Shown here: piece after piece, positions 1 through 64,000 of the stretch
Numbering within the stretch: the first letter of the stretch is position 1
Layout of the letters: the number at the start of each line of letters is the position of its first letter
Origin: an uncultured Christensenella sp.
Lineage (GTDB): Bacteria > Bacillota > Clostridia > Christensenellales > UBA1242
Assembly (NCBI GenBank): GCA_964387705.1
Contig: CAYLWT010000004.1
Location: forward strand, 4,242 to 68,241
DNA length: 64,000 nt
Reading direction: 5' to 3'
Notes under the pieces: model-generated
The model's input: the letters and a program-made list of their open reading frames with translations, nothing else
What the model was told of the DNA's origin: nothing
Databases searched by the model: none
Position numbers and translations under genes: made by a program

Positions 1-167
1 CCCACAAAATAACTTATTGAAATATCCTCAAGATTCATATCAAAATAGCTATCAAAAACGGAAAATATGTCGCTTTTAAGCAAATTTAAAAGAGGCTGAG
101 ATATATGTTCTTTGTCATACTTTAGCATTTTCTCAATTCTTAAAAGTGATTTTTGTGCAATTTTCAT
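1..167 (-). CDS. MinE-like cell division topological specificity factor (partial, runs off left edge; not in ORF track)
   Basis: ATG at 167 with RBS GAGGGG, 12 nt after the minD stop. Open frame MKIAQKSLLRIEKMLKYDKEHISQPLLNLLKSDIFSVFDSYFDMNLEDISISYFV resembles the MinE pattern RLxxxLxxDR...LxxLKxDIxxVxxxY. Confidence 0.55.
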   Translation of the reverse strand, partial: MKIAQKSLLRIEKMLKYDKEHISQPLLNLLKSDIFSVFDSYFDMNLEDISISYFV

Positions 168-179
168 ATTTTACCCCTC

Positions 180-977
180 TTATTTAACTTTTTTAAGTAT
201 TATTCGTTTGAAAAAACCTGAAAAACCTTTGTATTTTTCGGTGCAATCAAAAACCTTGGATGTTTCCCCCAAGATGTTTTTTGCAAGAAGTAAAAATGCA
301 TCATAAGAGTTGCATGCTCTATTCACCATTCTGCCAACAGATAAAAATGTTGTTATCGCGTCATCTTCGGGAATGATCCCCGAAAGTCTAACATCCAATA
401 TTTCAGCAATTTTTTTGCAATCAATCATTTCTTTATCCAAAATCATATCTCCCCTAACACGATTTATCACTATTGAATAGTCTTTGATGTTAAAATTTCC
501 AAGCATAAGCAAAACCTTATCCGCATCTCTTAGGCTTGAAAGGTGTGGAGTTACAACAACAATCGCTTCATCTGCCCCACAAACAGCACGTTCAAATGGT
601 TCATCAATTCCTGCGGGGCAATCAATAAGGACAAAGTCAAAATAATCATTTAGCCCATCAATAACTCTCTTCACATTTTCAGCTGTTACTTGTGATTTGT
701 TATAAGAATGAGCTGACGGCATAATAAATAAGTTCGGCTGATTTAAATCTTGCACCAAAGCCTGTTTTATGCGACATTTATTTTGAATGACATCAACAAG
801 GTCAAACACAATTTTATTTTCAACGCCCGTAACAACATCAAGGTTGTTAAGCCCAATATCTACATCAACAAGACAAACTCTTTTGCCAAGTCTTGCAAGT
901 GCTACACCAAGATTGGCACAAATAGTTGTTTTCCCAACACCGCCCTTTCCACTTGTAAGAACAATTTTTCTTGCCAT
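180..977 (-). CDS. minD: Septum site-determining ATPase MinD
   Basis: Deviant Walker A SGKGGVGKTT, DVDIGLNNLD and IDCPAG motifs; 265 aa; RBS AGGAG. Confidence 0.93.
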   Translation of the reverse strand: MARKIVLTSGKGGVGKTTICANLGVALARLGKRVCLVDVDIGLNNLDVVTGVENKIVFDLVDVIQNKCRIKQALVQDLNQPNLFIMPSAHSYNKSQVTAENVKRVIDGLNDYFDFVLIDCPAGIDEPFERAVCGADEAIVVVTPHLSSLRDADKVLLMLGNFNIKDYSIVINRVRGDMILDKEMIDCKKIAEILDVRLSGIIPEDDAITTFLSVGRMVNRACNSYDAFLLLAKNILGETSKVFDCTEKYKGFSGFFKRIILKKVK

Positions 978-1010
978 TTTCTTCTCCTAAAAACATTTTA
1001 ACAACAAAAG

Positions 1011-1043
1011 AAAAAAAGTAAAACCGCATTTGGTCTTACTTTT
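1011..1043 (-). terminator. Intrinsic terminator between the mreB-like gene and minD
   Basis: Minus-strand hairpin AAAAGUAAGACC-AAAUGC-GGUUUUACUUUU followed by a long U tract. An extended -10 (TGtTAAAAT) for minD follows at about 996-1004. Confidence 0.6.
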
Positions 1044-1067
1044 TATTTTCGACAAAAAAACAAAATT

Positions 1068-2078
1068 TTAGTTTTCTTCTTTAACTTTTTGAAGCATATT
1101 ATAATCACCCAGCAGTTTTTCACTACCCAAAACATTGGCGACTTCTGGGTTGTCAATCACAAAAACACTTAAACCTAAAATCTTTTTAAAAAAAGTTTCA
1201 AGTCCTGTCATTTTTGCTCCACCACCGCACACAACAATGCCTGATTTTCTTATATCTTCAACCACCTCTGGTGAACAATCACCAAGAAATGCTTGAATGA
1301 GTTGTGCAATTTTAAAATACGCTTCGCATATTGGTTTTGTTATATCCCTTGCATGCACAATTGTTGTTATTTGCGAATTTGCAGATGCTTCTTGCACTAC
1401 AACTTCAATGCTTCCCTTGTCTGTTTCATAAAGAGAACCAATTTCACACTTAATGATATTTGCAAGGTTTTGATTTATTATATAACCCTTGTTATGTTGA
1501 AGTTCTGAGACAATAAGCCTATCAACATAACTTCCTCCAATATTAACACTGCATGCCGAAATTATTTTGCCATTTGTAACACAAGAGATTTCCGTTCGTC
1601 CTCCCCCAATATTAACAATAAGGTTCGCCCTATTTTGAGCTAAATATGGGCTACCTGCAAAAGAAGCACAAACACTGCCATAAACAAAGTCAATCTTTGC
1701 AAATCCAACTGCAAAATACATTTTTTTAATATCATCATATTCTTCTTTCTTTAAGCCAAGTGGAAGGCAAGCAATAACTTTTATCGCAGGTTTTACAAAG
1801 CGATATTTCACAACTTTCCCTAAGAAATATTCCAAAATTTTTTGTGCCAACTGGACATTCTTGACAATTCCGTCAACAATAGGTCTAACGAAAACTTCAT
1901 CATCAGAAATTTTGCCATAAAGCCTTTGAGCCTCACTTCCCATCTTGACTACTTTCATATTTCTTCCAGAAGTTTGAAGAATTGCCAATGTTGGTTCATG
2001 CAGAACAATTCCGCTGTTCTTTTTGTAAATTGTTGTGTACGAACTTCCCATGTCAATACACAATTCATAATTCAACAT
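1068..2078 (-). CDS. Divergent MreB/Mbl-family actin-like ATPase
   Basis: IDMGSSYT, VNIGGGRTE, GGSYVD and VVCGGGAKMTGL actin-fold motifs; 336 aa. Confidence 0.8.
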   Translation of the reverse strand: MLNYELCIDMGSSYTTIYKKNSGIVLHEPTLAILQTSGRNMKVVKMGSEAQRLYGKISDDEVFVRPIVDGIVKNVQLAQKILEYFLGKVVKYRFVKPAIKVIACLPLGLKKEEYDDIKKMYFAVGFAKIDFVYGSVCASFAGSPYLAQNRANLIVNIGGGRTEISCVTNGKIISACSVNIGGSYVDRLIVSELQHNKGYIINQNLANIIKCEIGSLYETDKGSIEVVVQEASANSQITTIVHARDITKPICEAYFKIAQLIQAFLGDCSPEVVEDIRKSGIVVCGGGAKMTGLETFFKKILGLSVFVIDNPEVANVLGSEKLLGDYNMLQKVKEEN

Positions 2079-2093
2079 AAAAACCTCTTTATT

Positions 2094-3605
2094 TTATAAA
2101 ACTTCAAGGGTCTTTTTGTAAACTTTTTTGAAATCTTGCCCAACTTTTGCAGTTTCCCTTATTTCTATTGATGCGTCCATGGTAACAATAGTTTTCATAA
2201 TAACGCTGTCGCCCAAAATATCACAACTTACGTCTTGAACAACGTTTCTATGGCTCTTATCCAATGCTTCAGCGAGGCGGACAATTAGTGCCAATTTGCG
2301 CATTGCATCCAAATCCTCATCTGTTAAGACACTTTTATATTTTATCCATTCTGCAAGGTCAAAATCACTTAAATTTTGACATGCACAAACAAAAGATGCA
2401 AGGACAATCTCTCTGTGAGTCACACCAAAAATTTCCGAGTTAAAAACAATGTGAAAACTATTTTTTTCGTGATCATAAAATTTTATTCTTTGCCCACAAT
2501 CATGCATTGCCGAGGCAATTCTAAGAATTTTGAGATACCCTCTTGGCAATTTGTGGAGGACTTTTAGTTGTCTAAACAAAATTAGGGACAACTCACTAAC
2601 CTGCTTTGAATTGCTAAATTCCCCATCGTGAAATGCGTGAATATTGTCAAGGCTATATCCCAGAAGGTCACTGATTGGTTTTTCTGTTATTCCTGGAACA
2701 ACATTATTGAGCAAAAAGCCCATATTCATACCACGTTCCGACACAGTCACTTGTTCAAATTTACACACATCAAAGATCGCCTTTGTCATACAAATCCCAG
2801 CCGCAAAAACATCCGCACGTTCAGAAGAAATGCCTTTAACTTTCTTTGTTTTGTCAATGTCCAACGTCTTTATGAGTTTGAAAACGTCATCAAATTGGAT
2901 GTTTGTCATTGAATAATTATGAGCAATATCAACAGGATATTTTCTAAGTTTGCGTGAAAGTTTGCCTGCGTTCAGAAAAGCATTCCCGACTCCAACAAAA
3001 CTAAATTCAGTATCAACATCTTTAAGCCAATCAATCTCTCTTATACTATCAGCAAATTTTTTGACCATAAGGTCACAACCTTCTACAACGCTTGTTGCTT
3101 GTTCCAAGCTCTTTGCCACCTCAAAAGAACCATAAGGGATTACCACTTGGTTCACTATATTTCTTCTATTGTATTGCACAATTCTTGTTGAACCACCGCT
3201 TATGTTTATAACAACTCCCTTTGGAATGTCAAGAGTATTTATGACACCGCAATAAAGATTTGTAAGTTCTTCATCTTCCTCGAGAATTCTAAACTTAAAG
3301 CCTGTAATGTTATAAATTTCATCTAGAAAGCTACGATAATTTTTAAGTGTTTTTAGTGAATGCGACCCAACGGCATAAATATTTGTAACATTGTTAACTT
3401 CGCACATCATTCTAAACATTTTCAAAACGACCAAAGCCTCACTGCTTCGCGCCATTCTTAAAAGGCCTTCTCCATCAAAATCATCAACAATTTTGACTGG
3501 TTCACTCATATCTTGAAACACAACATAATTGCCTTCTTGGTTGAGATATGACAATGTAAGATTAACCTTTGTACTTCCCAAATGAATAACTGCTAATTTT
3601 TCCAA
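2094..3605 (-). CDS. ppx: Ppx/GppA family phosphatase with C-terminal HD domain
   Basis: IHLGST, ILEEDEE, NISGGST and MHDCG (HD) motifs; TTG start with RBS AAAGGAG; 503 aa. Confidence 0.85.
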   Translation of the reverse strand: MEKLAVIHLGSTKVNLTLSYLNQEGNYVVFQDMSEPVKIVDDFDGEGLLRMARSSEALVVLKMFRMMCEVNNVTNIYAVGSHSLKTLKNYRSFLDEIYNITGFKFRILEEDEELTNLYCGVINTLDIPKGVVINISGGSTRIVQYNRRNIVNQVVIPYGSFEVAKSLEQATSVVEGCDLMVKKFADSIREIDWLKDVDTEFSFVGVGNAFLNAGKLSRKLRKYPVDIAHNYSMTNIQFDDVFKLIKTLDIDKTKKVKGISSERADVFAAGICMTKAIFDVCKFEQVTVSERGMNMGFLLNNVVPGITEKPISDLLGYSLDNIHAFHDGEFSNSKQVSELSLILFRQLKVLHKLPRGYLKILRIASAMHDCGQRIKFYDHEKNSFHIVFNSEIFGVTHREIVLASFVCACQNLSDFDLAEWIKYKSVLTDEDLDAMRKLALIVRLAEALDKSHRNVVQDVSCDILGDSVIMKTIVTMDASIEIRETAKVGQDFKKVYKKTLEVL

Positions 3606-3632
3606 AACAAAAACTCCTTTGCAGAAAACTGC

Positions 3633-3800
3633 CTATTTTTCAATCTTAATCGCTTCCACAGGACAAATTCCTTCACAAGTGTGACACCCGATGCAAATAT
3701 TGTCATCAATGTGCGATTTGCCATCAATCATTTTTATTGCTCCCACTGGGCAAACTCCTTCGCAAGCGCCACAGCCGATACATTTTTCTTTATCAACCAT
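3633..3800 (-). CDS. 2x[4Fe-4S] ferredoxin, 55 aa (not in ORF track)
   Basis: Hand translation MVDKEKCIGCGACEGVCPVGAIKMIDGKSHIDDNICIGCHTCEGICPVEAIKIEK has two CxxCxxCxxxCP motifs. RBS AAGGAG; upstream TTTACA-17-TAAAAT. Confidence 0.95.
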   Translation of the reverse strand: MVDKEKCIGCGACEGVCPVGAIKMIDGKSHIDDNICIGCHTCEGICPVEAIKIEK

Positions 3801-4033
3801 TTTTTACTCCTTATCACGTTGTATTTTACACGAAGTTTTGAAAATTGTAAAGAAATTTTAAGTGAAAGCAAGCAATTTCTAGCAATAAATATTGAAAAAT
3901 AACTAAATTTTGGTCGAAAGCATTGGTTTCAATGAAAATTGTTGAAACTTCGCCTTCTCCTACAAAATATCACACAAATAAAAATTGTCAAGAAAAACTT
4001 TTCTCGACAATATGCTTTCTAATCTGTATTAAC

Positions 4034-4402
4034 CTATTTCGAGTGATACTTTTTAAGATAACAAACAAGTTCAACCACTCCAATGGAGAGCAAAAACGCC
4101 CCAAAAGTTATCTTTAAAACATGCTCATCAATTCCCTTAACACAAATTGCCATCAACGCAGCGAACGGCACAGCCACACACGAAAATACAACTGCGGGAA
4201 AAACGTCAACCAACCCATTTTTTATATTAAAAATTAAAATTATGAATGCCATAACAACAAAAGAAAAAACATTTATCAGTTGGGCCTCTTTTTGTCCAAC
4301 TCCGACTAAAGATAGTATGGGAATAAGCAGCGTTCCGCCACCCAATCCCAATGCACTCATAAGCCCTGTTACAATCCCCAAAATTACAAAAATAGTCCAC
4401 AT
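4034..4402 (-). CDS. Half-size TSUP (TauE/SafE) family transporter subunit
   Basis: GLGGGTLLIP motif; 4 hydrophobic helices; 122 aa; paired with a similar upstream ORF. Confidence 0.8.
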   Translation of the reverse strand: MWTIFVILGIVTGLMSALGLGGGTLLIPILSLVGVGQKEAQLINVFSFVVMAFIILIFNIKNGLVDVFPAVVFSCVAVPFAALMAICVKGIDEHVLKITFGAFLLSIGVVELVCYLKKYHSK

Positions 4403-4447
4403 TTTCCCCTCATTTTTTGTTTAAGATTTATGTTTTTTGTAAAAATT

Positions 4448-4810
4448 TTAAAAGAACATCTTTATTCCAGATACAATAAGCACCAGGACAAAAAGAAAGT
4501 TTAAGGGTTTGTTTTCTATTTTCTTGAGGGCAAAACTTCCTAGAAGTCCACCTACTAGCGAGCCAATTGTGACAAAAATTCCGACATCAAACCTAGATGG
4601 CAATGAAAAAAAATAAATAATGAGTGTTGGGATGCTAATAATCGACATCACAACCACTGCGGTTGCATGTGATTGCTTGTCTTCAAGGTTTAACAAGCTT
4701 TTAAAAATTGGCACACACAACATGCCTCCTCCACCCCCAAAAAGTCCATTTATTATGCCAACAAGCCCTGCAAACATAAAAAAAATTATAGTTTTTTTGT
4801 TTTTGCCCAT
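4448..4810 (-). CDS. Half-size TSUP (TauE/SafE) family transporter subunit
   Basis: NGLFGGGGGMLCVP and SHATA motifs; 120 aa; hydrophobic. Confidence 0.8.
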   Translation of the reverse strand: MGKNKKTIIFFMFAGLVGIINGLFGGGGGMLCVPIFKSLLNLEDKQSHATAVVVMSIISIPTLIIYFFSLPSRFDVGIFVTIGSLVGGLLGSFALKKIENKPLNFLFVLVLIVSGIKMFF

Positions 4811-4872
4811 AATTCTATTATGGTAATCTACTGAAAAAATATTTTATATTAGTAATAAATAACAAAAATTGA

Positions 4873-4901
4873 TTGCATTTTTTGCCCATTTATTATATAA
4901 T
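4873..4901 (+). promoter_or_regulatory. Sigma-A type promoter of the 1068-aa surface protein gene
   Basis: TTGCAT (4873-4878), 17-nt spacer, TATAAT (4896-4901). Confidence 0.7.
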
Positions 4902-4985
4902 GCTAGAGTTACGAGTTTTAATTTCAACTCAATTACAAATATGAGCCTGTTTTTGGTTCAACAATAAATAATAAGAAGGTCATTT

Positions 4986-7900
4986 ATGAAACATAATCTC
5001 GGAAAAACTAAAAAAGCACTTATAGCACTTGCTCTTTCTGCAACGTGCGTTTTGTCAGGTGTGCCAATGCTTAGGTATTCCAATCAAAATGTGCAAGCCG
5101 CATACTATCAAAAAGCACAAACTGACATCATTAAAAACGGAGATTTTAAAACAAGAACGGATCAAGGAGACAATTCTCCCGCTTCTATTGACGGGAACAA
5201 TTGGACTGTTAACGTTCCAAAAGATGTTTTGTGCGGAGTTATTGACACAAGTAGTTCAAACAAATATGGGTTAACAACCGTTCCGACTCCATCCAAAAGT
5301 ATCACTGATGCAGACAATTATGTTCTTATGTTCCGTGGAGCATCATCTGCAACGGAACAAACAAGTGGATACGTTAAAAGCGACTCGGCGACTCTTGAGG
5401 CGGACAAGTTTTATGAAATAAGTGTCTATGCAATGAAACAAGGTACTGGAGCTGGAACCATTAGCTCTTCCGAGCTCGGGCTGTCCGTTTCTGTAACAGC
5501 AACCGACTGGTGCAAATATACTCTTTATGTTCAAACAGATTCCTTCCAATCAAAAAGTTTTACTTTACAACTTGGATTTACTAAGGGAACTGCTGAAGGT
5601 GCTGTCTTTTATGATCATATTATAGTTTCTGAGGTTTCAGAAGCAGACTATCTTGAGGCAAATGAAGAGATAAATACTGTTGCAAAGAAAAGTTTTCAAA
5701 GAACTGTCCTTACCTCTTTCAAGAACTCTAATTTTGAAAACGAAGACAATTATTGGACAATTGAAGGTGGAAATGGTGCTAGCGAAATTTATGTCGACAC
5801 AAAACAAAATATAAACACACAAATCCAGACGATTTTCGGGGTATCCGACAATTCTGCAAATACTTTTGATGGTGAAACTACTACAAGTCACGCCCTATTC
5901 TTCGTAAATAAAGATTCTGTTGTCGCATCAAAAACCATTTCATCAACGACAAACGATGAAGATTCAACAAAAGATAATACGCTTACAATCTCTCAACATG
6001 GGCTATATAGATTATCTTTCGTCCTAAAAACAGGTGGTGATACTTCTGGTCTTACAGCAACACTAACTCCAGCGAACACAAACATTTCGGCACTTGAACA
6101 ATCTGCCCTTAAAAGTTCTTCAAGCACAGATGCTAGAAATGGTTTTACTGTCGTAAGTTTTTATATTAAAGGAAGTTGTGAACAAGATGAGAAAGTTTCT
6201 CTTAAGTTGTCGCTTGGAACTGAAAAAGGTTGGGCTATTGTTGACAACATCGTTTTAGAGGCAATCACTTCAAGTGAACTATCTTCAAAGACTTCAACTT
6301 CAAACACCCTTGACCTCTCAACAATGACCGACTCTTCGGATATAGAGAATGGTCAATTCAACTTTGCAACCATAAATTCTCTTTCTGACGATTATATAAT
6401 AACTGATGGTGCAGTTTCTTTGAAATATCCTCTTAACCCTACAAGTTGGACGATCTCAAAATCTTCTTCCGAAACACTTTCAAGCGGAATTGTTAGACTT
6501 GGGCAATTTACCTCGGACGGAGCAAAAATACAAGACAAATATAGTTCAATCAAAAATCCTGGTGCAAATTCTGCTTTCTACAAAGATTTTTACAATCTTA
6601 ATAGTGGTGAATATCCTTTAAACAAAGAAAATGTTCTTATGGTTAGAAGCTCCACAACCGATGATGTATCTTTCACAAGTTCAACAGTAACCGTTTCAGC
6701 AAATAGCAACTCAAGTCAAACTAAAGTCACATTTACCATTGGTGTGAACACAAATGACACCACGAAGGCTTTTGTAAAATTTGTGGATGGGAATAACAAA
6801 ACACTTGCAATTTTCGATAATATAAACACAAATGGTGAATGGAAACAACTTTATTTTTACCTTACGAATGGCATTTCATCAACAAATGTTAAAATGATTG
6901 TTGGGGTTCATGGAAATTCAGGCAGCACACAGTGTGCATTTTTCGATTGTGCACGTTACCTTTCTTCAGAAAAAGTCGTCGCAAATTCAACCAGTCTTTC
7001 CGTTAACCTTTATGAAAACAATTTCAGCACAACGAAAATGAATAACGGCCAAAGAACACAAGAAGCATTCGGATTTGACACTACAAAAATATCAAATAAT
7101 AATGAATGTTCTGTGAAAATTCATAATAAGCTTGACACCCCAGATCTCCCAACCAGACAAGATTCGACATCCGTTCTTGTCCTTCAAAATTATTACGAAA
7201 ATAGTTACCAAACCATTGCAACAAACTACACCTATTCCCTCAAAAGTAATAGTTATTACAAATTTTGTGCATGGATAAAAATTGAAGATTTGTCATCTGA
7301 AGGTTTTGGTAGAATGGAAGTAGTTACTCTTGACTCTGACGGGAACATAATTGAAGACGAAGAAAATACAAATGTTTTCAAAAAAATAGTCGCATCAAAT
7401 TCCGAAGAAGATGAAGAAAACGGATACAAGCTCTATACAATTTATATATTGGCAGAAGCCGACCAAAATGTTAAACTTCTTTTCTCTCTTGGAACTTCCG
7501 ACAATCCAACAGTTGGAAAAATGTATATCGACAGCTACACAGTCACAGATATCGAATCGAGCGACTATATTGGCAAGACATCTGACGACTACACAATCGT
7601 TTCCAAAGTGGTCGAAAAAACAACGGAAGATGAAACAGCTGATGACTCAACAAACCAAACAACTGCTTCAGAAGTAAACATTTGGATTCTTGCTTCTTCC
7701 ATTCTTCTTGTCATTGCCCTTGGATTTGCAATCGCAGGATATCTTCTAAGACGCATTCCTAAAAAGCAAAAACACGAAAAAATTAAAAAATCAGAATACA
7801 AAAAATCTCCAAAAGCAATCAACGAAAAACAAATTAAAGCAGAACTTAAATCAAAACGTGAAATTAGCCTTGAAAATCTTAACACTAAACTTACTTCTCT

Positions 7901-8192
7901 TCAAGAAGAATATGATAACATTAAAGCGGAATACGATTCAAAATCGACAGGTGATGAGGTGGTCGATGGAAAACTTTACAGCGAATACACCAAAAAGCTC
8001 AACAAAATTAATGATAGAATTGAATATTTGAAATCTGCAGCGACCTACCTTCAAAACGATCAAAATATAAAGTCAAGTGAAAGGTTAGAAATCAAAAGCA
8101 AGAAAAAACAAGTTGAAAAAGAATTTAATGCTTTGAAAAATCCTAAGAAATCAAAAGATGAAAACAATTCTCAAAACAAAAAGAAAAAATAA
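4986..8192 (+). CDS. Large exported, membrane-anchored protein with repeated carbohydrate-binding-module-like domains and a cytoplasmic coiled-coil tail
   Basis: N-terminal signal peptide; about four S/T/N/D-rich beta domains starting NGDF/NSNF/NGQF/NNF; one TM helix (IWILASSILLVIALGFAIAGYLL); about 150-aa K/E-rich tail. Confidence 0.7.
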   Translation: MKHNLGKTKKALIALALSATCVLSGVPMLRYSNQNVQAAYYQKAQTDIIKNGDFKTRTDQGDNSPASIDGNNWTVNVPKDVLCGVIDTSSSNKYGLTTVPTPSKSITDADNYVLMFRGASSATEQTSGYVKSDSATLEADKFYEISVYAMKQGTGAGTISSSELGLSVSVTATDWCKYTLYVQTDSFQSKSFTLQLGFTKGTAEGAVFYDHIIVSEVSEADYLEANEEINTVAKKSFQRTVLTSFKNSNFENEDNYWTIEGGNGASEIYVDTKQNINTQIQTIFGVSDNSANTFDGETTTSHALFFVNKDSVVASKTISSTTNDEDSTKDNTLTISQHGLYRLSFVLKTGGDTSGLTATLTPANTNISALEQSALKSSSSTDARNGFTVVSFYIKGSCEQDEKVSLKLSLGTEKGWAIVDNIVLEAITSSELSSKTSTSNTLDLSTMTDSSDIENGQFNFATINSLSDDYIITDGAVSLKYPLNPTSWTISKSSSETLSSGIVRLGQFTSDGAKIQDKYSSIKNPGANSAFYKDFYNLNSGEYPLNKENVLMVRSSTTDDVSFTSSTVTVSANSNSSQTKVTFTIGVNTNDTTKAFVKFVDGNNKTLAIFDNINTNGEWKQLYFYLTNGISSTNVKMIVGVHGNSGSTQCAFFDCARYLSSEKVVANSTSLSVNLYENNFSTTKMNNGQRTQEAFGFDTTKISNNNECSVKIHNKLDTPDLPTRQDSTSVLVLQNYYENSYQTIATNYTYSLKSNSYYKFCAWIKIEDLSSEGFGRMEVVTLDSDGNIIEDEENTNVFKKIVASNSEEDEENGYKLYTIYILAEADQNVKLLFSLGTSDNPTVGKMYIDSYTVTDIESSDYIGKTSDDYTIVSKVVEKTTEDETADDSTNQTTASEVNIWILASSILLVIALGFAIAGYLLRRIPKKQKHEKIKKSEYKKSPKAINEKQIKAELKSKREISLENLNTKLTSLQEEYDNIKAEYDSKSTGDEVVDGKLYSEYTKKLNKINDRIEYLKSAATYLQNDQNIKSSERLEIKSKKKQVEKEFNALKNPKKSKDENNSQNKKKK

Positions 8193-8210
8193 AACCTGCA
8201 ATTTGATACA

Positions 8211-8240
8211 AAAAAATCTCACAAAATTGTGAGATTTTTT
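8211..8240. terminator. Bidirectional intrinsic terminator
   Basis: aaaaaatctcac-aaaatt-gtgagatttttt, a perfect inverted repeat between convergent genes. Confidence 0.85.
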
Positions 8241-8257
8241 AATTTTAAATAGAAAAT

Positions 8258-9379
8258 TTAAATATTTTTGACATAACTTCTTCGTCTTTTATGTTGAATA
8301 TAATCAAATACACTCCATTGTCCTTGAATTCTGGTGTTGTCCTCAAGCATTAAGTTCGTTTCAGCATATTCTATATTTTTTTCAATCATTCCATGAATAA
8401 GGTGTGACACAATCATTGCGTTGACGCCCTTGTTTTGATATTCTGGTCTTATAGCAATAAGCCCTAGGTCAATGCTTTTTGGCTTTTTGATTTGCTTCAG
8501 CATTCTAAAAATTCCAAATGGCAAAATTTTCCCTTTACTTTTATTTACTGATTCCGAAAGTGATGGGAACACAAGTCCAAAAGCGACAAGTTTTCCTTCT
8601 TCATTTGTAATCCCAACCAAGAAGTCTTTGTTTAGAATAAGACCAAATTGTGAAATAAGAGAATCTTTCATTTTGTCAGAAAAAGGAACAACTCCATAAA
8701 GTGGTGAATATGCCGCATCTAGAACGTCAAAAAATTGATCTTTATAATTATCTACAAACCACTTTATGCTTGATGGCGTAATGAGTTTAAGCTTGTATCT
8801 TTTTGACACTGCCTCCGCAATTCTGTCCACCCTTTCGTTTGGTTCTTTTGGTGCAAATATTCTATACTCCACCCAATCAACTTCTTTTTTAAAACCATTA
8901 TCCTCAATAAGTTTGCTGTAATAGTCAAAGTTATATTGTTCTTCAAATGTAGACATTTGGTCAAACCCTTCAATAAGCAACCCTTCTCGGTCAAGATCGT
9001 TATAGCCCATTGGGCCATGAACGGTAGTCATCCCTTCAGACTTTGCCCAAGATTCCACAGCATCAAACAATGCTTTTGCCACTTCCCTGTCATTTATGCA
9101 GTCAAATCGAGAAAATCTTGCACGTTTTTCATTAACTTTTTGATTGTATAATTTTTGAATAATGCCCGCAATTCTCCCAACTATTTCTCCGTCTTTATAT
9201 GCCAAAAAACATTTGACAATACAATCTTGATAAGACTCATTTTTATCTGGGTCAAATTTGTTTACCTCATCTATATTTAAAAATGGCACATAATTTTTAT
9301 TTCCTTTGTAAAGTTTATGTGGGAAATTAACAAACTTCTTTATATCATTTTTTGATTTAACTTCTTTTACTGTTATCAT
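8258..9379 (-). CDS. Double-GNAT-fold N-acetyltransferase (YghO-like)
   Basis: VGRIAGII, RFSRFDCI, VHGPM and LIAIRPEYQNKGV (acetyl-CoA motif A); 373 aa. Confidence 0.75.
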   Translation of the reverse strand: MITVKEVKSKNDIKKFVNFPHKLYKGNKNYVPFLNIDEVNKFDPDKNESYQDCIVKCFLAYKDGEIVGRIAGIIQKLYNQKVNEKRARFSRFDCINDREVAKALFDAVESWAKSEGMTTVHGPMGYNDLDREGLLIEGFDQMSTFEEQYNFDYYSKLIEDNGFKKEVDWVEYRIFAPKEPNERVDRIAEAVSKRYKLKLITPSSIKWFVDNYKDQFFDVLDAAYSPLYGVVPFSDKMKDSLISQFGLILNKDFLVGITNEEGKLVAFGLVFPSLSESVNKSKGKILPFGIFRMLKQIKKPKSIDLGLIAIRPEYQNKGVNAMIVSHLIHGMIEKNIEYAETNLMLEDNTRIQGQWSVFDYIQHKRRRSYVKNI

Positions 9380-9430
9380 CTGAAACCTAACCTTACGAGT
9401 ATTATAACATTTTTTCTACAAACTTTGCAA

Positions 9431-9712
9431 CTATATGAGCAACTGTTGTCCAACAAATATAAATAAAATATTGTTTTTTTCTTTAATTTCCTCCACCGTT
9501 GTCCCAAAATTTTGTGCAATGGAATTTAAACTTTCCCCAGGAAGCACAGTATGAACTCTAAGTGATCTTTTGTCAACAAAAATAAATCCGTCATCATCTC
9601 CCGAAATTGTAGCTTGAGGAATAGAAAATTCTTTTGCAACATCTACTTTTTTTCGTCCAACAATTTTTATTATTTCAAAAGGCAAAATGTCCACCTTTTT
9701 AATTCCACCCAT
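9431..9712 (-). CDS. LysM domain protein
   Basis: C-terminal HTVLPGESLNSIAQNFGTTVEEIKEKNNI...GQQLLI is a LysM domain; RBS AAGGAG. Confidence 0.85.
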   Translation of the reverse strand: MGGIKKVDILPFEIIKIVGRKKVDVAKEFSIPQATISGDDDGFIFVDKRSLRVHTVLPGESLNSIAQNFGTTVEEIKEKNNILFIFVGQQLLI

Positions 9713-9784
9713 TTTTTTCTCCTTTTTAATTCTAATAACAGCTTAAGCGTAAATATATTTATATATATTCAATAGGAGAAAATT

Positions 9785-11323
9785 TTGAAAAAACTTTTTA
9801 AAGCATTGGCAGTTATAACATCATTTTCAGTGTTAACACGAGCATTGGGTTTTTTCTTTAGAATATTTCTTTCTCGCATGGTGGGCGCGGAAGGCTTGGG
9901 AATTTATCAAATCGCATTCTCAGTCTTTATGGTTTTAGAAACATTTATTTCAAGTGGGCTTCCCCTTGTTGTAAGCAAAAAAATATCTGAATTTGAAACA
10001 AAAGGAGATAAAAAGGGCGGTTACAAAGCAGTTACATCTGCTCTTTTGATTGGAATTTGCACCTCGCTTGTAATTTGTGGAATTGTATTCATGTTTAGAA
10101 ATCTTCTTTCAAGCATCTTCACCGATACCCGTTGCACAGTCATTCTTTTAATACTTCTCCCATCCCTAGTTTTTTCAACGGTTTACTCAATTTTACGCGG
10201 AAGCTTGTGGGGGAAAAAACAATATTTTTTGGTATCACTTACAGAGTTTATAGAACAAATTATAAGAATTGCTTTTACGGTCCTATTTCTTGCAATTTTA
10301 AGTTTTTCGCTTGAAAAAGTTTTTCTTGCCAGCATATCATATACCATTTCTTGCATTGTATCAAGCATACTTGTCCTGTTGCTTTATTTTAAACGAGGCG
10401 GACATTTTTCTTGCCCAAGGGGTAACATAAAACCTATTATAAAATCTTCGCTTCCAATAACCATCGTACGAGTTGTATCAAGCCTTCTTACCCCACTTAT
10501 TTCAGTTATCATTCCACTGCAACTTGTAAACATTGGCTATTCAAATGATCAAGCACTTGCAATCTTTGGCGTCGCAATGGGAATGACCTTTCCCCTTTTA
10601 TATGTCCCCTCAACAGTAATTGGGGCTCTTTCAACGACTCTTATTCCTGATTTATCATCTGCCGTTTTTACACAAAAATATGACGAAATAAAATCAAAAG
10701 TTCACTTCTCAATAAAATTTGCAATTTTTGTCTCGTTCATTTTTATTCCACTATTTTTCTCACTTGGTGGCCCTATCGGAATGTTTTTTTATAACAATGC
10801 CGACTCCGGATATTTTTTAAGTTATTCAAGTTTTCTTGTATTGCCAATATGCCTAAGTGGAGTGACTGTTTCCTGTCTAAATGCACTCAATCTTGAGGTT
10901 AAAAGTTTTATAAATTACCTTATAGGAGCAATTGCCCTTGTTATATGTATAGTATTTTTCACGACAAAACTTGGAGTATTGTCTCTCGTTTGGGGAATGG
11001 CATGTTGTCTTGGTGGAGCAAGTATGCTTAATATTGTTATGCTAAATAAATTTTTAGGCGACAACTTTTTCAATCTCAAATATCTAACTCTCACCATTTT
11101 GTCCTCTCTTGCAAGTCTTTTAATGTCCCGCTGGATTTACAACCTTTGTAAAAATATTTTTCCAATGTTCATTTCCCTTGCTTTAGCCTGTATAATTGCA
11201 ACAATATTCTACTTAATCTTTGGGCTTTTATTTAACCTTTTCAAATTTTCTTTTACAGACTTCAAAAAAGTTATTATTAAAAAGAATTCTATAAAGCATA
11301 CGAAAAAGATGCATAAAATTTAA
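9785..11323 (+). CDS. SpoVB/MurJ-like polysaccharide/lipid II flippase (MOP family)
   Basis: RALGFFFRIFLSRMVGAEGLGIYQ N-terminal motif; about 14 TM helices; TTG start with RBS AGGAG. Confidence 0.85.
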   Translation: MKKLFKALAVITSFSVLTRALGFFFRIFLSRMVGAEGLGIYQIAFSVFMVLETFISSGLPLVVSKKISEFETKGDKKGGYKAVTSALLIGICTSLVICGIVFMFRNLLSSIFTDTRCTVILLILLPSLVFSTVYSILRGSLWGKKQYFLVSLTEFIEQIIRIAFTVLFLAILSFSLEKVFLASISYTISCIVSSILVLLLYFKRGGHFSCPRGNIKPIIKSSLPITIVRVVSSLLTPLISVIIPLQLVNIGYSNDQALAIFGVAMGMTFPLLYVPSTVIGALSTTLIPDLSSAVFTQKYDEIKSKVHFSIKFAIFVSFIFIPLFFSLGGPIGMFFYNNADSGYFLSYSSFLVLPICLSGVTVSCLNALNLEVKSFINYLIGAIALVICIVFFTTKLGVLSLVWGMACCLGGASMLNIVMLNKFLGDNFFNLKYLTLTILSSLASLLMSRWIYNLCKNIFPMFISLALACIIATIFYLIFGLLFNLFKFSFTDFKKVIIKKNSIKHTKKMHKI

Positions 11324-11344
11324 AAAATTGTAAATATTTGTCAT

Positions 11345-12052
11345 ATGATAACATTAATTTTGCGGTCTTTAATAATTTATGCTATTGTTCTTTTTGCTGT
11401 TAGGATTATGGGTAAAAGACAAATTGGAGATATGCAACCTTTTGAACTTGTTGTCACTCTTATAATTGCTGATTTGGCATGCATTCCTATGAGTGATGTT
11501 TCCATTCCACTTGTTTTTGGAATCGTTCCACTTTTAACCCTTGTTGTTTTACACCATGGTTTCACTCTTCTAAATCGCAAAAGCATTTTCTTTAGAAAAC
11601 TTTTAAATGGCAAACCGATAATTGTAATTGATGAAAATGGGATAAACTACCCTGCTCTAAAACAACTCAACATGACATTAAACGACCTAACAGAAGGGCT
11701 TAGAGGCTGTGAATGTTTTGACTTAGCCAATGTTGCATTTGCCATTGTTGAAACCAATGGTAATATAAGCGTGCTTCTAAAATCAATCGCAAGTCCTGCA
11801 ACGAGTGAACAACTAAACCTATCCCCCGAACAGAGTACGTTAAATTTTGTTCTTATAAATGATGGAAAAATTATGGAAGAAAACTTAAACAAACTCAACT
11901 TGTCTCAAAACTTTCTCCAAAAAATTATGAAATCACAAAAAACAAAAAAAGTAGGTGACATTTTGGTCCTAACAATAAATAGCAATGGGAATGTCTATTA
12001 TCAAGAAAAAAACAAACCTTGCAAAACATTTAAATGCGAGGTGAAAAAATGA
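11345..12052 (+). CDS. DUF421 (YetF-like) membrane protein
   Basis: MGKRQIGDMQPFELVVTLIIAD, GKPIIVI and AIVETNGNISV motifs. Confidence 0.85.
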   Translation: MITLILRSLIIYAIVLFAVRIMGKRQIGDMQPFELVVTLIIADLACIPMSDVSIPLVFGIVPLLTLVVLHHGFTLLNRKSIFFRKLLNGKPIIVIDENGINYPALKQLNMTLNDLTEGLRGCECFDLANVAFAIVETNGNISVLLKSIASPATSEQLNLSPEQSTLNFVLINDGKIMEENLNKLNLSQNFLQKIMKSQKTKKVGDILVLTINSNGNVYYQEKNKPCKTFKCEVKK

Positions 12053-12441
12053 AACGAAATATTTATGTTTTATTTTTAATAGCCATTCTTATTTCCGTGT
12101 GTGTTATGGAAGAAATCCTTTTAAAATCAACTCACACTGCTCTCCAAGGATATTCAAATGAATTGACAACCCTTTTTGCTCAACACAAGGAAAACTTAAA
12201 TTTTGATGTGGTTATAAACAAATTTGACGAAACAAAATCATTTTGGGACAGCCAAAAAAAATATATCACATACTTCACAAATTATGACAAAATAAGAACA
12301 ATTGATGAAAGCTTTATCAAACTTGAAGAAGCCATCGATAATAATGACAAATCGCTAGCCCTCGAAAACCTATCAATTATAAAATCTTCAGCAGATTCAC
12401 TTCAGTATTTTATGGGTTTTAATATCAACAATTTGTTTTAA
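12049..12441 (+). CDS. DUF4363-like protein
   Basis: Start moved to ATG 12049 (RBS GAGGTG, overlaps the DUF421 stop). N-terminal TM then W...Y...I..I helical pattern. Usual partner of DUF421 in Clostridia. Confidence 0.65.
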   Translation: MKRNIYVLFLIAILISVCVMEEILLKSTHTALQGYSNELTTLFAQHKENLNFDVVINKFDETKSFWDSQKKYITYFTNYDKIRTIDESFIKLEEAIDNNDKSLALENLSIIKSSADSLQYFMGFNINNLF

Positions 12442-12628
12442 AAATTCGCAAAAAACCTAAAACAAATTTAGCGAACATGACTAAAATTCAGTAAAAATTA
12501 TAATAAAATATATCAAAAAATAGCACTTTTTATATGATTTTTTTAACAAAAAAGTCTATATTTTTTAGTATTTTTTAGTAAAAAACATGACTATTTTTAT
12601 GTTTTTTAGAAAAATTCCGTTTTGTTTA

Positions 12629-13099
12629 TTAATCAAACACCCCACCAAAAATGAGAAACAAAACAGCAATTTCAAGCAACAAAACAAACATAATTGAATA
12701 AAAAAGTTTTGATTTGAAAATTTTTTTGAAGAAGTTCGTTTTTTTACGTTTTGAATTTCTAAAATATTTTGAAGATATTGGCCTAGCATAAACCCTTTCA
12801 TTCGATTTTTTTGCATATTCTTCCGTTTTTTGTTTTTCTTTCGCTAGTTTGGAATGCCTACGTTCAAACTTGCTTGGGGATTTGTTTATATTGTTAATAA
12901 TATCATAATCCATACGTTTAACCGGGTCCCTCAAAGTGCAATATGCTTCGGAAAGGCTTGCCATATAACTTTCTGCAAATTCTTTATCACCGACATAACG
13001 ATCTGGGTGATACATCGATGCAAGCGAAATGAACGCCTTTTTAATTTCTTCGGGCGTTGCATTAGGTTTTATTCGCAGTAATTCATAAAAATTTTCCAC
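12629..13099 (-). CDS. DnaJ (J-domain) protein with C-terminal TM helix
   Basis: NFYELLRIKPNATPEEIKKAF...YHPDRY (HPD motif); hydrophobic C-terminus. Confidence 0.85.
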   Translation of the reverse strand: MENFYELLRIKPNATPEEIKKAFISLASMYHPDRYVGDKEFAESYMASLSEAYCTLRDPVKRMDYDIINNINKSPSKFERRHSKLAKEKQKTEEYAKKSNERVYARPISSKYFRNSKRKKTNFFKKIFKSKLFYSIMFVLLLEIAVLFLIFGGVFD

Positions 13100-13195
13100 A
13101 ATTTATTTTAACTCATTTTATTATATTTTGCAATTCTTTATCTGCAATTTTTTATAATTCTTTGATAATAAAAAATATGAATTTTAATGGATAAA

Positions 13196-16009
13196 CTACT
13201 TTAAAATTTTTTTAAGGAAAATTCCCGTTTTGCTATCTTTTGATTTGGCGATTTGTTCTGGCGTGCCATATGCAACCACTTCACCACCTCTATCTCCACC
13301 ATTTGGGCCTAAATCAATAATATAATCTGCAATTTTTATAACATCAAGGTTATGCTCAATTACAACAACAGAATTATTTTTATCAACAAGCTTTTGAAGA
13401 ATATTTACAAGGTTATTGATATCATAACTGTGAAGTCCAGTTGTTGGTTCGTCAAGAATATATAATGTCTTGCCGGTATCCCTCTTGCAGAGTTCGCTGG
13501 CAAGCTTAACCCTTTGGGCCTCACCACCGCTAAGTGTTGTTGCACTTTGCCCAAGTTTAATATATCCCAGTCCAACATCATAAAGGCTTTGAATTTTGTT
13601 TTTGATTGATGGCAAATTTTCAAAAAATTTTAGTGCCTCCTCCACACTCATTTCAAGCACATCACTTATGCTTTTTCCCTTATATTTAACTTGCAAAGTT
13701 TCCCTGTTATATCTTCTTCCATGACAAAATGGACATGGCACATAAACATCAGGCAAAAAGTACATCTCAACTTTTTTCTCACCATCACCCTCACAGTTTT
13801 CGCACCTGCCACCTTTCACATTAAAACTAAATCTGCCACTTGTATATCCACGCTCTTGAGCATCTGGTGTAGATGCAAATAAATCACGAATAAGTGTAAA
13901 GAGCCCAATGTATGTTGCTGGATTGCTTCGAGGGGTTCTGCCAATTGGCGATTGATCAATGTTTATCACTTTGTCAATTTGTTCAATACCCTTTATACTT
14001 TTATACTTTCCTTCTTGCAAACTTGAATGCATAATTTGATTGGATACCGCTGGGAACAAAACCTCATTTACAAGGCTAGATTTCCCACTGCCACTAAGTC
14101 CTGTTACAACAGTCAACACACCAAGCGGAATATCAACTTTTATATTTTTAAGATTATTTTGTTTCACCCCAGAAAGAGTTAAATAGCCTTGTGGCTTTCG
14201 TCTATTTTTTGGGACTTCAATTTTAAGTTCACCTGTCAAATACTTCCCGGTTAATGACTCTTTGCATTTCATAATGTCATTTGGAGAACCACAAGCCACG
14301 ATATTACCCCCAAATTCGCCTGCTTTTGGGCCAAGGTCCACAACATAGTCTGCACTTCTAATGGTATCCTCATCGTGTTCCACAACAATAAGTGTATTGC
14401 CTAAGTCCCGTAGCTTTTTCAAAGAATTAAGTAATTTTTCGTTGTCATACTGATGGAGTCCAATGCTTGGTTCATCAAAAATATACAAAACCCCAACAAG
14501 TCCACTGCCTATTTGTGTTGCAAGTCTAATACGTTGTGCTTCGCCACCACTTAATGTTTTTGCCATTCTAGAAAGTGTCAAATAATCAAGTCCAACATCA
14601 CACAAAAAAGTAAGCCTTGCAATAATTTCTTTCAAAATTGGGTTCGCAACTGCCTCATCTTGTGGTTTAATTTTAAGATTTGAGCAAAACTCTTTCAATT
14701 CCATAGCGCTCATTTCTGTCAAATCACTTATATTTTTTCGTCCAATAAACACCGAAAGGGCTTTCTTGTTCAATCTCTTCCCTGCGCACTCACTGCAAAG
14801 AGATTCTCGCATAAGTTTGCTGTACTCTTGCTTTGCATACTCACTCTTGCTTTCGGCAAAACGACGTTTGAGCATTGGCACAACACCTTCCCAACAGCCT
14901 TTATAACTGCCAGAAAATTTTGAATTTGCATACGTTAAATCCAATTCTTCACCATTGTTTCCATAAAGCAAAATATCCATAACTTTTTTTGGAAGCAATT
15001 TTATCGGCACATCAAGACTAAAGTCATATTTTTTTGATAAAGCATTTAAATACATCTCGCTTATTGACGATATTTCCATTGCCCAGTTTGCAATCCTCAT
15101 TCCGCCTTCACGAAGTGTTTTATTTGAGTCTTTTATAAGCAATTTTTCATCAATATCAGATACAAATCCCAACCCTCCACACTTTTCACATGCGCCAAAT
15201 GGGCTGTTAAAACTGAAAAGTCGTGGTGAAATTTCCTCAAAAGAGAACCCACAATCTGCACACGAGTAAGAATTGTTGAAAATCAATTTCTCATCATTAA
15301 TTTCAATGGCAACAAGACCAGAAGATTTTTTAAGTGCAACTTCCACACTCTGCGAAAGTCTACTCCTGTTTTCTTCTCTAATTTTAAGTCTGTCAACTAC
15401 AACGCTAATCTCGTGCTTTACATTTTTTTCGAGCACAATTTCATCACTTAAGTCGCGGATTTCCCCATCAATTTCCACACGAGCGAAACCATCTTTTTTT
15501 AATTCTTCAAAAAGTTTTGCAAATGTACCCTTTTCGCTTCGAACAATGGGAGCAACCACAACAACTTTGCTCCCCTCCTCGTGTTCCATAACACTATCCA
15601 CAATGTTGTCAACGGTGGTTGTTGTTATTGGTTTTTTGCAATGCGGACAATAAGGTGTTCCAATCCGAGAAAAAAGCAATCGCAAATAATCATAAATTTC
15701 CGTCACTGTACCGACAGTTGAACGTGGGTTGTGCGATGTCGTTTTTTGGTCAATTGAAATAGCGGGGGAAAGTCCTTCTATTTTTTCCACAGCAGGCTTC
15801 CCCATTTGCCCCAAAAATTGCCTTGCATATGACGAAAGAGACTCTATGAAACGCCTTTGTCCCTCGGCAAAAATAGTGCCAAATGCAAGTGTTGATTTTC
15901 CACTTCCACTTACGCCACTAAAAACAATCAATTTATTTCTTGGGAGAGTTAAATTTATATTTTTAAGATTATTCTCCTTCGCCCCAAAAATTTGTATTTT
16001 ATCTTCCAT
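13196..16009 (-). CDS. uvrA: Excinuclease ABC subunit A
   Basis: GVSGSGKS and GLSGSGKS Walker A motifs, LSGGEAQR twice, zinc fingers; 937 aa. Confidence 0.98.
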   Translation of the reverse strand: MEDKIQIFGAKENNLKNINLTLPRNKLIVFSGVSGSGKSTLAFGTIFAEGQRRFIESLSSYARQFLGQMGKPAVEKIEGLSPAISIDQKTTSHNPRSTVGTVTEIYDYLRLLFSRIGTPYCPHCKKPITTTTVDNIVDSVMEHEEGSKVVVVAPIVRSEKGTFAKLFEELKKDGFARVEIDGEIRDLSDEIVLEKNVKHEISVVVDRLKIREENRSRLSQSVEVALKKSSGLVAIEINDEKLIFNNSYSCADCGFSFEEISPRLFSFNSPFGACEKCGGLGFVSDIDEKLLIKDSNKTLREGGMRIANWAMEISSISEMYLNALSKKYDFSLDVPIKLLPKKVMDILLYGNNGEELDLTYANSKFSGSYKGCWEGVVPMLKRRFAESKSEYAKQEYSKLMRESLCSECAGKRLNKKALSVFIGRKNISDLTEMSAMELKEFCSNLKIKPQDEAVANPILKEIIARLTFLCDVGLDYLTLSRMAKTLSGGEAQRIRLATQIGSGLVGVLYIFDEPSIGLHQYDNEKLLNSLKKLRDLGNTLIVVEHDEDTIRSADYVVDLGPKAGEFGGNIVACGSPNDIMKCKESLTGKYLTGELKIEVPKNRRKPQGYLTLSGVKQNNLKNIKVDIPLGVLTVVTGLSGSGKSSLVNEVLFPAVSNQIMHSSLQEGKYKSIKGIEQIDKVINIDQSPIGRTPRSNPATYIGLFTLIRDLFASTPDAQERGYTSGRFSFNVKGGRCENCEGDGEKKVEMYFLPDVYVPCPFCHGRRYNRETLQVKYKGKSISDVLEMSVEEALKFFENLPSIKNKIQSLYDVGLGYIKLGQSATTLSGGEAQRVKLASELCKRDTGKTLYILDEPTTGLHSYDINNLVNILQKLVDKNNSVVVIEHNLDVIKIADYIIDLGPNGGDRGGEVVAYGTPEQIAKSKDSKTGIFLKKILK

Positions 16010-16023
16010 CTTATTCCTCTAAA

Positions 16024-17982
16024 TCAGTTGTTTAACATTACTTTTAATTCACCAATTCTATCTCGAAGTTTAATTGCACTTTCAAAATCAAGGCTCTTAA
16101 CACAACTTTCCATAAGATTTTTTAGATGTTCTATCTCCTTTAAAATATCTTTTCTTGAAAGTTTGCTATCATCTGTCTTTTTTACTTTCGAAGTAATTCC
16201 AATGGTTGAAGAAACATCCTTTATAATAGTTTTTGGTGTGATGTTATGTTCTTCATTATATTTTTGTTGAATTTTTCTTCTTTCGTTTGTAATATCAATG
16301 GCTCGCTTCATAGAATCAGTTATTGTATCTGCATACATAATCACTTTTGACTCGCTGTTTCTTGCGGCCCGCCCAATTGTTTGAATGAGGGCCGTGTCAC
16401 TTCGTAAAAAGCCTTCCTTATCGGCGTCCAAAATTGCCACTCGCATAACCTCTGGGATGTCCAATCCTTCCCTTAAAAGATTAATGCCAACAAGCACATC
16501 AAACACTCCACGACGAAGGCCGTTTATTATATCTAGCCGTTCAAGAGCATCAATATCCGAATGCATATAGCGTGTTTTTATTTTAAAACTTGTCAAATAT
16601 TCAGTTAAACTCTCCGCCATTTTTTTTGTAAGAGTTGTGACAAGAACTCGTCCTCCCGCATTTGTTGCAATGTTAATCTCCTCAATCAAATCATCTACTT
16701 GATATTTTGTCGGACGGATTTCAACAATTGGATCAAGAAGCCCTGTTGGTCTTATAAGTTGAATTGCAACATTTTCCGCACGTTCCATTTCATATTTCGC
16801 TGGGGTGGCCGAAACATAAACCACCTGATTTATTCGCTCATTAAATTCATCAAAATTAAGTGGTCTATTGTCGAAAGCCGATTGCAACCTAAAACCATAA
16901 TTCACAAGTGACTCTTTGCGTTGGTGATCTCCATTGAACATCCCTCTAACTTGTGGCAAAGTTATATGGCTTTCATCAACAAAAAGCAAGAAGTCTTTTG
17001 GGAAATAGTCCAAAAGAGTGAACGGAGCTTGTCCGGGTTTTCTCCCATCAAAGTATCTAGAATAGTTTTCAATTCCGCTACAATAGCCAATTTCTCGCAT
17101 CATTTCAATGTCATAGCTCACCCGTTCTTTAAGTCTTTGTGCTTCAAGGAGTTTTCCTTGTTCTAAAAACCGTTCTACTTCGTCATCTCTATCCTTTTCG
17201 ATGTTTTTTATTGCTTTTTGCAATTCTTCACTTTTGACCGCATAGTGAGTCGCAGGGAAAATCGCTACGTGTTTCAAGTCACAAATAGTTTTCCCCGACA
17301 CGACATCAAATTCGCGAATTCTATCCACAGTGGTATCAAAAAATTCAATTCTAATTGCTTTTTCGTTATAATTTGATGGAATTATATCCAAAATGTCGCC
17401 TTTTATTCTAAAAGTTGACCTTTTAAAATCCAAATCGTTTCGTTCATAGCGAATCTCAATAAGTTTTTTGATAAGTTCTTGCCTGTCATAATCTTCACCA
17501 AGACGAATTGATATGCTCATATCGTAATATTCTTGAGGGGCTCCAAGGGCATATATACACGAAACTGAAGCCACTACGATAACATTATTTGATTCCAAAA
17601 GAGAACAAGTTGCGGAGTGACGCAGTTTATCAATTTCATCATTTACCGACGCATCTTTTTCAATATATGTGTCACTCTTTACAATATAAGCCTCAGGTTG
17701 ATAATAATCATAGTAAGACACAAAATATTCCACACGATTGTTTGGGAAAAATTCTCTAAATTCATTGCAAAGTTGGCCTGCAAGAGTTTTATTGTGTGCT
17801 AAAACAAGTGTTGGCTTGTTTACTTGCTTAATAATATTCGCCATAGTAAACGTTTTGCCACTCCCCGTAACACCCTGAAGGACCTGTTCTTTCAGACCTT
17901 CGTTTATGCCACGAACAATGCTATCCACCGCTTGGGGCTGGTCACCGCACAATTCAAAATTTGAATGTAGATCAAAAGCCAT
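16024..17982 (-). CDS. uvrB: Excinuclease ABC subunit B
   Basis: [20 protein letters not shown] and [14 protein letters not shown] motifs; C-terminal UVR domain. Confidence 0.98.
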
Positions 17983-18003
17983 AAAACTCTCCTATTCTCA
18001 AGT

Positions 18004-18049
18004 ATTATATCACTATTCTCAAAAAAAACAACTATTTGAACATTTGTTT
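18004..18049 (-). promoter_or_regulatory. uvrBA promoter with putative LexA (SOS) box
   Basis: Extended -10 TGaTATAAT (18004-18012). GAAC-ATTT-GTTT at 18038-18049 is one mismatch from the firmicute GAAC-N4-GTTC box and lies just upstream of the -35 position. Confidence 0.55.
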
Positions 18050-18077
18050 TGTCATTATTAAAAGAGTCTACGAAGTC

Positions 18078-18112
18078 AAAAAATCTCTCAGACATTGTCC
18101 GAGAGATTTTTT
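18078..18112. terminator. Intrinsic terminator downstream of the giant Ig-repeat protein gene
   Basis: aaaaaatctctcagaca-t-tgtccgagagatttttt, near-perfect inverted repeat with A/T tracts on both sides. Confidence 0.8.
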
Positions 18113-18146
18113 ATTAAAAATTCAATTAAGCTTCAATCTTGTCATT

Positions 18147-21100
18147 TTACTTGCTTTCAGCTTTTTTGCCCTTCTTTCTATTTTTGGCAATTTTTGTGCC
18201 TTTGATGAAGTAAAGCACCACACCAGCAAGAACGATCACAGAGATAATAATAAGAATCGTTCCAATTATTGTTGTTTTTTCAGAAGTTGAAGATTCTGGA
18301 GCAACGACTTTAAATTGTCTTGACCATGTTTCTTTGTTTCCTGCTTTGTCAGTTGCAGTAAAGGTAATTGTATATGTCCCAGCAGTAGTGAAATCATAAG
18401 TCAAATAACCATCATCGTTAGATGTCGAAGAAACTTTCGAACTATTCCCATCAGTTATTGTTACACCAACTGTGTAATAATGATAGAGCACTTCACTGCT
18501 ATCTGCTTCTTTATATTCCTTGCAATTAAAACCTTCATACCCTGAAACATTATCTTTAAGGTAGATATCCTCAGAAGCATATTCTGTTTCGGAATAAATT
18601 CTTGCATTTGTGTTAATTTTTAAAGTTGTATTCCCGCCGAGAACAAATCCAGAATCAAGAGTATTCTTCAACTTTGAAGTCAGAATGATTTGTGGGGCTT
18701 CAGTATCTCCAACACGAATAGTAATCGTTTTTTCGTTTTCCGCACTGTTACCATTCAAGTCAGTTGCTGTGTAAGTTATTGTATAAGTTCCCCTTGCATC
18801 TGGTGTAAATTTGAACATTCCATCTTCAAGCTTAAAGCTAAATCTGTCTGTCCCATCTTTAAGATTGCCTTGCATATCGTATTCATATTCACTCTTGCTA
18901 TCGCTTCCCTTTGTTGGCGCGGAGAGTTTTATCGAGCCTGTTGCTCCAAAAACTCCACTCTTTGCAACAGTTGAATTCTCTGGTTTTTGATCTTTAACTG
19001 TGAATGTTGGGATTGAAACTTCTTGGAACCCCGCTGAAATATCATCTTCAGAATAAGAAATCTCGTCAGTTGTATCTCCGTTGAGATAGATAACTGGTTT
19101 CAATGTGTCTTCAACTTTAACAGTGAAAGAATTCTTTGCTGAAACGTTCCCTTCGCTATCTTTTGCAGAAACATAAACTGTATACGTTCCAACCTTTTGT
19201 GGAGTGAATGTCTTTTCATAGTTGTTGCACCATGTGTTAACAGATTCTCCATTGGCATCTTTGACTTCAAAAATCAAAGTGACATCTGCATCGGCAGATT
19301 GATTGTCTGTTGCTACAATTTGACTGAGGTTCAAAGTCTCCCCAAGTTCAATTGTAGAGTCACTGCTGTCCACTCCCGAAATAATAGGAGCTTCTTTGTC
19401 GGTTGCTTGAACAAGAACAATCGAATAAGAAACAGTGTTTCCTCCTCTATCTTGAAGGTAATATGTTACGGTGTAATAGTTGCCTGCATCTGCATTTGTT
19501 GGAGTAAATTTAATTCCTGGGAATTCATATTCAAATTGTTCACCTGAGGCTTTGATAACCAAAGCTCCTCTCTCTGAATAGTTATAAATATTACCCTTTG
19601 TATCTCTTACTTCTGCATATACATAAGCACTTGAAGTGTTATCTGTAAATTTCACGCCGTCAACTTCAATTTCTTTAAATTGTTCAACCGCAATTGTGTC
19701 TTGTGCAAAGATTGTACTTGTTGTGTCAGACGCAAATTTAGGAGCACTTGTATCATCAAGATTTTTAAGAGAAATTTTATAACTTGCCATTGCAACAGAC
19801 TTGTCTTTATCTTCAGTTGTCGCCTTGTCATATTCCTTAAACCAATTTAAAATAAGTTCTTCTGCTTGAGTTTTCGTTGCTCCTGCGAGCGCAACCCTAT
19901 TATTGTTAGTTGTATAGAAACTTGAACCATAGTTCATAACATAAGTTCTAATTTCAAAGTTTCTTACTGTTGTTTCAGACACAAGATCATACAATGTCTT
20001 GTCTGTTGAGCCAACTTTCTCATCCATTTTCACAACAATGTTCTCACCGTCGTCATCAAGTGAAAGCTGATGATAAGTCAAACTTCCATCGTTACCTGTA
20101 ATCACTGCATAATATCTAACAAGATTTTTTGTCGAACTATCAGAAATTGCTGGGACAGCAAGTTTAAACTCTTGATTTTCTGTAACATTGTTGATGGTAG
20201 ACTTCCCATAAGCGACAGTTGGTGTACCATAGTCGACATCATCTTCCACAACTTCAAATGTATATGTTCTAGAAGATGAGTTGGAATTCAATGCCTTGTC
20301 TGTCGCGTTAAGTGTCAAAGTATATGTCCCTGCACCAAAGACATTCTCATCTATTTTAACAAAAACAACTTGAGAGTTCTTTGCACGCATATATTCGTCA
20401 TTTTCGAAATCACCAGTTTTCTTTGTAAACTTGTTACTTTCAACCTTAAAGTTGCTATTGTCTACGTCAGAGAATGTGACGATGTCATCGATTTTTGAGC
20501 CTTCTTTCTCAAGATAAAATCCCGAGCTTGAGTCAGTTGTGCCATCTTGTCTTGTAAGATAAATAGTCCCCGAAACATTGGTTGAAGTTGTTTCATTTTT
20601 CTTTGTCGACTTAAACGTTTTGTCTTTAGAAGAGATAGAACGAGTGATTGAACTTATGCCACTATTGTCACTTGCATAAATTGCTGGAACGGCAATCACA
20701 TCACCAATTTTAACTTTTGTTGGAATTGAATACGAATAGTCAGTAAGATCTTCCGTTGAGATATCGCTTGCAAGCCCATCAAAACTTCGTGCGAAGGAAA
20801 CTGTAGGAGCCTTTCTATCTGTAATTGACACTTGATAATAATTAGGAGAATCTGAATTGTCATCATCTTCCACCACATTGCCATAGAAGTCACGGACATT
20901 GTAATATATTTCATATGTTGAGCCAGTTGCTGCAAGTGGGATGAAGTAGAACCCCTTTTCATCCTTGCCCATAGTAACCTTGTCAGTCGAATACCCATCT
21001 TTTGTTTTAACTCTTACTTTATAGTAATAGAAAACATTAACTGAGGCTTTATTATTCTTAAGATCAACCGCACTAACTGTTGGAAGATAAACCTTTTCAC

Positions 21101-22352
21101 CATACTCAAGATCTGTCGAAAGGAATTTCTTTGCTGGAGTTGCTGCAAGTTCAACTTCTGTGTCGTAAGTTGACTTTCCTTCAATCGTTTTTGTAAAATA
21201 TGTTTCTGGTTCATCAATAGTTGCTGCATTATTGTTCAAGCAAAGCTTGTATTGAACAATATTCATTCCCTTGCTTGCATTAAATTGATATGAATGAAGG
21301 TCATAAACAACGCCCTGTTCGGTAATCGCTGTGGAATTCACAAGATTAAGAGCAGTCTTTGTGCCTGCAACCGTTGCGTTTGTTTGGTTCCCTGCTTCAA
21401 CATACAATCTATACTGTGCCTTTGTAGAGTTTGTCGCATTATCGTAATCAGAGACTTTAACTTTTCTAATATAGTAGGTCTTATATTCTGCATAATCATT
21501 TTGAACTTCATCAGAAATGATTACATTTGTCACTTCGCCAAGCTTAACTTTATTTTCCGCTGTTGCCCTACTTTCATATTTTGCAACATAATAATAGTCT
21601 TCACCATTTTCAACGAACTTATCTCCCAAAATGATGTCGTCAGTCACAAGGTTGCCTTCTTTGTCATAAACAAGTGGCAGTCCAACTGTAACTGCAGTAC
21701 TCTCATTTTCAACTTTAATGGTTGATGGCATCACAGTTGCAGAATTTTCAACCATTTTCAATTCACTTGTTGTCTTTTGAACAGAAAGTTCATAGACAGG
21801 CGAGCTTGTCCAAGTGCCAGCTGCGTTTTTAATATAATATTGAACTTCATATATTCCTGCGATTGATGGAGTAAATTTAAGTTTCTTTGATGTATCATCG
21901 TAGGAAACTTGCCCCACGCCATCAGTCGTAACCGCAGTTTTACCATAGTCCCCCTGTGCTGAAACAGTGGCATCATATTCCGTAAGTTTTATGCCATATG
22001 GGTTTGTAATTTCAACATAAAGTTGGTCCCCTGTTTCAAACCCTGTTGTAGTCAAATCTTTAGCAACCACAACATCCGAAATTCCACCCTCTGTATTTGT
22101 TCCAAGATATGGCAAATCTACAGTTTGTCCCCTTTCCAGATTTTCCGTCAATGGAAAGTTGCTAACTGTAATAATTTTTCCCTTAACAACTGCGTTTCCA
22201 CTATTTGTGTTTGTATTTTCCCCAACAGCAGCATTAACTGACCCAAATGAGAAAAAAGTTTTTGCAAAGTTTGCCACAGCACTCCCAACGCATGCAAACC
22301 CTGTAACCACAGTCATAAGCCCAGCCACGAACATTTTTTTAAGTCTCTTCAT
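18147..22352 (-). CDS. Giant exported surface protein (about 1401 aa) with Ig-like repeats and a C-terminal TM anchor
   Basis: Start moved to ATG 22352 (RBS AGGAGAG; MKRLKK signal peptide). Repeated DxxAPxI and xATDxxGN motifs; C-terminal TM IIGTILIIISVIVLAGVVLYFI with a K-rich tail; no LPXTG. Confidence 0.75.
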   Translation of the reverse strand: MKRLKKMFVAGLMTVVTGFACVGSAVANFAKTFFSFGSVNAAVGENTNTNSGNAVVKGKIITVSNFPLTENLERGQTVDLPYLGTNTEGGISDVVVAKDLTTTGFETGDQLYVEITNPYGIKLTEYDATVSAQGDYGKTAVTTDGVGQVSYDDTSKKLKFTPSIAGIYEVQYYIKNAAGTWTSSPVYELSVQKTTSELKMVENSATVMPSTIKVENESTAVTVGLPLVYDKEGNLVTDDIILGDKFVENGEDYYYVAKYESRATAENKVKLGEVTNVIISDEVQNDYAEYKTYYIRKVKVSDYDNATNSTKAQYRLYVEAGNQTNATVAGTKTALNLVNSTAITEQGVVYDLHSYQFNASKGMNIVQYKLCLNNNAATIDEPETYFTKTIEGKSTYDTEVELAATPAKKFLSTDLEYGEKVYLPTVSAVDLKNNKASVNVFYYYKVRVKTKDGYSTDKVTMGKDEKGFYFIPLAATGSTYEIYYNVRDFYGNVVEDDDNSDSPNYYQVSITDRKAPTVSFARSFDGLASDISTEDLTDYSYSIPTKVKIGDVIAVPAIYASDNSGISSITRSISSKDKTFKSTKKNETTSTNVSGTIYLTRQDGTTDSSSGFYLEKEGSKIDDIVTFSDVDNSNFKVESNKFTKKTGDFENDEYMRAKNSQVVFVKIDENVFGAGTYTLTLNATDKALNSNSSSRTYTFEVVEDDVDYGTPTVAYGKSTINNVTENQEFKLAVPAISDSSTKNLVRYYAVITGNDGSLTYHQLSLDDDGENIVVKMDEKVGSTDKTLYDLVSETTVRNFEIRTYVMNYGSSFYTTNNNRVALAGATKTQAEELILNWFKEYDKATTEDKDKSVAMASYKISLKNLDDTSAPKFASDTTSTIFAQDTIAVEQFKEIEVDGVKFTDNTSSAYVYAEVRDTKGNIYNYSERGALVIKASGEQFEYEFPGIKFTPTNADAGNYYTVTYYLQDRGGNTVSYSIVLVQATDKEAPIISGVDSSDSTIELGETLNLSQIVATDNQSADADVTLIFEVKDANGESVNTWCNNYEKTFTPQKVGTYTVYVSAKDSEGNVSAKNSFTVKVEDTLKPVIYLNGDTTDEISYSEDDISAGFQEVSIPTFTVKDQKPENSTVAKSGVFGATGSIKLSAPTKGSDSKSEYEYDMQGNLKDGTDRFSFKLEDGMFKFTPDARGTYTITYTATDLNGNSAENEKTITIRVGDTEAPQIILTSKLKNTLDSGFVLGGNTTLKINTNARIYSETEYASEDIYLKDNVSGYEGFNCKEYKEADSSEVLYHYYTVGVTITDGNSSKVSSTSNDDGYLTYDFTTAGTYTITFTATDKAGNKETWSRQFKVVAPESSTSEKTTIIGTILIIISVIVLAGVVLYFIKGTKIAKNRKKGKKAESK

Positions 22353-22481
22353 AAAAATCTCTCCTAAAATTATATTTGTCAAACAAAAAATGTAAAAATA
22401 TTTGTTGACTTGCCCAAAAAATTGGTTAATTTTGCAAAAAAATGTAGTATTGCAACCAAACCAAAAGATTAAAGCACGCTA

Positions 22482-22510
22482 ATTTTATAACAAAGTTTAA
22501 GATATGTCAA
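22482..22510 (-). promoter_or_regulatory. Sigma-A promoter of the 1401-aa surface protein gene
   Basis: Minus strand TTGACA (22510-22505), 17-nt spacer, TAAAAT (22487-22482). Confidence 0.7.
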
Positions 22511-22691
22511 CCGTATTTAATAAGTTGTTTGCAAAAAATTTTTTATTTGTCAACATTTCTATCTTTTGCACAAATTTCCAAAATATGTAAATTCCACACA
22601 AAAATTTTTCAAGTTTTGCAAATCAGTTTTTCGAAAAATTAAAAATACTTTATTTTTATCCTTACAAAGCCGACAATTCAATTTTTGCACG

Positions 22692-22724
22692 AAAAAGCGG
22701 AGATTTAAAGTTCTCCGCCTTTTT
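22692..22724. terminator. Bidirectional intrinsic terminator
   Basis: aaaaa-gcggaga-tttaaagt-tctccgc-cttttt, just downstream of the Cys-rich peptide stop. Confidence 0.8.
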
Positions 22725-22733
22725 GTGTGGCTA

Positions 22734-22925
22734 TTAGCAGTTTGAGTTTCCACAATTCCCGCTACACGTGCTAAGCAAAAGTATCAAAAGAATAAGTGTG
22801 CAAACATCAATACATCCGTTCATCCCGTTTCCGCAATTTCCACAGAGAAGTAACAAGATGAAAATCCAGCAACAATTATTCCCGCCAAATGCACCGCAAC
22901 CACAGCCGTTTCCGAAAAAGTTCAT
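22734..22925 (-). CDS. Small Cys/Gly/Asn-rich hydrophobic protein (63 aa)
   Basis: Strong RBS AAAGGAG, double stop TAA TAG, own terminator. Two units of C/G/N-rich spacer plus a hydrophobic stretch. Confidence 0.8.
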   Translation of the reverse strand: MNFFGNGCGCGAFGGNNCCWIFILLLLCGNCGNGMNGCIDVCTLILLILLLSTCSGNCGNSNC

Positions 22926-23267
22926 ATGTATCTCCTTTATTTTTTCATTTTGTAAAATTTCCCTCTTTGCACCTTATCTTCCCTTTGGCTCAAGGAGAAA
23001 AATATGTAATATCTTTTGTGTTCCCATTTTTTTTCTTTAGTTTCTACTTCATATTATTACACAAAACCTTTTTTGGTTACAAATTTCAAAAATTTGTCAT
23101 TTCTTGCCCATTCCTTTTGAAACACTTTTTAAATTTATACTTATAAGCGAAAAGGTATATTTTTTTACTATTTTTATACCAATCACGAAAAAAAGTTTGT
23201 TTTCTTTAAAAAAAATGTTATAATCGTACCATCAAAAATAGTTTATCCGTTTTATAGGGAGATAGAA

Positions 23268-23999
23268 ATGGAGATTTTTAATAGTTGGATTGTTCATAAA
23301 TATATTGCTCATCGTGGGCTTCACGATAGCACCCACCCCGAAAACAGCCTTTCGGCCTTTCAAAATGCCATTGAGCATGACTATGCAATAGAATTAGATG
23401 TCCACCCAATTGAAGATGGAACGCCTGTTGTTTTTCATGATGAAACGTTGGAACGTCTTACAGGGCACGACGGATATATAAAGAAAATTAAAAATGTTGA
23501 GGAGTTGAAAACCCTCAACCTTTCAAACACTGACGAAAAAATCCCAACCCTTGAAGAAACTCTTCAATTTGTAAACGGCAAAGCACCTCTTCTCATAGAA
23601 ATTAAGGATTACAATACAAACAATCGTTTTGAGCAAAGAATTTATGAAATTCTTAAAAACTACAATGGTGATTATGCGATTATGAGTTTCAACCCATACA
23701 CTCTAAAATGGTTCAGACAAAATGCCCCAGAAGTTTTGCGAGGACAACTTGCAAGCATGTTTAAAGGTGAAAAAATAAGCCTTTTAAGACGACTTGTTTT
23801 AAGAAGTATGGCCCTCAACAAATCTCACTCTCAACCACATTTCATTTGTTACAAGTGGGACGAAGTGCCAAATAGATATATAAAACGCTTTAAACAACTT
23901 CCTCTTCTTGTGTGGGCAGTGCCAAATCAAACAAGTTACATGAAAGTTGCTCCACATTGCGACAACATAATTTTTGAAGGTTTCTTGCCTCGGATTTAA
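23268..23999 (+). CDS. Glycerophosphodiester phosphodiesterase family protein
   Basis: IAHRG, PENSLSAF, IELDVH, FHDETLERLT, IPTLEE and LLIEIK motifs. Confidence 0.9.
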   Translation: MEIFNSWIVHKYIAHRGLHDSTHPENSLSAFQNAIEHDYAIELDVHPIEDGTPVVFHDETLERLTGHDGYIKKIKNVEELKTLNLSNTDEKIPTLEETLQFVNGKAPLLIEIKDYNTNNRFEQRIYEILKNYNGDYAIMSFNPYTLKWFRQNAPEVLRGQLASMFKGEKISLLRRLVLRSMALNKSHSQPHFICYKWDEVPNRYIKRFKQLPLLVWAVPNQTSYMKVAPHCDNIIFEGFLPRI

Positions 24000-24002
24000 C
24001 AC

Positions 24003-24031
24003 AAAACAGTGACCGACAGTCACTGTTTTTT
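24003..24031 (+). terminator. Intrinsic terminator
   Basis: aaaacagtgac-cgaca-gtcactgtttttt immediately after the GDPD stop. Confidence 0.85.
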
Positions 24032-24229
24032 ATATCCAAATATTTGTATGCAAAGTTTCCCCACTTCTATTTTCCCGACTTATCATTTCTTTATATGAGG
24101 CATATTGTTCACTTCTATCATATAGAGATATCCTTTGCTTTTACACAGAAGGTATATGTCTTATATTATAATGTTTTACATATCAGTAATACCTTTTATA
24201 AATTAAAAAACATTTGTTAAGATAACACG

Positions 24230-25510
24230 TCATTTTAACAAATCTTTTTTTCTAACAATCCCCTTTTCCCTTCCATTGTCCTTTGGAAGATAATATCTTT
24301 TGTTTTTAAGTTTGTTTGGAAGATATTGTTGCTTCACATATCCACCAAAATCATGTGGATACAAATATCCACCTGTTTTGTCATCATTTATGCTAGGGTG
24401 ATTCTTCAAATTGTTTGGAACGGCATCGTCTTTTGTTTTTTCCACATCATTGCGAGCCGACTCCATTGCAAGATAAACAGAATTTGACTTTTCGGCCTCG
24501 CAAGCATAAATTATTGCATGCGAAAGTGTCAACAAACATTCTGGAACACCCAATTTTTCGCATGAATACATTGCACAACATGCCAAGAGCAACGCATTAG
24601 AGTCTGCCATACCTATATCTTCACTGCAATGAGCAATAAGCCTTCTAGCAATAATTTTTGGGTCAATGCCTGCCGAAATAAGCCTCTGTGAATAATACAA
24701 CCCTGCATCGCTATCGCTTCCACGAATACTCTTACAAAAAGCACTCAAAAGATCATAATACAATCCGCTATCCATACTCAAACCCATCTTGCCAATGCTT
24801 TGAGTTGCAATCTCTTTTGTAATAACAATTTTCTTTTGCTTATTTATATTAGTTGTAGAAACTGCAAGTTCAAGCCCATTAAGAGCCTGTCTAACATCTC
24901 CTCCACATGCCCAAGCAAAATAGTCAAGAGCATCTTTATCACATTCAATCGGAAGATTCCCCAACCCTCGGTCTTTATCCTTTATTGCCCTTTCCAAGAC
25001 CTCCACAACTTCGTTTGGTTCAACAGGTTTAAACTCAAAAACTCTACACCTTGAAACAATGGCCCTTGTCATACTTGTATAGGGATTTTCGGTTGTCGAG
25101 CCAACAAAAATTATATGCCCCTCCTCAATGGCTTGCAAAACGCAATCACTTTGAGCCTTGCTCCAGCGATGGCATTCATCGAGGAACAAATAAGTCTTTT
25201 TCCCGAACAATTCAAAATCTTTTTTTGCTTCATCAATACAAGCCTTTGCTTCCGTCACCCCAGATGAAACAGCATTAAGTGTCACCATCTTTCCTTTGCT
25301 TTGAGACGCAATGATATGAGCCAACGTAGTTTTCCCCGTTCCTGGTGGGCCAAAAAAAATACAACTGCCCAAGACTCCGGCTCTAATGGCTCTATCAAGA
25401 AGCATATCTTTGCCCACAATATGTTTTTGTCCAACAAACTCTTCCAGAGTTTCAGGCCTCATTCTTTCAGCCAAAGGCTTTTTATCCTTAAAATTTGAAT
25501 AGTATTCCAT
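24230..25510 (-). CDS. rarA: Replication-associated recombination protein A (RarA/MgsA)
   Basis: PLAERMRP, GPPGTGKTT, LFLDECHRWSKAQ and FCKSIRGSD motifs. Start moved to ATG 25510 because the track start lies inside TATAAT. Confidence 0.93.
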   Translation of the reverse strand: MEYYSNFKDKKPLAERMRPETLEEFVGQKHIVGKDMLLDRAIRAGVLGSCIFFGPPGTGKTTLAHIIASQSKGKMVTLNAVSSGVTEAKACIDEAKKDFELFGKKTYLFLDECHRWSKAQSDCVLQAIEEGHIIFVGSTTENPYTSMTRAIVSRCRVFEFKPVEPNEVVEVLERAIKDKDRGLGNLPIECDKDALDYFAWACGGDVRQALNGLELAVSTTNINKQKKIVITKEIATQSIGKMGLSMDSGLYYDLLSAFCKSIRGSDSDAGLYYSQRLISAGIDPKIIARRLIAHCSEDIGMADSNALLLACCAMYSCEKLGVPECLLTLSHAIIYACEAEKSNSVYLAMESARNDVEKTKDDAVPNNLKNHPSINDDKTGGYLYPHDFGGYVKQQYLPNKLKNKRYYLPKDNGREKGIVRKKDLLK

Positions 25511-25548
25511 ATAAGTATTATACAATAATTTGAAAATAAAGCAAGAGA

Positions 25549-26643
25549 TTATTCCCCTGCTTCAAAAAGTTTGTTTGTAATAAGTTCCTTAAGTTGTTCA
25601 ATGCCTGTATTGTTTTTTGCGCTAATCAACACCGCATCTCGTGGAACTTCAAAAGGTCCTGAAATTTTATCCACCTTGTTATATACAATAATTTGTGGAA
25701 TTTTGTCAGCCTTAATCTCTTTCAAAACATCATTAACGACTTCCATTTTATCCTTATAGTCTGGGTCAGAAATATCCACCACATGAACAAGCAAGTCCGC
25801 ATCTGCCGTTTCTTCAAGTGTGGCATTAAATGCTTGAATAAATGCATGTGGAAGTTTGTCAATAAACCCCACAGTATCAACCAGAACAACCTTTCTATTG
25901 TTTCCCAACCAAAGAGTTCTACTTGTGGTGTCAAGAGTTGCAAAGAGTAAGTCATCTGCATAAATTCCCGCTTTTGTAATGGTATTCATAAGAGTGGACT
26001 TCCCCGCATTTGTATAACCCACAATAGCAACCTGCTTAATTTGGTTTTTCCTTCTCTCGCTTTTTTGAATAAGCCTTTGTGACTTGATTTTCAAAATTTC
26101 TTTTTCAAGTTTCACAATGTCATCTCTAATTTTTCTTTTGTCCGTTTCCAGCTTTGTTTCCCCAGGCCCACGCATGCCAACACCCGCACTGCCAAATCTT
26201 CCAGCACTGCCAGACACACTTGCAATTCTTGGCAAGGTATATTTCAATTGAGCAAGTTTAACTTGCAATCTTCCTTCATTTGTTGTGGCCCTTCCTGCAA
26301 AAATATCCAAAATAAGCATTGACCTATCCACAACCTTTGCATTCACCACACTCATAATATTGTTTGCCTGCGAACCGGTAAGTTCCGTATCTACCACCAC
26401 AACATCGGCAGAAAGTTCATCAACCATGCGAGCAATCTCTTCCACCTTTCCACTGCCCAACAAAGTTGATGGATTTTTTTCCTTTATATTTTGTCCTATC
26501 TGCCCCACCACCTCAAGACCTGCTGTGTGACAAAGGCTGGCAAGTTCCTCCAAATCCTTGTCAAAATTCACTCTTGTTTCATTCCATGCAACCGCCACCA
26601 AAATTGCTTTTTCTCTTTTCTTTTTCGTTTCTTGAATCTTCAT
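25549..26643 (-). CDS. hflX: GTPase HflX
   Basis: LILDIFAGRATTNEGRLQV, RGPGETKLETD, GYTNAGKST, LFATLD, DTVGFI and NKVD motifs. Confidence 0.96.
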   Translation of the reverse strand: MKIQETKKKREKAILVAVAWNETRVNFDKDLEELASLCHTAGLEVVGQIGQNIKEKNPSTLLGSGKVEEIARMVDELSADVVVVDTELTGSQANNIMSVVNAKVVDRSMLILDIFAGRATTNEGRLQVKLAQLKYTLPRIASVSGSAGRFGSAGVGMRGPGETKLETDKRKIRDDIVKLEKEILKIKSQRLIQKSERRKNQIKQVAIVGYTNAGKSTLMNTITKAGIYADDLLFATLDTTSRTLWLGNNRKVVLVDTVGFIDKLPHAFIQAFNATLEETADADLLVHVVDISDPDYKDKMEVVNDVLKEIKADKIPQIIVYNKVDKISGPFEVPRDAVLISAKNNTGIEQLKELITNKLFEAGE

Positions 26644-26679
26644 AATATATATTATACCACATTTCCCCCATTAATGCAA

Positions 26680-26707
26680 AAGGTTGAACCCCACTTTTTT
26701 CAACCTT
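26680..26707 (-). terminator. Probable terminator between the lipoprotein gene and the hflX promoter
   Basis: 9-bp inverted repeat aaggttgaa/ttcaacctt with a short U tract on the minus strand. Confidence 0.55.
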
Positions 26708-26801
26708 CAACCCATTTTAACACACAATTTTCCCCAATTCAAATTTTAGTGTCACTTTTTTGCAATTTTTTTTACTAAATTTTTTTGACTTCTCAATTTT
26801 T

Positions 26802-27476
26802 TTATTTTTGATAAATTTCACCTGTTTTAACATCAAATAATACACCAAGTGTTTCTCCATCTTGACTTTTTGCCACAACAAAAAAACAAATTGAATCTTT
26901 ATTTTGCATATCACACACAATTTTCACAAAAATCTCTGCCGAAAACTCCTTCCCCATATATTTTTGAAGATTATCTTTTTGCACTTTCGCAAATTTTGTG
27001 AGTGCCTTTGATGAAGTAAGAACAAAAGTTTTTGAAAGGTTTTCCAATTTAATTTCCTCCCCCGCAATGGTCAACACCATAAAATCACAACCATTTGAAA
27101 GTTTCTCAATATCCGCCACATAAGAAGCATCAAAAGGACTTATTTCAAAAGTTCCAGCATAAGTTTCATCGCCAATTTTAAGGACAAACTTTGCATTTTC
27201 GCCCAAATTTTTCTTCGTTTTTACAGTCAAAACTCCATAATTTACCAGCGAATTTGAAATCCCATCCATACAAAAAGGGTCCTCTCTTTTGCCATCGCAA
27301 AAATCCGCCTCAAAATTTTCATTCGTTCCCATATAAAAATTATCCACATATTCGCTAACATTCACTGACAGTTCTTCTTCAATGCTTTTGCACCCACTGG
27401 CAAAAAAAATGCAAAAAGTCATGATAGCCACAGCAATCACAACTTTTACGCCTCTTAAAAAAATATTTTTTCTCAT
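26802..27476 (-). CDS. Hypothetical lipoprotein
   Basis: Basic N-terminus, hydrophobic core and lipobox FASG-C; no family recognised. Confidence 0.65.
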   Translation of the reverse strand: MRKNIFLRGVKVVIAVAIMTFCIFFASGCKSIEEELSVNVSEYVDNFYMGTNENFEADFCDGKREDPFCMDGISNSLVNYGVLTVKTKKNLGENAKFVLKIGDETYAGTFEISPFDASYVADIEKLSNGCDFMVLTIAGEEIKLENLSKTFVLTSSKALTKFAKVQKDNLQKYMGKEFSAEIFVKIVCDMQNKDSICFFVVAKSQDGETLGVLFDVKTGEIYQK

Positions 27477-27504
27477 ACTTCAAATGTATGAAAATTTTTT
27501 TCTT

Positions 27505-28014
27505 TTATTCACACAACTCTTGCATACGCCTTGCATATTTCCCACCAAGTGATTTTGTGGAAAGAAACACTTCAACCATTTTTTCCGCATCATCCACAGA
27601 CGTCACTCTACCTCCAAGAGCCAGTGCATTTATTCCATTATGAAGACATGCTTTTTCCACCTCGTCTTTGCTATGTCCCACCGCACAAAAAATATTCTTA
27701 TGCTTATTCAACCCGATGCTCACTCCAACTCCACTTCCACAAAAAGCAATTATTTTCACATCTTCAAATTCATCAATTTTCTTTTCATTTTTGCCCAATT
27801 TTTCCTCAATAACCTGCGAATTTTGAGAAGTTATTTTTTCAGCAGTTGCCTTGTCAAAAGCCTTGCACATAAGCTTAACAAATTTTGAAAAGTCATCATC
27901 ACTATCTTCTTCAAAGGCCCCCACATCAACAACAGAATAACCCCTGTCACAAAGTTTTTCTTTTATTTTTTCTTTAAGCAAAAATCCGCCATGGTCAGCA
28001 CCCAAAATGATCAT
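27505..28014 (-). CDS. rpiB: Ribose-5-phosphate isomerase B (RpiB/LacA/LacB family)
   Basis: GADHGG, FCGSGVGVSI and HNGINALALGGR motifs; carries an insertion of about 25-30 aa. Confidence 0.85.
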   Translation of the reverse strand: MIILGADHGGFLLKEKIKEKLCDRGYSVVDVGAFEEDSDDDFSKFVKLMCKAFDKATAEKITSQNSQVIEEKLGKNEKKIDEFEDVKIIAFCGSGVGVSIGLNKHKNIFCAVGHSKDEVEKACLHNGINALALGGRVTSVDDAEKMVEVFLSTKSLGGKYARRMQELCE

Positions 28015-29255
28015 CTTTCTCCTCCAAGAAATCTAATTTCTTCACTTTCACTTGGGACAACATATCCAACAAAGTCCATTTCCTCCAATTTCGAAAGCAA
28101 TTTGCCGAACTTTTTCACTCTCTCAAACATAGAAATGTCATATTGATTTTTAAGCCCTTTTGCGAATTCCATACAACGAACAAAGTTGTCGTTATCATAG
28201 ATTATCGCCACCTTATTTTTCTCAAAATCAAGCGCTTTCCCCGTTGACTTTAAAATGGCAAAGATTCGTTCAAACCCAATAGAAAAGCCCACTGCTGGCA
28301 CATTTTCACCAGTAAATTTCCCCACCAAATTATCATATCTTCCGCCTCCGCCAATAGAGCCAGAAAAGTCCTTGCTTTCAATTTCAAACACAGCACCCGT
28401 ATAATACCCTTGTCCACGCACAAGCGACAAATCAAACCTAATAGAATACTTACCTTTTGCCAATTTCTCCACTGAATTTATTATATACTCCAGCTTTTGA
28501 ATTTCTTCCCAATTTTCACAGATATTTTTAAGTTCAGCAACACTTTTTGGCAAGTTTTCCACAATGTTTTTAAAATTGTTGATAGCTTCTTTTTCAAATC
28601 CTTTTTCTTCCAATTCTTTTACCACGCCATCACAGCCAATTTTATCCAATTTATCAAAAGACACACACACACTATCAAGGTCATCTTTTTCGAACTTACA
28701 ACTCAAAAGAACTCGCCTTAATAATTGTCTATCGTTTATTCTTATGCAAAATTCACCAACACCAATTTTAAGCAACGCCTCCGCAGTTGTATCAATAAGT
28801 TCCACCTCACAATTTGGGCTGTTTGAACCAAAAATGTCGATATCACATTGCACAAATTCTCTATCTCTGCCCTTTTGTGGCCTTTCCGCGCGGTAAACGT
28901 TTCCCATTTGAATAACCTTAAATGGATTTGGGAGATTGTTTTTGTGTTCTGCATAAAATCTGCACAAAGGAAGTGTTAAATCATACCGCAACCCAATGTC
29001 CGCAAGGTGTGAATAATCCTTATTTTCAAGGCTTGTATTCAATTTTTCTCCACGTTTTAACACTTTAAAAATCAAGCTAACGTTGTCACCGCCATCACTT
29101 TTTTCAAGATTTTCAATATCCTCCAAAATAGGCGTATAAATTCTTCCGAAGCCTTGCGAAATATATGTCGATAAAATTTGCCCTTGAAGGTAATCTCTCA
29201 ATTTGCTATCTTGTGGCAAAAAATCATTTGTTCCCTTAACCGATGTTGTTTTCAT
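28011..29255 (-). CDS. hisS: Histidine--tRNA ligase
   Basis: KGTNDFLP, LRYDLTLP, YRAERPQKGRDREFVQCD, LVRGQGYYTG and GGGGRYD motifs. Confidence 0.96.
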   Translation of the reverse strand: MKTTSVKGTNDFLPQDSKLRDYLQGQILSTYISQGFGRIYTPILEDIENLEKSDGGDNVSLIFKVLKRGEKLNTSLENKDYSHLADIGLRYDLTLPLCRFYAEHKNNLPNPFKVIQMGNVYRAERPQKGRDREFVQCDIDIFGSNSPNCEVELIDTTAEALLKIGVGEFCIRINDRQLLRRVLLSCKFEKDDLDSVCVSFDKLDKIGCDGVVKELEEKGFEKEAINNFKNIVENLPKSVAELKNICENWEEIQKLEYIINSVEKLAKGKYSIRFDLSLVRGQGYYTGAVFEIESKDFSGSIGGGGRYDNLVGKFTGENVPAVGFSIGFERIFAILKSTGKALDFEKNKVAIIYDNDNFVRCMEFAKGLKNQYDISMFERVKKFGKLLSKLEEMDFVGYVVPSESEEIRFLGGER

Positions 29256-29886
29256 TTTTTATTTCCTTTTCTTGAGATTTTTCTTTTGAAATTGCACGCT
29301 TGTATGCAATTTGAAGTTTTGGCAAATTGTAACGCAAAATCATTGCTGGAAGAGTGTTTAAAAACACACTCACAATAGCCACTGGAAGTCCAATGCAAAA
29401 CCAATATTTTGGCAGTGGAAAAAGCAAAATCAAAAAACTGAGAGGCAAAGTTATTACATGTCCAACAAAACCCTTGTTGCACTCTACAACAAATCGCTTT
29501 AAATATTCAGAACTATTTGGGTCCACCATTTTTTTCTTGCTAAATCCTCCCACAGCACCTAGTTCCCAAACTTTATCTTTCCACTTTTTTATTTTAATTT
29601 TGTCGTAGAATTTTCGTTCTTTATCACTCGTTTTGAAATGGCTGTTTTCATCAAACCATTTGTTTGGCATAATGTGAATAATCCCCTCTGCAGCAAGGTT
29701 TATAACCACCTCCACAATCACTGCAAGGACAACTGTCAAAATTGTCCAAAGAGGGGAAATATTTGCAACCATGGGATTAAAAAAGATATTGCACACGGCA
29801 ATTATTGTCATTGCCACAAAAATAATACTCAAATACAAAACCATAAATTTTCTTCCGTTCTTTAGTTTTTTTGCAATTTTTATCAC
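29236..29886 (-). CDS. CrtO-like (glycosyl-4,4'-diaponeurosporenoate acyltransferase family) membrane protein
   Basis: KIKKWKD..E.G..GFSKK...EYLKRF.VE..H...N..P.M.LRYNLPKL pattern matches my recollection of this family. Start may be GTG 29886 or ATG 29844. Confidence 0.6.
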   Translation of the reverse strand: MIKIAKKLKNGRKFMVLYLSIIFVAMTIIAVCNIFFNPMVANISPLWTILTVVLAVIVEVVINLAAEGIIHIMPNKWFDENSHFKTSDKERKFYDKIKIKKWKDKVWELGAVGGFSKKKMVDPNSSEYLKRFVVECNKGFVGHVITLPLSFLILLFPLPKYWFCIGLPVAIVSVFLNTLPAMILRYNLPKLQIAYKRAISKEKSQEKEIKNENNIG

Positions 29887-30052
29887 AAAATTTGTTAGAA
29901 ATTACACAATTTTTACTATAAATTTGCACAATTTTTGTATTACAAATTTGATACAATTTTCAATTGCAATGATATTTTAGCACATTGTTTTAAAACACAC
30001 AAGTCAATTGTTAACAATTTTCTTTCCCCATTAAAATATATGCAAAAAAGCC

Positions 30053-30091
30053 AACTCTACGATTTGTAGAGTTTCGAAAAATAAACTCTAC
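30053..30091. promoter_or_regulatory. Palindromic operator plus half site in the divergent CrtO-like/GT8 intergenic region
   Basis: aactctac-gattt-gtagagtt (30053-30073, perfect 8-bp arms) and half site aactctac (30084-30091). 17/18 identical to 43446-43463. Confidence 0.7.
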
Positions 30092-30220
30092 ACAATCAAA
30101 AAACAACAATAGACAAAAAAACTAAATTTTCCCTTTGACTTTGCAAACAATTATGTAATAATGGCAACGTCAAGCACAAGTTTTGACAGATATTATTGAC
30201 ATAAAAAGGAAATTTTTAAA

Positions 30221-31192
30221 ATGAATTTGATAAAAAAATCATCTAAAATATTAGAAAAAACGAATGTAATTCCTGTGTTTTTTGCAACTGACGACAACTA
30301 TGCCCCACTGCTTGCTGTGGCGGTGTATTCGCTTGTAAAATACTCTTCTCCAAAAAATCAATACAATATTTATGTGTTGAACACGGGACTTTCTGAAGAA
30401 AGCGTTAAGTCAATTTCAAAATTTGAATGCAAGAATGTTTCCATACAATTTATAAATGTTGAAGAATACTTGCAATCAGTTTTGTCAAAACTTCACACGA
30501 GAGATTATTACACTGTCAGCACCTACTATAGACTTTTCATTCCACGTATGTTTCCTCAATATGAAAAAGTTTTGTATCTTGATTCTGACATCATTATTCT
30601 TGATGACATTGCAAATCTTTACAATGTGGACATCAAAAACAATTTTTTGGGAGCGGTGTCAGACCAAGCAGTTGGAAATGTGTATGAATTTGTGCAATAT
30701 TCCAACCAATATCTTGGGATTTGTGAAAAAATGTATTTTAATGCTGGCATTCTCATTATGAATCTTAAAGAACTTAGAAACGACGGATTTGAGGACAAAT
30801 TTGTTGACCTTTTGAATAAAATTAAATTTACTGTGGCACAAGACCAAGATTATCTTAATGTCATTTGTAAAGATAAGGTTCACTATCTTCCTCTCCGTTG
30901 GAATAGAACGCCGTTTGGCAAATGCAGTGATGACGAGGACAATGGCATTGTCCACTTCTTCCTAAGTTACAAGCCATGGCACTATGACAATGTTCCTTTC
31001 GAAAAACAATTTTGGGCACTCACTCGAGAGGCGGGTTTCTTTGACAAAATTCTTGAAATGAAATGCAAATATTCCGACAAAAATAAGCAAAAAGACGTTG
31101 AAGGTTATGAAAGATTGAAAAAGACCGCTTTTGAACAAGCAAATTCACTCAATCCCTTTTGCAAAATGGAATTCGCCAAAGTAACAATTTAA
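30221..31192 (+). CDS. Glycosyltransferase family 8
   Basis: IPVFFATDDNY, TYYRLFIP, KVLYLDSD (DxD), YFNAG, DQDYLN and HFFLSYKPW motifs. Confidence 0.92.
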   Translation: MNLIKKSSKILEKTNVIPVFFATDDNYAPLLAVAVYSLVKYSSPKNQYNIYVLNTGLSEESVKSISKFECKNVSIQFINVEEYLQSVLSKLHTRDYYTVSTYYRLFIPRMFPQYEKVLYLDSDIIILDDIANLYNVDIKNNFLGAVSDQAVGNVYEFVQYSNQYLGICEKMYFNAGILIMNLKELRNDGFEDKFVDLLNKIKFTVAQDQDYLNVICKDKVHYLPLRWNRTPFGKCSDDEDNGIVHFFLSYKPWHYDNVPFEKQFWALTREAGFFDKILEMKCKYSDKNKQKDVEGYERLKKTAFEQANSLNPFCKMEFAKVTI

Positions 31193-31198
31193 TTTTCA

Positions 31199-31234
31199 AA
31201 ATGCAACAGGTCATCCCTTGTTGCATTTGTTTTT
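31199..31234 (+). terminator. Intrinsic terminator after GT8
   Basis: aaatgcaacagg-tcatc-cct-tgttgcattt followed by gttttt. A new promoter TTGCAA-16-TATAAT lies at 31247-31274. Confidence 0.7.
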
Positions 31235-31298
31235 GTGCCATTTTAATTGCAAAATATTTTTAAAGAGATATAATAAACATATATAAAAGGTGAAGATT

Positions 31299-32138
31299 AT
31301 GGGACTTAACGAAGATAGAAAAAAAATTGTTGAAAAAATTGAACAGTATGAACGAGAGGAAAAGTGGGATGTTGATGTTGAGGATGACCCTCCTGCCCCA
31401 CAACTTTTACCAAACAAAGTGGACTATTTGAACAAAAAACTTTCTAGCAAATTTGGGACATGGATTGCGAACAAAGTTGCAGTTAAATATTTTGACAAGG
31501 AAATTAAACAAGGGCGACTTATTATCGATAAAGTTGTTGGTATGGAAAACTATGACAAAGTTGCAGATTTGGGTGTTGTAATAACTTGCAACCACTTTAA
31601 TGTTTATGACAATTATGTTGTATTCAAAGCCCTTCAAAAAAAACTTGGGAAAAGGAGACTTTACAAGGTTATTCGTGAAGGAAATTTCACCAACTTCCCC
31701 GGGATTTTTGGATATATGTTTAAGCATTGCAACACTCTTCCCTTAAGTAGCAATTATGAAACAATGAAATTGTTTATGAATGCAACCAAAACCCTTTTAA
31801 ATCGTGGCGAGAAAATTTTGATATATCCAGAACAAGCAATGTGGTGGAACTATAAAAAACCAAGGCCACTTAAATCGGGAGCTTTTAAAATTGCCGTATC
31901 CGCTGGGGCTCCAATTTTGCCATGTTTTATCACGATGACTGACAGTGACAAAGAATCTCCTGACGGCTCAATGTATCAACGATACACCTTACACATATTA
32001 CCGGCAATTTTCCCTGACAAGACAAAACCTGCAAAAGAACAATCTCAAGAGTTGTCTATGCAAAATTATGAAATGTGGAAAATTGTTTATGAAAAAACTT
32101 ACGGAATAAAACTTGAATATGCAAAAAAAGGAGATTGA
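31299..32138 (+). CDS. Lysophospholipid/PlsC-type acyltransferase
   Basis: NHFNVYD (HX4D) and LIYPEQ motifs. Start moved to ATG 31299 (RBS AGGTGA). Confidence 0.85.
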   Translation: MGLNEDRKKIVEKIEQYEREEKWDVDVEDDPPAPQLLPNKVDYLNKKLSSKFGTWIANKVAVKYFDKEIKQGRLIIDKVVGMENYDKVADLGVVITCNHFNVYDNYVVFKALQKKLGKRRLYKVIREGNFTNFPGIFGYMFKHCNTLPLSSNYETMKLFMNATKTLLNRGEKILIYPEQAMWWNYKKPRPLKSGAFKIAVSAGAPILPCFITMTDSDKESPDGSMYQRYTLHILPAIFPDKTKPAKEQSQELSMQNYEMWKIVYEKTYGIKLEYAKKGD

Positions 32139-32168
32139 CAAATCTCTTTTTTTTGATACAATAAAAGT

Positions 32169-32612
32169 ATGGAAACAAAATTTTTTGCACAATGCGAACA
32201 ATTCCCAAATTTATATTTGGATGTTAATTATGATAATGAAGATTCTTTTTACAAAGCGACTGCTATGTCTATGCAAAATGAAGAAATGGGATATATAACA
32301 TACAAATTTATCCCAGAAGAAAGACTTGCTTGGCTTTGTAAAATTGAAACTTATGAAAATTTTCAACACCGGGGGGTCGCAACTGCCCTGCTTGCATTTT
32401 TTGAACAAGAAGCCCTCTCCAAAAGATATCGCAATGTTGAAGGAAAATATTACCCAAGCAACAAATTTGCAAAACCATTTTATGAAAAGATGGGATATGC
32501 CATAGAACGAGAAGGATATGGACAATTTGTTGGCAAATATCTTAGCCAAGAAAGGGATATCCGCTTTGAGATAACGCAAAATTTGCCAAATGAAGAAATG
32601 TCAACAAAATAA
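32169..32612 (+). CDS. GNAT family N-acetyltransferase
   Basis: IETYENFQHRGVATALL (motif A) and AKPFYEKMGY (motif B). Confidence 0.85.
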   Translation: METKFFAQCEQFPNLYLDVNYDNEDSFYKATAMSMQNEEMGYITYKFIPEERLAWLCKIETYENFQHRGVATALLAFFEQEALSKRYRNVEGKYYPSNKFAKPFYEKMGYAIEREGYGQFVGKYLSQERDIRFEITQNLPNEEMSTK

Positions 32613-32625
32613 AATTTAATCATCA

Positions 32626-32655
32626 AAAAAGGTCAGAGATTTCTCTGACCTTTTT
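32626..32655. terminator. Bidirectional terminator shared by the GNAT gene and tRNA-Asn
   Basis: aaaaa-ggtcagag-attt-ctctgacc-ttttt, abutting the tRNA CCA end. Confidence 0.9.
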
Positions 32656-32729
32656 GGCTCCCCGGGTCCGGCTCGAACGGACAACCTATCGGTTAACAGC
32701 CGAGTGCTCCACCATTGAGCTACCGAGGA
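32655..32729 (-). tRNA. tRNA-Asn (GTT)
   Basis: Minus strand TCCTCGGTAGCTCAATGGTGGAGCACTCGGCTGTTAACCGATAGGTTGTCCGTTCGAGCCGGACCCGGGGAGCCA folds into a cloverleaf with GTT anticodon and encoded CCA. Confidence 0.97.
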
Positions 32730-32769
32730 ATATTCTTGCAATGCGAAAACAATTTCTCAATGCTCATAT

Positions 32770-32798
32770 ATAATAACAAAAGCATTTTGAATTGTCAA
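32770..32798 (-). promoter_or_regulatory. tRNA-Asn promoter
   Basis: TTGACA-17-TATTAT with TG extension on the minus strand. Confidence 0.8.
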
Positions 32799-32993
32799 CA
32801 AATATTTCAAAGTTTTTCAAAAAAATTGTCATTTTTTATTCTCTTTTTTCATATTTAAAGTCCAATAAACAAAATTCTCTTTCATTTTTATAGTTTTACA
32901 ACAAAAATGTTATAACATTTTGACGTAAGAAACGACTCAAAATCTCATTTTTATGCGATTACGCTTAAAACAAGATACCCCTTCCCCTCGAAT

Positions 32994-34769
32994 TCATTTT
33001 GCCAATTTGCTAAATTGTTTTAATTTTTCGTTAAGGTAACCGAATGCGACGTCAAATGGTTCTGATGTGGAAAAATCTACTTTTACAATTTTGAGGAGTT
33101 CTGTTGGGCTGTTGGTGCAACCTGAACTTAAAAATTTTTTGTAATCGTCAACAGTTATTTTGCCCGACTTTAAATTTTCCACAATATTTATTGCAGAAAT
33201 TTCACCCGTTGCATACTTATATACATAAAAAGCATTGAAAAAATGCGGGATGCGACTCCATTCATATTGAACTTCTGACAAAATTTTGACACCTTTCCCA
33301 AAAAATTTTTTAACAAGGTCAAGATATGTTTTATTTAAGACTTTTGATGAAATTTCTTCGTTATTTTCTACTTTTGAGTGAATTTGACTTTCAAAATCCG
33401 CGAACATTGTTTGTCTAAAAACCGTTGCATGAAAGTTGGATAAAAATTCGTTTAAATAAAACATTTTTTCCTTGTTCGTTTGGGCCGTCTCGCTCATAAA
33501 TTCATTAAGCAAAGTCTCATTTACTGTGCTGGCAATTTCAGCTAGAAATATAGTATAGTCTGCATTTGCAACACTTTGGGCAGAGTCGGAATACACACTA
33601 TGCATTGCATGTCCCAATTCATGAGCCAAAGTGGACACATCATTAAAACTTCCAACAAAATTTGTCAACACTCGAGGAGTCTTTTGGGCGGCCATTGTTT
33701 GATAAGCTCCGCCAACTTTATTTTCACTTGGGAAAACATCAATCATTTGGTTTTGAGCCATATATTTGATATGCTCAACATAATCTTCTCCCAAAAGTCC
33801 CAATCCCCTACACACAAGAGCCAGCGCTTCCTCATATGTCCACTTTGCTTTAAGTTTTGAAGGGTTGTAATATACATCTGCCAAACTGAAAGTTTTTAAG
33901 CCCAAAAGTTTTTTCTTTATTGCGAAATATTTATGCTCCAAGGGAAGAAATTTTTCAACATTTTTCAATAAATTTTTATACACATCACTTGACACATCTT
34001 CATAAAACAATGCACAATCTAAAGCGCTATCAAAATTTTTTGCTCTGGCATAAAAAATGTCTTTTTTGACGCTTCCGAGATAATTTGATGTAAGAAAATT
34101 GTTGTATCTGCCATATGCACCTTGAAGCTCTTTATATGCATTTTGCCTCAAAGTCGGGTCACCGCTTCTTAAATACTCGCTGGCAAGACTTTGACTCATT
34201 TGATGAGTTTTCCCTTTGCCATCTTTTATATCTTTAAATTTCAAATCGCCATCATCAAAATTGGAGTGATTTTGTGAAAAATCACCCGTAAAACTTGACA
34301 CAAGTGACAAAATTTTTTCGCAAGGTTCTGAAAGTGTATGTGGTTTTTCTCGGAGAATATCCTTTAAAATTTTCGAATAATTAGCGAATTTCTTGTTGTT
34401 TAGAAGTGAAGTTAAAAAACTATCGTCTAATTTTGAAAGTTGTGGCATAGAAAAAGACAATGCGACCCCATATTCTGTGAACAAATTCTCAAGTTTATTT
34501 TGTCTTGCTTGCGAAATATTGTTGGCGACATCAACATCTCTTTTACAATGAGAATAAACATATAATGCTTGAAGTTGAATGTTGCATTTTTCCGAAAGTT
34601 TGAGAAATTTTAGGATATTCCCTTCATCAGTTAACTTATTGTCGAACGATTTGAGTTTCGGAATTTGTTTTTGCATATCTAAAAATGCATCATTCCACTT
34701 TTCATCATTTTCAAAATAATCTCTAAAATCCCATTTATATTTTACATCTATTTCTTCTCGTTTTTTCAT
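32994..34769 (-). CDS. pepF: Oligoendopeptidase F (M3B)
   Basis: TLAHELGHAMH zinc motif, FLAEIAS, QYEWSRIPHF and YVYKYATG; 591 aa. Confidence 0.95.
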   Translation of the reverse strand: MKKREEIDVKYKWDFRDYFENDEKWNDAFLDMQKQIPKLKSFDNKLTDEGNILKFLKLSEKCNIQLQALYVYSHCKRDVDVANNISQARQNKLENLFTEYGVALSFSMPQLSKLDDSFLTSLLNNKKFANYSKILKDILREKPHTLSEPCEKILSLVSSFTGDFSQNHSNFDDGDLKFKDIKDGKGKTHQMSQSLASEYLRSGDPTLRQNAYKELQGAYGRYNNFLTSNYLGSVKKDIFYARAKNFDSALDCALFYEDVSSDVYKNLLKNVEKFLPLEHKYFAIKKKLLGLKTFSLADVYYNPSKLKAKWTYEEALALVCRGLGLLGEDYVEHIKYMAQNQMIDVFPSENKVGGAYQTMAAQKTPRVLTNFVGSFNDVSTLAHELGHAMHSVYSDSAQSVANADYTIFLAEIASTVNETLLNEFMSETAQTNKEKMFYLNEFLSNFHATVFRQTMFADFESQIHSKVENNEEISSKVLNKTYLDLVKKFFGKGVKILSEVQYEWSRIPHFFNAFYVYKYATGEISAINIVENLKSGKITVDDYKKFLSSGCTNSPTELLKIVKVDFSTSEPFDVAFGYLNEKLKQFSKLAK

Positions 34770-34778
34770 ATTTTCTCC

Positions 34779-35741
34779 TTAAAACAAATTGATGACAAAA
34801 CCAAGCAAACTTCCAAGAACAAACAGCAACCCAATAATGAGCAAGTTTTGTTTTACATTTTTGTTTAGTTTGAAAAGCACAACAGTTGCAATCCCACAAT
34901 TTACGCAAAGGCCTGCAATGCACGAGCCCAGTGAGATTATTCCATTCATAAACAAGTCTGTTATTGCAATTGATGAAGCACAATTTGGAATCATTCCCAC
35001 AAGCGCTACCAAAATTGGTTGAAAAACACCAGTTGAGGTCATAAAGTTTTGAATAGAATCTTCGCCAACGAACATAACAAGAAGCCCTATTATTATATTC
35101 ATCACAAGAACAAACGCAAAAATCTTAAGCGAGTGCAAAAGTGGATGCACAAGAATTTCTTTCCATTTGCTGTGATTTTTTTCAAGTTCATGATGGCAAC
35201 AACCATGAATTTCATGCATGGAGTGTTCTTCATTATGCTCATTTTCATTCGAATTTTTCTCATTTTCATCACATTCTGAAAGATTTTTGTTTGTGACTAA
35301 ATTTTCTGTCGCAAAATTTTGTGAATTATTTTTATTCAAACACCTAACAATCATATCCACCACAAGTCCAACCAAAACGGCATACACAAATTTTATCCCC
35401 AAAATTAAAAACAAATTGGGATATTGTTCAGGTTGAGTAAGAAGCAGTGGCACCGCTTCATCTGAAGTCGCGATAAAAATTGCCATAAGAGACCCCATCG
35501 TTATTATCTTCTTGCTGAACAAATCCGTGGCGACAACAGAAAAACCACATTGAGGAATAAGCCCAAATCCCGCCCCCGCAATAGGAGCAAATTTGCTTTT
35601 TAGAAAATTTGATGATTGATATTTCACCAAAATTTTTTCTTCCAAAAGCTCAATAAGCATGTAGCAAACAAAAATTATCGGCAAAAGTTTTGCCGAGTCT
35701 ATAAGTGCATCTAATAAAACTTCTAATATTTCTTTAAACAT
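34779..35741 (-). CDS. Putative metal (manganese/arsenic efflux-type) transporter with His-rich loop
   Basis: GLIPQCGFSV, ATSDEA and GMIPNCASS motifs; loop NEHNEEHSMHEIHGCCHHE. Confidence 0.75.
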   Translation of the reverse strand: MFKEILEVLLDALIDSAKLLPIIFVCYMLIELLEEKILVKYQSSNFLKSKFAPIAGAGFGLIPQCGFSVVATDLFSKKIITMGSLMAIFIATSDEAVPLLLTQPEQYPNLFLILGIKFVYAVLVGLVVDMIVRCLNKNNSQNFATENLVTNKNLSECDENEKNSNENEHNEEHSMHEIHGCCHHELEKNHSKWKEILVHPLLHSLKIFAFVLVMNIIIGLLVMFVGEDSIQNFMTSTGVFQPILVALVGMIPNCASSIAITDLFMNGIISLGSCIAGLCVNCGIATVVLFKLNKNVKQNLLIIGLLFVLGSLLGFVINLF

Positions 35742-35826
35742 ATTTAAATTTTACTACAATATCTTAAAATAGTAAAGAAAAAAAATGGGACTAGACAAGT
35801 TACGACAAAAAATGTATAATTGAGAT
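35742..35826. promoter_or_regulatory. Back-to-back sigma-A promoters, each ending 6 nt before an ATG
   Basis: Plus strand TAGACA(35792)-17-TATAAT(35815)-6-ATG. Minus strand TTTACT(35776)-17-TAAAAT(35753)-6-ATG. Confidence 0.75.
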
Positions 35827-36813
35827 ATGAAACAGAAATATTTTAAAAAATCTATGCTAGAGCAAATAAAAAGCAAATTTTCACACGAATTTTTGTTCGA
35901 AATAATTGTTTTGCCACCCATTTTTAAACGTTATCCACTGTTTTTTCAGTTAATGTTCCCCATTTGCGAAAAGAAAAACAATGGTTTTTCTCGCCCAGTG
36001 GGGATTGCAAGAATTGACAATTTTGGCATAACAAAACTTATAAAACTAGATAACCAAGATTTTTTCACAAATCGTGATTTTGGGCAAAAATATTATTTCA
36101 AAAAAGATGTGGAGTTTTTAAAAGTTGCATTGGACAAACTTTTTACATGCCAGCCAACGCTTGCTCTTTTTGAAAATAAGGATTATCAAGCAAAATATCT
36201 ATCTACTTTAAAAACCCTGGTTGGAGAAGAATTTTTTAAGTTTTATCTTGAACTTGCATCAAACGAAATAAAACACACAGAACTACCCAAAGTTTTCCAT
36301 CAAGAAATAGAACAAAAAATTCAAACAACGCCTATTGAAAGTGATTTAAAATTGCAATTATCCAACTTTGTAAAAAAAGAAATTGTGCCAGAATTTTTTG
36401 GCAAAAGTGCTTATGTTAGAATTTGTTTTTATCAAAATTTTGGTGAAATGCTTTTAAAAAACTTTTCTGAAGAGCAATTGTCTATCAGCAAACTTAAATT
36501 TGAAACCACAAAGTGCTATGCAAAAGCAATGAACGAATTATCCAGCATTGATGGAGAAACAGATTTCTTATGCCGACTTATTTTGATTTGCCTAAACACA
36601 CTTCTCATCAAAGAAAAAGGTGAACTTTCACAAAATTACATTGATGAAATAAACGATTCAAAAACGATTTTTAACAATGAAATAAAGTTAGTAAAAGATG
36701 AAAAAACAAGGAAAAATCTTGAAAAAATTATGCACAGCATTGTAAAAGATTGTGAAAAAAGCATTTCTACAAGTGCCATTTTTGTGGGATATAAAAATGT
36801 TTTTTTACAATAA
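35827..36813 (+). CDS. Hypothetical protein (328 aa)
   Basis: Long ORF with a clear promoter; no motif recognised. Confidence 0.7.
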   Translation: MKQKYFKKSMLEQIKSKFSHEFLFEIIVLPPIFKRYPLFFQLMFPICEKKNNGFSRPVGIARIDNFGITKLIKLDNQDFFTNRDFGQKYYFKKDVEFLKVALDKLFTCQPTLALFENKDYQAKYLSTLKTLVGEEFFKFYLELASNEIKHTELPKVFHQEIEQKIQTTPIESDLKLQLSNFVKKEIVPEFFGKSAYVRICFYQNFGEMLLKNFSEEQLSISKLKFETTKCYAKAMNELSSIDGETDFLCRLILICLNTLLIKEKGELSQNYIDEINDSKTIFNNEIKLVKDEKTRKNLEKIMHSIVKDCEKSISTSAIFVGYKNVFLQ

Positions 36814-36837
36814 ATTTAAATGAAATTTGCTTGATTT

Positions 36838-37581
36838 TTAACTATTTTTGCTTTCTCTTTTTGCATCATTGTAGAAATCAAATGCTTTCATAATTTCCTC
36901 CAAATCTTCTTTTGGATTCAATGCTTCTTTCAGGTCAAATCCGCTATCTTCCTCCACCTCTTGAACCTTTAGAGGATATTTTTTTGGCTGTTCTTCAACA
37001 AGTTTGTTAAGTTCAAAAATACTATCTAACTTTTCCACATGTTTCGGATCTGCCTTTTTTACACTTTCCTTTGCCTCATTTTTTGTTGGAGCGAATGCTT
37101 CATGTTGCTCACTTGGAATCTTATTAAGCCCAATCATCTTTGTCAAAAGCCTTTTAACTGGGTCTCCGGAGGAACTTTCCATAAGATTTTGTTTTTGTTT
37201 TTGCACATTGTTTTCCAGTGAACTTCTGCAATCTTGAATCAATGCAAGCAACTCTTTTTTTACACTTCTTTCATTATAAATATTTTCATCTTTCAAAAGA
37301 TTTTCCATTTTTGTGTAAAGCAAATTTAATTTTTTTGTTTCTAGTTCGTAAATGTTTTTTGAACTATTTTCAATAAGTCTTGCTCTTTCCACGGCAGACA
37401 CCAACGAAGTCATAAGTTCATTATCACTATTAGATGTAATTTTTTCAAGTTGGTCCTTGAGATAAAAAATTCTATCCTTTTGTTCCGCCAGTCGCGATTC
37501 ATAATCATAAACCAATCGTTCAATATAGCTATCCACCTCAAGTTGGCTATACCCTTTCTTAATTATCTTAAAATTAGCCAT
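36838..37581 (-). CDS. DivIVA-domain coiled-coil protein
   Basis: N-terminal FKIIKKGYSQLEVDSYIE resembles the DivIVA F...RGY...EVD.FL motif, followed by coiled coil; RBS AAGGAGG. Confidence 0.65.
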   Translation of the reverse strand: MANFKIIKKGYSQLEVDSYIERLVYDYESRLAEQKDRIFYLKDQLEKITSNSDNELMTSLVSAVERARLIENSSKNIYELETKKLNLLYTKMENLLKDENIYNERSVKKELLALIQDCRSSLENNVQKQKQNLMESSSGDPVKRLLTKMIGLNKIPSEQHEAFAPTKNEAKESVKKADPKHVEKLDSIFELNKLVEEQPKKYPLKVQEVEEDSGFDLKEALNPKEDLEEIMKAFDFYNDAKRESKNS

Positions 37582-38353
37582 TTATAGCCTCCTTTTTGTG
37601 TGATTTTGTCAAAACCAAAACAAGCATAATACACCCAGTTATTACAAGCAACACGCTTAAAAGTTGTGAAGCTCTAAATGTACCCAACATTAAGCACTCA
37701 CTCGGATCCCTATACTGTTCCAAAATAGCTCTTATTGTGCCATAAAAAATGAAATATCCACTTGTAACAACGCCTGCATTTTTTACTTTTTCTGTCAAAA
37801 GCAAAAGCATCAAAACCCCAAGCAAATCTAATATGCTTTCATAAAAAAATGTTGCCAAGTGCCATACTCCACCAATTTGAACGCTTACCGGAAAAACTTT
37901 TAGATATTCAACAGTTGGCTCTATTCCATAACAACAACCTGCAAAATAACAACCGATTCTACCGATAGCCTGTCCCAAAAAAAGACAAGGTGCGCAGAGG
38001 TCGCAAGCTTGAAGCAAATTATATTTATGAATTTTGCAACAGAGCAAAACTCCAAGAAAACCGCCAATTACCCCACCATATATGGCAAGCCCACCATTCC
38101 AAACTTCAAATATTTGCCAAAAAGTTGAGACCCCATTTAAAGCACAATAATAAATCCTTGCTCCAACAATGGCACAAGGCAATGCATACAATGCAAGGTT
38201 TATGGGCATATTTGTGTCAATTGACTTTTTCCTACATATATAATAGGCACACAAAATACCTGCGACCATTCCAAAAGCGATCATTGTTCCATACCATGGA
38301 ATTTGAAGTCCAAACAAATTATAGGTTTGACCATTAAGCAACATTTCTCTCAT
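37574..38353 (-). CDS. lgt: Prolipoprotein diacylglyceryl transferase
   Basis: IPWYG, VGARIYY, WNGGLAIYGGVIGG, GQAIGRIGCYFAG, ATFFYES and YGTIRAILEQYR motifs. Confidence 0.95.
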   Translation of the reverse strand: MREMLLNGQTYNLFGLQIPWYGTMIAFGMVAGILCAYYICRKKSIDTNMPINLALYALPCAIVGARIYYCALNGVSTFWQIFEVWNGGLAIYGGVIGGFLGVLLCCKIHKYNLLQACDLCAPCLFLGQAIGRIGCYFAGCCYGIEPTVEYLKVFPVSVQIGGVWHLATFFYESILDLLGVLMLLLLTEKVKNAGVVTSGYFIFYGTIRAILEQYRDPSECLMLGTFRASQLLSVLLVITGCIMLVLVLTKSHKKEAING

Positions 38354-38415
38354 AGTATCTATTATATCCTATAATTGCACAAAAAGGAAATCTTTTTTTG
38401 TCCAAAAAACAAATT

Positions 38416-39681
38416 TTATTTCCTTTTTAAAACTACAAGACTTTCAATATGGAAGGTTTGTGGAAACATATCGAAGATTTCAAACGATTTAATCTCATAA
38501 TTTTTACTTAAAAAAACAATATTTTGTTTCAAAGTGTAAGGATTGCATGAAATCATAACAATTTTTTGTGGAAGCGTTCGCAAAATTATATCAAGAGTAT
38601 GCTTTCCAACTCCCATTCTTGGGGGGTCAAGCACAACTGTTGCGTCTTTATTTCGCAAAAGCAATTTTTCCATTTCAACATCACAATCGCCATTTATATT
38701 GTGTAAATTATTCAAATTATTAAGTTTTTTGGCATCATTTGCATCTTTTGTTGCATCTTTTTCAATTTCAATGGAAAAAACTTCTTTTGCACGCTTTGCC
38801 ATTATACAACTTAAAAGCCCTACCCCACTATACCCTTCAATTACAACATTGTCCGAAATTTCTTCCAAAACTTTGGAATACATTTTTAAAGCGACTTCAT
38901 CATTTATTTGGAAAAAAGATAATGGTCTTACAAAAGATTTTATTCCAAATCTCTCAAGCGGGATTTTTTCCTCACCATAAAAATGTTTACATTCTTTCCC
39001 CAAAATTTTGTTCTTTGACGGATTTATACTTACAAATAAGCCAAATTTATCACCAAATGAGCCTTTGAGAGTATCAATAAAATCCGTTAAAATTTTATAA
39101 TCAAATTCTCGTCTTGCTACAACACATATGCTCACATGTTCACCTATATTTCGCACCACAATATGGCAAATTTGACAATTTTTTGCATTTTTTAGCCACT
39201 TTTTTGCAATATTTAATACAATATTTATATTTTTGTTTGCAACAATGCAATTTGAGATTTCACAAATTTCATGTGAATTTGATTTTCTTAGCCCAATTTT
39301 ATCTTCAAGAACAGCAAAAGCAACCTTATTTCGGAATTCAAAACTTTTTGGACTTGCATTTGCTACAATCTCTCCAAAGAATAAACCTTTAAAATACTCT
39401 TTTATTATATTTTTCTTTATTTCAAGCCCTCTTTGAGAATTTACAAACATAAAGTCACACCCACCGCAATTCCCAACATATGGGCATTCTGGACATATGC
39501 GTAAGTGTGAAGGTGTGCAAATGTTTTTCGATAAGCCTTGCATAAAATTATTTTTTTCTTGTAAAATTTCTACTTCAACAATTTCGTCTGGGAGAACTCC
39601 ATTGACACACATTTTTTTGCCATCAACAAAACATTGTCCCTCTCCATTTATATTCAAACTTTCAATTTTAATTTTGTTCAT
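38416..39681 (-). CDS. rlmD: 23S rRNA (uracil-5)-methyltransferase RlmD/RumA family
   Basis: CP...CGGC Fe-S motif, SFFQIN, YSGVG, VLDPPRMG, ISCNP and DMFPQTFHIE motifs. Confidence 0.9.
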   Translation of the reverse strand: MNKIKIESLNINGEGQCFVDGKKMCVNGVLPDEIVEVEILQEKNNFMQGLSKNICTPSHLRICPECPYVGNCGGCDFMFVNSQRGLEIKKNIIKEYFKGLFFGEIVANASPKSFEFRNKVAFAVLEDKIGLRKSNSHEICEISNCIVANKNINIVLNIAKKWLKNAKNCQICHIVVRNIGEHVSICVVARREFDYKILTDFIDTLKGSFGDKFGLFVSINPSKNKILGKECKHFYGEEKIPLERFGIKSFVRPLSFFQINDEVALKMYSKVLEEISDNVVIEGYSGVGLLSCIMAKRAKEVFSIEIEKDATKDANDAKKLNNLNNLHNINGDCDVEMEKLLLRNKDATVVLDPPRMGVGKHTLDIILRTLPQKIVMISCNPYTLKQNIVFLSKNYEIKSFEIFDMFPQTFHIESLVVLKRK

Positions 39682-39734
39682 ATGAACATATTAACACATA
39701 ACGACAATTTTTGCAAATATGTTAATTAAGATTG

Positions 39735-40079
39735 TCAAATAACCCCCAAACTTATCATCATTGCCCTGTTAATTTCGTTCATTTTATATTCGCTAAGTTC
39801 CCCTATTTTCCCACGCAATCGCGATTTATCTATCGTTCTAATTTGCTCAAGTAAAACCACTGAATCCTTTTCAAGTCCATACTCCTTTGATGATAGTTCT
39901 ATGTGCGTGGGAATTCGAGATTTGTTAAGTCTACTCGTAATTGCTGCTGCTATAACTGTTGGGCTGTATTTGTTCCCAATGTCATTTTGAACGACAAGCA
40001 CTGGCCGCAATCCTCCCTGCTCACTTCCGACAACTGGACTTAAATCGGCATAATAAAGTTCCCCTCTTTTAACAATCAT
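39735..40079 (-). CDS. ndoA: PemK/MazF family toxin (EndoA-type mRNA interferase)
   Basis: [39 protein letters not shown]...[10 protein letters not shown] is a close match to EndoA. Confidence 0.95.
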
Positions 40080-40252
40080 ACAAAACCCCGTATAAATTTT
40101 TGATAATCAAACACAAACTTTTCCTCAATAATTCTTCCTTCAAAATTCACCGCTTTTTTGCACCAATAATACTTATCAAGACTTTCCCTCACATAAATTG
40201 TATGAGTGCAAATGCAATAATTGTTAACAACAAAAGACGTGTTATCCTTCAT
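40076..40252 (-). CDS. 58-aa ORF translationally coupled to ndoA; candidate antitoxin (not in ORF track)
   Basis: RBS AAGGGG; [58 protein letters not shown]; its TGA overlaps the ndoA ATG (ATGA). Confidence 0.6.
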
Positions 40253-40406
40253 CAAATAATTCCCCTTTTTTGCGAATTTAAAACAACATTTCGAATATAG
40301 TTTGCGAAATGTATGAATTATTATCCTAAAACGAAGGTTCTTAACTCATTTTATTTGTCGTTCTTACAATTTGTGGTACAATGGGTTTAAAGAGTAGGAG
40401 AAAAAT

Positions 40407-40967
40407 ATGTTTTATCATAAATATAACTCACCGCTTGGAATAATTGTAATGCAAAGTGATGGTGAGGTATTAATAGGCTTGTGGTTTGAAAATGGTGTTG
40501 ATAGTGCTAAACTCAATCTAGGAGAAGAAAAGGAACTATTAATTTTTAAAAAAACAGTTAAGTGGCTTGACATATACTTTGGTGGAACGAATCCAAATTT
40601 TATTCCCAAATATAAAATTTTAAATATGACTCCATTTAGAGAGCTAGTTATAAAAATTATAGAAAAAATTCCATATGGAAAAACTATTTCGTATAATGAC
40701 ATCGCGCTTAAAATAGCAAAACAACTTGGAATAAAAAAAATGTCCCCTCAAGCAGTTGGGAATGCTGTGGGGTGGAATCCTATATGTATTATTGTTCCCT
40801 GCCATAGAGTTGTGGGGGCAAATGGGAACCTTACTGGGTATCGGGGTGGACTTAAGAATAAAGTTGAGTTGTTAAGATTAGAGCATAATGATATGAATAA
40901 ATTTAGCATGCCAAAAAATAAAAACAAAATTTCGAATATTGTTCTTAAAAAGACAATTTATAAATAA
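40407..40967 (+). CDS. ogt: Methylated-DNA--protein-cysteine methyltransferase
   Basis: IPYGKTISY, AVGNAVGWNP and IVPCHRV active-site motif; promoter TTGTCG-16-TACAAT. Confidence 0.93.
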   Translation: MFYHKYNSPLGIIVMQSDGEVLIGLWFENGVDSAKLNLGEEKELLIFKKTVKWLDIYFGGTNPNFIPKYKILNMTPFRELVIKIIEKIPYGKTISYNDIALKIAKQLGIKKMSPQAVGNAVGWNPICIIVPCHRVVGANGNLTGYRGGLKNKVELLRLEHNDMNKFSMPKNKNKISNIVLKKTIYK

Positions 40968-40983
40968 TAGTAAAAATAATTAC

Positions 40984-41394
40984 TTAATATAAAATACAAG
41001 TTGAAACTGCAATTTCATCTGAATGAGCAATTGATATATCAAGGTCGTTTGTTCCCAAAATTGGTTCAAGTTTTCCATTTATATCGTTAACATATGGAGC
41101 TCCGTATTCATCATGCAAAATCTCAATATCTTGCAAACAGACCTCTTTTCCAAGGCCAGTTTTAATCGCTTTTGCAACCGCTTCTTTTGCACAAAAAGTG
41201 CCTGCCATATGCACAGCCTTATCGGCGAATTTTTGAAAATAAGCAAGCTCCTTTTCGGTATATATTTTCTCTGGGTGCTTAAATCCTCTAAACCTCACAA
41301 CCATTTCAATATCAGTCCCAACCCTAACTTTGCTATGGTCTTTTACGTGTTCTATCGGGCCTTCAATTTCTTCCAGTTTCTTTAATTTTTTCAT
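40984..41394 (-). CDS. acpS: Holo-ACP synthase
   Basis: VGTDIE, AGTFCAKEAVAKA, GAPYV and SIAHSD motifs. Start moved to ATG 41394 (RBS GGAGG). Confidence 0.9.
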   Translation of the reverse strand: MKKLKKLEEIEGPIEHVKDHSKVRVGTDIEMVVRFRGFKHPEKIYTEKELAYFQKFADKAVHMAGTFCAKEAVAKAIKTGLGKEVCLQDIEILHDEYGAPYVNDINGKLEPILGTNDLDISIAHSDEIAVSTCILY

Positions 41395-41443
41395 TTTTTC
41401 CCTCCAATCATATATATCGGCTACGCACACCCTTTAAAAAAAA

Positions 41444-42073
41444 TCATTCGTCTTCTTCATCAACATCTTGAAAATTATATTTTCTACTTATCGCATTAGA
41501 AACAATCTCTGGCGAATATCCGTGCGACATAAGAAACCTAAATGCTTTCTGTTTTGTTTTCAAATCTAGGGTTTTATTTCTCAAATATTTTTCAAGCACA
41601 CCCCCCACTGTTTTTTCATCTTCACAAAAGTTTTCAATACTATTATCTATAATTTGTTCTTCAATACCCTTGTGTTTTAATTCATATTCAAGTTTTTTTT
41701 GCCCACAATTTTTTCCTTTCGCTTTTACATAGTTTTTTGCAAACAATTCATCATCTACAAAATGATACTCTTCTAGTTTTTCTAAAACGTAATCTATGGT
41801 TTCCGCTTCAAATCCTTTCTTTAGTAAATAGTCATTTATTTGTTTTTTTGTCTTTTGACACTTGGCAATATATCCTGTAGCCTTTCCCAAGGCAACCTGT
41901 TTCTCAGTTTCAAACCTTAGATATTTAAGTTGTTGCTCAGATGTTTGTTGTCCCTCTTTTAAATGATTTTTCATTACTGTTTCTAGAGACAACCCACAAA
42001 AAAACTCATCGTCAATATATAAATTTACCCGATTTTTATTGCGTTTTTGCACTTCAATTTTTGTTATTTGCAA
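41444..42073 (-). CDS. recX: Regulatory protein RecX
   Basis: QITKIEVQKRNKNRVNLYID, DDELFAKNYV, LKHKGI and RFLMSHGY motifs. Confidence 0.9.
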   Translation of the reverse strand: MQITKIEVQKRNKNRVNLYIDDEFFCGLSLETVMKNHLKEGQQTSEQQLKYLRFETEKQVALGKATGYIAKCQKTKKQINDYLLKKGFEAETIDYVLEKLEEYHFVDDELFAKNYVKAKGKNCGQKKLEYELKHKGIEEQIIDNSIENFCEDEKTVGGVLEKYLRNKTLDLKTKQKAFRFLMSHGYSPEIVSNAISRKYNFQDVDEEDE

Positions 42074-42137
42074 TCTTCACCTCGAAAATAATATGAATTG
42101 TTTCTTTCCAATTTTTAATAAATTATATTTGCCATAT

Positions 42138-42725
42138 CTAGCATGAATACTGAACTTTGTCAGTTATCTCCAGCGGGATTAATTCTTTCAACCAAATGTA
42201 ATCTGGAGTTGAAAGGAACACCTCAAATTTCACTTTATTATTATAAATTATATTTCCAAATGTAATTTTGCGTTTGTCACATTCTGACTTTATCTTAGCA
42301 AAAAGTTGATAATCACAAGCACCAAGACAAAGAGATTTGAGTTCCACCTGAGTCAAATTTTCTATCAACGTTTGACGAGCTGATTCCTTATACGCTCTGC
42401 CAAGGTTTGCAGTGCCAAGTTTAATTCCGCCAAAATACCTCACAACAACACATAATACATTTATAACTTCGTTCTCCTTAAGTAATTGTAAGATTTGTGA
42501 ACCTGCAGTCCCTCCGGGTTCTCCATCCTCGCACGATCGCTCTATAAGTTCATTGTCAAATATTCTATATGCGTAACAAATGTGTCGGCTTGAAGGATGT
42601 TCACTTTTTATTTTTTTTAAAATGTTCAACACTTCTTCTTTTGATTGAGCAAAAAAACTATATGACAAAAACTTAGACCTCTCCTCAACATACTTCCCTT
42701 GTCTTTGGCCTAAAATTGTGTTCAT
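42138..42725 (-). CDS. yigZ: YigZ/IMPACT family protein
   Basis: EERSKF, HICYAY, EDGEPGGTAG and VVRYFGGIKLG motifs. Confidence 0.92.
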   Translation of the reverse strand: MNTILGQRQGKYVEERSKFLSYSFFAQSKEEVLNILKKIKSEHPSSRHICYAYRIFDNELIERSCEDGEPGGTAGSQILQLLKENEVINVLCVVVRYFGGIKLGTANLGRAYKESARQTLIENLTQVELKSLCLGACDYQLFAKIKSECDKRKITFGNIIYNNKVKFEVFLSTPDYIWLKELIPLEITDKVQYSC

Positions 42726-43393
42726 TTTGAAACCTCTTTAATTTTTTGCTTATCACGAATTTTCCTAAAAACAAACCACAAAAGGGCCAAAATTTGAACA
42801 GGAATTGCAAGAATAAAAGCCAACCAACCAAATTCAATTGGCACGCAAATGTAAAAGGCCAATGCTGTTGACCATGTGAGAAGTGAAACAAAAATACAAT
42901 TTAGCATATTTGTGCACCAAATGCTTGAAAAAACTAAACAAATGACAAATGAAATTGGAATCGCTACGATATAAATTTTCCAACATTCATCTTTTATCCC
43001 TGGAATAAAATTGAAACAAATGCAAAAGAATCCAACAGCGACAAGCCACACCAGTCCAGTGGAAAGCAATGTTATCATCAGCTGTTTGGTTGAAAAAAGT
43101 TTTGACTTGCGTTTTTCATCCTTAACTGCAGGAATATCCCCTTCAGAATGGGGGCATAAAAAATCATTGACTGTCACACCATAAAGATTTGCAATTTGAC
43201 TTAAAACAATTATATCTGGTATAGCCTCACCTCGTTCCCACTTGGAAATATTTTTGTCAGAATATAAAAGTTTCTCCGCGAGTTCAAGTTGCGTAAGTTT
43301 GCTTGCCTTTCTAAAATAAACAAGGTTTTTGGCGATTAAGGTTCTAATTTCGTCATTTTCATAAGCTTGATTTTGAGTAATACTTTCTTCCAT
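42722..43393 (-). CDS. XRE-family HTH regulator with four C-terminal TM helices
   Basis: IAKNLVYFRKASKLTQLELAEKLLYSDKNISKWERGEAIPD HTH; hydrophobic C-terminal half. Confidence 0.88.
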   Translation of the reverse strand: MEESITQNQAYENDEIRTLIAKNLVYFRKASKLTQLELAEKLLYSDKNISKWERGEAIPDIIVLSQIANLYGVTVNDFLCPHSEGDIPAVKDEKRKSKLFSTKQLMITLLSTGLVWLVAVGFFCICFNFIPGIKDECWKIYIVAIPISFVICLVFSSIWCTNMLNCIFVSLLTWSTALAFYICVPIEFGWLAFILAIPVQILALLWFVFRKIRDKQKIKEVSK

Positions 43394-43444
43394 ACATTCA
43401 TTTTAATATATTAAAAGAAAATATGCAACTTGTTTTCACATAAA

Positions 43445-43463
43445 TTCTACAATTTGTAGAGTT
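43445..43463. promoter_or_regulatory. Palindromic operator upstream of the XRE-TM gene
   Basis: ttctac-aattt-gtagagtt lies 17-35 nt upstream of the -35 (TTGCAT 43428-43423; -10 TAAAAT 43405-43400). It matches the 30053-30073 site. Confidence 0.65.
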
Positions 43464-43495
43464 GTAAAATTCTGCGAATTTGTTGCATATATCTT

Positions 43496-44584
43496 TTACT
43501 TAAAAACTTGGTCAATCACACCGCCACCAAGACAATTCTCCTGCTCATCATAAAGTACGACATACTGTCCTGGAGTCACCGCTCGTTGAGGCTCTTTAAA
43601 AACAATTTTAACAATGTCATCACCAACATAAACATCTACTTCTTGGTCAGGTTGCCTATAGCGGAATTTCGCGAAACAATGAAAGTTTCGTTTTTCTGGA
43701 ACACATGGAATCCAATTAAATTCTTTTGCCAAAAGGTAGTTACTGAACAATTTATCATCTTCCCCTTGATGAACAATTAGGCGATTGTTTTTTACGTCTT
43801 TGTCCAAAACGAACCACCTTTCACCATTCCCGCCTGACTTTCCGCCGATATTAAGACCTTTTCGCTGTCCCAATGTGTAGTAAAGCACCCCATCATGATG
43901 ACCAACTATGTTGCCGTTTGTGTCCACAATGTCACCCGAAGTTGCAGGAATGTAATGTTTCAAAAAGTTTTTGAAATTTCTTTCACCTATAAAACAAACC
44001 CCTGTGCTGTCTTTTTTCTTCGCATTTACAAGTTTAAATTTCTCAGCAAGTTCTCTCACTTTTGTTTTTGGAATGTCAGCCAAAGGGAAAATGACTTGAG
44101 AAAGTTGGGCTTGAGAAAGTTGGTTAAGAAAATAACTCTGGTCTTTTGATTTGTCAAAAGCCTTCTTTAGTTGATAATAATTGCCAACTTTTTCCACTTT
44201 GCAATAATGTCCCGTTGCAATTTTATCTGCTCCAAGCATTTTGGCATATTCCAGAAATGGTCCAAATTTAATTTCCCTGTTGCAGAGAACGTCTGGATTT
44301 GGAGTTCTGCCTTTTTCATATTCACTAAGAAAATGTACAAAAACTCTATCCCAATATTCTTTTGAAAAATTCACTGAATAATATGGAATTCCTATTGTTT
44401 CGCAAACTCGCCTGACGTCTTCATAATCTTCAGTTGCGGTGCAAACGCCAGAATCGTCTTTTTCCTCCCAATTATCCATAAAAAGTCCAATAACATTGTA
44501 TCCTTGTTGTTTCAGAAGCAAGGCAGAAACGGCACTGTCAACGCCTCCACTCATTCCAACAACAACTGTTGTTTTTTCTTCCAT
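43496..44584 (-). CDS. mnmA: tRNA-specific 2-thiouridylase MnmA
   Basis: [42 protein letters not shown] and PQRAVTPGQ motifs. Confidence 0.97.
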
Positions 44585-44737
44585 TTTTTCTCCAATTTTG
44601 TTTGCTCAATTCCCCTCAAAAATTAATTTTTAGCAACTTAAACAATATTTTGTATCTAAAGTTGTATAACCACAATTTTTTATAAAAATAATTTATTTTT
44701 GTTGCAAAAAAACATTTCTAAATAGAATTTTTTTAAT

Positions 44738-45307
44738 TTACTGTTTTTTGTGTAATTTTTTCATTTTTCTATCTGATTTCGCTTGTTTAATCAATTCTTC
44801 GGCCACTTTTTCATCTTGAACGACATATTCTTCATCAATAGAAACAGGCATTTTGAATGTGTTGAACAGGATTTGAAAAACAGATACAACCCACATAATA
44901 AAGCCGATTGAACCTGGAAATACAAATGCTCCGACCAAAAGTCCTAAATATCTATTTGCAAAAACAACATCGGCAAATGTGGGAGTTAGGCTTATTGCAG
45001 TGAAAACAACGAGCATAAAAAACGAAGCCAACATAAACATAAACATTTTATTCCGACCAACTTTGTGATATTGCAAACCAAACCACCCACCAAAAATTGC
45101 GCACAAAAGAAGTTTCCACTTGTTCACATCGGAACATTTTGTTGTGTAAACCACTTTGTTTTCTTCGTGGTTTTTAAGGGCAACCTTCCCTGCTCTGTTT
45201 GTGGCACGAGTTAAACGTTCAAAAATTAGTCCACACATATCACATTTTGTGTCAACTGAAAGCAATTTCCTATCACATCTTGGACATCGTTTATATTTTC
45301 TTTCCAT
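44738..45307 (-). CDS. Zinc-ribbon plus TM2-like membrane protein
   Basis: CPRC...CDMC N-terminus; LLLCAIFGGWFGLQYHKVG TM2-like motif; 3 TM helices. Confidence 0.65.
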   Translation of the reverse strand: MERKYKRCPRCDRKLLSVDTKCDMCGLIFERLTRATNRAGKVALKNHEENKVVYTTKCSDVNKWKLLLCAIFGGWFGLQYHKVGRNKMFMFMLASFFMLVVFTAISLTPTFADVVFANRYLGLLVGAFVFPGSIGFIMWVVSVFQILFNTFKMPVSIDEEYVVQDEKVAEELIKQAKSDRKMKKLHKKQ

Positions 45308-45354
45308 ATAAATATTTTACCAAAATCTGTCTGTCCCGTCAAATATCCTTACAA

Positions 45355-45384
45355 CAAAAAATGCGGGTTCCCCCACACTTTTTG
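45355..45384 (-). terminator. Intrinsic terminator of the 1255-aa/81-aa bicistron
   Basis: Minus-strand RNA AAAAAGUGUGGG-GGAA-CCCGCAUUUUUU with a GNRA loop and U tract. Confidence 0.75.
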
Positions 45385-45401
45385 TAAAAAAACACATTCA
45401 A

Positions 45402-45647
45402 TTAATCTTCATCATCATATGATGACAAAATGTCTATAATTTCGTTCATTTCTTCAAAAGAAAGTGTATCCAATTTTTTGTAAGCTTCGTGATAAGCTTC
45501 TTTCAATTTATCGGAGCAATTTTCGTGTTTGTCAGCAATGTCAACCATAACTTGCCCTGCAGTCATCACCTCTTCTCTTGAGGAATATTTTTTAAGGGTC
45601 AAAATTTCCTCCAAAATTTTAAAGCTGTAATCAATTTCCTTTGCCAT
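45402..45647 (-). CDS. Small acidic helical hypothetical protein (81 aa)
   Basis: RBS AGGAG; starts 32 nt after the stop of the 1255-aa gene. Confidence 0.75.
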   Translation of the reverse strand: MAKEIDYSFKILEEILTLKKYSSREEVMTAGQVMVDIADKHENCSDKLKEAYHEAYKKLDTLSFEEMNEIIDILSSYDDED

Positions 45648-45679
45648 AATCTTTTTCTCCTATTTTTTAATTATAGATT

Positions 45680-48600
45680 TTATTTACCCTGTGACAATCC
45701 TTCATCATTATTCGATGAAGTTTCATCCGTTGAAGCTTCCTCATCGTCATCGCTAACATCAACATCAACTTCCACTTCATTAGGAATATTCTTATCATCA
45801 AGACGATACCACCTATCGTTACCATCTTTATCTTTAATATTAACTGAACCCACATATGTTGGTTTTTCTACTACCACAGTTTCGTCTTCATCAACTTCTT
45901 GTTTCTTTTTTGAAGATTGTCTTTTGATGGCATCGAGTTGCTTCTTAATCCGTTCTTCGCCAGCCTCTTCGAGTCTTTTTTTGATTTCTTTGCTCTTATT
46001 CCTTGACCCGCGTCTGCCTTCTGATTGAGCTTCATCTTGTTTTTTCTCTTCATTTCCTACTTTCGTCTTGTTTAGATTTCCGGTTGAAGTTGGGGTTTTA
46101 TTTTCCCCTTTTTTATCAGTGTTTTCTGCTTCTTCTGATTTCCCATTTCCTTTAGCATTTGAAGTTGTGTCTGATTTATCTTTTTCTTTTTTGTTAGCAT
46201 TTCTACATTCACCCGTTTTCTCCGTTTCTGTAGCATTTGGATTTCCAGTTGAAGTTTGGGTTGCTGTCTCAGCATTTTTCTTGCCTTCAGCGGTTGCATC
46301 TTCACCTTGCGAATAATCACAACTTGCTATTCTGTTTGTATATTCTGGGGTACCAACAGGATTTTCTCTTTGTTCTAATGCCTCTTTGACTTGTTCTTCT
46401 GACACTTCAGGGACTTCATTTACAACTTCTGGAATTTGGACTGCTTCTGCATCGACTTCAAGTTCTTTCACATCAGATTTCTCGGCATTGTTCAATTTTT
46501 TAGAATCTTCTTTTTTGTCTTTTCTAACAGTCTTTTTCCTCTGATTCCTTTGTTGCTCTTCTTCCCTTGCTTCCTTGTTTTGTAGGAATATTTTAATTAC
46601 AAGAACCTTTTCATCTCCACTCACAAGATTCTCATTACTTCCACTCAAAAGTTTGACAATTTCCTTAACATTATCGCTGGACAGACTAATTCCATTTATA
46701 GGATTTTCCCCATTTTTGTTAGCATTTTTCTTTCTACTTGCATTTTTCTTCTCATCAGCATTTGAAGTTGTGCCTGGTTTATCTTTTCCTTTTTTGTCAG
46801 GATTCTTCGCTTCTCCTGATTTCCTACGGCTACCTGTGTTACCCTTGCCTTCAGCATTTGGCTTTCCGGTTGGAACTGGGGTTTTTGTCTCCGCATTTTT
46901 CTTGTCTTCAGCGGTTGCATTTTCACCAACGATTTGTTGTTCTTTACTTTCTGCTTTTGTTTTACTTGGTGTTTCAGTTGAAGTTGAGGTTGATTTGTTT
47001 TCTCCATTTTCGGCTATTTTCTCAATTTCTTCTGCAGTTTTTGCCGTTATGTCTTTTACAACATCTTCCGTTGTTTTTTCATCTGCTACATCAATAATAG
47101 TTTCTTTCTTTTCATTTTCCTTTATCTCTTGTGGAACAAGCAAGCCTTTTTCTAAGTCAAGAACCATTCTATATTTTGGTTCTTCGATTTTAGATTCTTT
47201 TATCTCTTGTGAAACAAGCCCACCATTTCCTGTAGTATCAGCAACAATTTTGAATTTTGAACTTTCAGTCTTTTCAGCCGCATTTTTTGCAGCTCCATTG
47301 ACAATCTTAGCTATTTCTTGATCTTTTTTTACTTGGTTTTTCCCTAAAACGTTGTCAGGTTTTGGTCCTACTTCTAGTTTTTTGTCTATTTTTTTGCTTG
47401 AATCTTCTTTTTTGCTTGAATCTTTTATAGCAGGCTCAATTGATTTCCCGCCTTCAGTTTTTTGTTCGTCCACAACTTTTTCTTCTTCTGTTGTCTTTTC
47501 GTCAGTTGGTTTCCCATCCGCAATAGATTTTTCTTCAACCACCTCTGTCTTTTCGATCTTAGGTAGTAATAATTGGGTACGATTCCTTCTTACTTGACGT
47601 GCAAATGAATCAACAATTGGGTTTTTAGATGGGTTTTTAGAAACATTTTCTGCCTTAAATTGCCCAAGGGTTTGCACAAGCACTCCTGCTAAAATTGCAT
47701 ATGCTTGTTGCATAGACATTGCATCTCCGCAACCATATACTTTCTTGCTAAGATAACGTTCTTGTTTCACTGGGATAACACTCTTATTGAGTTGTTGATC
47801 GCTACTATCAAGTTTCCCATCTATTAGACCTTGATTTTCAAATGACTGATTAGCTTCGTTAGGATTTTCAGATTTTGGGGTATTTTCCTTGATATATTCT
47901 GCAGCCGCACGGTCAACAAAATCTATTGCAAGAGCATTCTTTCCAAAATAGATATCCTTTTCTTCCACTTGTTCAAAACTAATTTTGAATTTCTTTTCCC
48001 AATCTTCTTTTAATTTTTCAAGATCGTCTTTGATATTGAGTTCATATTGAACCTTATCCCCGTGAACTACATTTTGTTTTCTGGAAACAGGCAAATTGTC
48101 AACTGGGATTAAAATTCCGTTATTTTTAACAAATCCAGAACCAACATAGCGTCTTTCAGACTCTGGCGAGTTGAAATCTCGTTCGTACACTTGCATTAAC
48201 ATCATGTCTTTATCAGTGTTTGGTGAATAAGCAAGAGTAATTTTTTCTGAATAAGGGAATTTTTTTATAATTTCATCACTCATCGCAACTTCAGCAAGAG
48301 TTGAAAGTCCTTCCACTTTATCCATAACATATCCACCACGACTTGCAAATTCATCAGAAATTGCTTTTGCGAGGCCAATGTCGTCCACAAGAATTCCATC
48401 AATTTTTGAAAAACTATAGGCCGCATCGGCAATAATTTCCCCATACTCTCTTGCTTTTGCAATATTATTTTTTGTTTGCCCCGACAATTCAACATCCAAT
48501 GCTGAATCTTGCGAGAAAATTGGTGCGTCCTCTTCAATACTTTCGTGCAAATTTGAAGAAATTTCTTTCAATGCATATGGAGCCAAGAGGTCACTTACAA

Positions 48601-49447
48601 AAACCTTTGTAAGTTCATCATATGCAACAGCATTGCTTGGGATAAAATTATCTTTAAAATCTTTTTTGCTCACATATGTTGTAAATCTTTCGCGAAGTGA
48701 AGGTCTATTGCCTTTCTTATGTCTGCCCAATTCCATGCCATGCTTTTCGGCACATTTGTAAATATCATTGTCGATTTTGACAAAGTCTTCCTCCGTATAC
48801 CCTTTGTTTGTAAGGTTTACTGCCACATTTTCATCAATATAACTTTCCCTAACATCACTGAAGTTAAACACTCCATTTGCTTGTTGTTTTTGGAAAAGAC
48901 GATCACCAGCTTCTGTTTTTTGAAATGCATTGTTAACATTGCATGCAGAAGATACCAATCTTAAAAATGCCGTTGGATTAATAATTTCTTTTTCATCAAG
49001 TTTCCCTTTCCCAGCAAGTTTTGCTTGTTTGTTAATTTTCCCAAGAAGTGACTTGTATGGGCTTATACTTCCATCTTCAAAGAATGAGCAGATGTCTTCA
49101 AAAGAAGGGTCCCCTTCAAACTCTCCAGCCTTGCCCAAAACTTCCTCTGACAAAATTTTTGTAAAAGAATCAAAATTTTTTGTTTTGATGCCTTTGCACG
49201 AAAACTCCATGTACTTAACAAATTCTTCAAAAGATTGTTTCCCCTGTGCACAATCATTAAAAATTCTTGTACTTTCACTTTTTTGTTGATCTGAAAATTC
49301 CTTTGGCAAAAATCCTGCATTTTCTAGTTCGCTTACAGAAATCCATTCTTTATTGTTTGAGAAATCAATTGAAACTGACTTTGCATATTTTGAAAACACA
49401 TTATAGAGTGCATCATCGAATCTCTTTCTATCATAAACATAATCCAT
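45680..49447 (-). CDS. Large cytoplasmic hypothetical protein (1255 aa): globular N-terminal half, K/E/N-rich low-complexity C-terminal half
   Basis: RBS GAGGGA; no signal peptide or TM seen; internal repeats. Confidence 0.8.
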   Translation of the reverse strand: MDYVYDRKRFDDALYNVFSKYAKSVSIDFSNNKEWISVSELENAGFLPKEFSDQQKSESTRIFNDCAQGKQSFEEFVKYMEFSCKGIKTKNFDSFTKILSEEVLGKAGEFEGDPSFEDICSFFEDGSISPYKSLLGKINKQAKLAGKGKLDEKEIINPTAFLRLVSSACNVNNAFQKTEAGDRLFQKQQANGVFNFSDVRESYIDENVAVNLTNKGYTEEDFVKIDNDIYKCAEKHGMELGRHKKGNRPSLRERFTTYVSKKDFKDNFIPSNAVAYDELTKVFVSDLLAPYALKEISSNLHESIEEDAPIFSQDSALDVELSGQTKNNIAKAREYGEIIADAAYSFSKIDGILVDDIGLAKAISDEFASRGGYVMDKVEGLSTLAEVAMSDEIIKKFPYSEKITLAYSPNTDKDMMLMQVYERDFNSPESERRYVGSGFVKNNGILIPVDNLPVSRKQNVVHGDKVQYELNIKDDLEKLKEDWEKKFKISFEQVEEKDIYFGKNALAIDFVDRAAAEYIKENTPKSENPNEANQSFENQGLIDGKLDSSDQQLNKSVIPVKQERYLSKKVYGCGDAMSMQQAYAILAGVLVQTLGQFKAENVSKNPSKNPIVDSFARQVRRNRTQLLLPKIEKTEVVEEKSIADGKPTDEKTTEEEKVVDEQKTEGGKSIEPAIKDSSKKEDSSKKIDKKLEVGPKPDNVLGKNQVKKDQEIAKIVNGAAKNAAEKTESSKFKIVADTTGNGGLVSQEIKESKIEEPKYRMVLDLEKGLLVPQEIKENEKKETIIDVADEKTTEDVVKDITAKTAEEIEKIAENGENKSTSTSTETPSKTKAESKEQQIVGENATAEDKKNAETKTPVPTGKPNAEGKGNTGSRRKSGEAKNPDKKGKDKPGTTSNADEKKNASRKKNANKNGENPINGISLSSDNVKEIVKLLSGSNENLVSGDEKVLVIKIFLQNKEAREEEQQRNQRKKTVRKDKKEDSKKLNNAEKSDVKELEVDAEAVQIPEVVNEVPEVSEEQVKEALEQRENPVGTPEYTNRIASCDYSQGEDATAEGKKNAETATQTSTGNPNATETEKTGECRNANKKEKDKSDTTSNAKGNGKSEEAENTDKKGENKTPTSTGNLNKTKVGNEEKKQDEAQSEGRRGSRNKSKEIKKRLEEAGEERIKKQLDAIKRQSSKKKQEVDEDETVVVEKPTYVGSVNIKDKDGNDRWYRLDDKNIPNEVEVDVDVSDDDEEASTDETSSNNDEGLSQGK
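46154..46927. repeat. Diverged internal direct repeats within the 1255-aa gene
   Basis: 46231-46306 vs 46852-46927: 64/76 identical. 46154-46193 vs 46757-46796: 37/40 identical. Protein (E/D)xATAExKKNAET...TGxPNA...K(G/E)KDKxxTTSNA occurs twice. Confidence 0.85.
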
Positions 49448-49478
49448 AAATTATCCCTCACTTTATTTTGTTATACAT

Positions 49479-49507
49479 ATAATAGCACACTTTTCCAACA
49501 CTTTCAA
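49479..49507 (-). promoter_or_regulatory. Sigma-A promoter of the 1255-aa gene
   Basis: TTGAAA-17-TATTAT with TG extension. Confidence 0.7.
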
Positions 49508-49556
49508 TAGGAAATTTATTTTTGTATTTATTGCCCAAAAAAAACTAAAAAATGGC

Positions 49557-49578
49557 AAAAAGGCAGGAAATTCCTGCC
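49557..49578 (-). terminator. Terminator after virB4
   Basis: Minus strand ggcaggaa-t-ttcctgcc-ttttt, 5 nt after the stop codon. Confidence 0.8.
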
Positions 49579-49583
49579 AAAAA

Positions 49584-52211
49584 TTATGAAAACAACCTAA
49601 CAACTGTTTCACTTGCTTCAATTTTTACCGAAGTTCTGGAAAGAGCCCCCGAAATAAGGAATGCTTGACCGACACCTGCCGTAACGATATTATCTTGCTC
49701 CTCTTTATTAATTTCACCAGCATTTCTATATAACTCAATAAGGTCAGTTACGTCATTTGGTGCAAGGCCAAAAATAAAAGAATATTGGCTTGCATTGATA
49801 ATTGCGGTTGATTGACGTTGAATTTCTGGGCTTCCGACAAAGTCTTTAATATTTTGCGTAATAACAATTTGCATCCCAGCATATTTACGAATACGCTTTG
49901 CCATTTGAGCCATAAATTCAAGAGCAATTGGGTGCTTTGGGTTTATGAACACGTGAGCTTCGTCAACGGCAACAACAATATGCCTGTTTGCATGATATTT
50001 GTCGTTAAAATCCTTATTTTTAATAATTTCGTTATCCAAATATTTGAACACCAAAAGCATTTGTGCATTTGCAATAACTTGGTTTCGGTTTGCAAGAAGG
50101 GACCGGAAGTTAAACGTCACAAAATTTTCTTTTGTTGCAATGGAAGTTGGGCCATTCCAGAGGTTACTATTTCTGCCCCCCGTTGCAAATTTTGAAATGT
50201 AAGTTTCAACGGTTTGCAAATTTTTCTTTTGATATTCATCGGTTTCTGTTTTTAATCTTTCTAGTGTAATTTTATATAAATCATCAAAGATTGGAAAATC
50301 TTCTGGTTTAAGCTTTGTAAGTGGGGTTTGAGCGTTTATTCCCTTGCGTCTATAGCTTTCAATAATAAGGGCATTCAATACCTCAAATGCTTCTGATGGC
50401 ATGCCAGGCAAAATAATTGTAAAAAATTCTTCCAAAAACTGCAAGTGTGTGGAATAAGAGTCATCTGATCCGCCTTCATCCGCATCAAGAGTTGTCATAA
50501 TATGAAATGGATTAAATCTCCCGCTTTTTGATGAACCAACATCAAGAAATTTCCCACACATATTGTGACAAAGTGGTGTGTATTCGTCCTCTGGGTCCAA
50601 AACAAAAACTTTTGTGTTGTCGCAGGCTAGATTTGTAAGAAGAGTCTTTGTCGCATAAGATTTTCCGCCACCAGATTTTCCAATAATCATGACATTGCTA
50701 TTTGCTCTTTCTCTATCACGTTTAAAAAAGTCGACAAAAACAGGATATTCATTATAACCAATATAAAAACCTTTTTCATCAAGCAAAGCTCCCGAAATAA
50801 ATGGAAAAATTGCAGCAAAGGTTGTGGTTGGAATTTCACGTTTGTGTTGAGTTACGGTGTCAAGAGCTGAAGGATTTCGGCTGATGAATGAGTCAACTTG
50901 CCTGCCAAACATATCGGTATATTTAAAACCATTTTGTCTTAAAACTGCTCTAACTTCCTTCTTTGCTGAGTCCTCACAAAAAAGGTGTGTTGTTACTTCA
51001 AAAAGTTGTTCGTTGTTCTTTTTTAACATTTGCAAAAGGTCTGTGAGTGTTTTAAGTTGAATTTCGTTCTCAATTCTCTTACTGCTTTTGTAAACATTTT
51101 CCATTTTCCCTTCCATTTCAATAATAGAACGGTCAATTCGTCTTTCACCTTGTTCTTTTGGCACGAGACGGAAATTAACACACACATTTGTTCTGTCTAA
51201 GAGGAAGAATGGTGCGCCCCAAGCATTGCCAACTTCAAGGGGATAGTCAGTTATTGTAAACGTTCTATAAGGTTGTTTGTTTATGATGGTTTTCGCTATT
51301 TTAAACTGAATATTTTCAGGCATTGCCCAATTTGGGAATTGATCTCTTGGTGTACTTTCAAGATCTCTTTCATCAAAATATCTGCCAAAGTTTGCCCTCA
51401 AGAAAACTGTAAGTTCCTTATCTCTAAGTTTTTTTGCAATAAGAGGAACAACAGAGTTCCCAAGAGTATTCACAATGCCGTCAATAGTTGATTCAAGAGC
51501 ATCCTTATCTTTGTCGTAAAGAACAAAGTAAAAGAAATCTTTATAAACTTTTTCGTCACGATTCATTGTTTCAAGTTGAGAAACCCTATTCTCAAAAACG
51601 TCAGCACGTGCAAGGACTTCTTTTTCGGTCATTTCGTTTTCATATTGCAATTCCATAAGGTCATCATATTTTTTGTCTTCACCAGTGATATAATCATCAA
51701 AAACAAGGGCTTTGCTCAATTTTAAAATACTTCCACTTTGCTCGCCAGTTACACGTCGGAGTGCATTTGCGAATGAAGCGATAACCATTTCTTGCTTTTG
51801 CTCATTCAAAAGACCAAACTCAATAGGCTTTATTTCAATGACCATGCCATAATATTCTTTAAAGTCAATAAATTTGTCCTTTACAATGCCTTCAAATGGA
51901 ATAATTTTCTTAATTTTGGGTTGTTTGGTTTTTGGATCAACGTCTGCTTTATTATATTTCTTTTTAAATGCAACAAAACGCAAAAGCAAGCCTACTGTTG
52001 AATAAACTCGCAACTCATCATTTATTTTTAAGAACAAAATTACAACAAGACATGCCCATGCAAATGCAATGTATAGGTTGTATTGAAAGTTGGCTAAAAT
52101 TAGGACCAAAAGCCCTACAATCCCCAAAATTCCAATGATAATGTCTGGCAAAGTTATCCCCTTTGCAAACTCCATTCTTACTTTTGTTTTTCTTGGAATG
52201 TATCTTATCAT
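49584..52211 (-). CDS. virB4: VirB4/TraE-type ATPase with fused N-terminal PrgI/VirB3-like membrane domain
   Basis: Walker A GKSGGGKS, Walker B VAVDEAH, LDPEDEY, RFNPF and KRIRKY motifs; N-terminal IPRKTKV...GITLPD plus two TM helices. Confidence 0.9.
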   Translation of the reverse strand: MIRYIPRKTKVRMEFAKGITLPDIIIGILGIVGLLVLILANFQYNLYIAFAWACLVVILFLKINDELRVYSTVGLLLRFVAFKKKYNKADVDPKTKQPKIKKIIPFEGIVKDKFIDFKEYYGMVIEIKPIEFGLLNEQKQEMVIASFANALRRVTGEQSGSILKLSKALVFDDYITGEDKKYDDLMELQYENEMTEKEVLARADVFENRVSQLETMNRDEKVYKDFFYFVLYDKDKDALESTIDGIVNTLGNSVVPLIAKKLRDKELTVFLRANFGRYFDERDLESTPRDQFPNWAMPENIQFKIAKTIINKQPYRTFTITDYPLEVGNAWGAPFFLLDRTNVCVNFRLVPKEQGERRIDRSIIEMEGKMENVYKSSKRIENEIQLKTLTDLLQMLKKNNEQLFEVTTHLFCEDSAKKEVRAVLRQNGFKYTDMFGRQVDSFISRNPSALDTVTQHKREIPTTTFAAIFPFISGALLDEKGFYIGYNEYPVFVDFFKRDRERANSNVMIIGKSGGGKSYATKTLLTNLACDNTKVFVLDPEDEYTPLCHNMCGKFLDVGSSKSGRFNPFHIMTTLDADEGGSDDSYSTHLQFLEEFFTIILPGMPSEAFEVLNALIIESYRRKGINAQTPLTKLKPEDFPIFDDLYKITLERLKTETDEYQKKNLQTVETYISKFATGGRNSNLWNGPTSIATKENFVTFNFRSLLANRNQVIANAQMLLVFKYLDNEIIKNKDFNDKYHANRHIVVAVDEAHVFINPKHPIALEFMAQMAKRIRKYAGMQIVITQNIKDFVGSPEIQRQSTAIINASQYSFIFGLAPNDVTDLIELYRNAGEINKEEQDNIVTAGVGQAFLISGALSRTSVKIEASETVVRLFS

Positions 52212-52292
52212 ATTTCACCCCTTAAGGTTTCTCCCCGCTTTTTGCAGGGAGAATTTTAGTGTAATTTTATCATTTTGTCTTTCGTTTTTTCA

Positions 52293-55200
52293 CTATAGTT
52301 TCTTTAAAATATCACTAAGAATTTTTCTCATTGCATCAAAACCTGCATTGATATTTTTTAGTTCTTTATTACTCTGATAATTGACTGCTTTCATTGCTTT
52401 CATAATTTGCTCGCTAAGAGTTTTGTCACTAGAATCAACCGTAACCTTTTGTGGATCCTTCTTTTGCTCAGCCTCCAAATCTTTAAGCATTTTCTTAAAT
52501 TTCTCAAAGTCTTTATCTTTTTCATGAACTTTGTTTTTGTAATCTTCATTGGCACGTTTTTTGATTATGTCGTCATAATTTTTCGCAATGGTTTCGGCTC
52601 TATCTGCATTGACTGTCATTTTGCCACCATTAACATTAAACGCCCCCATTTTGAAACGTTCATACTCTTGAAGAATTCGCTTTGTTTCCGTTTCTTTTTG
52701 AGCCTTGTTCTGATTTTCTATCTTTTCATCTTCATATTTCAGTTGTTGTTCCCAAGCTTTCTTTCGAGCTTTTTCCTCTTTCACCGTATCTCTAAACTTA
52801 TTTTCATCTGCTGTTGATATAACCTTGCCTCCTGAGCCTGGATCCATAAATTTTTCCAAGATTGCACCAGCCGAAGAATCAACCCCTTTAATAAAGTCTA
52901 ACCCATTTTTTGGCGTATCAGAAAAGAATTTTCTATCTCCGACCTGAGCAAGAATTCCCAAAGCCCCAAACATCGCCTTGTTAACAGCCCAATTTACACC
53001 TGGAATGTGTGAAATTACCTTGCCGCCCTTAGTTTTATTTAATGCTTTTTGTCCACTCTCCAAAGCTTTCACCGCACCGCCATCATTTGCGGCCTTCCAA
53101 GCCTCTTGTCTTGCTTCTTTGCCAGCAAGCTTAGCATCATCTGGGGCATTAACAACTTGATCATATAGTCTTACATCCCCCTGTGCATTATCAACTCTAC
53201 GTTGAGCATTGTCAGCTCTACGTTGAGCATTGTCAAGATCTTTCTCTCGACGTTCAAGAATTTTACCATAGCTTTTCTTTTCAAATTCCGCATGAGCAAT
53301 TTCAGACTCAATATCGCTTTGTCTTTTATCGAGCTTTCTTTTTTCCTTAGAATTATTCCAAGAAAGGCCTCTCTTTTCAAAAAATGCTGCTTTTTCCTCT
53401 CTTTCTCTTTCGAGCTCTTCAAGCTTTTCTCGTTGCTGTGCGATAAAGGCATCTCTCCCTTGCATCCTATTCTTTGTGTCGTCCACTTTTTTTTGCGCAC
53501 TTTCTCTATCAACATTAGCTGCCTCAAGATCATGATTAGCTGCCTCAAGATGTCCCTTCAATGCCCACCTATTCTCTTTCGAAATCTCATCAAAATGGTC
53601 CCGTTTATACTGTAAACTAGCAACTCTTGCGGTATCTCCTGATTCTTTTGCTGCTGCAATTTGGTCATCAAGATCACCCAAGACAGCTTCTTTGCTTTTT
53701 TGAAGACTTTTCTTCTTTGCTTTGTGCCCTTGCAAACCACTATACAATCCTTTGAACGCTGCTGCAGGCCCTGCAAGAGCCATTCCGCCCACAACTGCTG
53801 CACCTTTGCTGGCTGTGCCAATGGTGCTTAAGGCTTTGCCGGTTAGGTCTTTGCCAGTTGCAATCATATCTTCTGTGCCAAGGAACCCAGCCAAAAGTGC
53901 TGAAGCTTTGTTTATCATGCTCACGCCAACATAAATAAATATGATAGACACAAAAGCATTGTAGGTTGCATAAAGAGGGTTCACCATACCGCCGAAATTA
54001 ACAACTGAAGAATCACCAAAGAAATTTAATGTTGAAATAAGAGGCACAATGGTGAAGAATATGTTTATTGCAAAAACTGGAACCGCAGTCATTGTGAGTT
54101 GTTTTATCCAATTGCTTCGCCAACTGCCCTCTGCACTGCCCTTGTCAAGCGGAGCAATTGCCGTTACCACTGGGGCCATAAGGAACAACAAAACCATTTC
54201 AAGTGCACGTTTTACAAACACCAAAATTAGTTTTAAATATTGCCATGCAATTGCCACCATTCCAAAAAGCATCATAACAAGATTCATGTTGTTGAACTTG
54301 TAGAAATATCCAACAAGTCCTATGTCCATTATTGCCTGCCCAGAAAAATTGGTTGGTTTCCACCACCATTGCTGAACGTCAGGAGTATACTCAGCTCCAT
54401 CTGACCAATCATCACTATCTTTCTTTTTATACATATCTTGCCATTCCCCCGTGGTTTTGCTTGTCACATGCAAATTTTCGGAAGAAATTTTTAGATAAGC
54501 TATGCCTGCCGTTGTCTTGAACTTAGAAACATACTTTTCATCAGTTTCCACCTGGTCGATTGTCGTAAGAGTGCTCCCAAGGTTGGAGCTTTTAACCATA
54601 TCATTCATTTCCTCTTCTGTTTTAAGGGTGAAATCCGACTCTCCTGACTTCCAAACAGCATACTTACAATAGGCGCCTTTGCCATCGCCATTCCCGACAA
54701 AAATTCTATTTATAAAATCGACCAATTTTTCTCGCTGATCAGCAGTTATTTCTTCTATTGATGTACTTGTAAACACCGGCTTGTCTTGCCCAAAAATTTT
54801 TGTTTCATCTGTGTCATATTCTTTTTTCAAGACATTCCACAACCATGCATAGTTTTTATATAACGAAGCACTATCTCCACCATTTACCAATAAATTATAT
54901 GCTTTAACAGCCTCTACAATTTCTGTTTTTTCATCATCTGCTAAATATTGACATCGGGCAAGAACCTCGGTGGAGGAGCTTCCCTGTTTCCATGAATCCA
55001 AATCCTCCACTGAGATTTGTTTAAGATATGCTTTACCGAATGCCCTTCGATCAAATCCTGTATATGGTGCACAATCAGATGATGGAGTTCTCAAACTCAT
55101 CGAAACGGTTTCACCCCTCGTCCAAATTGCTAGTGACTTCGCCATTTGCGCATAACCATATTCTTCACCCATAAATGTCAAGGTCACCGGGACTTGTATG

Positions 55201-56138
55201 GTCCATTCATACCACGTGGCCCCTATTTCAGTTGGCTGGTCCCGTTTTTGTAACCGGAAACGTCCAGCGTAATTCTCATCCCATGATACATAATATTCGG
55301 AGGGGTCCTGAGCATAGTCGTACAGATGTAGTGAGTCTTGAGAAATATCCCATGAATCTTGATTTTTTATCTCTTGTTTGTACACTACTGCTTCAGAAGC
55401 AGAACCATATTTAATTTTTTCATATTTCATCACAGAGATATATGCATCATCACATGTAAAATACTTTTTAAGAACAGATGTAAAACTCGATCTATTGAGA
55501 AGTATGCGTTCATTTGCAAAATAAACCGCATCTGAGGACAAAAGATAATTTGCAAAACCATTATCAAGTGAAGCTCTGTTGGCTTGTGTGGCTCCAGCAT
55601 TAAAAACTACATTTGTTATGCAATAATTGCTATCGCCATTGAACGTATAATACACTGCTTTTGTAAGCATATTTGCGCCATATAAACTTGCCACTGACAA
55701 AACTGGAATAAGAATGAAATTTACAATAGATTTAACTGCACGTTGAATAATTGGAAGTTTCGCAGCATTCTTAACGTCAGTTGAAAATTCTGATTTAACA
55801 ATCGCAAAGATAGTAAAAACCACAAGAAGTGCTATGCACATTGCAAAAATCGTCCAAAAAGTGGTCATAACTACATCGCTAGTGATGAAAGCATAGGATA
55901 TATCCGTCCAACGCCCCTCTCCACCGACATCAATGTATTTATTTCCCAAAGTCAGATGCATCGCATCAATTCCTGCCAATTTTTTGAAAAGGCTTAACAC
56001 AAATTCAATAAGCATTCCAACGCCCACAAAAATAGCATAAAAAAGATGGCCAATAAAATTTAAAGCTTCACCACCTATTCCACAAACCACCCTAAACCAA
56101 TCATCCCACACTGCAGCAAGCATATTAGAAAATCCCAT
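52293..56138 (-). CDS. Extended VirB6-like polytopic membrane protein (1281 aa)
   Basis: N-terminal TM bundle; about 430-aa soluble insert; TM core KRALEMVLLFLMAPVVTAIAPLD...WRSNWIKQL; long charged coiled-coil C-terminus; directly upstream of virB4. Confidence 0.72.
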   Translation of the reverse strand: MGFSNMLAAVWDDWFRVVCGIGGEALNFIGHLFYAIFVGVGMLIEFVLSLFKKLAGIDAMHLTLGNKYIDVGGEGRWTDISYAFITSDVVMTTFWTIFAMCIALLVVFTIFAIVKSEFSTDVKNAAKLPIIQRAVKSIVNFILIPVLSVASLYGANMLTKAVYYTFNGDSNYCITNVVFNAGATQANRASLDNGFANYLLSSDAVYFANERILLNRSSFTSVLKKYFTCDDAYISVMKYEKIKYGSASEAVVYKQEIKNQDSWDISQDSLHLYDYAQDPSEYYVSWDENYAGRFRLQKRDQPTEIGATWYEWTIQVPVTLTFMGEEYGYAQMAKSLAIWTRGETVSMSLRTPSSDCAPYTGFDRRAFGKAYLKQISVEDLDSWKQGSSSTEVLARCQYLADDEKTEIVEAVKAYNLLVNGGDSASLYKNYAWLWNVLKKEYDTDETKIFGQDKPVFTSTSIEEITADQREKLVDFINRIFVGNGDGKGAYCKYAVWKSGESDFTLKTEEEMNDMVKSSNLGSTLTTIDQVETDEKYVSKFKTTAGIAYLKISSENLHVTSKTTGEWQDMYKKKDSDDWSDGAEYTPDVQQWWWKPTNFSGQAIMDIGLVGYFYKFNNMNLVMMLFGMVAIAWQYLKLILVFVKRALEMVLLFLMAPVVTAIAPLDKGSAEGSWRSNWIKQLTMTAVPVFAINIFFTIVPLISTLNFFGDSSVVNFGGMVNPLYATYNAFVSIIFIYVGVSMINKASALLAGFLGTEDMIATGKDLTGKALSTIGTASKGAAVVGGMALAGPAAAFKGLYSGLQGHKAKKKSLQKSKEAVLGDLDDQIAAAKESGDTARVASLQYKRDHFDEISKENRWALKGHLEAANHDLEAANVDRESAQKKVDDTKNRMQGRDAFIAQQREKLEELEREREEKAAFFEKRGLSWNNSKEKRKLDKRQSDIESEIAHAEFEKKSYGKILERREKDLDNAQRRADNAQRRVDNAQGDVRLYDQVVNAPDDAKLAGKEARQEAWKAANDGGAVKALESGQKALNKTKGGKVISHIPGVNWAVNKAMFGALGILAQVGDRKFFSDTPKNGLDFIKGVDSSAGAILEKFMDPGSGGKVISTADENKFRDTVKEEKARKKAWEQQLKYEDEKIENQNKAQKETETKRILQEYERFKMGAFNVNGGKMTVNADRAETIAKNYDDIIKKRANEDYKNKVHEKDKDFEKFKKMLKDLEAEQKKDPQKVTVDSSDKTLSEQIMKAMKAVNYQSNKELKNINAGFDAMRKILSDILKKL
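53185..53235. repeat. 21-bp (heptad) tandem duplication in the VirB6-like tail
   Basis: ctctacgttgagcattgtca at 53195-53214 and 53216-53235, plus a partial copy; encodes DNAQRRA-DNAQRRV-DNAQ. Confidence 0.9.
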
Positions 56139-56189
56139 TTTTCACCTCTCCAAATTTAAAAGATAAGATTGTTGCAAAATTTTGACACA

Positions 56190-56606
56190 TTAAGCATCAA
56201 CTTTTTTCCAGCCATCACTGCCTGTGAAACTAAAAACTTCTTGCAGGCCCTTAACAATTTCTGGAATGTTATTCATAATGATTGCGCCAATCCACAATGC
56301 AGCCATAAATGCTCCAAAGCCGATTGCAATTCCCCAAAGGCGTTTTTTTGCCTCTTGTGCAGCACTTGCAGTTTCTGCTTTTGCCAAATTTATACCAACC
56401 GCAATGGCCAACACAACTGCCAATGCAAGCAATCCAATGGTCACTGGGATGAGAAATCGGTCAAGAAATTTCATAACCTCCGCAACGCCACCATATCCTG
56501 ATGTTTTAAGATGGTCAATATCAAAGCCAACCCAATACCAACTGCCTGAACTTGCATCACAAAGCAGTTTTAATCCAATTTTTACAATTCCAAATAAATC
56601 AAACAA
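56190..56606 (-). CDS. VirB2/TrbC-like pilin, copy 1
   Basis: 138 aa; two TM helices separated by NLAKAETASAAQEAKKRL; TTG start. Confidence 0.72.
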   Translation of the reverse strand: MFDLFGIVKIGLKLLCDASSGSWYWVGFDIDHLKTSGYGGVAEVMKFLDRFLIPVTIGLLALAVVLAIAVGINLAKAETASAAQEAKKRLWGIAIGFGAFMAALWIGAIIMNNIPEIVKGLQEVFSFTGSDGWKKVDA

Positions 56607-56956
56607 GGCTTAAATTCCCCTTTAATATAGATTTCGCCACAATTTTGCAGAAAACAGGAAGTTATCCACAATTTTTACACACAAAGTGCAAAGACTTTCA
56701 AAAAGTCCTCAACTCCATCAAACGCAGGGTCCGTTGACATTTTGGGGCAAATTTGAAAAATAAATTTGAGAACAAAATGGCAACATAATTAGTTTGACCT
56801 ATTTTAACATAAAAAAACAAAAAACGCCAACAAAATAAGACGTTTTTTGATAAAAAAATGTATTTTTTATTATAAATTCTTCATTTAATTGGATTGGATG
56901 TCAAAAGTAGTCACTTAATTGCAAAGAAAACACTTTAAAACCTGCAATTTTCACTC

Positions 56957-56995
56957 AAAACGCAAAAAGGCTCATGCCAAAAACGGCTGAACCTT
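56957..56995 (-). terminator. Terminator after pilin copy 2
   Basis: Minus-strand RNA AAGGUUCA-GCC-GUUUUU-GGC-A-UGAGCCUU then UUUGCGUUUU. Confidence 0.65.
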
Positions 56996-57025
56996 GTGTT
57001 TTTTCATTGCGTTTCTACGTTCCAA

Positions 57026-57442
57026 TTACAACTTTGGAATGAATGAACGGATTGATGTTTCAATCATCGTCGCGTCGCCGGTGACATCATTTCGACCAAG
57101 CCAATCTGGAACAAATGCCATGAGCGAAGCAATAATCCAAATAGCAGCCAACGTTATAACAAATGCAACTGCAACATTAATAAGTCTTTTCTTAATATCC
57201 CCCGCTTTGCCGGCGTCTTCTGCTCTTGCAAGTTGAATTCCAAGATAAACACACCACACAACAGCGGCTGCAAGAATAACGATAGTGACAGGAACAAGAA
57301 TTCTTCCCAAGAAAGCAACAATCTGCCCTAACCAATGATTGTCTTTGTTTTGAAACCATTCACCCTTCAAAACAGTATTGAAAATTCCACCATCATAAGT
57401 AATAGCATCAGCCTCCGCACCAAGCAAACTAAAAAATCTCAT
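57026..57442 (-). CDS. VirB2/TrbC-like pilin, copy 2
   Basis: 138 aa; QLARAEDAGKAGDIKKRL loop between two TM helices; clear paralog of copy 1; RBS AAAGGGGAG. Confidence 0.75.
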   Translation of the reverse strand: MRFFSLLGAEADAITYDGGIFNTVLKGEWFQNKDNHWLGQIVAFLGRILVPVTIVILAAAVVWCVYLGIQLARAEDAGKAGDIKKRLINVAVAFVITLAAIWIIASLMAFVPDWLGRNDVTGDATMIETSIRSFIPKL

Positions 57443-57472
57443 TTTTTCTCCCCTTTTATCTAAGTTATGTTC

Positions 57473-57500
57473 ATCCTAACACAATTTTTTGCAATTTCAA
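57473..57500 (-). promoter_or_regulatory. Putative promoter of pilin copy 2
   Basis: TTGAAA-16-TAGGAT with TG extension. Confidence 0.55.
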
Positions 57501-57674
57501 AACAAATTTTGCATAAAAATCAAAAAATTTTTTATTTTTTTCTTTTTTTGGCAAATTTTGATAGAAAACACCAAAAATTGGGGCTATTTTATTTGATTGT
57601 TTTGTGTATTTTTATTATAATGATATTATTCTTATTGACTTTTCAAAAAATTTAGTTGTTATTTGGAGAATGAT

Positions 57675-59690
57675 ATGAAAACTTTGAAAAAACTTATTTT
57701 ATTTCCAATTATTTTGCTCCTTTGCTTTGTGGCTGGGCTTGCCCTTAGTTATTATACAAGTGGAGCAAAAGTTTTTGATCTTGCAAAACTCTTGTCAAAT
57801 CAAATGACTTTGTTCCCTGTTGTTATTGGTGGGGCAGGATATATCCTATATCTTTTGTCTGGAGCAGCGGAAACCAAGCCAAAAACCATCAAGATAGAAA
57901 CCAAAGACAAAAAAGGGAAAAGTATTGACCAGTTTTTTGACTCTCGTTGGGTGACAGAGCAGGAGCTTAGAACTGACAAAAAGTTTATGTTCACCACTTG
58001 GCGTCAACTTCACACCAGCAAAGACGGGATTTTGATTCGAAGTGAAGTTAAAGGCAACAATATTGACATAAATATGTACAATCCTATTCACACAATGGTC
58101 ATCGGCACAACCGGAACTGGTAAAACTCAAAAATACATTGAGCCTTCTATTCAAATTTTGTCCTCCACACAAAGCAAACCAAGTTTTGTTATCACCGACC
58201 CAAAGGGCGAACTTTATGAAAAACACAGTCACAAGTTGAAAGCAGAAGGATATGATGTGAAGGTTTTTGATTTGAGAAAACCTTATCAGTCATCTCGCTG
58301 GAACCCAATGGACAATGCATTTATGCAATATCACAGAGCCCATCATTTGCAAGATGAGGTGAAAACTCACGTGGGCGTAAATCCTGCAGATTTGGGACTT
58401 CAAATTATTGCACATGAATATAACAACGAGTGGTATGAATATAACAAAACCGCCTACCCAAACAAAGAATCACTTGACTCTGATTTGCGTTCCAAAAAGG
58501 CTGAACTTATTGACCAAGCGGAAAACGACATTGCAGAAATTGCTGCAACTCTTTGCCCTATTCAAAGCACACAAGACCCTGTGTGGGAACGTGGTGCACA
58601 AGAGTTTATTCGTGGCACAATGCTTGCGATGCTTGAAGATTCAAACGACCCAAGGCTTAATATGACTAGGGATAAATACAACTGCTACAATTTGGCAAAA
58701 ATTGCGAACTATCGTGACCCAACATCAAATGACAACCCTTATGGACCTCTTAGAAGTTATTTCCTTGGGCGCCCACCTCTTAGCAAGGCGATATCTCTTG
58801 TTTCCAGTGCAATTAACAACGCACCAAACACAACAAAATCTTATATGGGCATTGTTTCTGCATCGCTTGCACTATTCAACGACAATGGGCTTTGCTTCGC
58901 AACCAGTGGCACAGAGATGGACTTTTCAACCTTTGCCGACAAACCAACCGCCCTATTTATTATCATTCCTGACGAAAAAGAATCAAGACACAAACTTGCA
59001 ACACTTCTCATTTCCCAACTTTACAAAAAACTTGTCGACATTGCCTCCAACTGCCCTGGACAAGCATTGCCAAGAAATGTGTATTTCCTTCTTGATGAGT
59101 TTGCAAATTTACCAAAAATTGACAAAATTGATTCACTTATCACAGTTGGCCGAAGTAGACACATTTACTTTTCTTTGGTTATTCAGTCTTTCAGCCAACT
59201 TAATGCAAAATATGGTGATGACGTGGCTGCAGTTATCAAGACAAACTGCCCTATCAAGATATTCATTGGAACGGATGACGTAAAAACTTGTGAGGAGTTC
59301 TCTAAACTTTGCGGTGAAGTGACCATTGAAAACATTTCAACCTCAGAAAGCAAATCCAAGGACGACAAGAGCAAAGACAAAAAAGATGGCACAAGTTATA
59401 CAACAAGCATTGCAACCACCACAAGACCACTTGTTTATCCTGATGAACTTACCCACATAGCAAAAAAAGATGGCACAGGTGATATGATTGTTAACATTCT
59501 TAATGAGTTCCCAATTAGAGTGAACTCCACACCAGCGTATGCAACACCTATGTTTGATCATATTTTGGCCTCAAGCGAATACGTTCCTTCAAGGTCCCTT
59601 GATGAAGAAGCTGTTTCTTATAGCATTGTACAAAGAAACAACATCATTCTTCGCCCACAAATGTCAAACAGGTCTGTCAATCCATTTTAA
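57675..59690 (+). CDS. virD4: VirD4/TraG-type coupling protein
   Basis: Two N-terminal TM helices, Walker A GTTGTGKT, ITDPKGELY, RWNPM, YFLLDEFAN (Walker B) and GRSR..F..VIQSFSQL...YG. Start moved to ATG 57675 (RBS GGAG). Confidence 0.92.
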   Translation: MKTLKKLILFPIILLLCFVAGLALSYYTSGAKVFDLAKLLSNQMTLFPVVIGGAGYILYLLSGAAETKPKTIKIETKDKKGKSIDQFFDSRWVTEQELRTDKKFMFTTWRQLHTSKDGILIRSEVKGNNIDINMYNPIHTMVIGTTGTGKTQKYIEPSIQILSSTQSKPSFVITDPKGELYEKHSHKLKAEGYDVKVFDLRKPYQSSRWNPMDNAFMQYHRAHHLQDEVKTHVGVNPADLGLQIIAHEYNNEWYEYNKTAYPNKESLDSDLRSKKAELIDQAENDIAEIAATLCPIQSTQDPVWERGAQEFIRGTMLAMLEDSNDPRLNMTRDKYNCYNLAKIANYRDPTSNDNPYGPLRSYFLGRPPLSKAISLVSSAINNAPNTTKSYMGIVSASLALFNDNGLCFATSGTEMDFSTFADKPTALFIIIPDEKESRHKLATLLISQLYKKLVDIASNCPGQALPRNVYFLLDEFANLPKIDKIDSLITVGRSRHIYFSLVIQSFSQLNAKYGDDVAAVIKTNCPIKIFIGTDDVKTCEEFSKLCGEVTIENISTSESKSKDDKSKDKKDGTSYTTSIATTTRPLVYPDELTHIAKKDGTGDMIVNILNEFPIRVNSTPAYATPMFDHILASSEYVPSRSLDEEAVSYSIVQRNNIILRPQMSNRSVNPF

Positions 59691-59698
59691 TAAAATTT

Positions 59699-59721
59699 AG
59701 CCCCTTTTTTGGGGCTTTTTT
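59699..59721 (+). terminator. Terminator after virD4
   Basis: agcccc-tttttt-ggggct-tttttt. Confidence 0.8.
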
Positions 59722-59971
59722 CATTTTTTTGCTGTTTTTGTTTTGAAGAATTTTCGTATTATGGTATATTATAAATTATATTGAAGTATATTCGAAATAA
59801 TATAATTTTTTCGTGAGATAATAACCTTAAGAGAATTTCTCGATTTCAAAATTTGCATGTATGTAAAATATATTATTTCTTTGTTGTGACAACTGCAAAT
59901 CGTATGACGGTGGCGAATTATGTTTTGATAACAGTCAAAACAATTTCAATTTCCCTAATGAGGTGAAAATT

Positions 59972-62900
59972 ATGAAAAAAAATAGTTCAAAAGTTATACT
60001 TATCTTGATGCTCGTTGCGTTGGCATCTATTTTTGGTTTCGTGGTGAGCAATTTTAAACCAGACGGGACTCCTGTGTATGCGAAATGCACAACTGTGGAG
60101 TCCAAGTCTAACACTCTTGAATCTAAAAGTCCTCTATTCTCTCAAAGTGAAATTCCTTTCGCCATTTTTACAGGAACTCAACTTGGCACAGAATATACCA
60201 TCGTGGATTATAAACCAGAATTTGAAACATCAGGCAATTCAGAAAATATGGTGGCAAGTTCCATCCCATATATTTTCTTGTCCTCAAAAATGGGTGAAAC
60301 AGTTTTATATGTAACGTTCAACACAGTCGATACAAAAAACGTATCTACTCCTCGAAATATTGTTGGACTCCAAGCTCAAATTAAAGTTAAAACAGCAAAA
60401 GAAACTAACCCGATTCAAATTCAATCCACTATCGTTGGCGAAACAAACCAAATGATGACTTTTGCACTTGACTTGCAACCAAATGCAACACATTGCCCAC
60501 AGCTTGCAGGGCAAACAAGTTTAACAGACCCAACAGATGATGTGTATTTGGGGAATGTTACCGATACAAGTTATAGAACAGGGCTTTGGGAATTCAGCAT
60601 TACATATATGGTTAAGTATGGGCAACAACAATCTTCAACTTACACACTCAACTTCTCATTCTATGTTTTGGACTTTGCGGACTACACCCAAAATGATAGC
60701 ACCCCTCTTACGATTTCAAATACAAACAACCTCTATACAAGTGGAACTGGAACAGAATCAAGCAAAATTGACACAGGATATTCAGTTTACAACTACAACT
60801 ATTCCACCCCACCAACAGTTGAATTTGATGCTTCAAAATTTGCATTGTCTTTCAATTATTCCGCTGGCAACAATTTTTATAACATGGATTTTGTAAGTTT
60901 TGAAGAAACAGGGGCGGACAGCGGAACAACGGGGAAAATTACTCTTTCATGCAACAAAACATCTGCCACCTATATTTTCGAAACTCATAGCGTAGGGGAT
61001 ATTAAATATAAGGCAGTGTTTGACTTCGATGATTTTGAAAAGAAATTTATAATCCCAAATTCAACTGACCTAAGAACCTCAACAATGCAGGGAATTTACA
61101 ATTTTAATCTTCAAATTGTAGCAAGAGATTCTGAACAAAAATTTCAGGTTTTGGACAGTGCTTCCCTAATTCAAAGTATTCGTGATGTCCTTTCTTCACA
61201 AAAACTTGTTATTTTTGGATATGATTTAAGATATAGTGAAGATGGCATTGAAAAATCACTTGAAAAACGCTCTGACGACAACAACACAGACATCTTTACT
61301 ACCATCATATCATACAATTCTACAACAACCTCAACAAGTGGAAATGTTGTTGTAGACAACACAAACGGCAACCGCTATTCCCTTCCAAGTGTTGATGGAA
61401 CATTTGCCATTGCAAAAACAAATATTGCACCACTAAGATTCCACAGCTTTGGAGCGATGACTGATGGCCAAGCAAAATTTTTGCTTATAAAGAATCAAAC
61501 GGCACTAGACAATGTTATGGATTATCTTTTAGGCATACAGGGCGGTGAAGGCACAACTCCCCACACCATTGAAGAACTTAAAGCTTTAATAAACAATGAT
61601 GGTTCAACATACAACAGGTTTTCTGCAATAACAAGTGACGGCATTTGGCTTATGTGGCTTGATTATTCTGTTGATGTCCCATACTCAAGTGACAGTGGTG
61701 ATAGCAAGTTGACCATTTCTGGTTCTCAGTGCATACTTTTCCAAATTGACAACTCCACAAAAACTCTTGGCATTCATTCAATATCATTTGATGACGACAA
61801 CCAAGCAACAACTGCCCACCTTTTCGGAGAATATACACAAGACAAAGTCAGAGTTTCGATAAAAGAAGAACCAAATGCCTTTTATTCTCCAATTTATGTC
61901 CGCTATCGCTATGCATCAGATTATAAAAACTATGGGACAAAAAGCACTCTCATTCTTAACGAAAACGACAGCTATATTGTCAATGGTGTGAAATACAATT
62001 ATTATGTAACCAATGAAAGTAACAACTACACGTTCCAAAATTCAGGAGCATATGTCGTTACTCTTGAAACAAGCACAGGCACAGCCATGGGGAGTTACAG
62101 CTTTAAAATTGATAAAGATGGATTTGAAAATATTGGAGTCTTTGAAGCAGTGTATAGTAGCGACCAATCCTCATACATAAAATCAACAAAGTTATCTGCA
62201 ACCCCACTAACTTCCAACATATTGTCAAGCAATCTTTACGTTACCAACAAGCCTTTCACTCTTTCTTGGGCAAACAAAGCAAGTGGCTCACAAGCTTCGT
62301 GTTATGTTGCATATATGAGCCTTGTAAAAGACAGCTCCGCAACTCCTGTTATGCTTGATGGCAACAATTCTGAATACTATATCACAAACAACTATAACCT
62401 CTCTGCCCTTGCAAAAAATATCGAAACAAATTACAAAAACAGCATAAATCAAACAACACTAGAATCAAACAGTTACTTTAAAAATGAAGGGCTATATTTC
62501 TTCTATGTTTATGATGAATGTGGCAACAGTTTCTCTGTTTGTGTGCTTGTCGACAACACTTCTCCAGAAATTTTACAACGAAACAGTGGCAATCAAACCG
62601 AAAACACCTTTGATTTATCAGAAAATCCAAACAATTTTCAAACGAGCAACAACACTTTATATTTTGGCACACACAAAGCCTTGGGCGTAGCAACCGAAGG
62701 GGCTGATGATAACATCACAATCTTGGACACAAGATACTTAGCATCATACGACCTTGAAACTGGCAATTATCTTAACACTCAAAACAAAGTTTCCTTCAAC
62801 TTTTATACCGATGTTCTTTCAAGTCTCGAGGGATATTATGTTTCTTCCCCAAGCCTTAATGCAAGCACAACTCCAGCAGGTGTTTCAAGTCCAAGAGAAA

Positions 62901-64000
62901 GTTACATTATTCTCAAAAATGAATTGTTATCCTACTACGTAAATGACCAGCTTGACAAATCTTTTAACCCAAATTTGGACAGCTCAAAAACAAGTTCTGT
63001 GACAGTTTATGCAATAGAACAAAGTGGAATTAATTACTCTGGCGAAAAAGACTATTTATTCGTCGTGAAAAATACAAATGGCAACGAAATGTCAAGAGAA
63101 TTGCATGTCAATTTTGACACAATAAAGGGTTATTTTGTTGCATCAAGTAATTCCTCAACTGAAAAGCATAATCTTTCAAAAAATTCAGCAACAAATCTTG
63201 ACCTTTTAAGTTTTGAATTCACTCTTCCTTCTCACTCAGATACCAGCCAATATTATGCAATTCAAGAATTATCCTACGAATACTATCCATATATTTACAA
63301 CACCGCTAACACAAACTTTTCAACGGATAGTTATCCTTATTCAAAAAATCCAACAAAGAAAGAATATCTTACAATTCCAACATCAACAACTGACAAATAT
63401 ACAATTTCAAACATCAACATAGAATACATTTCCCAAAAAGCAACCACTGCCCCTGGGAAATATGTCATAAAACGTGTTCTTCGTGGTGGCCCATACGCCG
63501 ATGCAAACGGGTCAACTGATGGTCTAACTTATGATACAACAACAAATGCATATTATGGCGGAAAATACTATAAGTCTACTGATGGCACTATTAAGAGTCT
63601 TCCTCTTCTTAAATATGACAATATTGTAAGAACCTACACCATTTATGTTGATAGAAACGGAATTATTAAAGAAGAAAACAGCACAAGAATTGTTGGAGAC
63701 AATATCAAAATTACTCTTGGTGGCAGTGATGGCTGGACATTTAAAGATTTCCTTAAAAAATCAAATAGTTATCTTCTAACAAACAAACTTCCAGTTACCA
63801 TCCTTGTACCTGCCTACAAATATTTCATCCCAACAAGCAATGGATATATTAAAGCAAACTATAGCTTTACAAAACTTAATGTGACGGTGGAAGACTTGAC
63901 AAGAGGAACGAGCTATGTTGCAGATGGAATAGATAGTTCCGGCTATTGTACCTGTGAAGCCCTTGGAGGTGAATTCACCTTTAAATCGGAAGGAAAATAT
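59972..64000 (+). CDS. Giant exported S/T/N/Y-rich protein, >=1343 aa, truncated by the window edge (not in ORF track)
   Basis: RBS GAGGTG; signal peptide MKKNSSKVILILMLVALASIFGFVV. The frame was read by hand and stays open to base 64000. Ig-like motifs YTFQNSGAYVVTL, FKNEGLYFFYVYDECGN...DNTSPEI and FTFKSEGKY. Confidence 0.85.
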   Translation, partial: MKKNSSKVILILMLVALASIFGFVVSNFKPDGTPVYAKCTTVESKSNTLESKSPLFSQSEIPFAIFTGTQLGTEYTIVDYKPEFETSGNSENMVASSIPYIFLSSKMGETVLYVTFNTVDTKNVSTPRNIVGLQAQIKVKTAKETNPIQIQSTIVGETNQMMTFALDLQPNATHCPQLAGQTSLTDPTDDVYLGNVTDTSYRTGLWEFSITYMVKYGQQQSSTYTLNFSFYVLDFADYTQNDSTPLTISNTNNLYTSGTGTESSKIDTGYSVYNYNYSTPPTVEFDASKFALSFNYSAGNNFYNMDFVSFEETGADSGTTGKITLSCNKTSATYIFETHSVGDIKYKAVFDFDDFEKKFIIPNSTDLRTSTMQGIYNFNLQIVARDSEQKFQVLDSASLIQSIRDVLSSQKLVIFGYDLRYSEDGIEKSLEKRSDDNNTDIFTTIISYNSTTTSTSGNVVVDNTNGNRYSLPSVDGTFAIAKTNIAPLRFHSFGAMTDGQAKFLLIKNQTALDNVMDYLLGIQGGEGTTPHTIEELKALINNDGSTYNRFSAITSDGIWLMWLDYSVDVPYSSDSGDSKLTISGSQCILFQIDNSTKTLGIHSISFDDDNQATTAHLFGEYTQDKVRVSIKEEPNAFYSPIYVRYRYASDYKNYGTKSTLILNENDSYIVNGVKYNYYVTNESNNYTFQNSGAYVVTLETSTGTAMGSYSFKIDKDGFENIGVFEAVYSSDQSSYIKSTKLSATPLTSNILSSNLYVTNKPFTLSWANKASGSQASCYVAYMSLVKDSSATPVMLDGNNSEYYITNNYNLSALAKNIETNYKNSINQTTLESNSYFKNEGLYFFYVYDECGNSFSVCVLVDNTSPEILQRNSGNQTENTFDLSENPNNFQTSNNTLYFGTHKALGVATEGADDNITILDTRYLASYDLETGNYLNTQNKVSFNFYTDVLSSLEGYYVSSPSLNASTTPAGVSSPRESYIILKNELLSYYVNDQLDKSFNPNLDSSKTSSVTVYAIEQSGINYSGEKDYLFVVKNTNGNEMSRELHVNFDTIKGYFVASSNSSTEKHNLSKNSATNLDLLSFEFTLPSHSDTSQYYAIQELSYEYYPYIYNTANTNFSTDSYPYSKNPTKKEYLTIPTSTTDKYTISNINIEYISQKATTAPGKYVIKRVLRGGPYADANGSTDGLTYDTTTNAYYGGKYYKSTDGTIKSLPLLKYDNIVRTYTIYVDRNGIIKEENSTRIVGDNIKITLGGSDGWTFKDFLKKSNSYLLTNKLPVTILVPAYKYFIPTSNGYIKANYSFTKLNVTVEDLTRGTSYVADGIDSSGYCTCEALGGEFTFKSEGKY

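Follow-up and report, generated by a model that had tools for sequence, protein, structure and literature searches.

A palindrome at two distant loci

The question raised by this locus is why one 21-base palindrome, AACTCTAC-N5-GTAGAGTT, occurs at two places 13 kb apart, once at the gene of an XRE-family membrane regulator and once between two divergent genes for putative lipid enzymes. In the window (the whole 64-kb stretch of DNA analyzed), the copy at 30053-30073, AACTCTACGATTTGTAGAGTT, is a perfect 8-N5-8 repeat (AACTCTAC-GATTT-GTAGAGTT), and the copy at 43443-43463, AATTCTACAATTTGTAGAGTT, has one mismatch in the left arm (AATTCTAC-AATTT-GTAGAGTT) and reads AACTCTACAAATTGTAGAATT on the strand of the regulator gene. 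No other match with at most 2 mismatches was found on either strand of the 64 kb, where a mean of 0.01 matches is expected and none of 100 dinucleotide shuffles reached two. The half site AACTCTAC is additionally present at 30084-30091; further copies at 21424, 25040 and 53193 are each isolated and lie within ORFs. The original prediction was borne out on these points: the 18-mers at 30056-30073 and 43446-43463 are identical at 17 of 18 positions, the extra half site exists, the regulator gene has the 43443 copy next to it, and the other copy (30053) lies between the CrtO-like and GT8 genes, all of these genes having been called correctly. We consider it very probable from the sequence evidence below that the palindrome is the operator of the 42722-43393 product, which would control its own gene and the GT8 and CrtO-like genes.

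The regulator gene and its predicted promoter

The regulator gene (42722..43393, minus strand) encodes 223 aa with an XRE-family HTH and four TM helices. The protein matched Pfam HTH_3 (PF01381) at residues 27-77 (E 3e-12, 46.6 bits, gathering threshold 23), and its AF2 model (mean pLDDT 84.7) placed the HTH in residues 1-78 and, after a linker modeled with low confidence (79-101), four helices at 102-129, 139-159, 162-183 and 191-222 (pLDDT about 90), which form a membrane domain almost without extramembrane loops. The best Foldseek matches to the HTH were ClgR, C.BclI, ImmR, SinR and DdrO. DNA-binding domain and TM segments are present in one protein, without a kinase or receiver domain, and the protein is a one-component transmembrane transcription regulator (TTR) as this class has been defined (PMC10269533). 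Its family comprises 177 clusters at 50% identity (E<=1e-30).

The predicted promoter of this gene (43400..43428, minus strand) has a -35 box TTGCAT (43423-43428), a 17-nt spacer and a -10 box TAAAAT (43400-43405), and is conserved in alignment A1. The gap between the -10 box and the ATG (43393) is only 6 nt and lacks a Shine-Dalgarno sequence, which makes a leaderless mRNA probable; this geometry recurs in 27 of the 44 homologous loci that bear a site. The putative operator (43443..43463), proposed from its sequence and conservation, is centered at about -60 relative to the predicted leaderless start, and mnmA (43496-44584, minus strand, gene call) lies upstream of the regulator gene. At the other end, a YigZ/IMPACT-family gene (42138..42725, minus strand) overlaps the regulator stop codon by 4 nt and is probably co-transcribed, and in this lineage alone it may therefore belong to the regulon as a passive member. 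The synteny of regulator and YigZ genes is retained only down to about 50% regulator identity, and the genes downstream of the regulator are heterogeneous across the family.

The CrtO-like, GT8 and PlsC-like genes

The other putative operator (30053..30073), a perfect and conserved palindrome, lies in the divergent CrtO/GT8 intergenic region, with the third half site AACTCTAC (30084..30091) on its GT8 side; the complement of this half site, TGTAGA(A/G)T, is invariant in alignment A2. A conserved AATAGAC element (30108..30114; GTCTATT on the other strand, of which TCTATT is invariant in A2) is located 20 nt upstream of the GT8 -35 box and may be a degenerate fourth half site. The GT8 promoter predicted by the promoter scan (30135..30162, plus strand: TTGACT, 16 nt, TG-n-AATAAT) has hexamers conserved in A2, and relative to it the palindrome is centered at about -106 and the third half site at about -82. 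On the opposite side, the predicted CrtO-like promoter (29974..30002, minus strand: TTGTGT, 17 nt, TG-c-TAAAAT) shows conservation of CAATGTGnTAnAAT and TTGACTTGTGTGTT in A2, and the palindrome center is at about -96.

The GT8 gene (30221..31192, plus strand) encodes a retaining, LgtC/WbbM-like glycosyltransferase with a DxD motif (Pfam E 1e-49; PDB sequence matches to WbbM and LgtC). It is followed by the gene of a PlsC-like (LPLAT) acyltransferase with the HX4D motif NHFNVYD (31290..32138, plus strand), assigned by Pfam and by the conserved GT8-PlsC-CrtO cluster. A terminator-like hairpin (31199-31228) between these two genes and a promoter-like site of the PlsC-like gene itself (31247-31274) make its co-regulation with GT8 uncertain in the window. 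The CrtO-like gene (29236..29844, minus strand) encodes a small membrane acyltransferase of 202 aa (PF18927; Pfam CrtO E 3e-22), and its end overlaps the start of hisS (28011-29255). The conserved cluster most likely serves to synthesize or remodel an acylated glycolipid.

Conservation of the two sites in relatives

In relatives with 72-88% identical proteins, both sites are invariant footprints within varying flanking DNA. At the regulator locus, the footprint CTCTACAAATTGTAGAATT is invariant in five relatives (L001-L004, L012) and the mnmA-proximal flank has indels; at the lipid locus, the footprint AAYTCTACAAATYGTAGAGT and the half site are invariant in five relatives (L005-L008, L092), with variable flanks and one copy per locus. 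Phylogenetic footprinting upstream of orthologues, which had been suggested along with the original prediction, thus found the motif conserved at both loci. Beyond these close relatives, an exact TCTAC-N5-GTAGA is present upstream of regulator homologues in 51 of 86 loci (proteins 35-87% identical), 47-100 nt before the start codon, and about a third of the homologous loci have no recognizable site upstream of the regulator gene. Almost all of the 64 matches in 1.33 Mb of related loci belong to these two site types, and essentially no further copy is found within +-10 kb of the homologues. In loci L042, L070, L073, L082 and L083, the palindrome ends 1 nt before the -35 box of a gTTGACa-17-TATAAT promoter. 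Moreover, the synteny with mnmA and Impact disappears below about 50% regulator identity and the motif stays with the regulator gene; therefore, it is neither an mnmA terminator nor a dispersed repeat.

In three regulators (L097, L098 and L174) the recognition helix is changed, with YSDN..SRWE instead of YSDK..SKWE, and their putative operators are ATTCCC(A)...(T)GGGAAT palindromes (ATTCCCA-N5-TGGGAAT) of unchanged geometry. Among 172 loci, an exact ATTCCC-N7-GGGAAT was found only in L097 and L098, and L174 was read directly; this covariation, seen in three loci, may go back to a single evolutionary event.

Linkage of regulator and lipid genes across Clostridia

In L174 and 13 metagenome loci, which represent at least four subclades with mutual identity of at most 41%, the regulator gene directly adjoins GT8-PlsC-CrtO, and half-site arrays occupy the shared intergenic region. 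An operator placed between adjoining regulator and lipid genes elsewhere supports the earlier proposal that the regulator is linked to glycolipid or membrane genes. In other lineages, GT8 is as a rule preceded by arrays of 3-6 half sites. At least two half sites within 350 nt upstream were found in 30 of 44 scored loci (those with at least 200 nt upstream; 3 were mis-sliced, leaving about 41 valid), with a background of 0.51 per 350 nt. The motif also precedes GT8 operons in L100, L161, L163, L170 and L173, where the regulator gene is not nearby. Among the divergent upstream neighbors of family regulators classified by Pfam, DegV accounted for 17 of 39, acyl-AMP ligases for 4 and GDSL lipases for 3; by jackhmmer, DegV adjoins the regulator gene in about 26 of 80 GTDB loci. 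The pairing of regulator, operator and lipid genes recurs in many uncultured gut Clostridia, and no description of it was found in the searched literature. The "small undescribed regulon" of the original prediction is not peculiar to this organism: across the whole family, the regulator is associated with genes of lipid and fatty-acid metabolism, DegV/FakB among them.

Alternative explanations

The palindrome might not be a protein-binding site. In an AT-rich genome, arms of just 8 bp might recur by chance or belong to a dispersed (REP-like) family of repeats, but two copies were observed in 64 kb where 0.01 was expected, and each related 20-kb locus holds one copy, always at the orthologous place; REP/BIME-like repeats were rejected on this distribution, and we give such an origin practically no weight. 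If the copies formed RNA or DNA hairpins, the one at 43443 would serve mnmA as an intrinsic terminator, and the one at 30053 would stop minus-strand transcription or act as an insulator. The scan does flag 30073-30053(-) as terminator-like, with the tail GGCTTTTTTG, and the 43443 copy lies 32 nt past the mnmA stop codon and fits a hairpin of -16.8 kcal/mol in the window. However, no minus-strand gene reads into 30073 despite the minus-strand T run of the 30053 copy, and the 43443 copy lacks a U tract, for which reasons a Rho-independent terminator was rejected. The longer hairpin at 43443 needs flanking sequence that relatives have deleted or changed, terminator features of either copy are not conserved outside the arms, the arms are conserved in sequence without compensatory changes, in other lineages the stems are no more stable than shuffled sequences, and no Rfam family matched. 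In addition, the motif is kept upstream of homologues that have no mnmA neighbor, often directly abutting the -35 box, and we regard the hairpin explanation as very improbable. The original prediction holds in these respects, with the motif conserved at orthologues, not dispersed, and not the mnmA terminator at 43443. A protein other than the XRE-TM product, for example a general lipid regulator for which the XRE-TM gene is merely another target, might also bind the palindrome, since the site was assigned to the XRE-TM protein by sequence and the motif occurs at GT8 operons with no regulator gene nearby. Against this, the motif follows the XRE-TM gene through unrelated genomic contexts, the operator is altered where the recognition helix is altered, two-fold symmetry and 10-bp half-site spacing suit an XRE dimer, and no second regulator gene was found to be conserved nearby among the family neighbors surveyed; we think it improbable that another factor is responsible.

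The direction of control is the more balanced question. By analogy with BcrR of Enterococcus, we lean slightly toward ligand-dependent activation from sites upstream of the -35 box. These sites lie upstream of -35 in every locus inspected and never over the -10 box or the start site, and BcrR, the sole characterized protein of the same architecture, is annotated and described as an activator (PMC3968067). On the other side, about 100 bp separate the center of the 30053 palindrome from each of the two predicted start sites, a long way for a bound protein to touch RNA polymerase directly, and the hexamers of several target promoters are close enough to consensus to speak against the need for an activator. 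Such promoters adjoin the operator in the five loci with gTTGACa-17-TATAAT, and the GT8 promoter has TTGACT and an extended -10 in the window and TTGACT...TATAAT in L115. A repressor that is bound to DNA at rest and released or re-arranged by a membrane signal is accordingly a serious possibility, though one that we rate below even; a dimer abutting the -35 box could hinder sigma region 4 or the alpha-CTD, and the negative autoregulation that it implies is usual for most XRE proteins. The roughly 100-bp distance of the 30053 site speaks against repression as well.

Proposed mechanism and comparison with known systems

We propose that the XRE-TM product would act as a one-component regulator, with an XRE/Cro-type HTH at the N terminus, a flexible linker of ~25 residues and then a membrane domain of four helices. 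It would bind (A)YTCTAC-N5-GTAGAR(T), with half-site centers 10 bp apart, as a single dimer, or as a pair of dimers where half sites form arrays. Through 43443-43463 it would act on its own leaderless gene, and through 30053-30073 and the extra half site on the divergent GT8 and CrtO-like genes. Because the membrane domain is almost loop-free, we infer that sensing would take place within the bilayer, of a free fatty acid, a lipid intermediate or the membrane state. Further, we tentatively suggest, with reservations, that the family reads a bilayer free fatty acid or lipid intermediate and switches DegV/FakB, acyl-AMP ligase and lipase genes together with the GT8-PlsC-CrtO pathway for acylated glycolipids. 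If so, sensors of lipids or fatty acids that work within the membrane would be widespread in gut Clostridia, as one family with hundreds of 50%-identity clusters. FakB-type genes in Clostridia would then have a dedicated regulator for the first time, and CrtO-like acyltransferases would have a function outside carotenoid synthesis.

Among known systems, the nearest is BcrR, a membrane-bound one-component regulator of about 200 aa with an XRE-type HTH followed by a multi-helix membrane domain, which in Enterococcus faecalis senses bacitracin, regulates bcrABD and is encoded beside this target operon without a partner kinase (PMC3968067; PMC10269533). In both proteins a single chain of about 200 aa carries an N-terminal XRE HTH followed by four TM helices, and homology is seen between the HTHs (26% identity over 100 aa, E 2e-11). 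No homology across the membrane domain was detected by BLASTP and hhalign against BcrR of pTW9; hhalign aligned columns 24-102 only, with no similarity beyond residue ~100, that is, HTH and linker alone. Gauntlett et al. 2008 (J Biol Chem) are said to have described four TM helices in BcrR and its binding to inverted repeats upstream of the target promoter. The BcrR operator is GACA-N7-TGTC, whereas that found here is TCTAC-N5-GTAGA, and the BcrR targets are an ABC transporter and an undecaprenyl-diphosphatase, in contrast to the glycosyltransferase/acyltransferase and DegV/FakB-type lipid genes that are the putative targets here. Unlike that of BcrR, the regulator gene is predicted to be autoregulated and leaderless. 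A bcrABD-type operon is absent beside it, its neighbors being mnmA and YigZ here and GT8-PlsC-CrtO, DegV, acyl ligases or lipases in relatives.

The HTH fold is common to lambda/434 cI, SinR, ImmR, ClgR and controller C proteins, and these autoregulators bind as dimers to a short palindrome at their own promoter, as is proposed here. At lambda PRM, a leaderless regulator mRNA is made with an operator just upstream of the -35 box, a layout that resembles the one predicted here. However, these autoregulators are soluble, with C-terminal oligomerization or peptidase domains, whereas the C-terminal half of the XRE-TM product is embedded in the membrane and its putative targets are chromosomal lipid genes. 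In regulators of the ToxR/CadC/TcpP type, a membrane-tethered DNA-binding domain controls transcription directly (PMC10269533), the same working principle as proposed here; these combine a winged-helix OmpR-type domain with one TM helix and a sensor in the periplasm, in place of an XRE HTH and four TM helices with practically no extracytoplasmic loops. FabT, FapR and FadR share the functional theme proposed here of a dedicated regulator with a palindromic operator before fatty-acid or lipid genes, but they are soluble MarR-, DeoR- or GntR/TetR-type proteins, not membrane-embedded, that sense cytoplasmic acyl-ACP, malonyl-CoA or acyl-CoA, and their sequences and operators are unrelated.

For the lipid enzymes, the closest parallel is staphyloxanthin CrtO/CrtQ of Staphylococcus aureus, where a Pfam CrtO protein (glycosyl-4,4'-diaponeurosporenoate acyltransferase) is also paired with a glycosyltransferase. 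CrtQ is a GT2 enzyme, whereas the partner here is GT8 and a PlsC-like acyltransferase is also present. Since there are no carotenoid genes within the GT8-PlsC-CrtO cluster, and given the GT8 partner and the PlsC-like enzyme, the acceptor lipid is probably a glycosyl-glycerolipid.

Two copies of one operator-like palindrome in the window

The original prediction placed a single palindrome at the XRE-HTH regulator gene and at a distant lipid cluster, and a search of the window found it at both: AACTCTACGATTTGTAGAGTT at 30053-30073, between the CrtO-like and GT8 genes, and AATTCTACAATTTGTAGAGTT at 43443-43463, at the regulator gene. Allowing up to two mismatches, no further match was present on either strand; dinucleotide-preserving shuffles averaged 0.01 matches, and no shuffle yielded two. 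A third half site, AACTCTAC, was located at 30084-30091 on the GT8 side of the 30053 palindrome; the remaining copies of AACTCTAC (21424, 25040 and 53193) are isolated within ORFs and were discarded as sites.

The predicted genes were confirmed as well. The regulator gene (42722-43393, minus strand) encodes a 223-aa product whose C-terminal half is hydrophobic and which contains a Pfam HTH_3 domain; mnmA (43496-44584) precedes the gene, and a YigZ/IMPACT gene overlaps its stop. The gene for the CrtO-like membrane acyltransferase (29236-29844, minus strand) is followed by hisS, and that for the GT8 glycosyltransferase (30221-31192, plus strand) by genes for a PlsC-like acyltransferase and a GNAT protein. 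Within the 330-nt CrtO/GT8 spacer, the 30053 site is centred at about -106 relative to the predicted GT8 start (near 30169, plus strand) and about -96 relative to that of CrtO (near 29967, minus strand); on the GT8 side, the extra half site is at about -82. Directly 3' of GT8 we found a terminator-like hairpin (12 bp plus T tail, 31199-31228, plus strand), followed by a promoter-like TTGCAA-16-TATAAT (31247-31274, plus strand) ahead of the PlsC-like gene. In this lineage, the cluster may thus be transcribed as separate units, and the direct targets in the window may be GT8 and CrtO-hisS only.

The hisS gene (28011-29255, minus strand) begins within the CrtO-like gene, 20 nt before its end; a T-box leader was not detected anywhere upstream. 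This adjacency is kept in relatives, including L010, a homologous locus with a rearranged GT8-PlsC-CrtO-hisS operon; an aminoacyl-tRNA synthetase gene apparently rides, as an oddity, on a lipid-gene transcript. The 5-mers TCTAC and GTAGA are scarce in the window (60 observed, about 139 expected from base composition). One further TCTAC...GTAGA at 61319-61356 belongs to a separate 11-bp inverted repeat with arms TCTACAACAAC...GTTGTTGTAGA, whose 5-mers are 28 nt apart; it was rejected as an operator site and is probably an unrelated hairpin.

Conservation of the palindrome

In contigs whose regulators are 72-87% identical, the order mnmA, regulator, YigZ was kept; CTCTACAAATTGTAGAATT and the downstream promoter TTGCAT-17-TAAAAT were invariant, and the stretch from the mnmA stop to the palindrome was variable, with indels. 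Likewise, contigs with CrtO-like proteins 74-88% identical kept the divergent GT8/CrtO layout, with AAYTCTACAAATYGTAGAGT, the extra half site and two promoters invariant amid variable sequence and exactly one TCTAC-N5-GTAGA per locus at the orthologous place. Footprinting thus upheld conservation upstream of orthologues at both loci. The cluster of a 52%-identical relative was rearranged to GT8-PlsC-CrtO-hisS with GTAGAATT-ta-AATTCTAC upstream of GT8, and TCTAC-N5-GTAGA was retained at the regulator gene of the same contig.

Scanning GTDB with a profile, one genome for each species, gave 80 loci with regulator homologues 35-72% identical. Together with loci fetched earlier (86 in total), exact TCTAC-N5-GTAGA was present shortly upstream of the regulator gene in 51/86 and a one-mismatch form in 4 more. 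The mnmA and YigZ neighbours were lost below about 50% regulator identity, so the motif tracks the regulator gene and not mnmA. Searching 1.33 Mb of loci for YTCTAC-N5-GTAGAR (at most one mismatch) returned 64 sites, practically all at these positions, which speaks against a dispersed repeat at unrelated places; the consensus was a-C/T-TCTAC-t-nnn-a-GTAGA-a/g-t. A second site in L020 (a homologous locus, CALGIK010000104.1) was discarded: between about 3770 and 10617 the contig is duplicated in inverted orientation around approximately 7190, with mirror copies of the regulator, of DegV and of a 439-aa gene, which almost certainly reflects misassembly of the MAG. In 27 of 44 site-bearing loci, a -10-like hexamer ended just 5-8 nt upstream of the ATG (typically 6 nt) without a Shine-Dalgarno sequence, indicating that the regulator mRNA is leaderless, to judge from the upstream sequences. 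Given such a start, the operator centre lies mostly at -47 to -70.

We also considered whether the palindromes are terminators, and discarded this reading after a terminator scan and folding. The 30053 copy does look like a minus-strand terminator, but no minus-strand gene runs into it. Located 32 nt past the mnmA stop, the 43443 copy could have served as the mnmA terminator; however, it has no U tract, and the longer hairpin possible in the window relies on a flank absent from relatives. Rfam searches, run at gathering thresholds over the whole window and at permissive E-values over 29700-30400, yielded only tRNA-Asn and noise, with neither palindrome place matched; the CrtO/GT8 spacer is accounted for by no T-box or riboswitch.

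Association of the regulator with the lipid cluster

Scanning metagenome contigs with a profile of CrtO-like proteins gave 80 loci, in which GT8-PlsC-CrtO usually formed one co-directional operon. The GT8 protein is LgtC/WbbM-like with a DxD motif, and the PlsC-like protein carries an HX4D motif. The predicted pairing of regulator and cluster was supported: a regulator homologue lay directly beside the cluster in 13 of these loci and in the MAG locus L174, either divergent from it or immediately upstream, and these homologues fall into at least four subclades, with identities of 41% or less between them. In the shared intergenic regions, 3-6 TCTAC/GTAGA half sites were arrayed as convergent N5 pairs and as everted pairs, and every one of them was upstream of the GT8 -35. 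At least two half sites within 350 nt were present in 30 of the 44 loci scored (at least 200 nt upstream of GT8; 3/44 were mis-sliced, leaving about 41 valid), against a background of 0.51 per 350 nt. The site was also found without an adjacent regulator, among others at the homologous loci L100, L161, L163, L170 and L173. From these sequence comparisons, the palindrome is very likely the operator of the regulator, with the GT8/CrtO genes as members of its regulon.

That the regulator itself reads the site, rather than another factor, is argued best by the covariation of operator and recognition helix. Three cluster-adjacent regulators (L097, L098 and L174) have YSDN(A/T)(I/V)SRWE in place of the otherwise invariant YSDK..SKWE. 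In their intergenic regions TCTAC is absent and is replaced by ATTCCC(A)...(T)GGGAAT palindromes, which share the 7-N5-7 geometry, retain the outer AYTC and differ in the inner three bases. Exact ATTCCC-N7-GGGAAT occurred in only 2/172 loci, L097 and L098. In four other loci (L154, L155, L159 and L171), whose regulators have YSDKTLSKWE, the regulator-GT8 spacer contains a variant TTCTCC-N5-GGAGAG beside a CTCTAC half site; specificity may have shifted once more there, or a T/G change at a single position may be tolerated.

The regulator family and its neighbours

An exhaustive HMMER search placed 177 50%-identity clusters in the regulator family (E<=1e-30), and no NCBIfam family scored above cut-off for the regulator or the CrtO-like protein. 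The AlphaFold2 model (76-sequence alignment, mean pLDDT 84.7) comprises an HTH domain (1-78), a low-confidence linker (about 79-101) and four long helices (102-129, 139-159, 162-183 and 191-222) with only very short loops between them. Foldseek matches in the PDB were confined to the XRE HTH (ClgR, C.BclI, ImmR, SinR, DdrO), with none for the membrane half, whose conserved residues include W116, W159 (in SSIWCTN), W174, P198, Q200 and W206.

Away from the cluster, the divergent upstream neighbour is very often a predicted lipid gene: by Pfam, 39 such neighbours included 17 DegV proteins (the FakB fatty-acid-binding family), 4 acyl-AMP ligases, 3 GDSL lipases, one alpha/beta hydrolase and one acyltransferase. 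Of the 80 GTDB loci, about 26 had DegV adjoining the regulator gene by jackhmmer (upstream and divergent in about 21, immediately downstream in 5), and at L100 it directly precedes the site and GT8 operon. Downstream neighbours of the regulator genes showed no conserved partner or pattern.

Proposed mechanism and relation to known systems

We propose that a membrane-embedded dimer would bind the palindrome through tethered HTH domains; the half-site arrays suggest two dimers or a tetramer, and a flexible linker would account for the tolerance of convergent and everted half sites. Since the protein has no sizeable loops, sensing probably takes place within the bilayer. The lipid-gene neighbours make a free fatty acid, a lipid intermediate or the membrane state candidate signals, and a fatty acid or membrane lipid is a fair possibility, though less likely than not. 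By a slight preference, the regulator would act as an activator, as its sites always lie upstream of the -35, the geometry of BcrR (the membrane-bound bacitracin sensor of Enterococcus faecalis) or of lambda cI at PRM. Repression is a serious possibility, if short of probable: several adjoining promoters come close to consensus and would thus fit a repressor.

BcrR is the closest system in architecture and principle (PMC3968067, PMC10269533). However, only the HTH aligns with BcrR from pTW9 (26% identity over 100 aa; hhalign columns 24-102), membership of its family fails outside the HTH, and the regulon targets differ; the system thus works like BcrR yet is not a BcrR family member. A tblastn search of plasmids gave weak matches only (about 27-31% identity, mostly partial coverage). 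Literature searches found no description of the regulator, the operator, the GT8-PlsC-CrtO cluster or their pairing; by its kind, the protein belongs with the transmembrane one-component regulators.

Although membrane-anchored one-component regulators are common in genomes, an operator, regulon or signal is known for very few of them. The family described here, from poorly studied uncultured Clostridia of gut and rumen (Christensenellales, Acutalibacteraceae, Oscillospiraceae and others), gains a predicted operator, a recognition-code hypothesis and a conserved, testable lipid regulon, with fatty-acid and glycolipid metabolism as its functional theme. If confirmed, the system would couple the lipid state of the membrane directly to transcription, with no kinase involved, would give a conserved cluster of three lipid genes an annotation and would offer a compact sensor-promoter pair transferable to model hosts, as BcrR has already been transferred into Bacillus subtilis (PMC3968067).

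Other features of the window

A MazF/PemK-type toxin gene is located at 39735-40079 (minus strand; Pfam E 2e-37), and a short ORF upstream of the toxin gene in relatives (12876-13064 in the homologous locus L009) is likely the antitoxin. The plus strand contains 20.3% C and 14.7% G, and nearly all long genes lie on the minus strand, suggesting that the window is part of one replichore arm. The orthologue of 49584-52211 (minus strand) in the homologous locus L001 has DUF87/TraG-like P-loop domains (HerA/FtsK-like ATPase). This gene sits among very large ORFs of 1255-1411 aa (18147-22382, 45680-49447 and 52293-56138), of which at least the 1411-aa ORF matches Ig-like/PKD surface-protein domains in relatives (loci L005 and L008).

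Follow-up and report, generated by a model that had tools for sequence, protein, structure and literature searches.

EndoA-subfamily MazF toxins are core-genome, highly sequence-specific RNases across Bacillota. Expression of EndoA in the absence of its antitoxin inhibits growth (PMC6562991), and a 2026 survey reported that about a quarter of the mazF genes of Bacillota have no recognisable upstream antitoxin, leaving open how these toxins are restrained (bioRxiv 10.64898/2026.08.06.743204). It had moreover been remarked already that chromosomal MazFs of Firmicutes have 'CopG family or uncharacterized antitoxins' as their partners (PMC3879964). The locus described here, which lies in a 64-kb stretch of DNA that was analysed as a whole and is referred to as the window, raises this question for a single toxin gene, as the place directly ahead of its mazF is held by a reading frame of 58 codons, termed ORF58 in the following. 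It may thus be asked whether ORF58 is a gene at all, whether its product restrains the toxin, and whether it derives from the MazE/EndoAI antitoxins or has taken their place.

The toxin gene and the reading frame ahead of it

The genes and their ribosome binding sites are arranged as follows.

39735..40079, minus strand: mazF/ndoA, encoding a 114-aa PemK/MazF endoribonuclease toxin (Pfam PF02452)
40076..40252, minus strand: ORF58, a 58-aa ORF and putative type II antitoxin gene, with homologues upstream of mazF in relatives
40261..40267, minus strand: Shine-Dalgarno sequence AAGGGGA of ORF58, its GGGG lying 9 nt ahead of the ATG
40086..40089, minus strand: Shine-Dalgarno sequence GGGG of mazF, inside ORF58 codons R55-G56

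The mazF product scores 128.2 bits against the Pfam model PemK_toxin (PF02452; cut-off 23.1, E=1.9e-37), its residues 1-114 align gaplessly with Bacillus EndoA/MazF structures (7BXY, E=2e-47; 4ME7_A, E=5e-46) at 65% identity to Bacillus EndoA, and the S. aureus MazF structures (4MZM) are matched at E=3e-46. Since the alignment is gapless, the EndoA numbering can be transferred to the window MazF, which has an R at position 25 and a T at position 48; in B. subtilis EndoA these two positions are reportedly catalytic (Simanshu et al. 2013). Judged by these alignments mazF is apparently intact, and it is the only copy found in the 64-kb window.

ORF58 starts at an ATG (40252-40250), which is directly preceded by an in-frame TTG codon at 40255, and its TGA stop (40078-40076) overlaps the mazF ATG (40079-40077) as ATGA. 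An earlier note on this DNA had described a 58-aa ORF with a ribosome binding site and a TGA overlapping the ndoA ATG, standing in the antitoxin position ahead of a MazF/EndoA toxin, and both descriptions are borne out by the Shine-Dalgarno sequence and the ATGA overlap, by the translational coupling that these elements indicate, and by the Pfam and EndoA alignments of the toxin. The block in which the Shine-Dalgarno sequence of ORF58 lies is the same in the window and in the related loci L090, L091 and L093 except for a single A/G substitution within its A/G run. Furthermore, the final two codons of the ORF (K/R-E, R-G or E-G) form the mazF Shine-Dalgarno sequence in every locus, the K/R-E pair of the relatives being written AAG GAG or AGG GAG, and since the terminal codons serve in this way, the conservation of the tail of the ORF58 family is partly imposed at the nucleotide level and appears inflated at the level of the protein.

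Public gene calls omit ORF58 on the long contigs of this species (L001-L005), to which the description 'unannotated' therefore applies, and the relatives of ORF58 are called in public annotation as 'hypothetical protein' only, this being the only name found in any source (MBQ3214457.1). A 112-aa call upstream of mazF in L090-L092 was rejected as a spurious N-terminal extension, since its 54 extra codons are frame-broken in L093 and since the conserved Shine-Dalgarno sequence and ATG mark the 58-aa start. Fifty-eight codons taken alone are within chance for the window, where many spurious ORFs of 30-60 aa were listed.

Gene neighbourhood and upstream region

Upstream of ORF58 the following features are found.

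40984..41394, minus strand: acpS (Pfam ACPS), the upstream same-strand neighbour in the recX-acpS-[ORF]-mazF synteny
40407..40967, plus strand: ogt/MGMT, O6-methylguanine-DNA methyltransferase (Pfam DNA_binding_1 and Methyltransf_1N)
40316..40326, minus strand: the GGATAATAATT block, candidate -10 element of an ORF58-mazF promoter, invariant in the window, L090, L091 and L093

The gene order acpS-alr-antitoxin-mazF, to which the locus had been compared, is found here in part: acpS is indeed upstream on the same strand, but alr is missing, both between acpS and mazF and anywhere in the 64-kb window, and a species-specific ogt is inserted. The latter sits between acpS and ORF58 in L001-L005 and L008 and is absent from L090-L115, the closest other species among them; it is an insertion confined to this species and belongs to the context of the ORF58-mazF module, not to the module itself.

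Over the 75 nt upstream of ORF58, the window and L090-L093 have most of the sequence in common. The GGATAATAATT block coincides with a promoter-like consensus match, TTAAGA-16-AATAAT at 40344..40317, and is likely the -10 element of the ORF58-mazF promoter, at the head of a leader of about 65-75 nt. A perfect 8-bp inverted repeat in this leader (40286-40293 / 40305-40312) is not kept in the relatives L090, L091 and L093.

Conservation, synteny and selection

An identical MazF occurs on 13 metagenome contigs, and among the nine shown ORF58 is whole in eight, while the ninth contig ends inside it. In the nine contigs of this species the ORF58 protein is identical, the single nucleotide difference being synonymous. 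A search with MazF gave more than 100 clusters of 80-97% identity in this lineage, and clade loci were fetched for seven MazFs, namely six of those clusters and the GTDB locus L010. In six of the seven an ORF of 57-62 aa that can be aligned with ORF58 abuts or overlaps mazF; these loci are given here by the identity of their mazF product.

L090-L093: 97%
L094-L096: 89%
L106-L108: 88%
L097-L099: 84%
L010: 83%
L100-L102: 81%

All of them except L010, which is a short contig, share the synteny recX-acpS-[ORF]-mazF-(trmA-like)-lgt. The seventh MazF (L103-L105, mazF 85%) has the same synteny and a different 63-aa ORF upstream. Likewise, in reverse look-ups starting from the small protein, all four members followed (P0133, P0150, P0152 and P0159) are separated from a downstream PemK gene by 1-5 nt or overlap it. 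The conservation among relatives that had been proposed as a check on ORF58 was thus found in both directions, with L103-L105 as the differing case.

In the relatives, where the products of recX, acpS, trmA-like and lgt are 36-62% identical to those of the window as compared to 81-89% for MazF, the ORF is uninterrupted and of constant length. Between the window and L090, L091 and L093 it shows a dN/dS of 0.22-0.32, and its changes fall preferentially on third positions, whereas mazF has a dN/dS of 0.02-0.04, and the corresponding dN values of 0.11-0.15 and 0.02-0.03 mean that ORF58 evolves 5-6 times faster at non-synonymous sites. A slower toxin beside a faster-evolving neighbour is the usual antitoxin pattern. 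From conservation, synteny and dN/dS, and not from the length of the ORF, we can conclude that ORF58 is a genuine, conserved and lineage-restricted small-protein gene under purifying selection.

It had been suggested that the frame could be a decayed EndoAI that leaves the toxin differently controlled, and one may in the same vein consider a decaying remnant or a chance ORF next to a mazF that is effectively an orphan. The omission of ORF58 by gene callers on the long contigs of this species and the lack of a database match would fit such a view, but a remnant or chance frame would hardly stay uninterrupted and of constant length where its neighbours have diverged to such an extent, nor show the above dN/dS and third-position excess together with a conserved Shine-Dalgarno sequence and start context. 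The purifying selection and seven residues that are invariant in the core alignments of the family (see below) argue instead for a functional gene, so that the decay of EndoAI is contradicted and we regard a remnant or chance ORF as next to negligible.

The ORF58 family

As a single query ORF58 has no matches in a collection of 5.8 billion proteins, and the family was recovered after anchoring on mazF and re-searching with the resulting alignment. The alignment-based search of the 5.8 billion proteins brought up 24 clusters, whose members are 57-76 aa long and have no Pfam domain, and of 1.84 billion representatives that were searched exhaustively with HMMER 21 matched at E<=1e-3. Of these, 18 are 52-67 aa long, one is a 110-aa call whose C-terminus holds the match, and the remaining two, P0157 and P0160, are long and repetitive and were judged spurious. 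On the evidence of these searches the family is confined to one group of uncultured gut Clostridia. No family match was found in Pfam, NCBIfam, PADLOC, PHROGs or the PDB sequences, apart from weak PHROG matches of one member (best E=0.027), and the matches of the family profile to Ly6/PLAUR ('YCxTxHTM', E=0.16) and to sortase (E=1.4) in the PDB were dismissed as chance. More specifically, an RHH/CopG Pfam domain is absent from ORF58 and from 23 family members, and AbrB/SpoVT (PF04014) has no match at E<=1 in any member. That ORF58 has neither a ribbon-helix-helix (RHH) nor an AbrB pattern, as stated before, follows from the fact that it has no Pfam or NCBIfam match at all, and it is borne out further by a MazE HMM that is silent on ORF58 (see below).

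Two motifs stand out in the protein.

40202..40225, minus strand: N-N-Y-C-x3-H motif, codons 10-17 (NNYCICTH), the most conserved part of the family in the alignments
40088..40105, minus strand: C-terminal Y-[EQ]-x-[WF]-[LIMV] motif, codons 50-55 (YQKFIR), helical in both AF2 models

The family consensus reads M-x(8-10)-NNYC-x-T-x-HTMNE...KSY-x-x-V-x-KSLF-x-E...F-x-Y-E-K-W-L-x-K-E. Residues N10, N11, Y12, C13, H17, Y28 and Y50 are invariant in core alignments of 23 and 21 sequences and F48 is nearly so, and four of these seven remain invariant in an alignment of 34 sequences. A subgroup (P0141-P0144, corresponding to L100-L102) keeps the N-terminal motif and has no Y-E-x-W-L tail. The earlier characterisation as Cys- and aromatic-rich describes the composition of ORF58 itself, whose 58 residues include 3 Cys and 12 aromatics (6 F, 5 Y and 1 W), but it does not extend to the family as far as Cys is concerned, as C13 is the sole conserved Cys and C15 and C31 vary. 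A Zn-cluster or 'Cys-rich' character as a family trait was accordingly discarded, the invariant set including one Cys and one His only.

A genuine gene in this position need not encode an inhibitor of MazF. ORF58 could instead be a modulator of the specificity or stability of the toxin, or a coupling uORF that sets mazF expression, in which case an unlinked factor would control MazF or, being a regulatory RNase of high specificity, MazF would need no antitoxin. The large share of Bacillota mazF genes without a recognisable upstream antitoxin, about a quarter, would agree with this, as would the argument of the same survey that mazF is a precise regulator and not a poison (bioRxiv 10.64898/2026.08.06.743204), and in many loci of related Clostridia mazF indeed lacks an adjoining ORF of 30 aa or more. 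However, seven residues invariant in the core alignments and a dN/dS well below 1 go beyond what a coupling ORF needs, and the linkage of the family to mazF is strict and exclusive. In addition, ORF58 has the generic traits of a type II antitoxin, since it is small, adjoins and overlaps the toxin gene and evolves faster, and this combination of size, position, overlap and rate is the classical signature of such antitoxins. The toxin is furthermore 65% identical to EndoA, which inhibits growth when its antitoxin is lacking (PMC6562991). Both a modulator or coupling ORF and a MazF controlled from elsewhere, or not at all, therefore seem unlikely to us.

Relation to MazE/EndoAI

For comparison with canonical antitoxins, more distant MazF relatives were taken from GTDB genomes at 64-76% MazF identity. 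Their upstream ORFs are of three types, namely full-length RHH-MazE of about 90 aa, ORFs of 52-73 aa that have lost the RHH and kept GYxEMAxINLxLA...YExxL (L011, L012, L019, L027, L052 and L081), and ORFs with other N-terminal regions (Clostridium, Soehngenia and Tissierellaceae); many further loci of related Clostridia have a mazF that no ORF of 30 aa or more abuts. Between the MazFs of the ORF58 clade and those paired with canonical MazE, positions 7, 8, 50, 51, 70, 94, 99, 102, 107 and 113 differ, which we do not read as a sign of co-evolution.

An HMM built from 32 MazE sequences of related loci, short forms included, detects no MazE in the 64-kb window, whichever frame is read (best E=0.79, away from ORF58), and ORF58 is still missing from its hits when the threshold is relaxed to E<=50. 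Since no frame gives a match, the window can be said to hold no canonical ndoAI, which had been named as a finding that would speak against ORF58 and for which the whole 64 kb was thus covered. Likewise, the profile of the ORF58 family against all PDB sequences has no MazE match, 4ME7 included, and for a likeness of ORF58 to the toxin-binding segment M64-E83 of YdcD there is no significant match to canonical profiles. A direct comparison of the two profiles by hhalign (37 sequences of the ORF58 family against the 32 MazE) gives 27 ungapped columns at P=0.0095-0.019, with a probability of just 2-4%, and with 600 column shuffles the observed score is attained 5-6 times, corresponding to an empirical p of about 0.01. 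The match pairs W30-I54 of ORF58 with INLxLAE...YExxL and is ended by the C-termini of both families. Consequently the proposed resemblance of KFIRGF to the MRRGY segment of EndoAI is in the wrong register, as hhalign sets DYQKFI opposite the C-terminal Y-E-x-x-L helix of MazE. The MazE core GYxEM..INL is not recognisable in ORF58, but the ending of the tail in the window subfamily also parallels the EYENWLCGV ending of Clostridium MazE. The co-terminal match and the parallel endings are suggestive, though no proof, of shared descent of the ORF58 and MazE tails.

The alternative is an antitoxin that does not descend from MazE, a recruited or de novo protein having replaced MazE in situ, and the likeness of the tails would have arisen by convergence on the conserved groove of MazF or as a side effect of the shared Shine-Dalgarno constraint. 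Such a replacement agrees with the silence of the HMM searches, which detect no homology to MazE, with the missing GYxEMAxINLxLA core of the neutralising segment and with the fact that the strongest conservation of the family, NNYCxxxH, has no MazE counterpart. The antitoxin position seems furthermore to turn over, L103-L105 holding a different 63-aa ORF, the N-terminal regions of MazE vary widely in related Clostridia, and several unrelated antitoxin folds are known to pair with MazF (PMC3879964). It is less easily reconciled with an ungapped, co-terminal profile match of 27 columns reached by about one shuffle in a hundred, with the spacing from Y28 to the tail motif, which is kept, with the closeness of the window subfamily tail to that of Clostridium MazE, and with a locus and orientation that are the same as for canonical mazE. 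Replacement, including either account of the tail, is in our estimate a credible though not the favoured history, and between descent from MazE in general and replacement of MazE we consider the odds about even.

Structure predictions

The AF2 model of ORF58 (21 sequences, pLDDT 62.7) has three beta strands and a helix at 50-54, and that of P0133, a more typical member (34 sequences, pLDDT 63.3), has helices at 11-21, 28-38 and 53-59. The two low-confidence models agree only on a short C-terminal helix over Y-E/Q-x-W/F-L/I and conflict over residues 11-46, which are modelled as beta strands in the one and as helices in the other, and Foldseek with the low-confidence ORF58 monomer model gave no match at E<=0.001. 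The models are too uncertain to support any particular fold for ORF58. By itself the protein is probably largely disordered, going by these predictions, as is to be expected of an antitoxin that folds on binding.

Proposed mechanism

We consider it likely that ORF58 is the antitoxin of MazF and that the two genes form a type II toxin-antitoxin operon. ORF58 would be translated just ahead of MazF from one shared mRNA, co-translation being suggested by the mazF Shine-Dalgarno sequence within the last codons of ORF58 and by the overlap of the two genes at stop and start. The product would then bind the MazF dimer directly, its short C-terminal helix (F-x-Y-E/Q-x-W/F-L/I) occupying the RNA-binding cleft at the dimer interface as a counterpart of the short alpha3 helix of B. 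subtilis MazE and of residues 23-56 of S. aureus MazE, and MazF would be set free once the antitoxin is degraded or its synthesis halts. The operon is probably not autorepressed by its antitoxin, as in S. aureus, since ORF58 has no RHH or other recognisable DNA-binding domain. The binding, the neutralisation, the tail-in-groove geometry and the absent autoregulation are all features that we infer for this system.

The main uncertainty of this mechanism is that the toxin-contacting element may be N-terminal instead of the tail, which is conceivable because P0141-P0144 keep the N-terminal motif and lose the Y-E-x-W-L tail. NNYCxxxH might serve in dimerisation, in metal binding, in contact with the toxin or as a protease tag. 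Since Cys13 and His17 are spaced i, i+4, they could lie on one face of a helix, and the family might in that case be a new antitoxin unrelated to MazE, in which the two residues form an inter-subunit metal (Zn) or redox-sensitive site that releases MazF, oxidation or loss of the metal destabilising the antitoxin. If true, a chemical signal would act directly on the release of a core-genome MazF, in place of protease-controlled turnover or transcriptional control, but we hold this version to be very unlikely.

Comparison with known antitoxins

In E. coli, the type II antitoxin MazE has a C-terminal tail that is disordered and occupies the groove of the MazF dimer. It is of the AbrB/SpoVT type (PF04014) and thus of a different fold, and ORF58 has no AbrB/SpoVT match; moreover E. 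coli MazE does not neutralise B. subtilis MazF (PMC5086665).

B. subtilis MazE (EndoAI or YdcD; 4ME7 chains E and F) dimerises via its RHH and fills the RNA-binding cleft of the MazF dimer with its C-terminal helices alpha2 and alpha3 (PMC5086665; PMC6562991). Its gene is like ORF58 in lying upstream of the orthologous toxin gene, with acpS further upstream on the same strand, and there is the weak co-terminal profile match over the last 27 residues, with a short helix Y/V-E-x-x-L. However, EndoAI has 93 aa and an N-terminal RHH, whereas ORF58 with its 58 aa is 35 residues shorter and has no RHH, and its locus has no alr.

The short RHH-less MazE forms of related Clostridia, represented by the 52-aa ORFs of L011 and L012, are of similar length and abut mazF genes of 74-75% identity. 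They keep the canonical neutralising segment GYKEMAEINLELA...CEEKLTECE and are plainly MazE, whereas ORF58 does not keep this segment.

S. aureus MazE is 56 aa long, a length that was described as 'unusually short', there is no autoregulation of its operon, and its neutralising segment comprises residues 23-56, neutralisation having been attributed to a C-terminal segment that turns helical on the toxin (PMC4041440). It is like ORF58 in its length (56 and 58 aa, respectively), in its place directly upstream of an EndoA-subfamily mazF and in having no RHH. The S. aureus protein does however keep the neutralising segment, where it is 42% identical to B. subtilis YdcD, whereas ORF58 has no detectable GYxxMAxLNLxLA core; conversely, ORF58 carries the invariant NNYCxxxH, which S. 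aureus MazE does not. The contexts differ as well, with recX-acpS upstream and a trmA-like gene downstream of the ORF58 locus as opposed to alr upstream and sigB downstream in S. aureus. By analogy ORF58 would thus work most like the short staphylococcal MazE, yet it fails sequence membership for every described MazE family.

Implications

The general view of type II systems is left unchanged by these results, as short RHH-less MazE (S. aureus) and the swapping of antitoxins are already established. What they do indicate is that, in one large lineage of uncultured gut Clostridia, the place of the seemingly absent antitoxin is taken by a conserved protein of some 60 aa, a putative antitoxin whose family is overlooked by standard annotation or has its members labelled hypothetical, and calls of 'orphan' mazF genes may accordingly stem from missed small ORFs. 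The family is a candidate addition to toxin-antitoxin catalogues, and it furthermore offers a natural test of how little MazE suffices to neutralise a near-unchanged toxin.

Organization of the ORF58 leader

Two features lie upstream of ORF58, the small protein encoded directly ahead of mazF:

40407-40967, plus strand (opposite to ORF58): ogt/MGMT, encoding an O6-methylguanine-DNA methyltransferase, between acpS and ORF58
40286-40293 / 40305-40312: perfect 8-bp inverted repeat (ACATTTCG / CGAAATGT) with an 11-nt spacer, in the ORF58 leader

The ogt/MGMT insertion is confined to the species of the window; L090-L093, from the closest relatives, lack it at the syntenic position, as do all other loci. 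It has created a divergent promoter region of 154 nt that is common to ogt/MGMT and ORF58. The 5' arm (minus strand) of the inverted repeat overlaps the sole UACAU in the region, UACAU being the cleavage core of Bacillus subtilis MazF. L090-L093 show no conservation of the repeat, which may have arisen by chance.

In public gene calls the ORF58 homologue of L090-L092 (nt 2166-2504) appears as a protein of 112 aa. We rejected this longer form, since its N-terminal 54 codons represent unconserved intergenic read-through that is frame-broken in L093, and the true product is the 58-aa form.

mazF genes without a recognisable antitoxin ORF, and variant partners

Five mazF genes from Candidatus Scatosoma and related MAGs (L033, L036, L046, L022 and L040), which are 74-76% identical, lack an antitoxin-sized ORF. 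Alignment A6 shows that they have in common a conserved leader some 120 nt ahead of mazF, which 3' of a terminator hairpin reads GTATAA ... TTTACATATAATATAGTAAGGAG ... TTCGGTTTTCAAAAGAGGT-ATG. This leader contains UACAUA, the reported MazF cut site, which could serve self-cleavage or autoregulation or could simply be the promoter -10 element. In many Clostridia MAGs, L062, L071, L072, L075, L078 and L084 among them, just 100-200 nt separate alr from the mazF that follows it, and no ORF of 30 aa or longer adjoins mazF; these toxin genes are apparently either orphans or accompanied by micro-ORFs that were missed.

The ORFs upstream of mazF in L030 and L031 (Soehngenia) and L073 (Tissierellaceae) are MazE variants that retain the neutralising segment GYxEvSQlNLsLaE. 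No ribbon-helix-helix pattern is recognisable in them; their N-terminal segments instead contain Cys and His (e.g. LCNHSEFHCKKY and LCNNGCKCKKY) and could be small metal-binding modules. In the 147-aa MazF homologue P0006, found on an 85-kb ENA contig, an internal stretch of about 33 residues is duplicated in tandem, which points to a disrupted toxin or to an artefact of assembly.

Variation of the antitoxin position and of MazF

A different ORF of 63 aa (MKVFVNANLNINGNFGHIMGED...AGVFYD) precedes mazF in L103-L105 (nt 1317-1508), where mazF is 85% identical to that of the window and lies in the same recX-acpS-X-mazF-trmA synteny. The ORF58 family profile did not retrieve this ORF, which is either extremely diverged or the result of a second turnover of the antitoxin slot. 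The subgroup formed by P0141-P0144 and L100-L102 (nt 1326-1499) keeps the N-terminal motif as NNFCxxSH and differs in its C-terminal half (...GVHILKSEELSFKE), which is without the Y-E-x-W-L tail, and the N-terminal motif may for this reason be the functionally essential part of the ORF58 family.

In the 80-97% MazF clade, to which the mazF of the window (39735-40079) belongs, the members sampled pair with the ORF58 small-protein family. MazFs of this clade differ consistently from MazFs paired with canonical MazE at positions 7, 8, 50, 51, 70, 94, 99, 102, 107 and 113. These differences cluster in the C-terminal helix and may represent co-adaptation of the toxin with its new antitoxin.

What the first reader, a model, noticed from the sequence alone, without database searches (positions are those of the whole stretch)
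49584..59690. Minimal, relaxase-free type IV secretion-like machine that looks domesticated
Seen: VirB4, a VirB6-like protein, two VirB2-like pilins and a divergently transcribed VirD4 sit a few genes from mnmA and recX. They are split into several units with their own sigma-A-like promoters and terminators, and I see no obvious compositional break. No relaxase, integrase, cell-wall hydrolase, VirB8-like gene or att repeat is recognisable in the window. Established: Gram-positive ICEs normally carry a relaxase, an integrase and a hydrolase with these genes, while a stripped VirB2/B4/B6/D4 set occurs in Mollicutes ICEs and in Patescibacteria. Inference: this may be a lineage-core, contact-dependent protein secretion, DNA-uptake or adhesion system rather than an ICE, and may be undescribed for this clostridial lineage.
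Basis: partly seen in the sequence, partly recalled or inferred. Interest (0 to 1): 0.85.

Follow-up and report, generated by a model that had tools for sequence, protein, structure and literature searches.

The report
Core chromosomal type IV secretion machine
A stripped-down type IV secretion machine, related to the one carried by mycoplasma mobile elements, is a fixed and vertically inherited part of the chromosome in a group of uncultured gut Clostridia, so it most likely acts as the cell's own contact device towards partner cells, not as a mobile element.

Summary
Window 45.4-64 kb encodes two VirB2-like pilins, a polytopic VirB6-like protein, a VirB4 with a fused VirB3-like membrane hairpin, and a divergently transcribed VirD4.

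It is not an ICE. At least 529 species-representative genomes of uncultured Christensenellales encode this VirB4. These include genera assigned to family UBA1242, whose genomes are reduced. Close relatives keep the same gene order next to mnmA/recX. In more distant relatives virB4 or pilin-virD4 sit alone between housekeeping genes. VirB4 divergence tracks MnmA divergence (r = 0.94), with dN/dS 0.02. Codon usage matches the host genes. No relaxase, recombinase or att repeat was found in the window.

The module is collinear with the conjugation module of Mollicutes ICEs. Its closest analogue in biology is the relaxase-free chromosomal T4SS of Patescibacteria.

New here: the pilins, the VirB6-like protein and the orphan evolve fast, and the VirB6-like protein carries two blocks that are hypervariable within one species.

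Function is inferred. I favour a contact-dependent conduit to partner cells. Relaxase-independent chromosomal DNA exchange is the main rival.

The parts
57026..57442 (-). VirB2-like T4SS pilin paralogue 1 (138 aa, two-TM hairpin)
   Evidence: PF18895 T4SS_pilin E=3.2e-4 and NF045849 (Mbov_0395 pilin-like) E=2.6e-7, both below cut-off. 13 of 21 family members hit PF18895, best 1.4e-10. TM hairpin.
56190..56606 (-). VirB2-like T4SS pilin paralogue 2 (138 aa)
   Evidence: 46% identical to paralogue 1 over the 74-aa core. NF045849 E=3.2e-5. Relatives carry arrays of 2-3 such genes.
52293..56138 (-). Extended VirB6-like polytopic protein (1281 aa): TM block 1 (res ~22-154), large variable insert (~200-600), TM block 2 (~626-742), ~530-aa coiled-coil tail
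   Evidence: NF045848 MMCAP2_0566 family 94.9 bits (cut-off 90) and NF045889 Mbov_0396 60 bits (cut-off 70). All 14 orthologues hit both. Topology. The insert is absent from orthologues in other genera. No Pfam TrbL hit.
54789..55538 (-). Hypervariable block 1 of the VirB6-like gene (residues ~201-450)
   Evidence: 22-34% amino-acid identity to strain L083, while flanking parts are 94-100% identical and VirD4 is identical.
53139..53588 (-). Hypervariable block 2 of the VirB6-like gene (residues ~851-1000, in the coiled-coil tail)
   Evidence: 18-26% identity to strain L083, against 98-100% on the C-terminal side (residues 1001-1281) and 84% in the 50 residues before it. It is also the most divergent block against L001.
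49584..52211 (-). VirB4 ATPase with an N-terminal two-TM (VirB3-like) hairpin, 875 aa
   Evidence: Walker A and B motifs read. dN/dS 0.019 against L001.
49562..49578 (-). Intrinsic-terminator-like hairpin just after virB4, followed by a promoter-like site (49479-49507) ahead of the next gene
   Evidence: GGCAGGAATTTCCTGCC followed by a T run.
45680..49447 (-). Large soluble orphan protein (1255 aa): no TM or signal peptide, K/E-rich repetitive C-terminal half. Candidate substrate or accessory protein.
   Evidence: No Pfam, NCBIfam or PDB hit. Only three significant clusters in 1.84 billion representatives, one of them the window's own, plus one weak hit (E=3e-7). Positional orthologues lie after virB4 in the same clade. 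dN/dS 0.28. Internal repeats.
45402..45647 (-). Conserved 81-aa acidic protein that travels with the module
   Evidence: 96% identical in L001, dN/dS 0.044. It stays directly after the large soluble protein in L004, L014 and L052, even where mnmA is inverted. No family or PDB hit.
57443..57674 (.). Divergent intergenic region between the pilin operon and virD4, with promoter-like sites on both strands
   Evidence: + strand TTGATT-17-TATAAT at 57593-57621; - strand sites at 57554-57527 and 57500-57473. These are consensus matches only.
57675..59690 (+). VirD4 type IV coupling protein (671 aa from the ATG; two N-terminal TM helices)
   Evidence: dN/dS 0.047.
59699..59716 (.). Bidirectional terminator-like hairpin after virD4
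59972..64000 (+). N-terminal 1342 aa of a 2756-aa secreted or anchored giant protein (S/T/N/Y-rich, N-terminal hydrophobic anchor). Candidate adhesin.
   Evidence: The open frame runs off the window. Full length from L081. No Pfam hit. A homologous giant follows virD4 in L086 (28% over 2700 aa) and in L001, L005, L007 and L009.

Best explanation
Identity (about 0.9, largely shown). This is a chromosomally fixed, vertically inherited type IV secretion system without a relaxase in the window. It belongs to the monoderm (MPF_FATA-like) kind. Its pilin / VirB6-like / VirB4 core is homologous to and collinear with the conjugation module of Mollicutes ICEs. It is a core trait of a large clade of uncultured gut Christensenellales that includes the reduced-genome family UBA1242.

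Mechanism (about 0.45, inferred). VirB4, anchored by its fused VirB3-like hairpin, and the VirB6-like protein build the membrane translocon. The two VirB2-like pilins and the VirB6-like extracytoplasmic insert extend it through the wall. The 2756-aa surface protein mediates attachment to a partner cell. VirD4 feeds cytoplasmic substrates into the channel; the fast-evolving soluble 1255-aa protein encoded right after virB4 is a candidate substrate. The machine therefore serves the cell's partner-dependent way of life, as the Saccharibacteria T4SS does, and not the spread of a mobile element. The hypervariable VirB6-like blocks would set partner or strain specificity.
For: Component identification.

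Not mobile:
- Gene order giant-virD4-pilins-VirB6L-virB4-orphan-p81-...-mnmA-...-recX is kept in L001, L007, L009 and L011, and in L002, L006, L010 and L013 as far as their contigs reach.
- Pairwise distances correlate: MnmA-VirB4 r=0.935 over 55 pairs, VirB4-VirD4 0.92, MnmA-VirD4 0.97. UvrA is 64% identical where VirB4 is 56%.
- At least 529 species genomes carry it. Identity falls smoothly from 93% to 55% in the protein database.
- Dispersed single genes lie among housekeeping genes: nifS-nifU-iPGM-virB4-greA in L024, RNase R-virB4 in L015, hflX...virB4 in L055, SSB...virB4-rluA-pepF in L088, and pilin-virD4-tRNA synthetase in L085.
- Codon usage and GC match the host. No recombinase or relaxase family and no att repeats.
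- The best plasmid VirB4 is only 25-28% identical.

Selection: dN/dS is 0.019 for VirB4, against 0.022 for mnmA, 0.047 for VirD4 and 0.044 for p81. It is 0.18-0.28 for the pilins, the VirB6-like protein and the orphan. Hypervariable blocks occur within one species.

Lifestyle context: UBA1242 genomes are under 1 Mb, lack biosynthesis and standard transporters, and are predicted to depend on partners (PMC12306168). Contigs of 0.83-1.05 Mb carry homologues.

Analogy: the Patescibacteria T4SS is chromosomal, lacks a relaxase, has pilin arrays and is essential for epibiotic growth (10.1101/2025.01.22.634366; PMC12857230).
Against: - No experiment and no expression data exist for this system.
- A relaxase or recombinase elsewhere in the genome was not excluded; only 64 kb plus about 5.3 kb beyond the window end could be read.
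- The window's genus (UBA7862-like) was not placed in UBA1242 here, and its genome size is unknown.
- All the closest characterised homologues move DNA: mycoplasma ICEs, Spiroplasma plasmids and the CD1115-type VirD4.
- No wall hydrolase or VirB8-like part was found, although the lineage appears to have a wall (mreB, spoVB-like, lgt).
- The candidate substrate is an orphan with no recognisable signal.
- Structure predictions failed (pLDDT 37-40).
- MnmA is physically linked to the cluster, so it is not a fully independent marker.
Confidence: 0.55

Rival explanations
1. A domesticated mating pore for relaxase-independent, distributive chromosomal DNA exchange between related cells, like mycoplasma chromosomal transfer. 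It would counter mutational decay in a small, recombination-poor genome. The hypervariable VirB6-like blocks would then act as exclusion or mating-type determinants.
For: The nearest homologues are the mycoplasma ICE proteins: VirB4_plasma 568 bits, the Mbov_0396/MMCAP2_0566 family (equated in PMC12857230 with ICE CDS16), and Mbov_0395 pilin-like. Their pore also moves chromosomal DNA (PMC12857230; PMC6030558). The best plasmid hits are Spiroplasma plasmids. VirD4 keeps the TrwB all-alpha DNA-binding domain and the TraG-D_C domain. Intraspecies hypervariability is confined to the VirB6-like protein; from my own knowledge, this resembles the TraG/Eex exclusion determinants of SXT/R391 and F. 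DNA-repair genes are common nearby (uvrA, uvrB, rarA, ogt and recX in the window; uvrA, radC, SSB and recA in L055 and L088).
Against: Selection for DNA exchange is indirect and usually gives patchy retention. Here VirB4 is kept in at least 529 species with dN/dS equal to that of a tRNA-modification enzyme. Giant adhesins differ in family between sublineages. No oriT, relaxase or partition gene was seen. The repair-gene neighbourhood may be coincidence in a small genome.
Confidence: 0.25
2. A contact-dependent weapon that delivers toxic effectors into competing bacteria, as the Xanthomonadales T4SS does. The fast-evolving soluble proteins encoded after virB4 would be polymorphic toxins.
For: VirD4 is present. 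The slot after virB4 holds unrelated, rapidly evolving soluble proteins in different sublineages, a pattern seen for effector cargo.
Against: No toxin domain or adjacent immunity gene was recognised. The small conserved protein p81 is nearly invariant (96%), while the putative toxin is 53% identical. That is not the co-variation expected of a toxin-immunity pair.
Confidence: 0.08
3. A DNA or macromolecule import machine, like the archaeal Ced/Ted systems or Helicobacter ComB, used to scavenge nucleotides or repair templates.
For: The authors of the Patescibacteria T4SS survey propose import for that system. There is a weak CedB hit for VirD4 (E=1.2e-3). The lineage lacks nucleotide biosynthesis.
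Against: A canonical VirD4 coupling protein with export-type architecture is present, whereas ComB lacks a VirD4 (my own knowledge). The CedB match is far below its cut-off (17.6 vs 700 bits).
Confidence: 0.07
4. An ordinary or decaying ICE whose relaxase and integrase lie outside the window.
For: Only 64 kb was given. T4SS genes of this family are otherwise known from ICEs and plasmids. One distant locus (L088) has a tyrosine recombinase about 4 kb from virB4.
Against: Gene order next to core genes is conserved across genera, and divergence tracks the core genes. Components are dispersed among housekeeping genes. Purifying selection is strong and codon usage matches the host. Beyond the window end lie only the giant gene and then an unannotated minus-strand gene; rho follows the giant in L086. 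The L088 recombinase has the XerC/D domain pair and sits among murE, recA, cinA and pgsA.
Confidence: 0.03

Closest known systems
Conjugation module of Mollicutes ICEs (Mycoplasma agalactiae ICEA / M. bovis ICEB: CDS5, CDS15, CDS16, CDS17)
   Same: It is the best family match for three parts. VirB4 matches the Mbov_0397 family over its full length at 568 bits. The VirB6-like protein matches the MMCAP2_0566 and Mbov_0396 families in all 14 orthologues. The small hairpin proteins match the Mbov_0395 family. Gene order is also the same: small hairpin, polytopic protein, VirB4, with a separate VirD4. No VirB1- or VirB8-like part and no recognisable relaxase is present in either. A large surface (lipo)protein is associated with both (CDS14 in ICEA; PMC6030558, PMC12857230).
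   Different: There is no DDE recombinase (CDS22), no inverted repeats, no CDS1/CDS14/CDS19 homologues, no multicopy state and no random insertion. Here the module is fixed at a conserved chromosomal site and inherited vertically. VirB4 scores just below the family cut-off (568 vs 590), and VirD4 fits the clostridial CD1115 family better. The host appears to have a wall and sporulation genes. The mapping of Mbov_0395/0396 onto CDS15/CDS16 is inferred from consecutive locus tags and PMC12857230.
Chromosomal T4SS of Patescibacteria (Saccharibacteria TM7x, Southlakia epibionticum)
   Same: Both are chromosomal, lack a relaxase, derive from the monoderm MPF_FATA kind and are widespread across a reduced-genome lineage. 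Both have arrays of divergent VirB2-like pilins (PF18895) and are linked with a partner-dependent way of life.
   Different: This is a different phylum (Bacillota_A). Here VirB4 carries a fused VirB3-like hairpin, and no such fusion was found in 3,035 Patescibacteria genomes. virD4 is adjacent here, whereas it is usually distant there. No TrsD, PrgI, VirB8 or hydrolase homologue was recognised. There are giant surface proteins and a hypervariable extended VirB6-like protein. Essentiality is untested here. Whether the two VirB4 clades are sisters was not tested.
Gram-positive conjugative T4SS of ICEs and plasmids (C. difficile CTn2 CD1110/CD1115 type; pCF10, ICEBs1, pLS20)
   Same: VirD4 meets the CD1115 family cut-off (292 vs 250 bits). 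VirB4 is distantly related to the CD1110 family (153 bits). Two VirB6-like orthologues weakly match pLS20_p028.
   Different: There is no relaxase, integrase, CHAP/SLT hydrolase or VirB8-like protein nearby. Pilin genes are present, which Gram-positive conjugation systems normally lack (PMC12857230). It is not on a mobile element.
Rickettsiales vir homologue (rvh) T4SS (from my own knowledge; not tested here)
   Same: It is a lineage-core chromosomal T4SS of a reduced-genome, partner-dependent group. Its genes are scattered in several islands, its VirB6 proteins are extended, VirB2 paralogue arrays occur in Anaplasma, and it has no relaxase.
   Different: It is a diderm MPF_T system with an outer-membrane core complex, it targets eukaryotic host cells, and it is not specifically related in sequence.
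Streptococcus suis 89K island T4SS
   Same: It is a reduced Gram-positive VirB/VirD4 set reported to secrete a protein effector (PMC12857230).
   Different: It lies on a mobile pathogenicity island and includes VirB1 and VirB8, which this system lacks. It has no pilins and is not lineage-core.

Membership tests
Type IV secretion system (generic) | VirB4-family ATPase with intact nucleotide-binding motifs | tested here: met
   PF19044, NF045975, PDB 4AG5 at 1.6e-44. Walker A and B motifs read in the sequence.
Type IV secretion system (generic) | Type IV coupling protein (VirD4/TraG) | tested here: met
   PF02534 1.5e-47, PF12696, PF10412. NF045973 scores 292 bits, above its cut-off of 250.
Type IV secretion system (generic) | Polytopic VirB6-like channel protein | tested here: inconclusive
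   It has 7-8 TM helices and is homologous to mycoplasma ICE CDS16-type proteins, which reviewers regard as VirB6-like (PMC12857230). No ORF or orthologue matches Pfam TrbL/VirB6, and no solved VirB6 was matched.
Type IV secretion system (generic) | VirB2-like pilin | tested here: met
   The two window proteins are each below cut-off, but 13 of 21 family members hit PF18895 (best 1.4e-10) and one hits TrbC/VirB2. PMC12857230 reads the mycoplasma counterpart (CDS15) as VirB3-like, so VirB2 versus VirB3 is not fully settled.
Gram-positive conjugative T4SS (MPF_FATA) | VirB1-like wall hydrolase and VirB8-like (NTF2-fold) protein next to virB4 | tested here: not met
   No such Pfam or NCBIfam family occurs in the cluster or in the rest of the window. 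Divergent versions could hide in the orphan, the giant or the VirB6-like insert. The structure models were too poor to tell.
Integrative and conjugative element (ICE) | Relaxase (MOB) gene with the T4SS | tested here: not met
   None was found among the window ORFs scanned (nearly all of those of 110 aa or more), or in the 10-kb flanks of the related loci annotated. The whole genome was not available.
Integrative and conjugative element (ICE) | Integrase or DDE recombinase at an end, with flanking att or inverted repeats | tested here: not met
   No recombinase family is present in the window. Only short, imperfect AT-rich repeats were found. The flanks are housekeeping genes in the same order across genera.
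Integrative and conjugative element (ICE) | Patchy distribution, phylogeny discordant with the host, foreign composition | tested here: not met
   Divergence tracks MnmA and UvrA. At least 529 species carry it. Codon usage matches the host. Full tree congruence against ribosomal proteins was not run.
Mycoplasma ICE (MICE) family | CDS17-type VirB4 (NF045975 equivalog) | tested here: inconclusive
   568 bits against a cut-off of 590, with a full-length alignment over residues 14-869.
Mycoplasma ICE (MICE) family | CDS16-type membrane protein | tested here: met
   NF045848 scores 94.9 bits, above its cut-off of 90. All 14 orthologues hit it, best 4.5e-44.
Mycoplasma ICE (MICE) family | CDS22 DDE (Mutator-like) recombinase, terminal inverted repeats, CDS14 lipoprotein, CDS1/CDS19 | tested here: not met
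   No NCBIfam or Pfam hit to any of these in the window. No terminal inverted repeats. It is therefore not a MICE, although its transfer module is homologous.
Patescibacteria-type co-opted T4SS | Chromosomal, relaxase-free, lineage-wide, with VirB2 pilin arrays | tested here: met
   Relaxase absence was tested only locally.
Patescibacteria-type co-opted T4SS | VirB4 falls in the monophyletic CPR clade; TrsD and PrgI partners; required for growth on a host | not testable with these tools

The most novel reading that the evidence does not exclude
A spore-forming Clostridia lineage with genomes of about 1 Mb has, independently of Patescibacteria or as the donor lineage, turned the conjugation machine otherwise known only from Mollicutes ICEs into an indispensable, pilus-bearing conduit. 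That conduit underlies an obligate bacterium-on-bacterium way of life in the animal gut. Swappable hypervariable cassettes in the VirB6-like subunit set partner specificity. This would be a second 'essential T4SS', and the first in a genuine Firmicute.
Probability: 0.3. Interest if true: 0.85.

Novelty: new variant of a known kind. Interest (0 to 1): 0.7.

Why it matters
A 2025 review calls the Patescibacteria T4SS unique among monoderm bacteria, both for being needed for growth and for having VirB2-like pilins (PMC12857230). This locus shows the same design as a core trait of hundreds of gut Christensenellales species: chromosomal, no relaxase found, pilin arrays, reduced-genome host. That points to a recurring solution for partner-dependent life.

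It gives the UBA1242-type bacteria a concrete candidate mechanism. The literature predicts that they are symbionts or parasites but names no interaction device (PMC12306168). They are also associated with lower body weight in chickens (PMC13155120).

It shows that mycoplasma ICE proteins said to have no homologue outside Mollicutes (PMC6030558) do have relatives in Clostridia, which bears on where those elements came from.

Finally, the cassette-like hypervariable blocks within one species mark the extended VirB6-like protein as a probable specificity determinant. That can be tested with population genomics.

Tried and rejected
- AlphaFold2 on the orphan's N-terminal 600 aa (5-sequence alignment) gave pLDDT 40. 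On VirB6-like residues 1-800 (single sequence) it gave 37.5. Both are too poor, so no fold search was run.
- The word-indexed homologue search for the orphan's N-terminus found 4 proteins. The exhaustive search of 1.84 billion representatives found 3 clusters (one the window's own) plus one weak hit. It is a genus-level orphan, so no function could be borrowed.
- Profile-profile comparison of the orphan family with the unrelated ~600-aa family found after virB4 in other genera, and with VirB4 itself (to test a TrsD-like relation), gave probability 0.1% in both cases. Rejected.
- PDB sequence or profile searches with the VirB6-like protein, the orphan and p81 gave only chance-level hits.
- Pfam on all 14 VirB6-like orthologues gave no family, and no TrbL match.
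- The att/IR search gave only short AT-rich imperfect matches.
- The statistical promoter/terminator test was not above shuffled sequence.
- The apparent splits of the VirB6-like and giant genes in strain L083 looked like phase variation. They are runs of N in a scaffold, so this was rejected.
- The exact look-up of VirD4 from the TTG start failed. The ATG start at 57675 is the one on record.
- The literature searches aimed at a T4SS in this lineage (Christensenellales + type IV secretion; UBA1242; UBA7862; genome-reduced Bacillota episymbionts) found no description of one; other searches found the Patescibacteria and mycoplasma analogues.
- The family placement of the window's genus and its genome size could not be established.

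Full report
WHAT IS THERE

On the minus strand, in order of transcription, lie:
- two paralogous 138-aa two-TM hairpin proteins (57026-57442 and 56190-56606);
- a 1281-aa polytopic protein (52293-56138);
- an 875-aa VirB4 (49584-52211).

VirD4 (57675-59690) is transcribed divergently.

VirB4 matches PF19044. It also matches NCBIfam NF045975, the 'Mbov_0397 family ICE conjugal transfer ATPase', over residues 14-869 at 568 bits (cut-off 590). Its C-terminal domain matches the solved VirB4 of Thermoanaerobacter (4AG5, 1.6e-44). It has two N-terminal TM helices, which is a VirB3-like fusion.

VirD4 meets the CD1115 family cut-off and has all three Pfam coupling-protein domains.

The polytopic protein has no Pfam hit. 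Its second TM block matches NF045848 (MMCAP2_0566 family conjugal transfer protein, 94.9 bits, cut-off 90) and NF045889 (Mbov_0396). All 14 orthologues I collected match both, with best E-values of 4.5e-44 and 3.2e-29.

The small proteins are individually sub-threshold for PF18895 T4SS_pilin and NF045849 (Mbov_0395 pilin-like). As a family, 13 of 21 members hit PF18895, best 1.4e-10, and relatives carry arrays of two or three paralogues.

Three further genes travel with the module.
1. A 1255-aa soluble protein lies directly after virB4 (45680-49447). It has no TM or signal peptide, and its C-terminal half is K/E-rich and repetitive.
2. An 81-aa acidic protein follows it (45402-45647). It is 96% identical in the sister species. 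It stays attached to the large protein even where mnmA is inverted.
3. After virD4 and a bidirectional terminator, a giant ORF starts at 59972 and runs off the window. It is 2756 aa in the same strain's longer contigs (L081, L082) and has an N-terminal anchor. A homologous giant of 2618 aa follows virD4 in a genome whose VirD4 is only 60% identical, and rho comes next.

recX is at 41444-42073, and the gene beside the cluster is a zinc-ribbon/TM protein. Site counts do not exceed shuffled sequence, but two clean terminators exist.

IS IT AN ICE?

The evidence says no.
- The rest of the window is housekeeping: minD, mreB, ppx, uvrA, uvrB, rarA, hflX, rpiB, hisS, pepF, lgt, ogt, acpS, recX, mnmA and tRNA-Asn. 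None of the ORFs scanned, which cover nearly all of those of 110 aa or more, matches a relaxase, integrase, transposase or wall hydrolase family.
- There are no att-like repeats.
- GC and codon usage of the T4SS genes are indistinguishable from the housekeeping genes.
- VirB4 and VirD4 have hundreds to thousands of database relatives. Identity falls smoothly from about 93% to 50%, and all relatives come from uncultured Clostridia/Christensenellales MAGs.
- In L001, L007, L009 and L011 the order giant-virD4-pilins-VirB6L-virB4-orphan-p81-TM protein-mnmA-...-recX-acpS is kept. L002, L006, L010 and L013 keep it as far as their contigs reach (VirB4 73-97% identical).
- Pairwise distances of VirB4 and MnmA correlate at r = 0.935 (55 pairs). 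VirB4-VirD4 gives 0.92 and MnmA-VirD4 gives 0.97.
- At greater depth, UvrA is 64% identical where VirB4 is 56%.
- In more distant genera the parts are scattered singly among core genes: nifS-nifU-iPGM-virB4-greA (L024), RNase R-virB4 (L015), uvrA...fba-hflX-x-virB4 (L055), SSB-...-virB4-rluA-pepF (L088), and pilin-virD4 followed 13 nt later by a tRNA synthetase gene (L085).
- No plasmid in PLSDB has a VirB4 more than about 28% identical. The best are Spiroplasma plasmids.

SELECTION

Against the sister species L001, synonymous sites are saturated (dS about 1-1.8). VirB4 is nevertheless 97% identical, with dN/dS 0.019. That equals mnmA (0.022) and is lower than recX, acpS and the other neighbours. 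VirD4 gives 0.047 and p81 gives 0.044.

The envelope and surface parts are quite different: pilins 0.18-0.25, the VirB6-like protein 0.25 and the orphan 0.28. Their amino-acid identities are only 53-79%.

Within a single species the contrast is sharper. In strain L083, VirD4 is 100% identical and the giant 99% identical. The VirB6-like protein is 94-100% identical except for two blocks. Residues ~201-450 are 22-34% identical and residues ~851-1000 are 18-26% identical. These blocks look like swapped cassettes.

The first block lies in a ~380-aa insert between the two TM blocks. Only this genus has that insert. Other genera instead encode a separate 570-950-aa protein, often a lipoprotein, between the pilins and the VirB6-like gene.

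WHO CARRIES IT

Named relatives include Candidatus Caccovivens and Ca. Caccopulliclostridium. Both are assigned to GTDB family UBA1242, in Christensenellales or order 4C28d-15 (PMC8035907).

UBA1242 genomes are mostly under 1 Mb. They lack amino-acid, nucleotide and lipid biosynthesis, part of glycolysis, ATP synthase and standard transporters, yet they keep sporulation genes. They are predicted to be obligate symbionts or parasites. That paper names only 'hypothetical membrane proteins' as possible interaction factors and does not mention a T4SS (PMC12306168). A chicken study that associates UBA1242 with lower body weight does not mention one either (PMC13155120).

Contigs of 0.83-1.05 Mb carry homologues. 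I could not place the window's own genus (closest: Christensenella sp. UBA7862, L001) in a family or determine its genome size. The link to genome reduction is therefore an inference for this particular organism.

In about 25 Caccovivens-type loci, virB4 is followed on the same strand by a lipoprotein-like giant ORF of more than 3,300 aa. That giant is unrelated to the window's giant. So the association of the T4SS with giant surface proteins recurs, but with different proteins.

HOW IT PROBABLY WORKS

Shown: the parts list, its homology, its chromosomal fixation and the selection pattern.

Inferred: the mechanism, as follows.
- VirB4, membrane-anchored through its fused hairpin, and the VirB6-like protein form the translocon.
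- The pilins and the VirB6-like extracytoplasmic insert carry it through the wall.
- The giant protein attaches the cell to a partner.
- VirD4 recruits cytoplasmic cargo. The soluble orphan encoded next to virB4 is a candidate, and p81 is a possible adaptor.

I favour a role in partner-cell interaction that the organism needs for growth (about 0.45). My reasons are that a genome under strong reduction keeps VirB4 as conserved as a core enzyme across hundreds of species, and that the only tested analogue, the Saccharibacteria T4SS, is required for epibiotic growth (PMC12857230; 10.1101/2025.01.22.634366).

The main rival (about 0.25) is relaxase-independent chromosomal DNA exchange of the kind that mycoplasma ICE pores support. 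Three things favour it: all the closest characterised homologues move DNA, VirD4 keeps its DNA-binding domain, and a hypervariable VirB6-like segment recalls exclusion determinants.

Interbacterial killing, DNA import and an ordinary ICE are less likely. Reasons are given under the rivals.

COMPARISON WITH WHAT IS KNOWN

The transfer module is homologous to and collinear with that of Mollicutes ICEs. The locus fails the defining ICE features, namely a DDE recombinase, inverted repeats, and CDS14, CDS1 and CDS19. It is therefore not a member of that family.

In biology it parallels the Patescibacteria T4SS. It differs in phylum, in the VirB3-VirB4 fusion, in the adjacent virD4, in lacking recognisable TrsD, PrgI, VirB8 or hydrolase parts, and in the hypervariable extended VirB6-like protein.

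It shares VirD4 family membership with clostridial ICEs. From my own knowledge, it also resembles the scattered, lineage-core rvh system of Rickettsiales.

I rate it a new variant of a known kind. No paper in the held library describes it for this lineage.

LIMITS

- There are no expression or experimental data.
- Whole genomes were not available.
- Structure prediction failed for the two unknown large proteins.
- VirB2 versus VirB3 identity of the small proteins is not settled; the literature reads the mycoplasma counterpart as VirB3-like.
- The topology of the VirB6-like tail, seven or eight TM helices, is ambiguous.
- dS is lower in the T4SS genes than in their neighbours. This is unexplained.

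Noticed in passing
L038, L040, L046, L048, L049, L051, L053-L055, L057, L061, L062, L064-L066, L068, L070, L072-L074, L077-L080 (e.g. L040 12764-22663): In Caccovivens-type genomes virB4 is followed on the same strand by an open frame of more than 3,300 aa that runs off the fetched locus (2,391 aa where L054 ends early). The three N-termini read (L040, L057, L074) are lipoprotein-like, L040's has no Pfam domain, and none resembles the window's giant by BLAST. This is more than 1% of a ~1-Mb genome in one gene.
   Followed up: partly
window 40984-59690 compared with L001: Synonymous divergence is lower in the T4SS genes (virB4 1.0, virD4 1.1, pilB 0.69, p81 0.47) than in most flanking housekeeping genes (1.5-1.8; tm189, next to the cluster, is also 1.0). 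This could reflect codon constraint from high expression or later recombination of the module between species.
   Followed up: no
window 4986-8192 (+) and 18147-22382 (-): There are two more large secreted proteins: one of 1068 aa with a signal peptide and no domain hit, and one of 1411 aa with C-terminal PKD/Ig-like domains. Together with the giant, a large share of this 64 kb encodes surface proteins.
   Followed up: partly
window 4034-4402 and 4448-4810 (-): A TauE/SafE sulfite-exporter family gene is split into two adjacent ORFs that match the N- and C-terminal halves of the Pfam model. It is either a frameshift or pseudogene, or a two-gene form.
   Followed up: no
window 39735-40079 (-): A MazF/PemK-type toxin gene (E=1.9e-37) lies among housekeeping genes. 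The antitoxin partner was not looked for.
   Followed up: no
window 46056-46992: Inside the 1255-aa orphan gene there are imperfect direct repeats about 600 nt apart (77-81% identical, 67-107 nt). They encode repeated K/T/G/N-rich segments.
   Followed up: no
window 9785-12441; L086 21632-21977; L088 1-629: Sporulation-linked genes occur in this lineage: spoVB-like, YetF/DUF421, DUF4363, YpeB and SpoIVB peptidase. This fits the published surprise that reduced-genome UBA1242 bacteria keep sporulation.
   Followed up: no
L085 9464-13663: In a genome whose VirD4 is 53% identical, a single pilin gene and virD4 are followed 13 nt later by a class-I aminoacyl-tRNA synthetase gene on the same strand. 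This suggests co-transcription of T4SS and translation genes.
   Followed up: partly
window 1-64000: Cumulative GC skew falls almost monotonically (a brief flat stretch at 30-33 kb) and most genes are on the minus strand. The window lies within one replichore, with no origin or terminus.
   Followed up: no
L004, L005, L007-L009, L011, L047, L052, L060, L086 (e.g. L086 6627-9080, -): Other genera have an extra 570-950-aa gene between the pilins and the VirB6-like gene (a lipoprotein in L086). The window's genus lacks it and instead has a ~380-aa insert inside the VirB6-like protein.
   Followed up: partly
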